A DNA stretch of 64,000 bases from assembly GCF_964204645.1 (NCBI RefSeq), contig NC_134034.1:7638962-7702961 (forward strand), in the 5' to 3' direction. This document shows, one piece after another, positions 1 through 64,000 of this stretch. The position numbers and the translations under genes are program-made. Under the pieces are notes generated by a model, which did no database searches, was not told the DNA's origin, and worked only from the letters and a program-made list of their open reading frames with translations. This stretch comes from Tubulanus polymorphus (lineage: Eukaryota > Animalia > Nemertea). Position 1 is the stretch's first letter, and the number at the start of each line of letters is the position of its first letter.

Positions 1-2220
1 TGAAATAGGGTCTCATAAAAATGTTTTCTGCATTTTTCACGAAAGTTAAATCGGGAAAATTTCAATTTTTATCAGCCAATCAGGAAGTTGTGTCTTCCCT
101 GTGATTGGTTTATCTGAAAATATCAGCAGCTGTTCACGTGAATTATCGCGATTTCATTACTGGCGCTTTTGCGCATGACGTCATGTATCAACACGCGACA
201 ATACTTCCGCGTTCGCTACGTGTTCGCTGATTGGCCCATTTACTGGGAAATTCCACAGAAGCCTAATGTGGTTTGTTACAAGCGCTGTGATTGGCCCGAC
301 CCGATTCTGGCATGGCTTTAGCTTAGTGGGTTCGAATCCCTTGACGGGTGAAGATGATGGATCCTATCAATATCTATTGAAACAAATAAGTTTCCCGGTT
401 GGGCAGCCGCGGATATCTACCGGAAGTGTTCTGGTTCGATATTTCGAGGTTTCTTTGAATTTTGGAGTGATATTGAAATCCGGTAAATACCAGCGGTAGA
501 TTGTGAAAACCCATTGCATGATATTTGTATTACTTAGAAAAGCGTCGGGCCCGCGCCGGGAGTTTTCGTGATTCAAGTAGCACAATAGCCTACTTCTTCG
601 TGTTCGTCCACCTCAATTTTCATTCCGCCGATTTCTGACACGGCTCTGTCCCCGTCGGCGCTGTGATTGGACTTTCGTACCACCAAAATTTTTTATTTCT
701 ATATCAGGGAGGTCTGGAGAATAAAAAAGTCAAAATTTGGATATCACATAGGCCTGATTTCATCGAATAAGTCGACCATGGTCGTTACGTTTCCGTACTT
801 ATTACCACCTAAAACCGTCTGAACAATTTTGTCACAACCAACATTTCGTTTACAGAAATCAGGGTTCACGTGAACCCGCGGTATCGTCTACTGTTTTACT
901 TCCGGGTTTTATTTTAAGATTTAAAATTGTATTTCAAGATCGATTTCTATGAAATCTTTAGTTGATTTGGTGTTTGGGAGGAATTTTTATTTGCTCTACA
1001 GAAAATTCATCCTTGACAATTGCGCAAGGTTCGCGAAAAAAATGGTTTTACCAAATCGGGTGTATGATCTTGATATGCTAATTAGCCATGTGCCCGAATT
1101 GCAAATTCAATCAAATTTTATTCTGCCAAAAAAATGTTAAATACAATTCGCTTTCCGAGAGTTAATGGTATGCTGCATGGAACAAAGTTGTTTTGAGATG
1201 GGTCTTGAAGCTATTGAGGTCGAGAGATAACCATCTAGATAGTTCGTGAGAGTTCCAAAGTTTTGAAGAGGCTTCAAGGTAATGTCTTGATATTTGGTTT
1301 ATACGTCTATCTACCCTAGACACATCTTCAGGCTAAAAACTGGCCCTGTCAGATTCAAGATGGCCGACTGGCAGCCATTGTTGTTCGCCAAAATCAGCAC
1401 TTTTTACACATTTTTGAAGTTTTCGAGGGAAATTTTGAAGACACTTTTATCAATAACCTTGATCATTCGTATATATTTGTTTCCCCCGAGGGCCCATCGG
1501 CATGAGAAAAATTGGGTCGATCGGACTCAAGATGGCCGTACTGTAACCTTTTTTGTTCCCAAAAATGTCAATTTTGGCCTGAATTCTGAGTACTGTAGCT
1601 TTCTAATGGTGTGCCATGTTTCATTGCAATTTGTAATGGGTATTCTTTGGAAAGGGATCTTTTATATCCGAGAGGGTATTTTTGACCAGGCAATTATGAC
1701 GCACTTGGCGGCCATCTTGGAGTCATCAGTACTCATTCGTAGGTGGAAAAAAGTTTTTCCACATCATAATTGATACTTAAGCATATTTTGCTACTATAAT
1801 TAATTGGAAAGTTGTAGCTCATGACATGTTCTATGATCGAGGTGAGTTTCAAGCTCATTGGTTTTTGTTTATGGCCACCAGGGGGCGTTGAACAATACAA
1901 TAACTTAGTATATCTATATTACATTCATATGCATATTTTGCTACCACAATCAATTGGAAAGTTGTAGCTCATGACATGGTCTATGATCTTGGTGAGTTTC
2001 AAGCTCATTGGTTTTTGTATATGGCCACCAGGGGCGTTGAACAATACAATAACTTAGTATTTCTATATTACATTCGTTCCTGCTGTCTGTGTTAACACAC
2101 GATTTTACTATGTAAATGATATCGAGCAGGGAGTGTATATCGATAAATATAACCCACAGATTACATCATTTATAAAAAGCAAATCTGACAGGCTGGCCAT
2201 TGTGCCCCTTGGGGCTCTTG
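1..2220 (+). mobile_element. Non-autonomous Helentron-type element (HINE family A), copy 1; 5' end outside window
   Basis: Near-identical in reverse to 31513-33894 and 50216-51943. The 3' end has subterminal GGCTGGCC, the hairpin GCCCC-TT-GGGGC, then TCTTG followed by TTT. Contains ~150-bp internal tandem repeats (about 1780-2075). Confidence 0.8.
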
Positions 2221-2549
2221 TTTATTCTTTTAATTGCCTTCTGTTTCTTATCATTATCTTTATCAAAATAATCTTCACCTAAAATATCATTATTCATATT
2301 TCTAATATGACTTTTAGATTTTAAATGTTCTTTATAATATATTTTGTTACTGAATGATTGATTACATGTACAACATTTATATATTTCTTTTTCATTCTTT
2401 AATTCATCTAATTTAGTTTCTAATATATCATCTTTATATTCTAATTTCAATTTATTTTCTAAATGCGTTTTAGTTTTATTGTGTCTTGCTTTTTGAGATT
2501 CATCTATATTGATTTTACTTCTCGGGCAGTAGTACTTATTTGCTTCCAT
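2221..2549 (-). pseudogene. C2H2-type zinc-finger region (N-terminal part of a Polinton PolB), truncated
   Basis: YKCCTCNQSFSNKIYYKEHLKSKSH. The last 18 aa of the ORF-track protein are read-through into HINE sequence. Confidence 0.65.
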
Positions 2550-2585
2550 TTTAATATCAAATTTTTTATTAAAATTGATTTTATC

Positions 2586-2933
2586 TCATTCAAAATCTAT
2601 ATCATGGTGCCCTTTTTCATTCTTACCTTTATAAGCTTATATGAAATAGAAATCACCTGACCATAATTCTTCTAAATCTTCACTTGATAATCTATGAAAT
2701 CTATCTGGATAATATGTTCTGAATTTATATTTATTTCCTCTTTATTCTTCATATTCTAAGTGGATAACTAATTTATCGCCATATTTGTTAGTAACTATAT
2801 CAATATGTGTAATTCAATATTTCTTATGAATTGTTAATTCTGTTAACTTCTTAAATTTATAATCTACAGATTTGACATATGTAGTATCTTTAATTCTATC
2901 TAAGAATTCACTGTGTATTTGTTTACTCTCCAT
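2586..2933 (-). pseudogene. Small Polinton terminal protein of unknown function, with internal stops
   Basis: Manual translation MESKQIHSEFLDRIK...KFKKLTEL...NKYGDKLVIHL...RTYYPDRF...GKNEKGHHDIDFE, homologous to 38015-38344. Confidence 0.55.
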
Positions 2934-2992
2934 TTCAATAACATTTTTTAAATTAAAATTGATTTTAGAAGTTATTAGATGAATATTTTAAG

Positions 2993-3114
2993 AGTAATAG
3001 GGAATATGTTGTTTCAAGTCAAAGGTTGAAAGGTCGGAAAATAAATTCGAGTGTGCGAGAATTTATTTTTCGACCTTTCGACCTTTGGCTTGAAACAACA
3101 TATTCCCTATTACT
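2993..3114. repeat. 122-bp hairpin made of two Polinton-terminus-like arms
   Basis: AGTAATAGGGAATATGTTGTTTCAAG...CTTGAAACAACATATTCCCTATTACT, with few mismatches. Confidence 0.85.
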
Positions 3115-5479
3115 GGCGTGCATGACTGGAATTTTCGATGAACTATCTCGAAATCAATTCTCATTTGGATATTTGTTATAAGAGCAGAAACCCTCCACGG
3201 AAAAGATTTGGCAATATCCCAGGTAAAAGGAACTATTTTGTAAAACGGCCGTCTACGATGAGGTGACGCGGCACTTCCGGATTTCAACGATTTTGAATTG
3301 TGCGGCTCTGAATCGGCGAGTTTTCCTCAAAAGACGGATATAATGCTATCGTGGACTGGTCATCAGGTCTGAAGGTTGGTTCCACGGTCAATCTCGCGAT
3401 ACATTGTTTAACTATTCATCGACCCAATGATGGTCGAAATTTCACAAAATTAATAAACTCTAAAATCACCCGATCCAAAAGTTGCCTTAGCGTGACGTAA
3501 TTCTACTTCCGATTTCCCCATGAACTTCAAACCGGACGTACTCTGACGTCATTTTTTCTGACTTTGATTAAAGTTTTCGGTTAAAGACACTTCGTAGTAT
3601 CCACATATACGCGTTTACCAAAGGGACGTCCTCCGGCCGCCTGCTCCGCTCGGGTCCGTCTATAATCCGTATTTAAAATAATGTTGTTCCATTAATTCCG
3701 GACCCATGCTACCCGTTGTAATACTAGGAAGAAATCTTTAGTGTAAAACATATAAAACTATTGAAACCATGAGATTTAATGTAGAAATCTGACGTTTTTT
3801 AACTACAGGCAAATTTATTTTCGTGTAATCGATAAAACATTAGGGTCTCAATATGTAATCAACATTGCCAAATTCCCACGTTGTTTCTCGCAGAAAATGA
3901 TTTTTTCTATTTAATCACGGGTCCCTTAATTCGCTCAAATTCGCTATCATAACTTGGGTGATTTTCTTTGGTCACGCCACCGGTGCCTTCCTTCAGCAAA
4001 ACCTACATGTTTTACAATGTAGAACTTGGGAACAAATTTCTTGTGTAAAACATATAAAACTGTTAAAGCCGTTCGTAGAACATATCTGACGATACAGAAA
4101 GTCTTACTGTCGTATGATATATTGTCGTATGTCAATTTGTAATCAACACTCCCAAAGCATTTTTTTTCGCAAAAATGAATTCCTTTTTTATACATGTATT
4201 TGATCACGGCGAATCTTCGCTCAAATAGATCTTCGATATTTTGGGTGATTTTCTTTGGCCACGGACCACACCGCACATAGGTGCCCCCGCAAAACCTATT
4301 TTTTTTTTACAATGTAGAATTCTATATTAGTTGCCGAAAGGGCACTCGCCACTATTTATTCATTTAAACTCAAGACTGGCTGTGCGCTTCTCCAAGTTTT
4401 GAATATTCACAAAATAATGCCAAAAATGTTATTGTGACACCCCTCGGGGAGTAGAGCATATATATCATACTAGTGAATCACTTCTGGCCTATTCAGTGGC
4501 TTCTCAATTCTATAATCATTCGGCCACTGTCCCGCTGTGGACCGTCTGGCGAACTCAATCTTTTACAACAGCGCCGTCTAGCGGGACAAATCCAATTCCA
4601 ATTCAATTCATTTCAATGCAATTGATACTTTATTGCTATTTCTTGAAACATTACATCAGTTTTCACACTCCTCTTGGCTCATATTTCTTTCCGAAAAAAT
4701 TACACCCAGAACAAACACTGTTGATCCGTTTGATCTGTGTTGAAACATTACATTGTTTTCTTCATTATTCTATTTTTCAGTATATGAGTATCCGCATGAA
4801 CAATAATCCATGTACACTGTTTCATTTTGATAAATTATATCATACTAGCAAAGTACCCGTCCTGGCGGACGGGTAGAATATGATAAATCACAAAGGTGCG
4901 AATAAAAATAATATAACATTTATTTATCGATAGGGGTCGTCCATTTGTTACGTACGCTTTATTTCTGTAAAATCAGACCCCCTCCCCCTTGTACACACTT
5001 GTCCGCACATAATTTACCCCCTCCCGTTTGCGTACGTACTTACCTTCAAATTAACCCCCCCCCATAGTGTGTTATTAATTCCTTTGAATCATATTCCACA
5101 GTACCACTTATAAACTTAAATGGACGATGTGGGAAGACAGATGAGCGGACAGCTGCTGTCTCAGAATGATGATCGACAACAAACAATCAATGTTTGGATA
5201 GTTGTTTAACATTTTAATACCAGCATAGGGATGAGAACAAAAATAAAAAACTAATATGTATATACAATATCAAAGTTGTTTAATAAACTTAATTCACCAA
5301 AATTAAACTATTTCTTCAGAGTAAAAATTGTTTTATCTGTAGTCCCAATACACAGTAATATACATACTACTCATCTTCCCACTCGCTTTGAAACACATCA
5401 AAAATGTTCCTGTACTGAAAGACAGCAGGGGCCTCCGGCTGTTCTTGTTCCACTTCCGTATCCGATTCATCCGATGAGT

Positions 5480-8400
5480 CTGAGGGAATCTGCTGTAAGA
5501 CGTTTTAATGATGCAATTGACGGGAAATAGATGTCACATTTCTTACAAATCCTGGAATCTATATTTTTGACTCCAGGACAGTAAGTGTCGTACGGAAGCC
5601 TCTTTTGACCAAACACCTGTCTTTGAAAAAGGTCAGAAAACCTGTCAGTGGCTTTAACATCGGATGGGTCAGGGATAGGGACTGTTGGTCCTCTAGGCGT
5701 TCGACGAACTGGGGACAGGGCCAGGCAAATATCTATCAGGAAATATTTCTAGCCAATTTGATCTGGGTTTTTCACAACATGTTTCAACACCACAATTAAC
5801 TATTTGAAGCATGTACTGGGACACTCGAACATGCCTGCTGACCCAGGCTTCATCCAGGGGGCGGGTCTGTGGAATTATCATCATCAACATACTCCGTGTC
5901 AAAACCATAGCCATCGAGGAGATTACCCCAAAGTGAAGAAAGGACCTCACCCGCTTTTACGAAATTCTTCTTTTCAAGCTCATCATCAAAAGTTATACCT
6001 GATGCATTGAGGTGTGTACCGAAACTATCATGGGGTAGTATAACTCCCGCCAATTCACGGGACAGGGCGGCCATGCGTCGTTCAACATACGTAGTTATAA
6101 GCACTAAGACCCGGTGCCATGGTCATCTTTATATAAACATCCAGGTTAAATTTACGGAAATGGTCGATTGCTGTTTGCAATGTTTTAGGGTAACGGGGAT
6201 TTTCGTCACAACCCCCATCTGTGAAAACTACACAAATTGGTTTCACATCACCATTTTCATCCTTTACTAAGCTCTGAACATTTTCTAGGGAGAGCAGCCG
6301 TTCAAAATCACGAGCATGGGTAAAGGCAATTGTGGCATGATGTTTCTGGCTACGTATAGAAATATACAAGGGACCTCTATACGTTATTTCAGGGTCCGTT
6401 TTTGTTGATGTTGATTTCATAACGCATCCTGCATAAACACTGGGTGTAAGCTTATGTTTATTTGCAACAACAAAATCGTGGTCAGGTAACCTAACCTCGT
6501 AATCAACCCTCATAAGCATTGGGGCCTGTTTGGTGGCAGCAATTTGACCAATGGGTATCTTGGCCTTATCGTCAATTGATAAGACCATTATGGGGTCTGC
6601 TTCAAATAAGGAAACGACATGTTTTAGTTGCTGTTTTATAGCGAATGTAAATCTGCGTTAATATACGTTTTTCGCAGACTGTTAGCTGCCCGTCGCAATT
6701 TAACAGGCACAGTGGTAACGTGTCGTTTGCCTTCATTACTATCAATTCTCCGTGGTTTGATGCGAAGATAAAGGGTAGATCTGCTTAAATTATATTCCAT
6801 TTTCTTGAGTTCGTCATGTAGATCTTCGAGAGTTCTGCATGAATTAATTATTTCAATTCTTCGTCTACAATCTGCCCCTGCCCCATTTCTATTAACAATA
6901 GATAAAATAACCTCATTGAGGTCCGCAGAATCATCATCCAAACTGGGTCTCCCAACACGACCCCTGGTAAACCTTTTTTCTTCAAAGGAGGGATTTTTAG
7001 AGGCCAATTCGGAAAACACTTCGCGCTGATCAGCTCGCCGTTTTCGTAGACGGCTAGCTTCGTCGATTCGACGTTTTAATAGTTATCAGACGCTAAATTT
7101 ATTCTGGCTTGAGCAAGTTTTTTTTTCATGTCATCGGTTGCTAAACCACTCTCTTTCAGGGATGATAATTTTGATATCAGCTCTTCATTTTTTCCGATTG
7201 ACTCGCAGTTTATCTTGAGCAGGTGTGCTGCGCACTGCAGTACTCTTTGAAGCTTCACTTTCACCAGGGATTGGGGGCTGAACAGAATCGTCATCTGAAA
7301 ATGAATTAAGCAATGCTCAGGGAAAGGTCTCCATTGTAAAACAATTTTTTTTCTACGTATACATGCCAGCTATTTTTCATCTTAAAATAGGGATTGACCC
7401 TGTTATTTATTTGGTTGGTGCATTTCGTCTGCTTTTTTGATTGAGTGTCCCTCACAAACCCACCACACCTACCGGGAGCAGAACAAGGGGTTTGATTTTG
7501 AAATCGGAAATCGAGAAGTACAGATATAGTGTGTGATCAGCGGTCGAGTTTACAGAATTTTTTGTTGTCGAAGTACATAATTGGGAAATTCGGTTCTGGT
7601 TCATTCAAACAATCTTCCATTAACCAGTCTTAACTGGCAAGCGACAGATTGGGGTTAATTTTCTTGGCTGCCTAATTTAATACATTAAAATTTTGGAAAT
7701 AACTATATAACAAGGTTGAAGATCATTTTGTCCATGTTTATATTTTTGTCGTTTTCTACGTGTAAATAGTTCGATAGTTAATAGAAGTTTTTTCTCGCTA
7801 GTTTTTAATTAACGACTAGGTAATATCAGGTGTCGGGAGGCTAAAAAGTTTACTGAATATACTGAAGGGCAGGGAAATCAATTTACACTGAAAAAAAGTC
7901 TTATATTTAAATACCAGCCGATCACATGCAGGGTTAGATCATGTTTAGCTTACCTGTATTTTTTGACGCCTTATAAAACGTTACCATTATGAAACCTAAA
8001 CGATGTTAACCATTCAGCGTCATTTTACAAACGACAGCCGTAAATCGATGTGCAAAACGTCAGAGGTCTATGTGTACACAAACAAGCTATCTGGCAAAAT
8101 ATTATTGACATAGATGTAGAATTGCTCCCTGTGATTATATTATGACCTATTTTTGAACGTCGAAATGTTATATTGCATTGAATATCATTAGAAGACGTAT
8201 TGTAATAGTAAAGGATGTATGATTATATCAGAAGCGGCAGGCATAAATAGAAATGATAAGTAAATCGGATTATTCGGTTAAATGGCGGATGTATACACGA
8301 TTTGGAAGTCTGATATAAAAGTCAGACCCTGACGTGGGCATGCCGGTGGAATGACGAAGCTATCTACGATGTGTGTAGGGCCGGCGTGAATTTCATCAGC

Positions 8401-9489
8401 GGCTACAAGCGGTCAATATGAAAATGTGTAAACATGTAATTTCAATATTCAAACGTTTTAGAAAATATGTTTGATATTAGGAGTATGCAGGTTTCGTGTG
8501 ATTAGCAATTTATAATAGCATAGCTATCATATACGGCTCCGCGTCCTCTGATGGCATGTGTATTAGGTGACAATTCAATTCAATTCTTTATTGATCCTTA
8601 TAACATTGAAATTTCGGGATAAAATTCCCAAATTCAATAAATAAAAATTTTAAAATAAATTAATACAACATACATGACACACGGGTAATTCATACAGAAC
8701 AACATAAGCATGTTATTTTAAATGACAATGTCTACTTCACCCCACCCAGACTCTAGGATATCGAGTGACAGCCAAACCCGTGGCCCGGGCTGGCTGGCTA
8801 GGCCACACGATATGCTCGAAGTCATGATGAAGCAGACATCAGAAGAGCTTGTTCTTCAACCATGGAGGCAATGAAGTTGCAGACCAGCTCAGAGGCATAA
8901 GTAAATGAAGTCGGTCGCAAGTTCGCGATCAATTATTGAGAATTTTCAATAAAAAATTTAAACCACTTCTAGAGTAGAAGACCCGCTGTATCATCTACCC
9001 AATCGCCAAATCTCATCATTCCCCAAATTTCTTAAAACTTCGATTTCAAATTTGCAATTCCACATTAGCTTAGCCCAGAAATTATACATTTTTTTCGCAG
9101 GCGTCAAATAATTTTCTAAAATTAATTTTATTGTTATCAGTTGTGGTCGTAGTGCTGGGTTTGGAACTTTCTTCTAATGGTTTTTCAGCAGGGGTCGTGC
9201 TTGTGCTGGGCTTGGGTGCTGTTGAAGGTTCCGAAGATTCGACGTCTGCCGCCCGTGGCGTAGTATCAGTAGGTTTCGAACAAAATGCTATTAATGCCTT
9301 TGCATTTTTTCGAGTTTTTTTCATTTGAAGCTCAGTCATTGTGTTTTCATATTTCTTGGGGTCTTTCTTGATTTCAGTCCACATTGCCCCACAAACTTTT
9401 GGAATATTTGCTTTCTTAATTTGTGGATTCACTTCCTCGTACAACTTTATAAATGCTGTATACCGCTTATAGTTTTGCGAGTCCGCCAT
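5480..9489 (-). pseudogene. Zator (TP36-related) DDE transposase, frameshifted, with a probable intron (7953-7295) and a HINE insertion
   Basis: Motifs SIDDKAKIPIG, LPDHDF, DGGCDENPR, AYNYVERRMAALS. Donor G|GTAAGC at 7953 and acceptor TTTTCAG| at 7295 join in frame. Confidence 0.75.
7965..9133 (+). mobile_element. HINE family F, copy 1 (inside the Zator transposase)
   Basis: Highly similar to 59994-61180. Subterminal IRs GACGCCT/AGGCGTC, 3' stem-loop AATTTT-CT-AAAATT, inserted in a T-run with no TSD. Confidence 0.8.
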
Positions 9490-9842
9490 AGTGTCTAATA
9501 GACAAAGAAAGACTCGGGAAAAGACTATTGTTTTTATGGATTACAACTACTTTCATTATTTAATTGTACTCAAGTCGCGAGTTGAACTGGGATGAGTCCA
9601 CTGTGTACAATAGGGGTAGTAGGCAATATACAGGGAATGTTTACGATAGAATTGACTCCCAGCAGAATTGTTATGGTGCGTACCGAACGCATAATTAGAC
9701 CCCCTCCCCTCTGTACGCAAATGTATGCAATTCAGTAAGACCCCCTCCCCCTATGATGCGTACGTAATAAATGGACGACCCCATATGAAATATACACTAT
9801 AAGTCAGGCATTAGAAACAAATGTCAAAGAAGAGAAAAAGTA

Positions 9843-10010
9843 TTACAATATTTCGCTGTAAACTATGTTTATGGTTTGTTTTTGAAGGGTGAGTACTGTA
9901 ACACGATAATGGGTACCTACTCTGGAAAGGGAAACATAGAGCATGCCATGTGTGAATGGTGAATTCCGGAAGTCCAGTGCAATGTATCTGAATGTTTGGC
10001 CCTGATTGAA
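9843..10010 (-). pseudogene. Helitron Pif1-like helicase C-terminal fragment
   Basis: QGQTF...FTHGMLYVSLSRV...TINIVYSEIL, the typical RepHel C-terminus. Confidence 0.8.
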
Positions 10011-10599
10011 ATTGGAAATTGAAGACGACGGAACTGGAATGGTGTGACTGTCAATGAATGGCACTCTTCATACCTTTCAATCCTTATTCTTAGAATAAGG
10101 GATTGGCACGTTTTTCTTTGTTAAGGAAGTGGCGCTGTGGTGAGCTCGAATACATACAGTAATCTCCACTATTAGATTCCCCAGGCAGAGGTGAATTGAG
10201 GTCACCTGTGTCTCTGTAGAAAACAAAGCAACAGCCGATGCTCACATCGCAGTAATCTCTACTATTAGATTCCCCACGAGGTCAACCGCGTCTCTGTAGG
10301 CAGAGAGATGAATTGAGGTCATCGGCGTCTCTGAGGTCAGGCACGCTATACAAAAACCGAGCAACAGCTGACGCTCAAATGTTTGTTTTGATCATCGCGC
10401 GCAGTGACGTCACGCGGAGCGCCCAAACTTAAATGGCCCAAAAGTCTACCTAAACTTCATCGTATCGGCACGAAATTGATTCTAAAACACAGTTCAGACC
10501 ATCCTCTTTCAATCCATACCACTCAACGGGTAATCGAAGCCACAGGAACGGAGATTACGCGTTACAAAGTTAAGACGCCTAGCCGCTTATAGTATAGAT

Positions 10600-12750
10600 A
10601 AAATTACTTGTGGGACTTCTTCAATTTTTATTTCTCCATGTCTACCGCAGCTATAGAATTCTTCTCATTTTACATGTTTTCCCTTAACGACTGAGGGCGT
10701 AAATTTTGACTCATTAACTCATCAGCATCCGTCTTTTTCACATGTAAGGCGGTCTGTCACATGAAAATCACAAAACTTGGTACATGCATGTACATAATGT
10801 GTGTAATACGCCAACCAGCATAAGTTCATACAACTGCCACCAGGGGACTGTGTGATCGACGATTTTTGGTCCTAGGTCCTTAACAATAAAGGCGAAAGTA
10901 TCGTGGTTGCGATGTGTGGTTAGTAGCCCTTTACTGGACATTTAAGAGTTGGTAACTCATATGGTTCTCCAGGACGGAGCGCGACCTACAAGTTGCTGGA
11001 AATAGTGGTTGCATTATGTGGTTAGTAGCCCTTTACAAGACGCTTGGATTGGTGTATGGTTTAAGTTGATATCTCATATGGTTTAAGTTGATAACTCATA
11101 TGGTTCTCCAGTAGCGCCACCTACAAGTTACTGAAAATGCATTTTCATTGATATCTACTAGCGGATAAAGGGATTTCTATGAAAATTGATACACATGTAC
11201 CCGGATACCAAATACACCGAACCCCTCACACAGTTCCTATTCTAACAACTAGGGGGCGTACATTTTGAAATCTCATTCTAGCATACGTTTTTCATGTGTA
11301 ATTCAGTCATGTTATTATAGAAATAAAACCTGGTGTGTCTACATATACATATGGATAGTACGCTAACCGCCAAAATTAGTTTATACAACTGCCACTAGGG
11401 AATGGTTGAAAGCCCGTATCTTCGTTATTGTCTATGTTATTTCTTCTAAACTTGGCACATTAGTACGTTGCACGTAGTAGCATATGTGGGTCAAAATATC
11501 CATGTTATAAGCTGACCCCTAAGTGGCACTCCTTTAAAAATGCGGAACGTTATGAACTGATTTCAATGAAATATTTGCACGCACCCTTTTACGGCCTTGT
11601 ATCCACCAAGGCAGAAACCCGTTATCGCTGCTTTGCAGCTATATTTATTATTATTATCATTTCTTCTCTACTTTCCAGCCAAAAAGTTTTTATAAAATCT
11701 AACTCCTCTCAGATTCGACCACTAACAGCTTATAAACGCAATTTTCAATTCTGTATGAAATGTAACCCAGTGCCTGACCATTTCGAATTTGCGTATAGTA
11801 ATTTAATATGAATCATTCCCGCGTAATTTCCGGGTCTAAACAACGACAAGAATGTGGCAAAGAATCGTCATCCATTGATAAAAGTGCACCCCGAAATGCC
11901 TTAAATTACCGGACGACCTTGAGCCTCAACTCAACCGTAAATCACGGATTCGGACTCGTTTCAGTCCGGACACGTCAATTCTCGCTATCTGATTCATATA
12001 TGAGCGATTCAAAGAGCTGCTAATTTGTTTTCGCAAATCAGGTAATCGGACTGATATAAGTCCCGATCCGTCATTTCCCGTTTCTGTTTCATCTATCGCC
12101 GCCATTTTGTACCACCAGTATATTTTCCGTTTGGCAGATGAACTCAACATTACCTTAATCGCTTCAAAGACGTCGACGCCGTTGATGCCACATCATGTTC
12201 TAATCCCGACAATGCCATAATTTTGTTACCTATAATTTCCTCTTTGTGATTGAAGTAAATTGATGTTCATTGTGTATACGTGGTTAAGTTCGTTTTCAAA
12301 GTTGTTATAGTTCAAACATATATGCAATATGTAAACTGTCACTGATAAATGAAAACAAAAACAACTTTGTTAAAAATCGTTGTTTATTTCTGAATGCAAA
12401 TTCCTCAATGAAAAAATCGATGCATAAAGGTCGATCAACCCAGAATTAACGAAATTATGGATCAAAATGCGCAAGGAGAGCATGCGCGATAGACAAGTTC
12501 ATGCAACTGCCACCAGGGGGCTTTGAATGAACCATAATTTCTACGTAGCCATTTCGGTACATCAATGCTTTTCATGTGCTGCCCTTGTATGTAGCTGGAT
12601 CCACATATCCAGCATATTGTTGAGCCAGGTTGCGCTTCTTGCAAATAAGTCATATGTTATAAACAGATTAGAATTATTTCGATGACGCTTCCTAGTGCGA
12701 TATATGAACCCGTTAGGCAGAAACCCGTTATCGCTGCTCTGCAGCTATAT
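10600..12750 (+). mobile_element. Two tandem HINE-like remnants (family D 3' ends at about 11645 and 12750); 5' limits uncertain
   Basis: Both end in GCAGAAACCCGTTATC-GCTGC-nnn-GCAGC-TATATTT, the same terminus as at 44370 and 15869. Confidence 0.5.
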
Positions 12751-12752
12751 TT

Positions 12753-13954
12753 TGAATCATAATCTTTTGATATGTATATGTTTCTAATGTATAATGTTCA
12801 ATATTATCACCTTTTGTATTTGGTAATATAATCAAATCAAATACATTATTATTTTAATGTTATTATCTCTTTCTATTTTTGGGATATTTTTAATTCTAAC
12901 AGGATACCTATCTATCTTATAATCATTTTCAAATGGTATATAATTTGTTACTCTAAACTATGTGTAATATCTTCTGTTGGATGCAAGCAACTAATAATTG
13001 ACCATAAAAACATTTATTATCTTCATTTTGTACATTTATAACGGCATTAGTTTTAAATGGTAGTTTAATATAACTTGATGCTTCAATATCTGGTTCTTTA
13101 TAATATGATAAATTATTTTCATCTTTTGGCTTCGATTTACTCAATTTATTTTATTACATTTTGTATTATAAACATGTAAAGTCATAAATATTATTTCATC
13201 AAATATAAAACCAGATCCTTCAAAATATTTCTCTTCTATTTTATTTTTTACTTCATAATAACATTTATCTAATCTATCATCGATATGCTGTTTAGATACA
13301 ATATGTTGTGAATGAGAATTTATATTTTATATTGGTTTATCTTCAGATTTCATAAATTTAACTTTAGTAGATATACTTATTTTTGGGTATTCTATATCTG
13401 TAATTATCTTTATTATACTTCATATTTTCTAAATGTAACTTATTTTCTTCCAATGTTTTACCTTTATAAAATCTAAACTCAATAGCTGCTGGACCAATAT
13501 CAATTTTAAATGCTTCAGTTATTTAAATATCTTTTTTTATCATCTAATGATTTAATATAATTTCTAACATCTTCCATGTATGGTCTTTATCTGTTTAATT
13601 TATTTTCTATTCTTTTAATTTTCCTTTGTTTTTTGATTAATATCATTATCAAAATAATTTTCACCTAAAATATTTTTATTTAAGTTTCTATTATGAATTT
13701 TACATTTTAAATGATGTTTATGATGTTTATAATATCTTTTGTTACTGAATGATTGGTTACATGTAACACATTTATAAAATTCTCTTTCATTCTTTAATTC
13801 TTCTAATTTAGTTTTTAATATATCATTATTATATTCTAATTTTAATTTATTTTCTGAGATTTGTTATTATTATGTCTTGCTTTTTGAGATTTATTTATAT
13901 ATACATATACATATATATATATAATATATATATATATATATACATATATATATA

Positions 13955-14045
<91 letters not shown>

Positions 14046-14088
14046 CACACATATAAATATCACAGTAATTGTATATATCTTGTTTCAT
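12753..14088 (-). mobile_element. Polinton remnant B: zinc finger plus N-terminal PolB region, decayed
   Basis: Translates to homologues of 19012-19790 (MEDVRNY, IGPAAI, YFEGSG, SSYIKLPF..NAVINVQNEDNKCF) and of the zinc-finger ORF. Confidence 0.8.
13895..14041. repeat. (TA)n microsatellite
   Basis: Directly visible, about 145 bp. Confidence 0.97.
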
Positions 14089-14762
14089 ATCGGAGGTTGA
14101 GTGAGTGAAAAATAAAAAATACCTGCAGCATGTATTAGGGCTTACACATGATATGGATTTATATCCAAATTTTTATACCAGTTTATAATGATATTTTGTA
14201 TTTAATCATATTGGATTTGTATAAACACATATTTCAGTACAGATAGGTTTTAAGGTGTGCAAAACAAAGACCAATTGAGAATCATAAAACAACATCAATG
14301 AACATAACAGATATCGAACCCATATTTCAGTACCATCCAACAATGTAAAACAATGCATGTAGACTGAATTCAATGTTAAATACAACCACTAACTGAAGTG
14401 AATGCAAATCTGATTATGACAAGCATGTTATTAATCCATGCTATGTCAATATGTCAACTGTCCATCAATTTCTTGCCCTTTGGGGGTAACTTCTTTAACG
14501 ATGCAATTTCTCAACTAGAATGGAAAGGAACATGATATTGAAAGATAACTGCTGAATAGCGATACAGGATTTTCTGCATTTCTGTTCCATTCAAAAGGGG
14601 GAATTGTAATGCAGGAAATAATATTAATGGAAAAAGGGATTCGAACCAGAAATAACCGCAAGTTGTACACCGACAATCAAGTCAGATATTTTTATATTTC
14701 CGTTGGAATGAATTGCATTTCACAGATAACATTATGGTTCCATTGAAAGGTGATTAAGATAT

Positions 14763-14882
14763 TTAGCACTTACTTTGCTTAAACGTGTATTTCCAGACCG
14801 ACATAGGTTTTGTTCCTATATCCCTTGTTGATTTTTCCTTGCCACCAAACACATACAAATAAAGATAGTCATTTTGGATGAG
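14763..14882 (-). CDS. Candidate host exon encoding a kelch-repeat-like segment
   Basis: Acceptor CTTTCAG| at 14883, then LIQNDYLYLYVFGGKEKSTRDIGTKPMSVWKYTFKQ. Either a GTAAGT donor at 14773 or read-through SKC-stop. LYVFGG...W is a kelch signature. Confidence 0.45.
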   Translation of the reverse strand, partial: LIQNDYLYLYVFGGKEKSTRDIGTKPMSVWKYTFKQSKC

Positions 14883-15868
14883 CTGAAAGTAGAATTTCCA
14901 AACAACAGTTTATACAACAATATTGACCAGAATAATCAGTGGACACTGGTTGGTGTTCATTGAAATAGACCTGATTTTGGGACACCTTAAGGAAGTGGTG
15001 AAACTAGATTTTATACACATATATATGTAATAAACTATAAATTGCCCATGGGCAAAGTGTGGTTTACCTTGAAAAGGCTAGAGGTTGTTTGGAGCAAGGG
15101 CATTGCTTGAAAAATCTTTTTAATTCGTGACTTTAAAGTTCTAGAAGTTTATATTGTATTTTATCTTTCTTAAAGAATTATTTTGTTGTCAAATAAGACC
15201 AAAAATAAACAGTTGTTTATGGTCTACGTCCAAAATTTCGTAGGGTACAGGTAAAATATTCAAATAAAATTCATATGATGCCACATATAAGAGGGTGGCT
15301 GAATATTGAGTCTCGGGAACGGAAGATCTTCCAATGTATGGCCGCGGAAGCTAAAACACCGGGACGTAGTATTAGATCTTGGAATTTACTACATCAATAT
15401 TCAGACCTCGACCTATACCTATAGTTTGCTGCTTAGTATTTTCAGGTCACAAGAAATTACAATTTATTACAAATTCTATCAAACAGAAAACACAGCGCTC
15501 ATCTTCTGCTACGACGATTATTCAGCCTGGTATCATACCGGCAAACGTGCACGCGCTAAGCAGCGTTACCCTGTTGTCCTAAGCACACTACGCTCAGACA
15601 GTTCAAGTGGGCGGAGGGGGGGGGGGGGGTGCTAACCACACAAAAGTTCTTTATAAGCTATGTAGATGGCATATATATCAAGCGCTGCACTCCGTATTAC
15701 TGCCTTTAGCAACACTACACACGTGCTTGTGTATGGATTGGCGGCACCTGCTAAAGGAATAATAACTGTGATGAGTCGCTTAGTACTAGCCGGGCGGTAA
15801 TGATGTATGTACACGTGCTCTATCAATTTCAAGTCAAGTATCAGGCTTTTACAATAACAACTGACAAA

Positions 15869-15902
15869 TATAGCTGCTAAGCAGCGATGACGGGTTTTCT
15901 GC
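15869..15902 (-). mobile_element. 3' terminus of a family D HINE
   Basis: TATAGCTGC-TAA-GCAGCGATGACGGGTTTTCTGC matches 44370-44404. Confidence 0.55.
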
Positions 15903-17236
15903 AAAGCCATTCAGAATGATGGGAATTGTAGTAAATTGAAATACCGATACATAAAATAAAATGCATTGACAGATTCGAACCTAATATGCAAACACTGTGT
16001 TAACGTCAAATATGATTCAGCTTTGAAACCGAACATACGCGGACACACAATCAACAAATATGAATTTATTTGACCAGGCATTTATTTTGGCATTCAAACA
16101 TCATGATACTTTATTATCACCATGCTTAAAGATCTGTCCTATTAAGAACTCATCTTAATCACCTGCTGAGTCGATAGATTGAGTGAATTTACAGATAAGA
16201 ACGTATTATGATTTAGAATAGATTTAAGAAGTTAATGTTTTTATTGAAATATTTGAATAAATACATATATTGTAGTGTAGATTCAATCAATAAATTATGA
16301 ATTGATTTGGTCTGGGTTTCCGGCTGATGATGATTTTGGCTTTTATGGATTACAAATTCTATAGTGATAAAAAAATTGATACCTGCAACATGTGTGTAAA
16401 TCAAACCTATTCCACTAGTTGCGTGTGTTTCCTAATAAACGGGAGAGTCACTCTTGATCTGAGTAATTAGAAAAATAATGTTCATTTAGTTATAGAAATT
16501 CATTGCCTTTTTGAAAATTCTGTGCATGTAATAATATTTGTTCTTTCCTAATTTTTATTACTGTATGAACCAATGATTTGATTTGTAAATATGTAATAAA
16601 AGAAATTTGAATTTGAATTAAATTTGAACATGAGAATCAGGCATAACTTGTGTTTTTTGAACTTGTCTTTTGTTAACAGTTCCAGAGTTTCAATTACAAT
16701 CAAATTCAAATTGGCTAAAAAAAAGTACAAAGGACTAAATGAAATGAACCGTTTAGTTACTGCAAACCTATTCCAGTGTTATGTCGATCGTGTTAAATCA
16801 CTTTGCTTGAGTGGAAAGAATCAGATCTTCTATGGTGCAACATCGGTCGAAGATAGATATCTTGGTGTTGACTGCCCATGTAACTTCATGCGTTTGACAT
16901 TGGAATCAGCATCATACCCATTTGAACTGCAAAATATTCATACAACATGAAAAACCGACAGTACATGTATACAGTAATCAAAATATCACCGATGTTGGAT
17001 ATTTGAATGAACGCTTCGGTGAATGATAGGCTTATTTTAGCATTCTAAAGCAGGAAATAATAAGCGCAATCAATAGGCCCTAATCCCATTGGAACAATTG
17101 TATAGGCCTAATGCGTCCAGCTGTACCGTACACTTATCGGTCAAGAATGGAGAAATCGGTATACCAAACCTACGAACAGCAAAATGTGCAGGCCTACAAT
17201 GATTTCTGGTATACAAGTCATGACCATATGAACGTT

Positions 17237-17329
17237 AGTAATAGGAAGATGTGGGTTTCGTACCAGAGGACGAGAGGACGAGACACCACTCATCACCACA
17301 AGTAATTTTTTTTCCTAATAAATGGGAGA
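17237..17329 (+). repeat. Polinton left TIR
   Basis: AGTAATAGGAAGATGTGGGTTTCGTACCAGAGGACGAGAGGACGAGACACCACTCATCAC...TAAATGGGAGA, inverted at 38337-38426 with 2 substitutions and one 3-bp indel. Confidence 0.92.
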
Positions 17330-17654
17330 GAATGAACACCAGTCAGAAAATAATAATGTTAATAAAAATCAATATTATTGCCAATATTGTAAAAAATACG
17401 TCGATACATCTAATAAAACACGACATGAAAAAACTGCAAATCATATAAAAAATGTAATAGATTTTGAAACTCCAGAAAATTCCAATGAAAGAAAAGAAAG
17501 ATTAGAAAATATGAATGTGGATGAAATAAAATGTGAAGTTTGTAATGAATTTATAGTAAAAAGGAATTATAATAGACATCTCGAATCACAAAAACACCAT
17601 CAAAATTTGAGTAATAATGTTTTAGGAAAAGATTATTTTGATGATAAACCTCAA
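17322..17654 (+). pseudogene. Two C2H2-type zinc fingers, probable N-terminus of the Polinton PolB, cut by a HINE
   Basis: YYCQYCKKYV...RHEKTANH and IKCEVCNEFI...RHLESQKH. The ATG lies inside the TIR. Confidence 0.7.
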
Positions 17655-18957
<1,303 letters not shown>

Positions 18958-19011
18958 AAAAAGTAAAAAAAAACCACTTCAAAAACTAAATCCATTTCAA
19001 ATAAACCTTAC

Positions 19012-22000
19012 ATGGAAAATGTTAGAAATTATATTGATTCACTAGAAATAAAAGATACAATTGAAATTTTAGAAACATTACGTAGTAAAATTGGTCCTGC
19101 AGCTATTATATTTAGATTTTTTAAAGGTACAACAATAGAAGATTATAGTAAATTTGATGAAATAATAGAAAAAATACTAGATTTGATAACAGATGTTGAA
19201 TATCCAAAAATTAGTATCTCTGGGAAAGTAAGTTTTTTAGTCAGAAGCTAAAATGGATTATAATATTCAAACACTCTCTGAAGAAATAATTTCAAAAACA
19301 CAAATAAAAGAGAAGTTAGAAAAAATATTTAATGAATTTAAACGTCATATTGAAGAAAGATATTTTGAGGGTTCTGGCTTAACATTGAATGAAATTATAT
19401 TTTTAGATTTAAATGTTTATAATACAAAAAATAAAACATCAAAAAGTAATAAAATGTTTAAAAAGGATTCAAACTTTACAACAGAAAAGGAGGATATTAA
19501 AGGATCATCTTATATTAAATTACCATTTACAACAAAAGTAGTAATAAATGTTCAAAATGAAGATAATAAATGTTTTCTGTGGGCAATTATTAGTTGCTAA
19601 CATCCAACAGAAGATATTACACATAGTTTTAGAATAACAAATTACCGGAAATATGAAACATTATATAAAATTGATCAATATCCAGTAACTATAAAAATAA
19701 TTTCTAAAATAGAAAAAGTTAATAATTTAAAAATAAATGTATTCGAATTAATGCAATTACCAAAGACAAAAGGTGAATATATTAAAGATTATACATTGGA
19801 AGCTTTATATTTAACAGAATATTATGATGATGAAAATGCTATAGATTTGTTATATTACAAAACAGATGAAAATGAACATTATATGTGGTTAAAACAAATT
19901 GATTTATTCTTTAGAACAGAAAGTGATCATCATCGTAAAATTTATCTATGTAGAAAATTTTTATCTAAATTTACGACTGAGAATACATTATTAAAACATA
20001 AAGAATTATGTGATAATAAAGATTTTTGCAAATTAATAATGCCAACAGAAAAAGATTATAAATTGAAATTTACTAATCATAAATTTAAGAATATTGTTCC
20101 ATTTGTAATTTATGGGGATTTTGAATCGTTAAATAAAGAATTAACCGATCAAGATAGAAAAGAAATATATAACAAAAAGCAATTATTAAAATCAATGGAT
20201 AAAGGAAATGAATTAAATGAAGACACAATACAAGACCCACCAATTATAAACACAATTAAAAAAGTTCATCAAAGAGCTGCTGCTTATGGAATTTATATAA
20301 AATCAAATTATCCCGAATTATATGAAAGTCAATATATTTCTTTTAGAGGTGAAAATGTAGTTAATGATTTTTGTGACAAAATGATTGAATTAGAGAGTGA
20401 TTTTGCAAAATTATTAAACAAAAATAAAAGAATAGTTATGACAAAAGATGAAATTGATTTTAATTATGCAACTCATTGTTGTTATTGTGAAAAACGTTTT
20501 TATTCATTTGATAAAAAAGTTAGAGATCATGATCATTTAAATTCAAAATATCGTGTAGCTGCTCATGAAGATTGCAATTTACAAGCTAAGAAAGTTAATT
20601 TCGTACCAATATTATTTCATAATTTATCAGGCTATGATACCCATCTATTTATAAAACAATTATCGGGAAAATTGAGCGCAATTAATCAAGAAATAGAAGA
20701 ATATAATGCTATGAATGGTGTAAATGTAAGAAAATATGATTTTAAAATATTAGCTAAAACATCTGAAAATTATATTTCATTTCAATTTGGTTGCATTAGA
20801 TTTTTAGATTCTTATAGATTTCTAGCAAGTTCATTAGATAATTTATCAAAAAGTTTAGTTGATAATGATTTTATAATAACTCGATATTATTATCCAAATG
20901 ACCAAGATTTTAAATTATTGAGATATAAAGGCGCAATTCCTTATTCATTTTATAAAACACACAATGATTTTAATGTAACAGAATTATTAAAAGATCAATT
21001 TTATGATCAATTAAAAGAGGAGTATGTGAAAGACGAAGTGTTTAATAGAACGTTAAATATTTGGAACCATTTTAAGATGAAAAATCATGGCGAATTAGTT
21101 GATTTATATTTAAAATCAGATGTGATGATATTGGCTGACATATTTGAAAAATTTAGAGAAGTTAATTTGAATCATTTTAATGTTGATCCTTGTTATTGCT
21201 ACTCTAGTCCTGGTTTAACCTGGCAATGTGGTTTAAAATATACAAATGTAGAATTAGATTTATTAAAAGAACAAGATATGGTTTTATTATTTGAAAAATC
21301 AATTAGAGGTGGAATTAGTGGTGTTATGGGAGATAGGTATTTTAAAGCAAATGATGAATATAAATTATTATATATTGACGCCAATAATTTATATGGTTGG
21401 GCAATGATGCAACCTCAACCATATAAAAATTTTATATTAACAGAAGTTGAAAATGATGATAAAACCGATTGGGAAAGCGCAATTGCGAGTTTAAAAGATG
21501 AAGCACCAATTGGTTATTTCTTTGTAGTTGATTTAGAATATCCTGAAAATATAAAGTTTAAAACAAGAAACTTACCTTATTGCCCAGAACATTTAACCGT
21601 AGATGATAGTTATTTAAGTGAATACCAGAAGAAATAAAAACCGAAAGATCATGTTTTTACAGAAAAATTAATACTTACTCAAAATAATAAATACAATTAT
21701 ATTGTTCATTATAGAATGTTAAAATTTTATCTAAAACAAGGAATGAAATTAAAGAAAGTACATAGATATATTGAATTTAATCAATCGAAGTGGTTTGAAA
21801 AATATATAGATTTCAATACTCAACAGAGAACCATATCTAAAACAGATTTCGAAAAAGATTTTTTTAAATTAATGAACAATAGTTTTTACGGTAAAACATG
21901 CGAAAATATTAGAAATAGAAATGATATTGAATTAGTAAATAATTCTGAGAGATTAAGACACCTACAATCAAGTCCTAGACATTTAGGAAATGAAAGATTT

Positions 22001-23698
22001 GAAGATTATTTAACCGCAGTTAAATTAAAAAGAACGTCAATGAAATTTAATAAACCTATATTCATTGGTTCAACTGTTTTAGAGTATCAAAATTATTAAT
22101 GTATGATTTTTATTATAATGTTTTACAACCACTTTTTGGGGAAAAGCATATTGAAATATTATATTTTGATTCTGTAACAGCTGACACCCCAATATTATTA
22201 AAATGTAATGATAAAATATTGATAAGAAGAATTTCAGAAATAATTCCAAAACAAAATGAATGTTATATTTCATATGGTGAAAAAGAATTAATACAAATAA
22301 ATGGTTTAATGGATGTTTGGACAAGAAATGGATGGAAAAAATTAAAGAATATTATTAGGCATAAAACAAATAAGAAAATCTATTGAGTTAGAACTAAATT
22401 AGGGTTTGTAGATGTTACAGAAGATCATAGTTTAATTAAACGAAATGGTGATGAAATAAAACCAACTGATATAAAAATTGGAAATGAATTATTACATAAA
22501 AGATTTTTCCAAAGAATGAATCGTATGTCATTTGATGAAATTATTGATAATATTTATAATATAGAACCCGAAACATTAGAAGAAAAAGAATATTTCATCA
22601 AAGGATTTTTCATGGGTGATGGTTCAGCAGATGTGTATAAATATGTTTGGGGTAATACATATTGTTGGTATTTATGCAATCAAGACTTAAAATTATTAGA
22701 AAGAATTAAGAAATTCTGTGAAGAAGTTTATTCACTTAAAACATTTAGAATCATGGATGTTATGAAACCATCAGCAGTTTATAGAATACTTGTAAATAAT
22801 CCTAAAGATTTTGCTATAAAATATAATGATGAATTCTATATTCATGCAATAGTGAAAAGTAATACTTCAACAAAAGAAAAGATAGTTCCAGATTATGTAT
22901 TAAATGCAAAAAATAATTTAAGAAAATGGTTCTTCATTGGATTCTATGCAGCAGATGGTGCTAAAAAATTTACAAAGGATAAAAAGATAACCTTTGCACA
23001 GAAAGGAAAAGTTGCTATATCAGGGTTAAATATATTATGTAATTCATTAGGCTTCAATATGAATATTGGATTGATTAAATCTAAACCAAATTGCTTTCAT
23101 TTATTAAGCAAGCCACACAGAAAAAGATTTAACTGAAGAAGTTAAAGATTTATTTGAAATATATAACCCATCAGATTATGTTTATGATTTATCAACTGAA
23201 GATGGTACATTTAACTGTGGATTTCCATTAATTTGCTTCAATACTGATGCGTACATACTAAAAATCAAGACAAATGACATAACAAAAGACTTAAAAACAT
23301 TAAAACATCATTTTGATTTTAGCAATTATCCCAAAGATCATGAACTATTTAGCGATGATAATAAAAAGATTCCTGGTAAATTTAAAGATGAATTAGGGGG
23401 TGATGAAATGATTGAATTTGTTGGGATAAGAAGTAAAATGTATAGTAACTGAACAAAAGATCATGAAGCTAAAAAGTTAAAAGGAATAACAAAACATGTG
23501 GTTGATAAACATATAGAATTTCAAGATTATATAAAGTGTTTATATAACTCAATTGTAATGAAACATAAAATGAATTGTTTAAGATCAGAAGATCACGAGA
23601 TGTACATTAATGAAGTTGAAAAAACTAGTTTGAATCTATTTGATGATAAAAGGCATATTTTAGATGATGGTATAAAAACATTACCTTATGGCCATTAA
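19012..23698 (+). pseudogene. polB: Protein-primed family B DNA polymerase with OTU-like N-terminal domain, HNH insertion and an intein; several stops and frameshifts
   Basis: Exonuclease motifs VIYGDFES, FHNLSGYDTH, FLDSYRF, YLKSDV. Polymerase motifs YIDANNLYGWAM, FKLMNNSFYGKT, split YFD/TDA, GKFKDE, RSKMY, KLKGI, DDKR...TLPYGH. Confidence 0.95.
22171..23242 (+). mobile_element. Intein with LAGLIDADG homing endonuclease in PolB motif C (one stop, one frameshift)
   Basis: Block A SVTADTPILL, block B VDVTEDHSL, LAGLIDADG helices FIKGFFMGDGS and FFIGFYAADGA, block [13 protein letters not shown], block G ICFN followed by Thr. Removal restores LYFDTDAYI. Confidence 0.92.
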
Positions 23699-24995
23699 AA
23701 CAGAAAATCAATATCATCATACTCGAAATCACTATTGGCTTCTTCATTTTCATTTAATTGTTCTCGTATAATTTAGTTAGGTTCTTCCATTTCATTTTTC
23801 TCATTTAAATAAAGTTCTATCTTGTACCACATTTCATCTCGCTCTCTTTGTTTCTTTTTGTTTGTTAATTCGTCAAACGGAATTATAATATCTATGTTTA
23901 AATAATTTACAATCTTATTTAAAAAGAATTCATAATTAATTGAATCTGTTATTCTATTTTCCAAATGATACATTAATATTTGTTTGAATGTTTTTTTTAA
24001 ATATTTTCCATATCTTCTTCTGTTAATTTAGGTTTTTCATAATAATCGTTAAATAATAAATATAAATACATTTTCTTTTGTTTTGTGTTAAATGTTGATG
24101 GAATAATTGTTTTTATAATATCTTTTTTAGTCATTTCACCATTTTTATTTTCTATTATTTTCATTTTTTCAAGCCATTGCATATATTCTGGTGTATGATC
24201 TTCTATAGAAAATATTTTAAAAATTTCATCTAGATAATTTAATTTTGGATCTGTGTGAAAATTTCTAGTTTTTTCTTCACCCCATAAATTCTTTTGCCAT
24301 CCACAATCAACACAAAATAACAACTACATTGTGGACATTTTCGTTTATAATTTATTGGTAATATCTTCATTAAGCTCTTGGTATTTTCTTACGTTTTCTT
24401 TATGTTTTATTGTTCTATTATGTAGATTTGAATTACTTGTTGTAATAATCAATTTTCAATATTTACAATAATATGTTTTTCTTGTTAATTCATTATATTG
24501 TTATTCTAAATTTTCAATTGTTTCTTTATTATCTGGTAACGTTTTCTCATATTTTATTTTTTCTAATAAACTATTTTTTCTTTCATTAAATTCAGTTTCA
24601 AATTTATTAGAAATTTTATCTATATGTACTTTACGAAATTGATGATTCTCCCAATCTTCTATATTTTCAGGGTTGTATTTTATTCGACAAGGCTCGCAGA
24701 ATTGATCTTTTATATTATCCTTATCAAAGAATAAGAAAGGTCTTTTCCAAATAATTTCAGGTTCAACTTCAACAGAATTACTATTACTTTCATAACTATC
24801 AACATTAGCCGTTGCGCCATTAATTTTACACTTCTCTGAATGTTTTTTAACATAATTTCTTGAGAATAATTTATTACATTTTGGACAGTTTAGTTTAGGG
24901 GGTTTATAATTTTCATCATGTTTTTTCATATGTCGAGCCATATTACTTTTTCTTAGAAGTTCACCACAAATTTCGCATGGTATCTTCTCATCCAT
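23697..24995 (-). pseudogene. Multi-zinc-finger Polinton protein, broken into several ORFs
   Basis: CEICGELLRKSNMARHMKKH, CPKCNKLFSRNYVKKH, CEPC...H..., FCVDCGW in consecutive minus-strand ORFs. Begins at a TAAATG. Confidence 0.65.
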
Positions 24996-25063
24996 TTATT
25001 AAGAAAAAATTTTATTAAAATTATTTTTTAGAGATGAGCGGTAATTTTTTTATGTTATAAATA

Positions 25064-25818
25064 ATGGTAGAATTAAAAGAATATAGAATATTTGTTGATT
25101 CTAGAAAACTTACAATTATAAATCACATAATTTACTAGTACAATTAGATAGAGAATTTAAGAATTGTGTTGATTTAAAATTAGTAAATATAAGTTTATGT
25201 AATTCTTTTTATAATGTATCGGATAAAACTTTCGAACATAGAGGTTTTGCAATTCATATGAGAAATAAAAATAAATGGTTTTATCTAATGTTAAAACCAG
25301 GGTTATATAATTTAGAAACATTAGCCCAAGAAATTAATCGGAAAGCACAATTAAAACTTGAAAGTGAAGATAAATTTTCAATTAGATTTATAAAAAGTGA
25401 TAGTTCTGATAAAATTAAAATAAAGTTAGATGATGAAAGCAAACATGCATTTATGGTAAGGAAACCTTTAGCTAAACTGTTAGGAATTAAACCACAAACT
25501 GTTACAGGAAACGTAGACGGTAATTCAAATATAATACGTTATACACAATTTTATATTTATTGCAATTTAATCGACCCTACAAAAACATTTGAAGCAACTA
25601 AAGACATAACTTGTAATTCTAGTATATTAAATATTTTACCATTGAAGAATGTTAAACAATTTGGAACTCAAATAAATTATAATTTAGCTGAATGTGATTT
25701 TAAACCATGTATTCCTCAATTTAATAATTTTAAATTAGAAATAAGAAATCATAATGGATATTTAATTGATTTCAATAACTTTCCTGTAATATATGAATTA
25801 GTTATAAGATGTAAATAG
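25064..25818 (+). pseudogene. Minor capsid (penton, single jelly-roll) protein, one frameshift near the N-terminus
   Basis: IFVDSR, ISLCNSFYNV, PGLYNLETL, FYIYCNLI, LEIRNHNGYLIDFNNFPVIYELVI match the Polinton penton pattern. Confidence 0.7.
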
Positions 25819-25837
25819 TAATTTTTTCATTGTATAA

Positions 25838-26089
25838 ATGAATATAACGGTTGGACCGAGTATATGTTTTGGGTTTGATATTAAACGTGAGAAAGAAATG
25901 AAATTTAACATTACTGATGTAATTATACATATTAAAAATATTGCATTTTCTAATGAAACAACATTTAAGTATGAAAAAACAATAGATAAAGAAACTTTTA
26001 ATGTAGAAAAGATTACTAATTTAAATGGAGAATCTTTAAGATTTTATGAATTAGATGAAGATTTTATCATCGATGATATTAAAAAATAA
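25838..26089 (+). CDS. Polinton hypothetical protein (probably frameshifted, continuing to about 26190)
   Basis: ORF starting at the conserved T-run TAAATG motif. Confidence 0.5.
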   Translation: MNITVGPSICFGFDIKREKEMKFNITDVIIHIKNIAFSNETTFKYEKTIDKETFNVEKITNLNGESLRFYELDEDFIIDDIKK

Positions 26090-26193
26090 TAATTGAAATT
26101 TATACAAATGAAACTAGTAATGAAATAAATGTTGAATTAATCATCACTAAGATAACTAAATATTTTGAAGATAGTAATTTTTTTGATTAACAA

Positions 26194-26415
26194 ATGAGTG
26201 ATAATAAGTGGATAATAACTGGATTATATAATGGAGCATTACTATCAGTTGGAACTGTTGGTTATTCAATGGTATTAAAAAAAGTATTTAAAATGGGAAG
26301 TGTTAATGTTGATAGATTTGATATATATGACATTTTAAAATTAACATTAGCAGTTACTTTATCTAATTTAACTATTGATTATTTGGAAAAACAAAAATAT
26401 ATTCCTCCCATATAA
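26194..26415 (+). CDS. Small Polinton membrane protein
   Basis: 73-aa ORF with two hydrophobic segments and a TAATTTTTT...AAATG start context. Confidence 0.65.
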   Translation: MSDNKWIITGLYNGALLSVGTVGYSMVLKKVFKMGSVNVDRFDIYDILKLTLAVTLSNLTIDYLEKQKYIPPI

Positions 26416-26439
26416 ATGCGTAATTATTTTACTAAATAA

Positions 26440-26864
26440 ATGGCTTCTGCAATTATAACTATTATAGGATCGGCAATTGTTAACGCTTTAGCATTTACTG
26501 GTGGTGGTTATTTATTCAAGCATATTGATAAAAATAGTTCATTAGGAGAACAAAGAAGACATAACTTAGCATTAGAAAAATACAATAAAAGAAGAATACA
26601 GCAGAAGAATACAGAGAAAAACGACAAAACTATATGGATTATATTAACAAGTAATTATATGATCAGAAGATTTCACATAGAGATTTTCAATCAGTCGATG
26701 ATGCAATGAGTATATAACGCGGTAACAAATAAAGAAAAATTACATCTACATAAACCTAAATTATCAGATTATTATACCCCAAGTAAAGAACAACAGAAAT
26801 ATGAAATAATATGGATTTTAGGTGGAACTGTTATTGTTACATTTGTAGCATATAGATTTACTAA
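26440..26864 (+). pseudogene. Polinton membrane/coiled-coil protein, frameshifted
   Basis: N-terminal hydrophobic MASAIITIIGSAIVNALAFTGGGYLF, EQRRHNLALEKY, and a C-terminal TM segment IIWILGGTVIVTFVAY in a shifted frame. Confidence 0.6.
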
Positions 26865-26887
26865 TTAGTAATTTTTTTTCAAAATAA

Positions 26888-27322
26888 ATGGAAGATAAAG
26901 TTGATAGTATTGATATTATTCCTCATGATATTAATAAAACTAAATTAAAAATATATTTAGAAAAACAAATATTAGAATTTGAAAATGATTTAAAAGTTAA
27001 AAAGAAAAAATATTTAAAAAGTAAAATTATATATTATTTGATTATAAGTGGTTCGGTTACAATTAGTTCTGTAATAACATTTCTAGCAATATTCAGTCCA
27101 TTAACACCTTTAGCTATATCAATTGGTGTGTTAGGATTAAGTTCAAGTGTTTTAACTGGTATAAGTTCAAAATTAAATATAAAAAGTAATAAAGAAAAAA
27201 ATTAAAACTAATATAAAAGAAATTAATAAATTAAAGAATACACTAGATTATATAATAAGTTTAAATGGCCATATAACAGTTGAAGAACAAGATAAATTAT
27301 TAAAAGAATTAGTTAATTATTA
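26888..27322 (+). pseudogene. Polinton two-TM coiled-coil protein, frameshift in an A-run
   Basis: Long hydrophobic hairpin IIYYLIISGSVTISSVITFLAIFSPLTPLAISIGVLGLSSSVLTGIS flanked by charged helices. Confidence 0.6.
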
Positions 27323-27339
27323 ATTGTTTAATTATATAA

Positions 27340-28664
27340 ATGGCAGATAGTTTTCCAAAAGCTTTCCAATATAATAAATCAATTAAATATAATATTCCAG
27401 CAATAGATTTTAATAAAGATATTACATATAGAAATGAAGTTTTAAATTCATTAATTGATTTATATATTTATGTTACTATAAGTAATAATTTTCACGTAAA
27501 GATGGAAAATATATTCCATGTGTATACAATTAATTTTAAAAATCTAAATGAGGCAAAACAATGGTTATTAAAATCTAATATGAAGTATTGGCAGAACCAA
27601 TTAAATTTTGCCGTTTATTGCGCAACAACACGATGTGGAATAAGTTGGAATGATCATTTAAACAAACCAAGTTTACCATTGATGTTATCACTTTTTAGAT
27701 TTCATACTTATTTTCAAATAAAATTAATATAAGATGAATTAGAATGTCCTTTACCAGGTTCAAAATATTTTAAAGAATTGAATAATAATATTAATTTTTC
27801 TAAGTTTTATAAAATATGTAATGAATTCAATATTATTCAAATAAAGATTTTAGAGCAAAAATTGGAACAATGGGTGGATTAGGAATATTGTATACTAAAG
27901 AATTTGGAAAAATAATAACAAATTCAGATATAAGAACACTAAATTGGAATGAATTACCAAAATATTATAATAATATACAACAACAAAATAATAATGGTTG
28001 GGTTAATTTCATTTTAGAAAATAGTGAAGGTTTTACTGAAGCTGGTATACAAAGAATAAATCAATCTATTAGAACTTATTTGATATGTATTTTAGGTGCG
28101 CAAGTTGAAACAAGATCACCAAAAGTTGGAAATGATAACACTTCATTCGATGCGCAGAAACAATTCAAAGTATTATTTGAAGATTCCATTCATAATGATA
28201 AAAATAGATCGATTCCAGAAAAAATTGTAAGATATCAAAATTATTTAGATAAATCACATATTAGATTAAATTATTGTATAGGACCTAATCTATTAATTAT
28301 TTCTAATGATTTAGTACTAAAGATGGGAAATATAATTGGTTATAATAATCTAATTAAAACTGCAACAATAAATAATTCATTTGGATTGAATGATATAAAT
28401 AAAAAGATATTTACTGCTCCAAAATTAATGGAAGGTGAAAAAAATAAAAAACATATTCAATCAACAGAAACTAAAACTAAGAATATTAAATTAAATAATG
28501 ATTCTAAAATAAAAGATTACAATACTACAGAAAATATTAAAACTGATAGTATTCAACATGATATAATTAAAACTGATAATGATAATAAATCCCATGAAAA
28601 TACTAAATTAGCTTTAACTTGTATAGGAATTGTTATAGGAGGAATATTATATTTTAAACGATAG
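27340..28664 (+). pseudogene. Polinton protein of unknown function with a C-terminal TM anchor (about 440 aa, broken)
   Basis: Consecutive ORFs 27340-27732 and 27870-28664, with WQNQLNFAVYCATTRCGIS and terminal LALTCIGIVIGGILYFK. Confidence 0.6.
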
Positions 28665-28909
28665 GTAAAACACAATATCCGTGTTGACGCGATGAGGAGA
28701 GAATCCCACAATGATAATAAAAAGTCCGAAAATGAAACTTCGAGATAGTAGTTTATTCAACGTTTCGACTATATCCTAATAGTCATCTTCAGGAATAATT
28801 CTTTATTCCTGAAGATGACTATTAGGATATAGTCGAAACGTTGAATAAACTACTATCTCGAAGTTTCATTTTCGGACTTTTTATTATCATTGTGGGATTC
28901 TCTCCTCAT
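28659..28909. mobile_element. Penelope-type inverted pseudo-LTR remnant, 218-bp palindrome, with target duplication
   Basis: Perfect arms spanning 28692-28909. ATTATATTTTAAA is duplicated at 28646-28658 and 28908-28920. Confidence 0.7.
28802..28849 (+). ncRNA. Minimal type I hammerhead ribozyme (mirror copy on the minus strand at about 28752-28798)
   Basis: Stem I TTTATTC/GAATAAA, core CTGAAGA, stem II GACTAT/ATAGTC, GAAA, palindromic stem III ACGT. Confidence 0.65.
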
Positions 28910-28945
28910 TATATTTTAAATTTTAATTTTTTTATTATATAAATA

Positions 28946-30381
28946 AATGTAGAAGGTGGAGAAGATATTGGAATAGATAATTTTGATGAACCTGGCATAA
29001 CTGATGAACAACAACCTGATTTTAGTGAAACAAGTTTTAATGACGGTAATGAGCCAGGACGTAATTCTAATTTAAATATGCCTGATTATATTAAAAATGC
29101 AGAATCACAATTAAATCCTGAAAATTTAGACCCAGATTTAGTAAAAAAAAATTTAGATAATTTAAACAAAATACCTAAATTAAAACATATAATTGAAAAT
29201 TCTGAATTTATTATAAATGATAAAGACTTTGGACCTTTCGCAAATAAATTAAAATTTTTAGATAATGGTAAATGTTATTATCGTTTGAAAGGTGATTATT
29301 ATATTGATATCTCTTATAAAAAAGAAGAAAAAATAATTGCAAAATCAACTTTAAAAAAAATTAAAACCAGATAGAATTTAAATAATAAGTAATAGTAATG
29401 AAATAACTGATGTTACACAAAAAGAAATAGATGATAATATAGACGTATTTAAACAAAAAATTAATGAATTATTTGAAATAATCAAAAAGAAATCAGAAAC
29501 AGAAACAACTTCTGAACAGAATAAAACTTCCAAAACTAGTAAACTTGAATCAAATAAAGTTCCAATTGAAAAAGTTTTACCGAATGGATTATTGATGCAA
29601 CAGATCAAGAATTAGAAGATTTAAATAATATATTTTCTGTTGAAGCACTTAGAGAAATTAAAAGTATAAGACTTGCATCTGATAAAATTGCGCATGATAA
29701 AAGTATAAGAGATTTTAAAATTAGAACTTTAGAAAAAGAATTAACTGATTAAAATAAAGAAATAGAACAATTAAAGTCTGATTTAGATCATCAAGTAATT
29801 GATGAAATAGAATATAGGCAAAAAGAATTACGTTTAGAAAAAGAAAATGATGATTTAGAATATAACATAGAATTACAAAAAGAAGAAATTAAATTATTGT
29901 TAAAATCATATGATTATAATATAAATCAATTAAAAGTTATTTTTAAAGATTTGTTGATAAAACCAAATTCTGAAATATCATTGAAAGATAGAATAAAGTT
30001 ATTATTTAAATTAGAAGGAATAACAATTCTTTCAATTATAACAGCTGTAACTATGTTATTTACAACAATTGGTTTAGCAATATCTAATGCTTTGAAATCT
30101 ACTCCTACTCCCAATAAACCGGATAAACCCCCGAATGATGATAATTCTACACAATATAAAGTTAAAGATGGTTTAAAGAAATTAGCAAAATATTTATGGG
30201 AACTATCTCTGCTGCAGCTTTACCAGGAATTATTGCATCAATTGTTGGTTTTATATTGAAATCTGCTGGGAATATTCTTAACTTTGCTGCTGAACATATT
30301 ATTTTATTTTTAATTACAGTTGTAAGTGCTATTATTTTTGGGTTAGCTAATATGATATCAAAAAGATATCAAGAAAAATAA
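28946..30381 (+). pseudogene. Large Polinton coiled-coil protein with C-terminal hydrophobic helices, broken
   Basis: Acidic N-terminus, coiled coil, SLKDRIKLLFKLEGITILSIITAV, LPGIIASIVGFILK and a terminal TM segment. A homologue lies at 41940-42783. Confidence 0.65.
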
Positions 30382-30416
30382 ATAAAAAATAAATAATTAA
30401 TTTTTTTGTTAAATAA

Positions 30417-33400
30417 ATGAGTGGGAGTTATATAAGTCCTTCTAAGATTTCTAGAATATCTAATGCTATTAAAGCAGAAAGATCACATCATATAATTACA
30501 CATAATCCTTCAAATATTAATCCCGATGAAACTTTATATGTTAGAATTCCTAGATTAACACAAAATACTTTTTATGTTCCAAATAGTATTTATTTATCAG
30601 CTGATATAAAAGTAATTGGTCATGATAATAATTATGTTGTCGATAATGTTGGGAGATATTTGATTAAAAAATTAACTATACAGATTGGTCCAGAAACAGT
30701 TTTACATGATTATAATTTATTTATGCATTATAAAGATTTATGGTTAACTAAATAAAATAGAAATAATATGATATTTCAGGGTATTCAATCGGAAAACCAT
30801 AATAAATTAAGATCTGAAGCCAATAATGCAGTAGTAATAATGCTGTAGATAATTTGATAAAAAAGATTTATGGAAGCAAATATAAAATTCCATTAGACTT
30901 TGAATTGATAAATAATAATGCACCTTTATATAAATATGTAATTCAAGAAGATATTATATTTGAGATAACATTTCCTGTAAATGAAATTGTATTATCTAGC
31001 GTTGTTAAAGATATGGGTTATAAATTATCAAATATATGTTTAGAATATGACACAGTAACTAATGAAAATATTGCTAGCACAATTCAAACTCAATACAATC
31101 AAGGATTTTCATTATTATATGATTATATTGATAAATTTAAAACTGTAACTATTAATGCAAATGATGAAATAATTAATGAGAATATTAACTTCCCAAGAAG
31201 ATCTATTAACGGTATATTAATATTTTTTACCATTGCAACATATTCTAATGGCGCAATAAATGTTGATAATTATTATAATGCTGAAATAACGCAAGTAGAA
31301 ATAACTATCGAAGGAATAGCAAATAAAATATTTTGTCAAGGAATGAGAATGATTGATCAATGGCCAGAAATTAGAAAACATTTTATGAATGAAAAAGTGA
31401 AATCATCTGAAAATTGTAATATTAATCAAATTGATTATTATACCGGTAATAAATATGCATTATGGTTAGATTTTAGAACAACAGAGAATAATTCATTACA
31501 TGGTTCTGGAAACAAGAGCCCCAAGGGGCACAATGGCCAGCCTGTCAGATTTGCTTTTTATGAATGATGTAATCTGTGGGTTATATTTATCAATATACAC
31601 TCCCTGCTCAATATCATTTACATAGTAAAATCGTGTGTTAACACAGACAGCAAGAACGAATGTAATATAGAAATACTAAGTTATTTGTATTGTTCAACGC
31701 CCCTGGTGGCCATATACAAAAACCAATGAGCTTGAAACTCACCAAGATCATAGACCATGTCATGGAGCTACAACTTTCCAATTGATTGTGGTAGCAAAAT
31801 ATCCATAGGTAAAAATGTAATATAGAAATACTAAGTTATTGTATTGTTCAACGCCCCCTGGTGGCCATAAACAAAAACCAATGAGCCTGGAACTCACCTC
31901 GATCATAGAACATGTCATGAGCTACAACTTTCCAATTGATTATGGTAGCAAAATATGTTTAAGTATCAATATGATGTGGAAAAACTTTTTTCCACCTACG
32001 AATGAGTACTCATGACCCCAAGATGGCCGCCAATTGCGTCATAATTGCCTGGTCAAAAATACCCTCTCGGATATAAAAGATTCCTTTCCAAAGAATACCC
32101 ATTACAAATTGCAATGAAAAATGGCACACCATTAGAAAGCTACAGGACTCAGAATTCAGGCCAAAATTGACATTTTTGGGAACAAAAAAGGTCAAGGACG
32201 GCCATCTTGAGTCCGATCGACCCAATTTTTCTCATGCCGATGGGCTCTTGGGGGATACAAATATATACGAATGATCAAGGTTATTGATAAAAGTGTCTTC
32301 AAAATTTCCCTCGAAAACTTCAAAAATGTGTAAAAAGTGATTTTGGCAAACAACAATGGCTGCCAGTCGGCCATCTTGAATCTGACAGGGCCAGTTTTTG
32401 GCCTGAAGATGTGTCTAGGGTAGATACACGTATAAACCAAATATCAAGACATTACCCTGAAGCGTCTTCAAAACTTTGGAACTCTCACGATTTATCTAGA
32501 TGGTTATCTCTCGACCTCAATAGCTTCAAGACCCATCTCAAAACAACTTTGTTCCATACAGCATACCATTAACTCTCGAAAGCGAATTGGATTTAGCATT
32601 TTTTTGGCAGAATAAAATTTGATTGAATTTGCAATTCGAGCACATGGCTAATTAGCATATCAAGGTCATACACCCGATTTGGTAAAACATATTTTTTCGC
32701 GAACCTTGCGCAATTGTCAAGGATGAATTTTCTGTAGAGCAAAAAAAATTCCTCCCAAACACCAAATCAACTAAAGATTTCATAGAAATCGATCTTGAAA
32801 TACAATTTCAAATCTTAAAATAAAACCCGGAAGTAAAACAGTAGACGATACCGCGGGTTCACGTGAACACCTGATTTCTGTAAACGAAATGTTGGTTGTG
32901 ACAAAATTGTTCAGACGGTTTTAGGTGGTAATTAGTACGGAAACGTAACGACCATGGTCGACTTATTCGATGAAATCAGGCCTATGTGATATCCAAATTT
33001 TGACTTTTTTATTCTCCAGACCTCCCCGATATAGAAATAAAAAATTTTGGTGGTACGAAAGTGCAATCACAGCGCCGACGGCGTCAGAGATCGGCGGAGT
33101 GAAAATTGAGGTGAACGAACACGAAGAAGTAGGCTATTGCGCTACTTGAATCGCGAAAACTCCTGGCGCGTTCCCGACGCTTTTGGTTGATTAAGTAATA
33201 CAAATATCATGCAATGGGTTTCCACAAAGGCACAATCTACCGCCGGTATTTACCAGATTTCAATATCACTCCAAAATTCAAAGAAACCTCGAAATATCGA
33301 ACCGGAACACTTCCGGTAGATATCCGCGGCTGCCCAACGGGGAAACTTATTTGTTTCAATAGATATTGATAGGATCCATCATCTTCACCCGTCAAGGGAT

Positions 33401-34038
33401 TCGAACCCACTAAGCTTAAGCCGTGCCAGAATCAGGTCGGGCCAATCACAGCGCTTGTAACAAACCACATTAGGCTTCTGTGGAATTTCCCGGTAAATGG
33501 GCCAATCAGCGAACACGTAGCGAACGCGGAAGTATTGTCGCGTGTTGATACATGATGCCATGCGCAAAAGCGCCAGTAATGAAATCACGATAATTCACGT
33601 GAACAGCTGCTGATATTTTCAGATAAACCAATCACAGAGAAGACACAACTTCCTGATTGGCTGATAAAAATTGAAATTTTCCCGATTTAACTTTCGTGAA
33701 AAATGCAGAAAACATTTTTATGAAACCCTATTTCAAAATTCTGCTCGCTACGATTCCGAGAATGGATTACGCTTAAATAAGTGATTTGTTCGAATATGCA
33801 CTCACTTGGTAAGCAAAAGAGCCTTTTGTGTGGAAACCATGTCATTTAAATTCGCTCCATTTGTATAGTAATAGGCTCAGCCTACGGCTGGCCTAAAAAA
33901 CTACAGAACACTAAAGATGGAAGACAATTATTCATGAAAAAGAAAAAAGGAAGCTTAAATTTTAAAATGCACATTTATATCATATCTGACGCACAATTAA
34001 ATATTGTAAATTCACAATTAGATAGTATTCAATATTAG
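30417..34038 (+). pseudogene. Major capsid protein (double jelly-roll), interrupted by HINE-A at 31513-33894
   Basis: HNPSNINPDETLYVRIP, YKIPLDF, LSNICLEYD, NINFPRRS, YALWLDFRT..NSLHGSG. The frame resumes after the HINE (KLQNTKDG...HIYIISDAQLNI...SIQY*). About 400 aa; the call rests on motifs and context. Confidence 0.75.
31513..33894 (-). mobile_element. HINE family A, complete copy 2
   Basis: Both ends present: 5' AGGCCAGCC-GTA-GGCTGAGCCT and 3' GGCTGGCC plus hairpin plus CTTG. Inserted into an A-run, and excision restores the capsid sequence. Confidence 0.88.
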
Positions 34039-34068
34039 AAATATAAAGTTAAAATTAACAATATATAA

Positions 34069-35196
34069 ATGGGTGGTAAAAAAACTCGTAATACTAAAAA
34101 ACAATTTTTAAGAAATTTATATTACAACCCTGAGAGTTCGGTTGCTTATTCTTCTAACAAAAATATATGGCGTCAAGTAAAACAAGATAAATTAGATAAG
34201 ATAATCCCACAAAATTTAGTTAAATATAAAGAAATAAATGAATTTATGTTAGAACAACCAACATATACAACATATAAAAAAATTGTTAGAAAATATAAAA
34301 CACGTAAAACTATGGTAAGTTATGTAGATCAACAGTGGCAAGGAGATTTAATTGATATGAAAAATGTTAAGAAAGATAATGATGATTTTTGGTGGTTATT
34401 GAATATAATTGATATTTTTAGTCGTTATGTATGGAGTTTCCCACTTTATAGAAAAGATGCTGTACAAACATCAAATGTTTTAAGAAAATTTCTCTCGGAT
34501 GATGAACTAAAACCAGAAAAAATACAATTTGATGATGGAAAAGAATTTGATAATTCACTTGTTCATGAACTCTTAGACAATCATAATATTAAATATTTTT
34601 CAACAAAATCGGATAAAAAAGCAGCAGTTGTTGAACGATTTAATAGAACATTAAGAACAAGAATGTGGAAATATTTTACAGCAAATAATACTTTTAAATG
34701 GATTGATGTTTTACCAAAATTGATAGAAGGATATAATAATTCTTATCATTCTTCTATTGGAATGAAACCTATTGATGCTAGAAAACCTGAAAATGCTGAA
34801 ATTGTTTGGAATAATTTATATGGAGCATTTCTTGTAGATGATTTTGGTGAACCTAAATTTTAAGTTGGTCAAAATGTTAGAATTTCTAAGTATAAAAAGA
34901 TATTTGACAAAGGATACGATCGAAATTTTACTAGGGAAATATATAAAATAAAAAAGGTAATAACAACAAAACCATATGTCTATAAATTAGAAGATTTAGA
35001 TGGTGAAGAAGTTGATGGCTACTTTTACGAAGAAGAATTAAGTTTAACTACTGAAAATCTAGAACAAGAATGTAAAATTGAAAAAGTATTAAAAACAAAA
35101 ACTATCAAAAGAAAAAAATATTCTTTACTAAAATGGGTTGGATGGCCAGATAAATTTAATGACTGGATATTATCAAGTAAAATTAAAAATATATAA
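34069..35196 (+). pseudogene. Retroviral-like (rve) DDE integrase with C-terminal chromodomain, one in-frame stop at 34861
   Basis: YYNP, QWQGDLIDM, IDIFSRY, IQFDDGKEF, KAAVVERFNRTL, YNNSYHSSIGMKP. After the stop: VGQNVRIS...FDKGY...KWVGWPDKFNDWI. Confidence 0.93.
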
Positions 35197-35796
35197 ATGA
35201 ATAAGGAATTATTTATATTTGAGCCTCATAAAATGTTAATTTCTGGCGTAACAAATTGTGGAAAAACTTATTTTATATTAAATTTATTAGAAACTGTTTA
35301 TGAAAACTATTTTGATAATATAGTATTATTTTGTCCAACATATGAATTTAATCAAACTTATGATAGAAATATTACTAGAAATAATAAATTTATTATATTA
35401 GATCCTAAAACAGTAAAAGAAAATTTGGATAATTGTATAAAAATAGCAATTGATATTTATAAAGGATCAAATACATTATTTATCATAGATGATTGCGCAA
35501 ATTTACATGATTCAAAAGTTAGAGAAAGTGAGTTATGCTATTTAGCTTTTTCTGGCAGACATTTTGGGATAACAACTTGGGTTTTAAATCAAAAATATAA
35601 TTCAATTGTTAAAGACTTTAGAGAAAACATTAGATTTCTAGTTTTATTCTACAAAAAAGATAGAAAATCGATGAAAAATGCACTTGAGGAAAATGATATT
35701 ATTCCACATGATTTACATAATGAATATATGGATAAATTGAAAAATATTAAAAGATCAAAATTACTATTTAGATTACAACACCCATTTAAATATTAA
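35197..35796 (+). CDS. A32/FtsK-like genome packaging ATPase
   Basis: Walker A ISGVTNCGKT, Walker B LFIIDDC, GRHFGI and NQKY motifs. Confidence 0.9.
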   Translation: MNKELFIFEPHKMLISGVTNCGKTYFILNLLETVYENYFDNIVLFCPTYEFNQTYDRNITRNNKFIILDPKTVKENLDNCIKIAIDIYKGSNTLFIIDDCANLHDSKVRESELCYLAFSGRHFGITTWVLNQKYNSIVKDFRENIRFLVLFYKKDRKSMKNALEENDIIPHDLHNEYMDKLKNIKRSKLLFRLQHPFKY

Positions 35797-35804
35797 TTTA
35801 TTTA

Positions 35805-36070
35805 AATTCAACTAGCTTGTTAATCTAGTTGAATTCTAGTAACATCCTAGTTGAATTCTAGTTATTAGTAGTTGAAACAAAAATAAAATAAAATTCAACA
35901 ATATTTTAACTAGCTTGTTAATCTAGTATATTTTTAGTTACATTCTAGTTGAATTCTAGTTATTAGTAGTTGAAACAAAAATCAACTAAAATAAAAACAA
36001 CAATATTTCAACTAGCTTGTTAATCTAGTTGAATTCTAGTTACATTCCATTTTAGTTGAATTCTAGTTGC
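35805..36070. repeat. Intergenic tandem array of palindromic CTAG/GAATTC units
   Basis: About three ~100-bp units starting AACTAGCTTGTTAATCTAGT, with repeated TAGTTGAATTCTAGT. Confidence 0.85.
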
Positions 36071-36100
36071 AACAACACAATTAATTTTTTTGTTATATAA

Positions 36101-36688
36101 ATGGGAGGTGAAAAGAAAATAAAATCTAAAAATGGTGATGTTCCAATTGAAAAAACTTTAGATGATTTAGGAATAACAGAAAACAAATTAATTCCAGATG
36201 ATGGTGCTTTAAATAATGTTACAACAAATAATAATTATGAATATTATCTTTATTGTAAACATCAATTAGAAATATTAATAGCATCTGGAAAATGTAAAAA
36301 TTTTGTCGGTAAAAATTTAACTTATAATGAATTAGATACAATGAAATCAGATGAAATTATTAGATTATTTAAGATTTATGAAGCCGCGAGAACAGCTAGA
36401 ATTAATGACGCGATATCAGAAAATGTAGTAAAAGGTTATAGTAAATTATGTAATTATATACTACCAATTGAAGATGAAAATAGATTATATTCCGATTTAA
36501 AAAATGATTATTTAGTTATGACTGAATTAAATAAATGGATTGGATATTTATCATTTCAATTAGGTGGATTTATGACATTATTATCAACTGGGGTTATAAC
36601 ATTTTCAAATATTGAAAGTAAATATATTTCTATAATAAATGAGCGAGGTGGAAGAAGTGAAGGAATTAACTGTGAAGAAAAAAACTGA
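36101..36688 (+). CDS. Conserved Polinton hypothetical protein
   Basis: Intact 195-aa ORF at a TAAATG, with a clear homologue at 49536-49990 (FKIY..AR.ARI, LYSDL.NDYL, FQL.G.MT). Confidence 0.75.
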   Translation: MGGEKKIKSKNGDVPIEKTLDDLGITENKLIPDDGALNNVTTNNNYEYYLYCKHQLEILIASGKCKNFVGKNLTYNELDTMKSDEIIRLFKIYEAARTARINDAISENVVKGYSKLCNYILPIEDENRLYSDLKNDYLVMTELNKWIGYLSFQLGGFMTLLSTGVITFSNIESKYISIINERGGRSEGINCEEKN

Positions 36689-37008
36689 GATCACAGAAAC
36701 AAATTGAATGGTCTCGGCAATTAGGAATTAAATCACAAGAATATAAAAAAGCTGTAAAAGATAAAATAAGTAATAAAAATGTTAATAAAAATAGTGAAAA
36801 TATTGTTATTTCTACTCCTTCTAATGATAGAATATTTGATAAATGTCTATATTTTACAGTTGGATTTGTAATTGTATTCATTTTGATTGGGTGTAATTGG
36901 TATAAGAAATCAAATAAAATTCATGATATTAATAATTCTGAAACAACTGCTATGAAAAATGAAAATACTTCTGAAATTCCAAAATTGATAATAAAAAAAA
37001 TGGATTAA
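36639..37008 (+). pseudogene. Small Polinton TM protein, frameshifted
   Basis: TAAATG start, RSQKQIEWSRQLG, and TM segment CLYFTVGFVIVFILIGC. Confidence 0.45.
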
Positions 37009-38014
37009 TATTTTAGAAAAAAAACAAAAAAATAATTGAATATCTCACTACTTTTGTCTATCTATGCGGAGCAATTAAATTGTCCAGATAAGTCATTTCG
37101 GATTCTAGATATTCATTATTTTTATTAATTTATCTTGTTTTTTTAATTTGAAGTTTTTACTTGAATATTGTATTACAGTCGTTTCTTAATATTAGTTTTT
37201 TCTTAAATTGAAAGATGGCAGCACTGGGTGTGATGCTAAAATGAATATTTGAATTTGAATTTGTTAATCAATTAACATGGTAATTGATTACTAATTTGAT
37301 TTAAAATTATATCATAAATAAGTTAAAAATCCATAATTCATTTATCAGTTTTCATTCCTATATTCTTTTCATTCGGAATAATTTATAATTTCAAATTTCA
37401 CATATTTCTTTAGTAAACACCACCAACATTTACTTAGGTGTTTTAGCTAAGTATATAACGCAATTCATTCCACCGCTGGAGTAGCTCTGGCCAGCAGAGG
37501 CATTTTGAAAATGCACCTTCGTCCACTCTCCGGGTTTCTCCTTCGGTTTCGAATTTCGAGATTGGTAGAAGTTACATTAGGCGCCTTTAATATAATGTGA
37601 TTTCTGCCAATCATTGAAGGAGATCCCGGTTGACGTGGGTTGCGGGGGTGTAAGTAGAAATGACGGGGGATAAGCGTCCCGTGGCGCCTTTCAATAATGG
37701 GATGCTTATCCCCTGAAAACTCTGTAGGTCGAGGATAGGGCAATTTTGCTAAAACTTACCTTAAAAACACCGAAATATTCCTTTTAATCACGAGAGAGAA
37801 TGTATCCTGTGTGTGTTGTATGTACTGCGTGCTTATTATATAACTGCTAGCTATCCAATATAACAACAATGTTGAATTGCAACACCTGTTTGATCGATCA
37901 ATATTCAAATGAAGCACTCTCTTATGATAACATGTAACAGATGTTTGACTGGTATGATTGTAGTTGTTCGTAAAACGACTAAGGTCATTTTTAGATATTC
38001 ATTATTTCTTTTTT

Positions 38015-38344
38015 TATTTAATCAACAATTTCTAAATCATGATGACCGTCTTCATTTTTTCCATGATAGATTATTTTAAATCCTTCTAAATCTTTTAATT
38101 CCTCTGTACTCAATGAAACCCATTTATCGGGTAAAAATACTTTAAATTCTCGCGATGTACTAACATTACAGTAACTTTAATTCGCTGATACTTTCTCTCC
38201 ATATTTAGTTTTTATCTTTTCTAATTTCAATATTTTATGTTCAATTTCTTTTGTAACATCAACTAACTTTTTTATTTCAAATTGTTTTTTTGCTGGTTTA
38301 ATTCTGTTATTTATTGTTGCTAAGAATGCTTTTCTATCTCCCAT
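38015..38344 (-). pseudogene. Small Polinton terminal ORF of unknown function, one stop
   Basis: ATG inside the right TIR. MGDRKAFLATIN...KTKYGEKV...FKVFLPDKW...GKNEDGHHDLEIVD, homologous to 2586-2933. Confidence 0.6.
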
Positions 38345-38426
38345 TTATTAGGAAAAAAAATTACTTGTGATGAGTGGTGTCTCGTCCTCTCGTCCTCTGG
38401 TATGAAACCCACATCTTCCTATAACT
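38337..38426 (-). repeat. Polinton right TIR
   Basis: Reverse complement of 17237-17329. Confidence 0.92.
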
Positions 38427-38549
38427 AACGTTTTGGATCTAGGTTTGACTATTAATGTCAGCAGGTCAGAGAAGGCCTGGCCAAATTTAATCACATGGCT
38501 CAAATCAATTGGCCTTTCTGTGTGTCAACACTTCACTGTATTTTTTTAA

Positions 38550-39646
38550 CTAGGGATCCAGGGACACCATGCCCACTTGGGAAGTGGTTCCGAATGCTCA
38601 ACAATCTAACAATTTCAATATTCAACGCCCCCTGGTGACCATATTCAAAACCCACTGACCTTGAAACTCACCACAATCATAGAACATGTGACGAACTATA
38701 ACTTTGTAATTGATCATGGTAACAAAATATGCCAATATAATAAGGAAATACTAAGTTATTCTACTATTCAACGCCCCCTGGTGACCATATAGAATAACTA
38801 TTGGCCTTAAAACTTGCCACAATCATAGATGATGTCATGAGCTACAACTTTGCAATTGATTGTGGTTACAAAATATGCATTGATACGAATATAATATAGA
38901 AATACTAAGATATTGTATTATTCAAAGCCCCCTGGTGGCCATATACAACAACCAATGACCTTCAAACTCACCACAATCATAAACCATGTCATGAGCTACA
39001 ACTTTTCAATTGATTGTGGTAAGAAAATATGCTTAAATATCAACAATATAATGTGGAAAAACTTTTTCCCACCTATGAATGAGTGCTTATGACATCAAGA
39101 TGGCCGCCAATTGCGTCATAATTGGTTGATCAAAAATACCTGTCTCAGGTATAAAACATCCCTTTTCAAAGAATACCCATCACAAATTGCAATGAGAAAT
39201 GGCAAACCAGTAGGGAGCTACAGCACTCAGAATTCGGGCCAAAATTGACATTTTTGGGCACTAAAAAGGTCATAGGACGGTCATCTTGAGTCCGATCGAC
39301 CAAATTTTTGTTATGCTGATGGGCCCTGCGGGTATTCACATACATCCAAAAGATCAAGGTAACTGATCAAAGCGTCTTCAAAATTTCCCTCAAAAAGTTA
39401 AAAAAAGTGTAAAAGTGTTGATTTTGGTGAACACCAATGGTTGCCAGTCGGCCATCTTGATTCTGACAAGGCCAGTTTTTCGGCTGAAGATGTGTCTAGG
39501 GTAGATACATGTGTAACCCAAATCAAGACATTACAATGAAGCGTCTTCAAAACTTCCCAAAATAACTGGATTCCGTCTACGGACGGACAGACGACGGACG
39601 AAAAGTGAACGCAATAGCCCGCTGGGACTAGAGTCCCAAGTGGGCC
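38550..39646 (-). mobile_element. HINE family B (diverged relative of family A)
   Basis: Subterminal IR GCCCACTTGGGA / TCCCAAGTGGGC, a GTCC-type microsatellite near the 5' end, three to four ~150-bp repeats and a body homologous to 31680-32480. Confidence 0.75.
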
Positions 39647-39830
39647 AAAAACAGGCCTATCGAGTGAATAAGTACATAGACTGAATTAGACTTTAGGCTG
39701 ACCAAATCCTATCCATGTTATAATGGCACCAGTTATTAGTAACATCACTGTAGGGCCGACAAGAGGGGAAAAAGTTCTGTTTGTAGCACATAGGCATGGT
39801 AGGCTTGTCGCACTCACTCAATACTTAAAA

Positions 39831-40156
39831 CGCTGTTGTTACCTGTACGTGACTGTACGGTGATTTCTACAGGTTAGCCGTATGTGAGTAATTTGACGCT
39901 CAGCCTTGCAATATTGGGATTCGAAACCAAACGAAAAAAAAGTCCAGTAGTCCAGTGATTTACCCACTGTGCCACAGAACGCAACTGCAGGTTAGAGGAA
40001 ATTTGATTTACAAATAGCCTAGCCTCATGTAACCCAAACTCTATTCTTTTACGCATGTTTGCAGATTATAGGAACTCACGAACAGCGTTTTTAGGGAACT
40101 CACGTACGGTTAACCTGTGGATATCACCGTACAGTCACGTACGGGTAACAACTTCG
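39831..40156. mobile_element. MULE-type MITE with ~60-bp TIRs and 9-bp TSD
   Basis: TIR CGnnGTTGTTACC(T/C)GTACGTGACTGTACGGTGAT, with TACTTAAAA at 39822-39830 and 40157-40165. Confidence 0.8.
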
Positions 40157-40699
40157 TACTTAAAATGCTATTGGGTACTATATAATAGGCCTATATAAAA
40201 ACCAATAAATACCGGTAGGCTTTCTTAGCTTCCACACTTCACAACCGAACCAACTGACCAACCAGTATATTTATTCCCAGTACGCACCAACCGGCACAGG
40301 CCTAACACTGTGAACTGTGTGTACGTTAGTAGGCTATCGATAATCACCTGATACTTTTCTGTCGTTTGTTTTCTCTCCGAGACGAACGTAATTCTAGTAG
40401 CCCTCCGCGACTCAACGACCTTGATTTAAACTTGATCAATTCAAAATCTGTTTATTGACGCTTTTGGTTACATGAACTGATCAGCAATATACTTAAATGA
40501 AATAACCGAAATAACAAGAAATCAAAAATATTAAAGAGGTAACAAACAAATGCCCGTAAACCTGTCAGACACGCAAACGCCAGACTCGTAAACTCTTGGA
40601 CTCGGACCCGCTGGGCAATAAATTCATAAAATTGACTTTGAAATTGATTGTGGAGAAGAGAGGGAATAATTCGATAGCTCTTCCTCATAAAGAAGAGAA

Positions 40700-40976
40700 A
40701 TTTCGGAAAGAAAACACAACATGGCTACTAATTGAACGGAGCCAAATTTCCGATGTTTACGGCTCGACAGTGCCTTTATAACGTGGATTTATCAAAATTC
40801 CCATGCAGTATCTGGAGATTGAAGTCAGCTGAAGGATATCATACGGATTGTATCGGCGACAGCGGTAAGGTAAGGAAGCCTTTACACTTTTAACAAAAAC
40901 TGTGTGGAAAAGGGAAAAAAAAAATAATAATCACGCGAATTTCAATAGGGTTTTCTGTGAAGAAACAGAAAACCCG
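40700..40976 (-). mobile_element. 5' part of a family D HINE
   Basis: Homologous to 45400-45636, with terminal palindrome GGGTTTTCTG...CAGAAAACCC. Confidence 0.6.
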
Positions 40977-41939
40977 AAAACTTCCAGATAGCAACGATTG
41001 ACATCGCAGTTGTTTCGAAACAGAAAGCAATGTCATCTTCCCCCAGTTACTGGTGGTCTGGTTTCAGTAACATAGACAAGATAACAAATTTCAGGGGCTG
41101 TCTGACCCCCTGATTTTTTTTTGGGGGGGGGGGGGGTCACAGACACCCCTAATATTCATCAAAACAGCGGGGAACACTTTATTATAGCTCAGGAGATGAT
41201 AATCAGTTAAGGAGGAGACTTGATAACAAAAAATGACCGAAAAGAAACAAATTTATGAAAATTTGGAATTTATGTTTGACCTCTCATTGACCTTGAGATT
41301 ATGACCATCATTGTAACCCTAGGGGCCCTGAACATGTTTCAAGGACCAGGAACAGTATGTTCAATAAAATGGGCATCCAAGATCAGTTTGTGTCTGCTTT
41401 CTATTATCGCATGGCCAATTACTGGAAAATAAAACTGCCCATTTTTGTACGATCGAACCCAGCGTGACCCTTTTTGGTCCCCCATCACACCCCTGAGAAG
41501 AAAAGTTTTTCAAATATAGATTTCTAGATGTCATCCTGAAATAGAAAATATATAGTCTTATAATGTTTCATTGAGCTGAAAGCCCTCAGAAATGCTTAAT
41601 CATGAGATTTAAATAATGGCTAAAATTGATCGCGCAAGATCTAGCGTTCGGAAAATAGGACGTTCCGCATGGAAAGGTTTTCAAATAATTATTATAGTAG
41701 CGCCGGAATTCCCCGTATATCCCAAAAACAGCCAATCACATTCGCTCGTAGAGACGGCGCCCCCCAACCGAGGTCATTGCAATTTTACACGCAAGAGCTA
41801 AGAATTTTCCCGCCAAAAACTGTTTTCGTCGAATTCAAACAAAGTTGACCATGTCATCGACGGAGGTTCGTCATGTCTTCAATCGCATCGATTATACGTC
41901 GTATACGGGCCTTATACCTTCATGACGTAGTAGAAGAAG

Positions 41940-42783
41940 AATATATTAGCAAAATCAACTTTGGATATTATAGAACCATCTAGAATTATAAGAATAAGAA
42001 ATAATGAAAAAGAAAATGTTACCAGTACAGAAATAAATAGAAATAAAAGATCATTTCGTCTAAGAATTGATTATTTATTTGAAATAATCAAAAATAATCT
42101 AGAATCAGAAATGGAAGAGCATGGAAACCAGAAACATCAAGAAGAGACATTCAACCAATTGATAATGGTTCAAGTCAATTACAAGAAAGAAGTAATTTAG
42201 ATAAAGCGAGAGATACAGTTAATTACTTAGAAAAACAGATAAATAGTACTTTAGATACATCTCTTACTGGAACAAATCAAATGAAACTTTTATCAGAAAA
42301 AGGATTTCTTGGTTTAACTGAAGATTTAGAAACATTTCCTGAATAAGCGCGTAGAGAAATTAAAGGTGTACAAATATCAGCTGATAAAATTGCGCATGAT
42401 AAAAGTATAAGAGATCAAAAAATTATGTATTTGGAAAACGAAAAAAACGATAAAAATGAAGAAATAGAACAATTAAAGTCTGATTTAGCTCAACAAGTAA
42501 TTGATGAAATTGAATATAGCCTAAAAGAATTACGTTTAGAAAAAGAAATTAATGATTTAAAAGATAGTAAAAGTTAGAAGTACAGAAAAAAGAAAAATAT
42601 ATATTAATGGAAAAATATGCTAATAATATTAAAAGATTAAAAGTTATCTTTTAAAGATTTGTTGATAAAACCAGATTCAAAACTATCATTAAAAGATAGA
42701 ATAAAATTATTATTTAAATTAGAAGGTATAACAATTCTTTCAATTCTAACAGCTGTAACTATGGTATTTACAACAATTGGTTA
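41940..42783 (+). mobile_element. Polinton remnant C (coiled-coil protein fragment)
   Basis: Nucleotide-level similarity to 29650-30075 (GATAAAATTGCGCATGATAAAAGTATAAGAGAT; LKDRIKLLFKLEGITILS). Confidence 0.8.
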
Positions 42784-44369
42784 AGAAACAATAAATTACA
42801 CAATTTGAACTTTATTGTTCGGGATTATAAGAGTAGGCAACATATTCCACTCTCGAGAATTACAAGACGCTCATCTAAAATGTAATAAAGAGTCCATTAA
42901 TTATAAATCAAAAATTTAATAAAGGACCAATGGTCCAGTGGCTCGCCAAACTGGTGTGAAGTAAAATCTGTCACGTAGGCTACTGGTATGCAAAAAATCA
43001 TTTCATTGAAAATTTAACAAGAAAAAGATATACAAAAAGGGACTCAATTTTGATCAGTGTGAACTTTTAATGATAACTGACTTTTGACGAGAATGAAATC
43101 TTTGAAAAATTGATTATGGGCCCCTTGTCTGAACAAATGTTCATAATTGTAATACATCCCTTGAATGATATAAAACAACTAAAACTATGAGTGACCCGAT
43201 AAGATACGGTACCAACTTGGTGAGAGACTGGGTTTCATCGGAAGTTTTAACTGATACATACAGGCAGCGAACACGAGAGTATAAGGCTATATTGCCTCCG
43301 CGACTGACTGTACGCGACTGTTTTCAACGCGAACGCTCCACTGTGCCCCAGTTAACAAACTAATACAAATAATCAGGCTCCAAAACTGATCGCTAATGCG
43401 AACGTTAATGAAATGACTTCAATTAATGTTGATAAAACATGTATTCCAGTCGTGTAAATATCAGACTCATCTCTAAAAATTCGATGCTATCAGTGAATCA
43501 GCCGTGTGGCGAACACGGAAGTAAATTTCCACATTTTGAAACCACATTCAGATTTCTTGATGCAACGTTACCTTACGCACGGGATATCAAAACTAGATGA
43601 ATCATTGAATACATCGCACACAATAAATCGTTATATCATACGCCTTGAATATCAGTATTTGCGCTAGAAATGATGAATATCAACAATCGCGCCGCAATTT
43701 TGTTTGTGAAATCACGCGCACCAGCTGATCCATCTCGTTCAATGTCATGACGTCATGATGGATGTCAAAACCGGGTCAACACAAATTTTATAGAACCAAG
43801 ATTTTGAGGTGATTTGTCTTTGAAAGCCCATAACTACCGAAACAAGCGTCGGATCTTGGTGATATAATGTTCTTCTGACGCAAATAGCATTGAATTTTCA
43901 CGTGTCTTATTTTGGACATTTAAAGATGCTGCATAACAAAACGTGCTCGAATAAATTCGAATTTTTGAAACATTTTTGGTAAATTTCTCAAAAAATATGA
44001 AACCCATACCTTCAACTTTGCGCACCATAAAGAAAAACCAATTACGAAATATATTTTTGCTTAATCCGTTCAATTCGCCCATTAGCAGTGAAATTACAGG
44101 CTAATGAAATTGCGTTCGAGTGCGCTAAAAATAGCTTCAAGCGTAGTGTATTAAGCATACGAATGATTATCGATCGGCCAGACCGTTGACATTGGCTTAC
44201 CAGATTACCGGTGGTATAGAAAAACATTTATAGATTATTTTTCGCGTGATGATATAGATACCATATTAAATAAAGGACCAATGGCCCAGAAGCTCACCGA
44301 CATGATATTCTGAGAAGCAAAAGGAAGAAAGCGAAATATGCTTTCAAAGAAGTAATAATAAGAAGTAAA

Positions 44370-45636
44370 TATAGCTGCAAAGCAGCGATAACGGGTTTTC
44401 TGCTGTCTTAGAATCCTGTTCATCGGTGGATTTCGACAAAGCATTTGATAAGGTACAACAGCAGCCATTACTAACTAAACAGGCTATTAGGAAACAGTAC
44501 CAATGATATGTCGCCCAAATGGCTCAGCAGTTATCTCTGAACAAAAACTTGTAGCCGAAATCAAGGGAACGCCTCATCTTGGAATAAGTCGGTCTAGCAA
44601 GTGGAGTCACGCAAGGTAGTATCCTAAGTCGTCTTCTGCTTGATGTCCTGACAAATGACATACACAGTAATCCAAAATATACCAGATCGAGTAAATTTCC
44701 AAAACAACCTTAACACTCCACGCCGTTCGACCAAAAAATTTAATGTTCCGACAAGAAAATCTTGTTCGAATGAAAACAATTCTGTTTGATCGAACAATAC
44801 GCTTCTTGTTTGAACCAAAACTTTTTTTCATTCTGACAAAAAAAATGTGTTCGAATAAAAAGCTATGTTATTGTTTAAATGAAAAAACTGTTTGCCCGGC
44901 AAAAGAAATTGGTTGAGCGAAAACAAATTTTTTTCGAACGAATGTTTGAATGAAAACAATTCTGTTCGATTGAACGAAATACTTAATACTTTTGGTTAGG
45001 AGAAAAAATTTTTTACAATATACTTGTTCGAACGAAAAACTTAATGTTCTGACAAGAAAATTCAGTTCAAATTAAAACAATTCTGTTCGATTCTCATGAT
45101 GAGGAGAAACTCGCAGCTGATCCCCGGAACGACGATGTAGTGACACACGTCGATTCGTCGATGTTTATGGCTTGAAAGTGCTTCTAAAATCTAAAGTAGT
45201 AAATTTCCAGTGTATCGGTAATATGATTTGATGAGGAATATGGGCTATTGTTAAAATTACTGTTTGAAGACCGCGGCTGAATGTGAAGTCTGCGGCAATA
45301 AATTAGTTCATTTATACTTGAATTGATAATCGAAGTGACAATCGGCCTGCGGGTTGATTTCGGGATGACGACTCGAAAAACATGTCGCCCCATTGAATGG
45401 GGCAAAATTTTCGATGTTTACGGCCCGACAGTGCTTTTGTAACGATGATTCGTGAAAAAACACGCGGATTATTTGTAGATCTCAGTGAGCTGAACGATAT
45501 CATACGGATTGTATCGACAACAGCGGCAAGGTAACAAAACCTTAGTTCTTTTAGTGAAAATAGTGTGACATAAAATAATAATAAGAAGAAACACGCGAAT
45601 CTCAATAGGGTTTTCTGTGATGTAACAGAAAAACCT
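44370..45636 (-). mobile_element. HINE family D, complete copy
   Basis: 3' hairpin GCTGC-AAA-GCAGC with subterminal GGGTTTTCTG at the left and the 5' palindrome at the right. Internal TGTTCGA-rich repeats. Confidence 0.7.
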
Positions 45637-45864
45637 AATAATCAAAGCTTAGTTGACAAAGAACCGTGAGATGGACAGGTAACACTTCATATAAAATAAA
45701 ATGTTTTATTTTTTTGCAAAATAACAAGCTAATTTTTTTACAATAACTTGAATCTTGAATAGTTCAGATGTTCCGTCGTACATGTATCTAGGCTATGGTT
45801 TCCCGTGAACGTTGTAATTTTTGTTATAAGTTTAATGACTGCTACTCGCCATATCATAACCTAA

Positions 45865-47790
45865 ACAAGAGGCCCACGGGTCTTGTACCTTCATGACGCA
45901 GTAGAAGAAGAATGATTCAGTATTCAAAGTTTTACAGAATGATTTACATTGTAATGATGTAACAAGTTTTAAAATAGTTAAGAGGTATAGGCTATGTGGC
46001 GATAATGTTCATTTTCTGTTAATATATCCATACATGAAAAGACAAGCCCATTTTAGCTGCCCCAAAGATCACACTACATGAAAAAATGCATCAAGAATTG
46101 GTGTAGGCATCGTGTTGAAAATAAATCCAAGATGGGTGGCAACCCTGGTGGACACAAGGGGTAGACATTTCACCTACCAAAATTCTTACACCTAGTATCT
46201 TGAAAATGCATTGCAAAATTGAATTGCAGGCCGTTTCGTGCAAGAAATTCTAGATGGCTGACCTGGCGGCCATATTTGAAGGCCGATGACCTCCATATAC
46301 AAAAGGCATGGAGAGCTTGACCCTGATCCTCACACGAAATTGTGTGGAAATCCATCAAGAATTGCGGACTGCATCGAGCAAACAAGAAATTCAACATGGC
46401 CACCCCAATGGCAGCCATATTTGATCACCAATGATATTTTTTTACAATATGGGTGGACATCTCGCCAGACCCAATCATCATGCTACTTTTCAAAAAGATT
46501 CATCGCAAATTACAGGTGAATTACTGTGTGAAATTCAATTCAATTCCAGAGGTCCTGGCTTAGGCCTATGTAATAGGAGTCAATTAAGATTCGACTTTTT
46601 GAAAAACCAGCACAGATGCCTATTCAAATCACATGTAATTAAAAAGTGCTTCTTAGTTTGATGTCCCTGTTTTCATCGCGCACGTGGTTAAAATTATTGT
46701 TATCGAACGTCTTCAACAGCTGTTACGACGGCAACCGCGTCTGTCAATCATCTTAATTGATTCATATACTAAAATGCACGCTATGAAAAAAACTATGCGG
46801 TGGATCAATCTGGAATTTTTCAGTAGAATGTCAGACGCTAGGTACCTTTCTTTAAAGGTTCATTTGTTGTATGTCATTTACGATCAGTTATACAGTACTT
46901 TATTCATAACTTTGAGGGACTTAGAGGGACTGTAATGGACCATTTGTTGACACTAACCGTTAATAAGCTTCGTATGGATACAATCAAGATAATTCCACCC
47001 TATAATTCCACTATTCAACGATCGACATACGACGCGCAGCTTGAACATGGCGCCGCCATTCAATACGCTCGTCACGATGTATCTCTACACACATCAAAAT
47101 CACACTTAGATTACAAGTGTTGACTTATGAGAAACGATCGAAATCTAGCAAGTTGATTGGGAAAATAGCAGCACTATAGTTGAAAAAAGTTGATAAACCA
47201 CCTCCGACTGTCTAATCATTAAAAAACTGATGCTTCTGTTTCCATTGCCCTAGGAAAACTAATCAATGACCAAATATCGCGAGTTGCTAAATTACGCTAA
47301 AATATTAAGTTCGTTCGGATCATCTCGAAATTTCAGCCTGGCAACCCTCAAGAAATGTTTTAAACGCCTGTGCAATGTTCTATCAAAATCACTGAAGAAA
47401 CTTTTTTCATGCACAAACACGCATTGTAGCGACAGATAAGAAGACAAGGCAATTCAAACCCATCGTTCATATCGCTAAATCAGGTCTTTAATTATGTTGT
47501 TATAACTTTTTCGGAAATAATTCAGTAAGTGCACATTCGCTATTAAAATAGCTTCAGGGACAGCCGAAAATGTGCAGAGCTCTCGATTGGCAAGCTGGTG
47601 CTGCCATCATTAATCGCTATTGCGCAATCGCAAGGCCAGTAAATCCATTGAGTAAAAAGTGGAGTGGTGGAAGATTATTTTTTTCTCCTAATAACTATAG
47701 TACAGACGATATAGCTGAAAGAAGTTTGTATTCCGATTCAGAAGGCATTTTTTTTTACAAACGAGGTCCAGTCATAAAAAAATGAAGGTC
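45865..47790 (-). mobile_element. Probable HINE (family E)
   Basis: Left end CAAGAGGCCCACGGGTCTTGTACCTTCAT (hairpin plus subterminal repeat), right end ATGAAGGT. A related end is at about 41905. Confidence 0.4.
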
Positions 47791-48299
47791 TTTTTATTGG
47801 ATATACATTGGGGTTTCGTTATTTCATCAGGAGAAACTGAAGACTTACCTCCCTCCCTCGTACATGTACCATACCCGACGACTGGTGGAAGTTAATACGC
47901 TACGGTTTCTTTGAGTATCTTGACGTCGACGGTACTCTTATTTCAAGAGTCAGTGACCAAAGTATAAAAATGTAACGTGCTTTTCCGCCATTTGTTTTCT
48001 TAACAGTAATCGTCAATACACAGCTTGATATTTTACAAAATGTAGCATCTGCTAATGATTATTCATGACTTAGGTCATTCCAGGTCAAGTCAAACTATAT
48101 TAAAGCTAAGAAAATTTTCTAATTATCTAAAATTTTACAGCTTAGATCAATCACATCCCAACGAAATTCGCACAATAGCGAGTGTTAGGCTATTTGAATC
48201 ATCTGAAACAAGAAATACGACCGGGTATATCACCGTTTCAGAATGTGCCTTGTCAACATCACTTTCTAGCAATATTGGCACAAGACCAACTAGACCGTT

Positions 48300-50215
48300 G
48301 GCATAACTTATGCTTCGCTAAAAAGTTAGATAACTTTAAACCAAATATAACTCATGCAAAGAAATTTTTTGAACTTACATATAGAATTTCTAAATAAACA
48401 TCCATCTAAAAATGAAATCAAAAATTATATTCCAAAAATAATTTCAAGAGCAGCATACATTGATTATAAACTCGGGCATAGTGGAATTTATACTATGGCA
48501 ATGAAAAGGAATGTGTATAAAGAATATAGTAATCTTGTAGAAAATATTGCAAATGAAAAAGAATACCTTATCTTATAGAAATATTACATAACTTAAATGG
48601 TACGATGGTATGAATTGGATGAATAGGATGAGTTTTATATTTACTTAATAATTTGTTTTTTTTTTCATCTAAAAACAGTTTGAGCTTGATTTAGGTTATT
48701 TTGTTAATATTATTGTAATAAACAAAAATATAAATATTATGTTATTTTATATTTAAATAATATTTAAATATAGAATAAAATTGATAAAATAACCTAAATA
48801 AAACTCATACTGTTTTTTTAGATAAAAAAGATATACAATTATGAAGTAAATATAAACTCATACCATTCATACCATATACCATTTAATTTATATAATATTC
48901 AAAAATTATAATTTTATTTCATGAATTTATATTCAATTGGAAATTGAAGCCTCAGAAGTAAATTCGAACTTCCAGAAATATCCTTTGTTATATTCTTCTA
49001 AGTTCTTCATGTCAATTAAATCTGCTTGCCACTGTTCACCATACTTTATTTTTTTATCAGATTTTATTTCATCCGATTATTCTTTAAGACTAGAATATTA
49101 TTCCTCACTTTCAGGATTATAATATAAATCTCTGAAATATTGTTCTTTTTCCATTATATTTTAATCCATCAATAATAATCTAGATTTATTTTCTACTATA
49201 ATAGGTTTATCATCATCACTACTATCATCATTATCATTATCATTATCATCATTAATATATTATTGTCTTCATATTTATGCATTATACCAGAGAATATAAT
49301 AACTGTGACTAATCCAATTGTAATATATAAGTAATTAATTCCTCCAACATTAGAAGCATTAGATAAATTATTATTATTTGAATTATTATGTGTGAATTAT
49401 TATTATGGTTCATTTAAATCATCAGATAATTCATTTTCTTCGCTCTTTTCACTCGGCAGATCTTTTTTCCAACTCCTTTGCACTTTGTTTTTCTGATCAA
49501 GGCTTTTTCTTAATATCATCACTCATTTATTTTAGTTAATTTTTGGTCTGTTTCATGATTATCTGATTTATTAAATCTTTATATTCTATAGGTTTAATAT
49601 TAGAAAATTTTATAACACCTGTAGAAATGAATGTCATTTTTCCCTCTAATTGGAATGATGCGTACCCAACCCATCGTTGCCATTCATACATGATTAAGTA
49701 ATCATTTTCTAAATCACTATATAATTTATGTTCATCATTAATTGTTATTACTCGATTACATAACTTAGAGTAACATTTTACTATTTCATCACCAATAGAA
49801 TTATCTATTCTAGCTAACCTTGCTTCTCCATATATTTTAAAATATTTGATTACTTTATCTAGTTTCATAGTCAAGTTCTTGAAAAGTTACACTTACACTT
49901 ACCACTAGCAATTAATAAATCTAGATGGTGCTTACATGTTAATTATTACTCGTAATCAATATTATTATTATTACTAATTTGTTAAGTTATTGTTTTTTAT
50001 TCTTAAGTCTTTATTTTGATTTGTATTACAGTCGTTTCTAATCATAATTTTAAAGGCTTTATTTGAATTGTATTACAGTCGTTTCTATTACATTGACAGA
50101 TGGCAGCACTGAGATACACAGCCCTGTGCTACTGAGTTGAATTTGATAATCAATTAACATAGATAATTGATTATTTATTTGATTAAAAAATAAATCATAA
50201 TCAAGTTATAAGTCT
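48300..50215 (-). mobile_element. Polinton remnant D (different subfamily): conserved ORF, TM ORF and deleted integrase start
   Basis: Homologue of ORF 36101, integrase N-terminus LYYNPES...QWQADLIDMK at 48970-49153, and a noncoding block shared with 37165-37330. Confidence 0.7.
48580..48900. repeat. Imperfect ~320-bp AT-rich inverted repeat
   Basis: Left arm AAATGGTACGATGGTATGAA...TATATTTACTT...ATCTAAAAACAGT...TTTAGGTTATTTT is mirrored on the right. Confidence 0.7.
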
Positions 50216-51943
50216 ATTGACATTTTTGGGAACAAAAAAGGTCACAGTACGGCCATCTTGAGTCCGATCGACTCAATTTTTCTCATGCCGATGGGCCCTC
50301 GGGGGATACAAATATATACGAATGATCAAGGTTATTGATAAAAGTGTCTTCAAAATTTCCCTCGAAAACTTCAAAAATGTGTAAAAAGTGCTGATTTTGG
50401 CGAACAACAATGGCTGCCAGTCGGCCATCTTGAATCTGACAGGGCCAGTTTTTAGCCTGAAGATGTGTCTAGGGTAGATACACGTATAAACCAAATATCA
50501 AGACATTACCTTGAAGCCTCTTCAAAACTTTGGAACTCTCACGAACTATCTAGATGGTTATCTCTCGACCTCAATAGCTTCAAGACCCATCTCAAAACAA
50601 CTTTGTTCCATGCAGCATACCATTAACTCTCGGAAAGCGAATTGTATTTAACATTTTTTTGGCAGAATAAAATTTGATTGAATTTGCAATTCGGGCACAT
50701 GGCTAATTAGCATATCAAGATCATACACCCGATTTGGTAAAACCATTTTTTTCGCGAACCTTGCGCAATTGTCAAGGATGAATTTTCTGTAGAGCAAATA
50801 AAAATTCCTCCCAAACACCAAATCAACTAAAGATTTCATAGAAATCGATCTTGAAATACAATTTTAAATCTTAAAATAAAACCCAGAAGTAAAACAGTAG
50901 ACGATACCGCGGGTTCACGTGAACACCTGATTTCTGTAAACGAAATGTTGGTTGTGACAAAATTGTTCAGACGGTTTTAGGTGGTAATAAGTACGGAAAC
51001 GTAACGACCATGGTCGACTTATTCGATGAAATCAGGCCTATGTGATATCCAAATTTTGACTTTTTTATTCTCCAGACCTCCCTGATATAGAAATAAAAAA
51101 TTTTGGTGGTACGAAAGTGCAATCACAGCGCCGACGGGGACAGAGCCGTGTCAGAAATCGGCGGAATGAAAATTGAGGTGGACGAACACGAAGAAGTAGG
51201 CTATTGTGCTACTTGAATCACGAAAACTCCCGGCGCGGGCCCGACGCTTTTCTAAGTAATACAAATATCATGCAATGGGTTTTCACAATCTACCGCTGGT
51301 ATTTACCGGATTTCAATATCACTCCAAAATTCAAAGAAACCTCGAAATATCGAACCGGAACACTTCCGGTAGATATCCGCGGCTGCCCAACCGGGAAACT
51401 TATTTGTTTCAATAGATATTGATAGGATCCATCATCTTCACCCGTCAAGGGATTCGAACCCACTAAGCGGCATGCAAGAATCGGGTCGGGCCAATCACAG
51501 CGCTTGTAACAAACCATATTAGGCTTCTGTGGAATTTCCCAGTAAATGGGCCAATCAGCGAACACGTAGCGAACGCGGAAGTATTGTCGCGTGTTGATAC
51601 ATGACGTCATGCGCAAAAGCGCCAGTAATGAAATCGCGATAATTCACGTGAACAGCTGCTGATATTTTCAGATAAACCAATCACAGGGAAGACACAACTT
51701 CCTGATTGGCTGATAAAAATTGAAATTTTCCCGATTTAACTTTCGTGAAAAATGCAGAAAACATTTTTATGAGACCCTATTTCAAAATTCTGCTCGCTAC
51801 GATTCCGAGAATGGATTACGCTTAAATACGTGATTTGTTCGAATATGCCCTCACTTGGCAAGCAAAAGAGCCTTTTGTGTGGAAACCATGTCATTTAAAT
51901 TCGCTCCATTTGTATAGTAATAGGCTCAGCCTACGGCTGGCCT
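50216..51943 (-). mobile_element. HINE family A, copy 3 (3' part missing)
   Basis: Nearly identical to the reverse complement of 1-1573, with an intact 5' terminus at 51943. Confidence 0.88.
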
Positions 51944-52432
51944 AAAAACCGCAACAAACCCCAGGTGAGCCAGTGGAAAACCAAAAATCAGGGAGCTACC
52001 GTGATGCTTCGTTTTCAGTTCCTAACTGTACTGGTAGATAATAACATGCCTATTATGACCCCGTTACGTTTGAGTCGAAAAAAGGAAATCAAACAACCCG
52101 GTGTCAACTGACTCCCGGATACCTTAGTAAGGCACTGACTGCCATTACCTCGATATTAACATAAACCAGTAGGCAAAAAACTTAAACTCTAGACGCAGCC
52201 TTGCCCAGGCTATATAAATAAAATCATGATTCATGTCTAAACTTAATACCTATAACAAAAGGAACCCTTACCACTAACTGTCTTAAGGTAACCTAGGCAC
52301 TGTAAAAGATGCCCACAACTTATATACATCAACTTTCTTATAGCTGAATACAGAAGAAACCCTTTAATCCCCAGGACCTGGTTTAAAAAGGTCTAACTGG
52401 GCCCGATGTTTTTTGGGTTTTTGTACGCTTAT

Positions 52433-53460
52433 TCATTGTGCAGTAACAATTGGACCCAACGTGGACAGTGAGCCTAACTGTCCAGAAACGTCCTTCAAAT
52501 AAAATGACGAGAAGGTAGATGGAGACGTCCAGAAGGCTGAACGACAAACCTGTTCCAAGGAAGCCCCCATGAATAATGACCAGGAAGTGGCTAATGCCCT
52601 CACCTGATGAGAATGTATCCCGAGCGGAGCCTGGGCCCCCTGAGAATGCAGAGTTTCTTTAATTAAAGATACAATCCATCTAGCGATTGTGTCCCTTGAG
52701 ATATCTCTCTTATCCCCTTGTCGGAGAGGAATAAAGAGCCTCTCCCTTTCTTGTCTGTGGGGAAGTGTCCTCTCTAGGTACTCCTTTAAAGCTCTTACTG
52801 GACAGAGCGACGTATCAGGAAGGTCGTGAGATACCCTTTGCGTCAAAGCCTCAATCTTCCAAGATCTGGCTGCTACGGAAGCCTTTTGATTCTTGGCAAT
52901 GAAACTAAGACCAGGCCTTAAAATGACAAACCTATCTTGTGGACCAAAGGAAATATGACCCGGACGCATCGATAAAGCATGAACCTCTGAACGCCTCGCG
53001 GCCATCGCTAAGAACAGTAAGAACACCGTTTTCTTAGATAAGTCTGACAGGGTAGTATTGCGGATAGGCTCGAAGGGAGTGATCATAAGTGCTCTAAGAA
53101 CCACTGTTAAGTCCCATGGCGGGATATCTGAAACCTGTTTGGGTCTCTTAACCCCAAAACCTGATATCAATTGAGCTATTTTCACATCCTCCGTCACTAC
53201 AGGGACGCCCGCTGAACGAAAAGTATGCCCTATTGCTGATCTGTAGCCTTTAATGGTTACAACCTGTCTATTCTTCTCTTCGAACAGGAAATAGAAAAAA
53301 TCTATTAACTCTGACACAGAGGGGTGGAGAGAATCCACCGCTCTCCTTTTACACCAATCGGAGTAACATTTGGAATTTTACAATGCTCCAGTAGAGGGAC
53401 GTTTGGATTCCACGATAAATCTGGCTGCCCCCGAAGAAATTCCTTGGGTTGAAAGCTGTC
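52433..53460 (-). pseudogene. DIRS tyrosine recombinase (with SAM-like N-terminal domain), one stop near the start
   Basis: TIKGYRSAI, PPWDL..VL, AARRSEVHAL, LCPVRAL..Y, HSHQVRALATS, FW.S.STF..FY. Confidence 0.9.
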
Positions 53461-55416
53461 GCTTGACAATGGCCAGGCGTGTAGATTTAATTGGAATTGA
53501 TTTGGGTGTAACTTGAATCGTCCCTGGGACAGTAACCCGGGGTAATTGGGCAGAGTGCGAGGGAAGTCCACCAGTAGATGAAGGAGTCTGACGAACCATG
53601 TCTGAGTCGGCCAACAGGGAGCCACTAAGACGACTTGACAGTTGACTGCCCCCTCTATCTTCTCCAACACTCAATTGAGTAGGGGAGTGGGGGAAAGGCA
53701 TAAGCTAGCAGGTTGTCCCAACTCAGAGATAGAGCGTCCACCCCCACGCCAAGTCGTCTTGAAATGGGGACACAAACACCGGACACCTCGTGTTGAAGCG
53801 AGTGGCAAACAGGTCCACGTTCGGACTTCCCATCAGGGCCCGGACTTGATTGGCTACCCTGACTGCCAATGTCCACTCGGTGGCTACTGGCTTGTCTTGT
53901 CGGCCACCACATTCAGGCTGCCGGCCAGGTGGGATACCGAAAGAATCATCCCTTGAGCCTGGACCCAGGTCAGAATCTGAGCTGCTAAGTTGGATAATGT
54001 TGGGGACCTGGTCCCCCCCTGGTTGAGCAAATAAGCCTTTACTGTGGAGTTGTCCGTTGACAGCCACACATGATGACCCGCTAACCTCCTTTTGAAGTGT
54101 TTGAAGGCCTTTTGAACCGCTAACAGTTCCAGGTGATTTATGTGGAGATGAGCTTCTGCTCGAGACCAGTTCCCAGCTTTCTGAAAACCTTCTACATGTG
54201 CTCCCCAGCCCTGATGGCTGGCATCCGTGAATAGATGAATCGGGGCCTTCAATGGTGCTAGGGAGGTGCCTCTTGTCAAGTTCTGCGCGAGAGTCCACCA
54301 CTCGAGGTCGGGGATTAGGTTCACCGCTGGTACCGGCAATAAGGTATCCCACTCTTCCCCTGCCAATCTCCAAGCTTGCTTCCAGAATCTTTGAAGAGAA
54401 CGGCTGTGTAAACGACCGAGCGGAACTACGAGTGCAACGGAACTCATCTCGCCCAAAACCTGGGACCAGGACCGAGCCGATCTAGGCGCCCCCGTTAGGA
54501 GACCGAGAACTGCCTCCCTCAGCTTCTGAACTCTGGCCTGTGCTGGTCTGACTAAAGCCTGCGTCAGGTCGAAGTGCATACCTAGGTACGTGAACCTTTG
54601 AGAGGGGGTCAACTGGGACTTCTCTAAATTCACAATGAAACCTAATTGACGGATCAAGGCCAGTGTCTTGTCTAAGGCTTCCTTGCACTCTGCTTTCGAA
54701 TTTGCCACAACCAGCCAATCGTCCAGGTAACAGAAAATGCGAACTCTCTTCGACTGAAGGTGTTTCTGAACCCTTTTGACAAGTTTGGTGTAGACCCAAG
54801 GGGCTGAACTCAGGCCGAAGGGCAGAGACCGAAATTGGTATGTTCTTCCCCTCCAATGAACTCTTAAATACTTTCTTGAGTTCCTGTGTATTGGTACTTG
54901 TAGGTATGCATCCTTCAGATCTATGGATGCCGCCCAATGGCCTGGCTCCAGCCCCTGAATCACCTCCTTGGGTGTTGTTAGCTTGAATTTTGGGGCTATG
55001 ATATAACGATTTAGAGCTGACAGATCTATTACCGTCCTTAAGCCCCCAGATGATTTTGGGACGGTGAAAATTCTTGAATACCATCCCGGGTATCCTAGAG
55101 GGATTTCTTCCAGCGATCTTTTTAAAATCATCTCGTTGATCGCTGGCATAACGTGGGACTCCTGCCCCCACTTTGGCCTCATTTCCACCGGCTGATGAGA
55201 TAGATGCGGTTTGTGAACGAATTTCAGTCAGTATCCTTTGGAAACAATCTTTGTAGCCCAAGTGTCGCCAAATTTTGCTAGCCAGTGGGAAGAAGCGTCT
55301 TGAAGGCAAGAGCCCACTGGTCTGACATCTTCAACGGGTACCTGTGTTGGCGCGGCCACGAAAGGGTCGATTGAAGCCCCTACGTAATCTAGCCCTACCC
55401 CTTTGGGGATTGTCAC
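53305..55416 (-). pseudogene. DIRS pol: reverse transcriptase, RNase H and methyltransferase-like domain, disrupted
   Basis: IDLKDAY, LPFGLSSAP, YLDDW, FTDAS..GWG, HINHLEL, TDNST, NVVAD, VDLFAT, AYAFPP, VAPCWPTQTWF. Confidence 0.93.
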
Positions 55417-57150
55417 TGAAAGAACTTTGAGAATAACTGATATAGTTCAAATTGTTATTGTTGTCGCTTTGAGCTCCCTTGGAGCTTGTCCAACCCGCTT
55501 TTTTGTAGCTTAATTTGCTGTTGACTTGAGATTGATTGTATCCGGGCCGATTTGCCGGTGAGTTTCTGTAAGTAGAGTTGCCGGCGTAATAACTAGGCTT
55601 TTTTGGTGTCTTCCATGACTGCCTACCGGCCTTAGCCTGAGATTCTCTGATCTTGGTGGCCTCCGCATCGGCGGATGCGCAGCATCCAGAGAAAACCCGT
55701 GAGGAATTGCCCAGCAGTGCTCTGTATAGAGCTACTTTCACCGGTTCTGGAAGTTTGGAGTCGGCCAACAAGCTATATCTATATATATTGATCAAGGCTA
55801 GGTTAGCCTGGATCCTTATACCCAAAGGTACTTGGTGACACAACGCCTTGGCCATAGACTGTAGAATTCTTTCTATTGTCGCCACGTGTTCGGACATTGT
55901 CTCTGGATCCGGATTATCCTGGACTAGTTGAGACTTTACTTTTTCTAACTCGCCGTGCATGGCAACCAGTGAAATGTCTTGGAAAGACGCGATTTGACAA
56001 ATGCTACGAGCTAATTGGTTCAACGCTCCCATTGCTTGTTTTGGTAAAGTGTAGGTGGGCGGTGGTTTTTTGGGTAGTCCTATCGTGGTTGACCCATCGG
56101 AGTCTAACTCAAAGTGTGGTTTGAATCCGGGATCATCAGCACCTGGTGTGGCGTAATAATAAGTCTTGTACCCCGATATGGGCGGATACAACGGAGAGTA
56201 AAATTTAGAATCCTTCATGCCTGCCTCTAATGGAGGATAAGACCAAGTATTGTCTGTACGCTTACCACCCCACAGTGTCGTGTCCAAAGTCTCACGCCAT
56301 TCTTCTCTATATGCAGAATGAGGTGCTAAAACTAACTCTTCGGTGTCATCGGATGGACTGAAGATTTTGGCGGCCGACCCTCTAGGCAGGGTTGGTTTAG
56401 GTTTGGCCTTGGCACCTCCGTATCGGGAGAAAACTTTTTTTACTAAGTCCTTGATTGGAATGTCTCCCATCTCTTCCATTGTGGATGGTGACGGAGAGCA
56501 CAATCTGTGCATGTCTCCGTCCCTGGATAGACCAGGATCTTCTGGATCATGAGATTTTTCCTCGTCAGAAAAATCATTGACATCATCCAACACTAACCCA
56601 TCTGTTGGGTTGCAGGACAGCCCTGTTGGCACTGATGGAGGCTTGGGGCCCGGGGGTTCCTTACCTTTTAGCTGTTCCTTAAGGGAAGCGATCTCCTGCG
56701 AGAATATCGCTAGCATATTCTTGATGTCACTAGAGTCAGACGGCTTATCAGCCGGTGATCTAGGACGTGAGCGACGACGTTGTTGCTTATGAGCACGCTG
56801 CGCCTACGACTGGTAGGTGACGGAGAATAGGTTCGACTTACTCTAGAACGGGACCTAGAACGAGACCTTGACCCAGAGATGGGGTCAGACGGTGAACGAC
56901 GTCGTTTTTTATTAGAGCGCTGGTGCCTACGTCTAGTAGGAGATGAAGAGTCGGACCGACTAAATCTTGATCGGGACCTGGACCTAGACACGGATCGTCC
57001 CGGATCATTGCCCTGTTTCCGAGTATCTGGGCATTCAGGTGTATCAACCTTGCCCGATGAGGACGCTGGGGTCTTAGTAGGTGTATCAACCTTGCCCCAA
57101 CGTTTAAATCTCGGTCCCCTAGGGGAACTGGAGACGTCGTGATCCGACAT
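55331..57150 (-). pseudogene. DIRS ORF1 (gag-like) with SR-rich N-terminus, one frameshift
   Basis: Long ORFs directly upstream of pol, with an RS-repeat N-terminus and RG-rich C-terminus. The call rests on position. Confidence 0.7.
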
Positions 57151-57774
57151 GTTAAACCCTAAAATAAGCTGAAATGAAGGGTTAATTATTGATACGATTT
57201 TTAGTACAGATTATTAATTTCGTGAATGATGAGACAGAAATCAATTACGTTGAATGATAATTTTTAAATATATACGGCGGGAGGAGCCGCTAAGAAAACA
57301 GCACGGCGCTCCCGCGAAACCGGAAGTAGAAAACCGGTGGCAAAATGTTGAAATGCGCATAGATTAAAAACGATCTCACCCGAGGTTCGACTTCTATTCC
57401 GAGATCAATCACTCTTATGTCTGTTTCTTATATCAATTAGAACGGATGTCCGATCCAACACGAAGAATTTTAACCGATTTACGAGCACTGCCGAAACACG
57501 TTCTCTAGAGAACAAGCGCCAAGCAAAAAGATGATGGCGTCTCACCAGATGGCGCTATGTTACGGCGCCCCTACCAAAAGTCGATTCGGGTGTTATCTGC
57601 CTAGCCAAAAGCAATATGGCTATAGTGTATTTTCCCAGGGAATGCATTCGAAGTAAATACAAGATAGCCGGGCTCCAACGATTGCTAACGTAAGGGCATA
57701 AAAATGACGGGTTCAATTGATGACACTTAATGCCATCTTTAATTACTTAAGATTAGTTCTCAGCGTTGATCAAA

Positions 57775-58895
57775 ATTACAATTTTTGGAACTAAAATTTG
57801 TATTTCCGAGTAGTACTTACCCTTTCCTATGGTTTTTGCCAATATTTTCTAAATTTGGATTTATCGCCAATGGTTTTTCTATACGACCCGGCCCTGCGGT
57901 ATTGCATTTAGCCACCGGCGAAATCCGCCATCTTTTTACGTCATAGCAGACCAAAAAAAAAACAGCTATGCGGGGCAGGTGGGTGGGATTCCCACCATAG
58001 GAAAGGGTAAGTACTACTCGGAAATACAAATTTTAGTTCCAAAAATTGTAATATTTCCGTCGAGTACTGTACCCTTTCCTATGGTTTTTGCTAGACTAGC
58101 CTAGCACAAGGATGGTGGGAAGGTAGATAGAAAAACCACCGCTCAAACGCAAGGTAAGAGGGAAAAAGAGAGCACTTACCCAAGCACGGAATGGAGCACT
58201 GTAGCACAGGGAAGACCGGTTGGCCACAGTGAGTCCGTCCAGCTCAGGGGCCCCCCCCCAGAATTTTGCGAAATTAATACTTGCAGATATGAGCCCAAAC
58301 TATGTACAAGGATACACCCCCTGTGATCCTGATAATGCAACATAAATATTCTACACTAAAGGGTCCGATCGGAAAGAACGGACACCTTGAGCCATGACAA
58401 CAGGACCAAGTGAAGCTAATGAGCCTAACTGGCCTGAAACATCCCGTAAATAAAATGACGTGAATGTCGACGGTGAATTCCAAAAGGCGGCCCGACAGAC
58501 TTCCTCCAACGGAGCGACCGAAAAGGCTGCGGATGAGAAACGACTCCCTCCGAGGAAAGATTCTCCTTCAATAAAATGTCCTTGATCATTGAAGAGACCC
58601 ATCGGGCTACTGTGTCCCGCGAAATATCCCCCTTTAGGTGATCCAGCAGCGGAATAAATAACCGCTCCCGTGAACCCCTCCGTGAAGCAGAGTGATCTAA
58701 ATAGAAACACAACGCCCGCACAGGACATAAAGTCCTGTCCGGGATGCCTGGTTCCACTCGATGTTTTAGGGCTTCAATTCGCCATTGACGCCCAACCGAG
58801 CCTGGTCGTTGGTTCTTTGCCAAAAATTCCAAAGCAGGCCGCAGCAAAACAAATTCATTCGCTGGCCCAAAGACAATATGACCTTGTCGGACTGC
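57775..58895 (-). mobile_element. 3' part of a second DIRS element: YR C-terminus, ICR and right terminal repeat
   Basis: YR fragment (LCPVRAL, ISRDT.ARW, AFW.SPSTF.SFYL.DV). 58-bp perfect inverted repeat 57775-57832 / 57995-58052 plus a degenerate direct copy at 58052-58090. Confidence 0.85.
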
Positions 58896-61800
58896 GCGCA
58901 AAAAAGAGTCTTGATAATCGGTGACTCTAATACCAAGTATATAAATGAGAAACGCTTTGTAAAAGATAGCTGTTCAGTAGAGAAATTCAAGGCTTTCACC
59001 ATTTCTGAAGCTATGGAAGTTAAAAAAAATGTCGCTGAACAGTCACCTGCGTGCGTTGTGCTCCATGTCGGCACAAAAGACATAAGAAATTCAGGAAGTG
59101 CAGATTCTTGCATTGGTAAAATGATTAATCTCGTGAATTGCGTTAATGAATGATTTCCTGGTGTTTAAATTGTGATTTTGCTGTTACCGTACCGCTTTGA
59201 CCAAACATACCTCAATAACCAAAGTCGCTTGTCTAATGCTACGATAGAAGTGCTCGCCGCAAACGATAAAGCAACAACCGTGTGTCGTCATGATAACCTG
59301 AACAGCCGTAGATTCTATAGAGACGCGATCCACATTAATGATTGGGATGGTATAAAAATGTTAGCCAGAAACCTGTGCTCCGCTGTTCGAAAACAATCAG
59401 GACTATTTACCAGACACTATCAATAATCACGCGTAGAGTCTGTCATTCAAAAATGCTCAATATCTGTTCTTGGAACATTCAGGGTCTCCTGAATAAATTC
59501 TCTAACAAACTAAACCAAAATCTCCGAAACCACTCTTTGTCGCGGTCTGTTATATCAGCCCAAGTAATTCTTCTTTTGGCTCCAAGAACACAGAGGAAAC
59601 CTTTCAATTACTTGAAAATGGGATCCAAAAATACTTCCACCAAGGAGATGTACTGCTACTAGGTGATTTTAATTCGAGAATCGGAAATATGAATGAAACC
59701 CACCAGATAGACCTCAAAGATAGTATGTACATTCCTAGTTTAATGACTAATGCCAATTCAGTTCATATCCCAGACCGCAAATGTAAAGATAAGAATGTTA
59801 AAAAATCTGGGAGGCGATAACTTGATATATGTGAATCGAATAATTTATGCATCCTGAATGGAAGAACTACTGGTGACCATTTTGGCGAATATACGTGTCA
59901 CCAGTGGAATGGTAGTAGCACAGTTGACTTTGCAATTACTGATTACAACATGTATCGAAATATCAAGTATTTTCATGTACATAAGGATTTTTTGACGCCT
60001 TATAAAACGTTACCATTATGAAACCTAAACAATGCTAACCATTCAGCGTCATTTTACAAACGACAGCCGTAAATCGATGTGCAAAACGTCACAGGTTTAT
60101 GTGTACACAAACAAGCTATCTGGCAAAATATTATTGACATAGATGTAGAATGGCTTCCTGTGATTATATAATGACCTATATTTGAACGTCGAAATGTTAT
60201 ATTGCATTGAATATCATTAGAAGACGTATTGTAATAGCAAAGGATGTATGATTATATCAGAAGCGGCAGGCATAAATAGAAATGAGAAGTAAATCGGATT
60301 ATTCGGTTAAATGGGGGATGTATACACGATGCGGAAGTCTGATATAAAAGTCAGACCGTGACGTGGGCATGCTGGTGGAATGACGAAGCTATCTACGATG
60401 TGTGTAGGGCTGGCGTGAATTTCATCAGCGGCTACAAGCGGTCAATATGAAAATGTGTAAACATATAATTTCAATATTCAATCGTTTGTGAAAATATGTT
60501 TGATATTAGGAGTATGCAAGTTTCGTGAGATTAGCAATTTATAATAGCATAGCTGTCATATACGGCTCCGTGTCCTCTGATGGCATGTGTATTAGGTGAA
60601 AATTCAATTCAATTCTTTATTGATCCTTATTACATTGAAATTCCGGGATAAAATTCCCAAATTCAATAAATACAAATTTTAAAATAAATTAATACAACAT
60701 ACATGACACACGGGTAATTCATACAGAACAACATAAGCATGTTATTTTAAATGACAATGTCTACTTCAACCCACCCAGACTCAAGACTCTAGGATATCGA
60801 GTGACAGCCAAACCCGTGGCCCGGGCCCGGGGACCGGGTCGGCTGGCTAGGCCACACGATATGCTCGAAGTCATGATGAAGCAGACATCAGAAGAGCTCT
60901 TTCTTCATCCATGGAGGCAATGAAGTTGCAGACCAGCTTAGAGGCATAAGTAAATGAAGTCGGTCGCAAGTTCGCGATCAATTATTGAGAATTTTCAATA
61001 AAAAAATTTAAACCACTACTAGAGTGGAAGACCTGTATCATCTACCCAATCGCCAAATCTCATCATTCCCCAAATTTCTTAAAACTTCGATTTCAAATTT
61101 GCAATTCCACATTAGCTTAGCCCAGAAATTCTACATTTTTTTCCCAGGCGTCAAATAATTTTCTAAAATTAATTTTCTTGTTCTGAATTGTCAGACCACT
61201 GTGTGATCGGAGTGGGCTTAGAATACGGGGGTTTATATCCTATACATCAGGACAGTAATAATTCTAGTCTGCCCTCAATGCGGTTAGACGATAAGCAGTT
61301 CTCATACCTCAAGTCACATGAAACGGTAATCGAATGTCTTAATAAACCAGGATTAATGAAAGAATTGGAGAACTTTTGTAGTAACCCTCTGTGGAACGCA
61401 GTAAACCAATAAAATAACAACATTAATACTGAAAATTGTTAAAATCAAAAAGATATACGTATTGTCAGACGAATCTCAATAAACTTTCGGGGTCATGTAG
61501 CTCCTCTAGGGAATACTGGAACATAGTCAAGAATTTAAGTCGTGATGAGAGAATGGATCTACCTGACGAGATAACTAATCCTGATAAGTTCATCGATCAC
61601 TTTTATTAGCTAAAGCAAGCTAAAAACAAGTCAACTGATGAAGCTAATTTGAATGATTCAACGCAAGGTACCCCGAATATCTTTACTGAACTGGACTTCC
61701 CAACTTCTAAAGATGAAGTAGAATGTGCTTTGACTGCCCTGAAGAATGGCAAGTCACCTGGCTTGGATGGGATCACGAACGAATTTTTGAAATATGGAAA

Positions 61801-62220
61801 ACAGTTTTTACTGGCGCCCCTAGTTAAATTATTCAACTTTGTTTACTCAAGTGGCTGCTTTCCAGATGAATGGGCAAAGGGTCTTGTAGTCCCTTTACAT
61901 AAAAAAGGGGATATTAACAACCCAGACAACTACAGGGGCATCACCCTGAGTAGTTGTCTAGGTAAACTATTCAATCTAATTTTAAGTAAGCGACTTCTCG
62001 GAGCCATTCAAGAAAAGGATATCATTGGCAAAAACCAAACAGGCTTCATGCCGATATGTAGAATTAGGGATCATCTATTTACATTAAAAAGATTAATCGA
62101 TAAAAAACTGTCCGCTATTAAGAATTTGTACACTTGCTTTATAGACCTTAAAAAAGCATTTGACTCGGTTTGGCATGATGGCTTACTTTTTAAACTTAGG
62201 AAATTTGACCTGGGGAAATA
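58895..62220 (+). mobile_element. Decayed non-LTR retrotransposon (CR1/L2 group): SGNH esterase ORF1, APE endonuclease and RT ORF2
   Basis: LIIGDS, LHVGTKD, DAIH; ICSWNIQG, GDFNSR, STVDF, SDH; KSPGLDGI, YRGITL, QTGF, FIDLKKAFDSV. Confidence 0.88.
59994..61180 (+). mobile_element. HINE family F, copy 2 (inside the LINE endonuclease)
   Basis: Matches 7965-9133. Excision restores HKDFSELSDHC. Confidence 0.85.
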
Positions 62221-62298
62221 CTTCTCCAACTGCCCAACATTCGAAGTCTTGGCAAGCAAGACCAATTCAGGATTTTGCTTTCTAGTCATCTATTAGCT

Positions 62299-62346
62299 AC
62301 ACACACCCACACCCACACCCACACCCACACCCACACCCACACCCCC
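62299..62346. repeat. (CACACC)n microsatellite
   Basis: Directly visible. Confidence 0.9.
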
Positions 62347-62560
62347 ATTATTTCATAACCAAATTTGAGCACTTATAAACATCAGAATCAAATAATAACC
62401 AAGCTGCACCATTTACACCAAGTACAGAATATATGTGCCAATTAACGGTAAAATCTGTCCACACAAACAGCTTAAATCGTGTCATAAAGAAACATCCACA
62501 GACAGACAGACAGACATGACGACGATGCCATAGATGGGTTCGTCTTACGACGAAACCCAT
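62347..62560 (-). mobile_element. 5' fragment of a family C HINE
   Basis: Homologous to 18663-18957, with a shorter GACA tract. Confidence 0.8.
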
Positions 62561-62639
62561 AGAAAAACTCGAAAATTGCGGCATTTGAGGTGTCCCCCAT
62601 CGATGGTTTAAAAAATAACTTTCATACATATCTCAGTTC

Positions 62640-62960
62640 GTCACCTACAACGGCTGCCATTCGACGACCTTACCCATAAAGTATGGTATTCCCCAGGGAC
62701 TTATTCTAGGTCCACTGTTCACTATACATTAACGATATTGTAAGAACGTCGAACTTTTTTAATTTCATCTTATTTGCAGATGATACAACTTTATCTTACA
62801 GTAAAAAAGATCCCAATATCCTCAAAGCCGTTGTAAACTCGGAACTGAAACTCTTAAGTTAAATGGTTCAAAGCCAACGAATTATTTTTAAATATATATA
62901 AAACTAATTACATTTTTGGTAATTCACCTGTTCCACAAAACTTTGACACCTTCATAGACT
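62640..62960 (+). pseudogene. LINE reverse transcriptase fragment
   Basis: KYGIPQGLILGPLLFTIYINDI...FILFADDT. Confidence 0.8.
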
Positions 62961-63006
62961 CAATTTACTACTCAAAAGACTGGGCTGTAATGAAAAAATA
63001 ACTCAC

Positions 63007-64000
63007 CACTTCTCTTGAATTAACACATTGCAGCTGTAGATGGGAAATACACTCATGAGACAGACCATCATCTCCAGACAAAACCTGGCACTGTTGATGA
63101 AGCAATTCATGTTTTTCCTTAGGCGAAAATTTTGGTGACTGCATTAACAATGGGTGATCATCACTCAGGACACCTACTGTTACTGATTTATCAATGCATT
63201 GAGATTTATCACTATCAGTTTGATTCATATCCTCAATGCATCGACCAGGTAATAACGCTTGGTCCACGTGACTGCCAAGTGAATCAATCTCAGAGACATC
63301 ACTTTCTGCTTCTTCGTCGTAAATGGTTAAATCTTGTTTTCTTTGAAGACAAATTGGACTGACGACTGGAGAGCTTATATTTGTGAATTTAGGTATAACT
63401 GGTGACGAATCTTCTGAGGATCCCAATGACCCATTTAACACCAGACCAGGTATGTTTGATAATTTCGACTGATCAGCACTTTCATTGATCAAACCGCTAC
63501 TCCCAACACAAGAGTTCGTTCCAATCTCATTAATTTCATGCCTTGAAATTGATGCAAAGCTGTGTCTAGGTGGATGTTTGCCCAACCCACTATTCATATG
63601 CGTTGAATGCAAAGCTTGGCTTTCAATGTTACTAATTTTTTCAGTAGTTACACTTACTACTTTCTGTGTATCATAACATATTGGATCATATAATGCAAGC
63701 ACTTCATCTTTAACATCATAAGTCATGTAAGCTGATGAATTTTGATCATTAAAATGCATTAAGTTTGAAGCATCATTATGATGCTCATTTGCAATTGTAT
63801 TTTCATTTCGCTTGTATCGTGTTTCTTGCAAATCAACACTTCCAGCGCTCTTTTCATATGCATCATTTTCATTACCACAATCTGAATCATGTGATTGACT
63901 GAGGAAATGGAGTTCCATCGAATCGGTTGAATCCGTTTTCTTCTGCAGCAAGGGTCGGTTTTCACCAACAACTTTTGCCATTGAAGAATTTGTACTTTGT
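63007..64000 (-). CDS. Large host coding exon, Ser/Asp-rich low-complexity region; open to the window edge
   Basis: More than 330 open codons in AT-rich DNA with no TE motifs, and a phase-0 donor GTG|GTGAGT at 63006. Confidence 0.6.

Follow-up and report, generated by a model that had tools for sequence, protein, structure and literature searches.

A decayed intein in motif C of a Polinton DNA polymerase in the Tubulanus polymorphus assembly, of a lineage likely derived from giant viruses and likely spreading by homing

Described inteins of family B polymerases and nuclease inserts of Polintons

The closest described counterparts of the insert reported here are the pol-c inteins in the family B DNA polymerases (PolB) of Nucleocytoviricota (Mimivirus, phycodnaviruses and HaV01) and archaea, which in the passages describing them also sit at D/TD (the slash marks the insertion point). 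For Mimivirus, the relevant part of Ogata et al. (PMC549080) gives this site as YGD/TDS and considers homing between such distant PolBs implausible. Nuclease domains have also been described inside the protein-primed PolB (pPolB) of Polintons, as HNH/VSR inserts that a section of Krupovic et al. 2024 (PMC11071308) suggests to stem from intein invasions. The presumed source of these inserts is Jeong et al., and the words intein, LAGLIDADG, homing and Hint are absent from the main text of Jeong et al. 2023. For the nuclear inteins of fungi and Anaeramoeba, both viral carriers and intragenomic movement are proposed in the part of PMC10710043 that concerns them, and inteins of animal-infecting viruses, the invertebrate iridoviruses, are already published, going by a title cited in PMC5784728. 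Passages of two reviews (PMC5784728, PMC8529194) state that metazoan genomes are free of inteins, argue from this absence for antimicrobial intein inhibitors, and place the Hedgehog Hint domain of animals in the same Hint fold family. No Polinton intein was found described in the full-text literature searched (main texts, with subscription papers mostly outside the scope), and the intein passages of PMC12220804, PMC13768754, PMC3671162, PMC9939771 and PMC5718144 hold no case of a Polinton polymerase.

The present study examined a stretch of 64,000 nucleotides from the Tubulanus polymorphus assembly GCF_964204645.1 (contig NC_134034.1, positions 7,638,962 to 7,702,961; hereafter the window, in whose coordinates all positions are given). 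Our main reading, to which we assign a probability of roughly 0.8, is that it contains a decayed intein in motif C of a Polinton pPolB, and that this intein belongs to a lineage likely derived from giant viruses and likely spreading by homing. The intein type and the site class are known already, and the carrier gene is viral or transposon-borne, not cellular; for the host-protein class and the genomic setting we found no description, and sequence comparisons give apparent signs of ongoing homing. A chromosomal, multi-copy intein in what is likely an animal qualifies the rule of intein-free metazoa, and the presence of occupied beside empty alleles in the same genomes makes the question of why animals lack inteins testable. 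The insert is also the first splicing-domain evidence we found for inteins invading protein-primed polymerases, and may serve as a molecular tag tying Polintons to giant viruses. A jump from PF00136-type to PF03175-type polymerases would be larger than the one doubted in the relevant part of Ogata et al.

Like the pol-c inteins, the window insert combines Ser1, a terminal Asn and a +1 Thr with a LAGLIDADG domain, at best identities of 38-45%. Unlike them, it resides in a protein-primed polymerase (PF03175, not PF00136), and its carrier is an integrated, multi-copy element of about 17 kb. The flanks of pPolB inteins (YFD, YMD, YLD, SSD and ASD) have drifted relative to the viral YGD. The HNH/VSR inserts likewise place a nuclease domain inside a Polinton polymerase, but they are described without a splicing domain, whereas the window insert, a polymorphic one located in motif C, possesses the full set of splicing blocks. 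Iridoviruses are, to our knowledge, large viruses without known germline inheritance, and carry their inteins in other host proteins. The fungal and Anaeramoeba inteins occupy cellular genes of microbial eukaryotes, whereas here a transposon-virus gene with many dispersed targets is occupied in a likely animal.

The Polinton and its interrupted polymerase gene

The features of the element are the following:

17231..17236, plus strand: left target-site duplication AACGTT, 6 bp
17237..17329, plus strand: left terminal inverted repeat, starting AGT, with a 95% inverted match to the right end
17322..22170, plus strand: pPolB N-extein, with a zinc-finger start, exonuclease and motifs A and B, ending YFD
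17655..18966, no strand: secondary 1.3-kb insertion in the polymerase gene, containing an (ACAG)n microsatellite
22171..23242, plus strand: intein, with Ser1, block B TEDH, two LAGLIDADG helices, block F VYD and a terminal Asn
23243..23698, plus strand: pPolB C-extein, starting with the +1 Thr (TDAY), with a stop at 23450
31510..33899, no strand: secondary insertion of a host repeat that also occurs at 1-2223, 38.6-39.5 kb and 50.2-51.9 kb
34069..35196, plus strand: retroviral-type integrase with chromodomain, with a stop inside (rve 41.8 bits, cut-off 32.6)
35197..35796, plus strand: A32-type packaging ATPase (Pox_A32 49 bits, cut-off 22.8)
38337..38426, minus strand: right terminal inverted repeat, ending ACT
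38427..38432, plus strand: right target-site duplication AACGTT

Polintons end in inverted repeats of the form AG...CT and are flanked by a 6-bp target duplication. The definition of Polintons (Mavericks) in the part of Jeong et al. concerned is a protein-primed PolB plus a retroviral-type integrase. The interval 17237-38426 holds a pPolB and an rve integrase together with an A32-type ATPase, AGT...ACT ends and a 6-bp duplication, and is a Polinton of full length (21.2 kb, or about 17 kb minus later insertions), cleanly integrated and with short terminal repeats of about 93 bp. The Chromo match within the integrase, at 18.8 bits, is under its cut-off. Polintons also encode a double jelly-roll major capsid protein and a penton protein. 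An open reading frame at 25105..25818 (plus strand) is, by resemblance, possibly a minor capsid protein, and gave no family match at cut-off in profile searches; a broken one at 30417..31509 (plus strand), which we take by resemblance to be a possible major capsid protein, gave no significant family match and a single-sequence fold with a pLDDT of 31. Searching viral contigs with the capsid candidate returned 17 pattern matches, none confirmed. A maturation protease is common, not universal, in Polintons, and no Pfam match to the adenovirus type was obtained among the 22 window ORFs scanned, which excluded short broken pieces. Rfam gave no match within the window.

The polymerase gene spans 17322 to 23698, its start codon lying inside the left terminal repeat. 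The N-extein matches PF03175 (56.7 bits), was also aligned by tblastn with the relatives P0154 and P0156, and has an endonuclease-VII/HNH-type insert in its exonuclease (PF02945 is matched in relatives). The gene is broken by stops at 19598, 21635 and 23450, by frame changes near 19240 and 22082, and by the 1.3-kb insertion, which reads of run X5 skip, joining 17654 to 18966.

The polymerase frame reads ...HIEILYFD up to 22170, where it gives way at 22171 to SVTADTP, followed in order by VDVTEDHS, KGFFMGDG, IGFYAADG and YVYDLST...GFPLICFN, with the last base at 23242; the extein then resumes with TDAYILKI, placing Thr at +1. The insert is 1,072 bases long, a length not divisible by 3. KGFFMGDG and IGFYAADG are two LAGLIDADG-type helices with acidic ends, and TEDH and VYD are shared with all six relatives compared. 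The insert exceeds the cut-offs of TIGR01445 (intein_Nterm; 32.9 bits, cut-off 24.5) and LAGLIDADG_3 (26.6 bits, cut-off 22.5) and falls under that of the Pfam family Intein_splicing (PF14890; 21.4 bits, cut-off 35.8), which the intact relatives P0002 (42.4) and P0015 (37.7) pass. In a sequence comparison with solved structures, PI-PkoII, an intein endonuclease, matched best (E 1.6e-6). Judged by Ser1, Asn and +1 Thr, the TxxH motif, the block F Asp and the Hint profile, 22171..23242 is a LAGLIDADG-type intein, and its position between Asp and Thr of motif C (YFD/T) is the equivalent of the pol-c site. The sequence-only reading had described motif C as split at the Mimivirus PolB site by an intein with all splicing blocks and two LAGLIDADG helices, and had proposed searches against Hint and LAGLIDADG profiles; translation and profiles bear this out in each respect, with PF14890 alone below cut-off for the window copy. 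A Hedgehog Hint or bacterial intein-like domain was considered as its identity and ruled out by the presence of the endonuclease and the splitting of motif C; Hedgehog proteins have no endonuclease and do not join two exteins.

The stop and the frameshift that had been read in the insert are both present, at 22384-22386 and between about 23100 and 23115; this intein copy is dead, as is its polymerase. Its penultimate residue, Phe, is found in one of 123 related inteins, 77 of which have Lys, 38 His and five Ser; the penultimate His is usual in class 1 inteins and dispensable. The residues 3' of the intein are TDA, not TDS, as they are in P0281, its closest intein relative.

Several further observations concern the element and its surroundings. 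A motif common to gene starts, consisting of a T run, a short spacer and ATAA-ATG, occurs at 17322, 24995 (minus strand), 25838, 26888, 30417, 36101 and 38344 (minus strand), with one such start in each terminal repeat. A loose, post hoc version of this pattern was found at 16 of 671 ATGs inside the element vs six of 1,784 outside, and 10 of those 16 open frames of at least 50 aa vs 61 of 655 others. The motif, which recalls the poxvirus late start motif TAAATG, may be an element-specific promoter. Between two Polinton ORFs (28692-28909), perfectly matching inverted arms of 107 bp enclose a loop of four bases, and a 98-bp unit is repeated three times in tandem from the ATPase to the next gene (35807-36068). 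Read depth indicates that high-copy repeats are dense around the element. Polymerase 5' parts of related Polintons (72-82% DNA identity) lie at 2220-2549 (minus strand), 12756-13900 (minus strand) and 42320-42788, and a further fragment is possible at about 48-50 kb, judged by low GC alone. Other neighbours are a tyrosine-recombinase (DIRS-like) retroelement with overlapping frames (52433-57210, minus strand), a second recombinase fragment (58351-58973, minus strand) and a piece of LINE-type reverse transcriptase (61610-62296). Mollusca (phylum known for 26) and Chordata are the most frequent phyla in the top Atlas clusters of the DIRS-like reverse transcriptase; among the six rows listed for this enzyme a further one is Cnidaria, and two are Euglenozoa, with three members each. 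No host gene was identified in the window; going by the flanking retroelements and the density of high-copy repeats, the host is likely an animal. A fungal or protist host, whose genome would be large and rich in repeats, is a less probable alternative, under which the new setting would extend to Polintons alone.

Relatives and likely origin of the intein

Searches with the middle of the window intein identified 12 proteins among 907 candidates, four of which are pPolBs with an intein at the same site. Used as a query, the intact P0001 intein yielded 1,295 matches; five of the 120 listed are pPolBs and nearly all of the rest are PF00136-type. A search of 50% representatives yielded 2,058 matches at E<=0.001, and among the 150 listed, 136 were new, the only pPolB-type additions being the fragments P0281 and P0317. 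In total, the intein is joined to a polymerase flank in nine pPolB records besides the window (P0001-4, P0015, P0028, P0029, P0200, which is locus L065, and P0281), P0317 being a fragment without flank. The seven full-length pPolB inteins measure 337-354 aa, and the endonuclease is present in all of them. Metagenome motif matches are in frame in 42 of 43 cases, and a pPolB extein was found at only L065 among 73 loci.

The P0001 intein is 63% identical to that of the window, and its structure was modelled with a pLDDT of 93 and a pTM of 0.92. The top solved matches of the model are the endonuclease-bearing inteins TliVMA, PI-PkoII, PhoVMA and PI-PfuI, and structures of I-DmoI are also matched. 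Among viral proteins with names, it resembles most the PolB inteins of a phycodnavirus, Pandoravirus, Marseillevirus and Megavirus. Hedgehog proteins do not appear among the best structural matches listed. A pattern search of viral contigs for relatives of the P0001 pPolB gave 57 matches, none confirmed.

The phylogeny of the intein was examined at two scales. Starting from 123 inteins, 14 were dropped (five from other sites, two mis-bounded and seven near-duplicates), leaving 109 rows for FastTree, and a 44-row set was analysed with IQ-TREE (LG+G4), rooted on three adjacent-site inteins and leaving out the archaeal pol-c inteins and P0011. In the 44-row tree the seven pPolB inteins are united in a single clade (100/100), which is nested within 34 PF00136-type inteins of the same site and groups with these, not with the adjacent-site inteins; this clade has no resolved sister group among the giant-virus inteins. 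The 109-row tree is concordant, except that P0011, a long-branch non-pPolB intein, falls beside the pPolB group. A topology with P0003 as sister to the other pPolB inteins survives an AU test (p 0.33), and the tree therefore neither dates nor polarises the jump of P0003.

The link to large viruses drawn in the sequence-only reading is consistent with this nesting among giant-virus-type PolB inteins; its picture of a single invasion gives way to an intein lineage that is already established in pPolBs of divergent sequence. The lineage therefore probably left a large virus long ago and then spread among Polintons, and a single ancient transfer out of a large DNA virus into a pPolB would be the simplest reading of the tree. 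The FNxGFPL end motif is common to the pPolB inteins and to 15 of 15 viral-contig matches; as all 15 have YGD-type flanks, it was rejected as a Polinton-specific mark.

Other arrangements were observed among the related inteins. P0013, P0016, P0018, P0025 and P0067 are giant-virus-type polymerases with double inteins in motif C or an intein at a second site, the double inteins being two residues apart (YGD/intein/TD/intein/S). The pol-c inteins at L022, L027, L041 and L044 are shortened to 251-277 aa, compared with about 360, and have probably lost the endonuclease. A related intein in P0023, among the top matches, lies within a topoisomerase/gyrase-type protein (PF00204, PF02518).

Occupied and empty polymerase genes

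An intact insert is predicted to excise itself from the polymerase protein by means of Ser1, the block B His, the block F Asp, Asn and the +1 Thr, which would rejoin the catalytic D-T-D motif of the polymerase. Once released, the endonuclease would, on this prediction, cleave intein-less polymerase genes at their empty site, and repair from an occupied copy would carry across the intein plus some flanking sequence. Homing could take place either between integrated copies or between replicating virus genomes; a transfer from giant virus to Polinton, and co-infection as its route, would complete this scheme.

The polymerases nearest to that of the window (P0153, P0154 and P0156; 72-74% identical) all lack the intein and read straight over the site as HIEIMYFD/TDSYILKI, so that the window flanks are contiguous with an intein-less polymerase, a check which the sequence-only reading had also proposed. 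The Atlas clusters closest to the window polymerase have Mucoromycota, Arthropoda and Porifera as their most frequent phyla. Among 118 newly listed relatives 110 are intein-less, one carries an intein and a few end early.

Both states also occur in raw reads of run X5, which has the same species label and of which about 12 in 100 were read. The empty allele is represented by 40 reads with 25 start points, which pass over the insert with a gap of exactly 1,072 bases and so, like the intein-less relatives, confirm its boundaries; another two joint rows comprise 32 and 11 reads. Depth is 221-252 in the intein and 319-588 in the polymerase, vs 5.5 and 6.2 in the two lowest bins, and occupied and empty alleles are therefore both multi-copy; taking the two lowest bins as single-copy gives, roughly, about 40 occupied copies. 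The suggestion that many Polinton copies could serve as targets thus agrees with the numerous occupied and empty copies that coexist in the reads. At 22384, 223 of 231 covering reads differ from the window, and the stop is therefore nearly private to the window copy. These data also bear on the suspicion, which the heavily broken state of the window copy invites, that the intein is an assembly chimera or stray giant-virus DNA in a decayed element. This is refuted, to the point that we give it practically no weight, by the over 200-fold depth of the intein in an independent run, its codon-exact site, a GC content (0.25) equal to that of the extein (0.24-0.26), and intact relatives in other data sets.

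Occupied and empty alleles coexist in two separate hosts. The second is represented by cluster P0015, which has 136 members, with listed contigs from 57 kb to 1.0 Mb, and probably represents many copies of one family within the genome of another eukaryote. Among the 15 members listed, seven are occupied by an intact intein, six are empty and two stop short of the site. Occupied and empty alleles differ by 9% before and 19% after the site within 50 residues of it, compared with 0-4% elsewhere. Of 1,121 extein columns, 10 show fixed differences, and every one of these lies within -6..+44 (nominal P 2e-11 for this clustering, in which columns are not independent). Extein diversity is 0.8% among occupied vs 2.9% among empty alleles, the latter being variable right at the insertion site as well. 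This signal of co-conversion comes from one family and 13 proteins, at the protein level; the pattern is that expected if the intein had come recently with a converted tract from another Polinton, although a swap bounded by crossovers, or escape of the empty alleles, could contribute to it. No donor of the converted flank was found, the best flank match being 75%.

It is also conceivable that the intein was retained since conditional splicing regulates the polymerase, the endonuclease being incidental. Its position in the catalytic motif would let splicing gate activity, and intact copies persist in the multi-copy P0015 family. That same family, however, holds occupied and empty states together, the 110 intein-less relatives do without such control, and no endonuclease-less pPolB intein occurs among the seven full-length ones, all of which makes this explanation very improbable.

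A stronger contender against spread by homing is one entry into an ancestral pPolB followed by vertical inheritance and, with homing ceased, only loss by deletion or recombination. Three pairs of the extein tree, window/P0001, P0002/P0015 and P0028/P0029, recur among the inteins, and within the polymerase class of the window the intein and extein identities run parallel (0.63/0.58, 0.66/0.68 and 0.77/0.82), which fits long co-descent. The extein tree, in which eight of 129 rows are occupied, needs eight changes vs a shuffled mean of 7.8; such counts are blind to gain vs loss, and the eight rows are enriched by searching with intein queries and are not a frequency. Against this, the nearest neighbours of every occupied row in that tree are empty, so that many precise losses would be needed, and P0015 is about 100% identical to the empty P0140 along the polymerase and 75% in the flank. 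P0003, which was excluded from the extein tree, shares 20-24% identity with the other pPolB-intein records in its extein and 43-49% in its intein, which is thus twice as conserved. Both acidic LAGLIDADG positions are retained in all seven inteins compared. Entry followed only by loss is therefore unlikely. The comparison of intein and extein trees proposed in the sequence-only reading accordingly cuts both ways: patchy occupancy and the mismatch of P0003 favour mobility, while the congruent pairs and parallel identities do not.

For the homing lineage, the best reading is that it has long resided in Polintons, being gained and lost repeatedly between closely related ones, and has made a distant jump at least once. 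A further-reaching proposal, possible and on balance doubtful, is that animal genomes hold true homing inteins, a giant-virus lineage that would act as a gene drive through germline Polintons while empty alleles escape. If true, empty copies on different chromosomes would be cut and converted by the intein, and its origin would record past replication of Polintons beside Nucleocytoviricota, in the manner of virophages.

The residues around the site vary among pPolBs of both states. The intein-bearing P0028 and P0029 lack the usual motif C Tyr (SSD/TDS and ASD/TDS), as do several empty relatives. At +1, Cys replaces Thr in many empty pPolBs (YMD/CDS in 25 rows and YTD/CDS in three), a state seen in no occupied row, and these are possible candidates for homing-resistant alleles.
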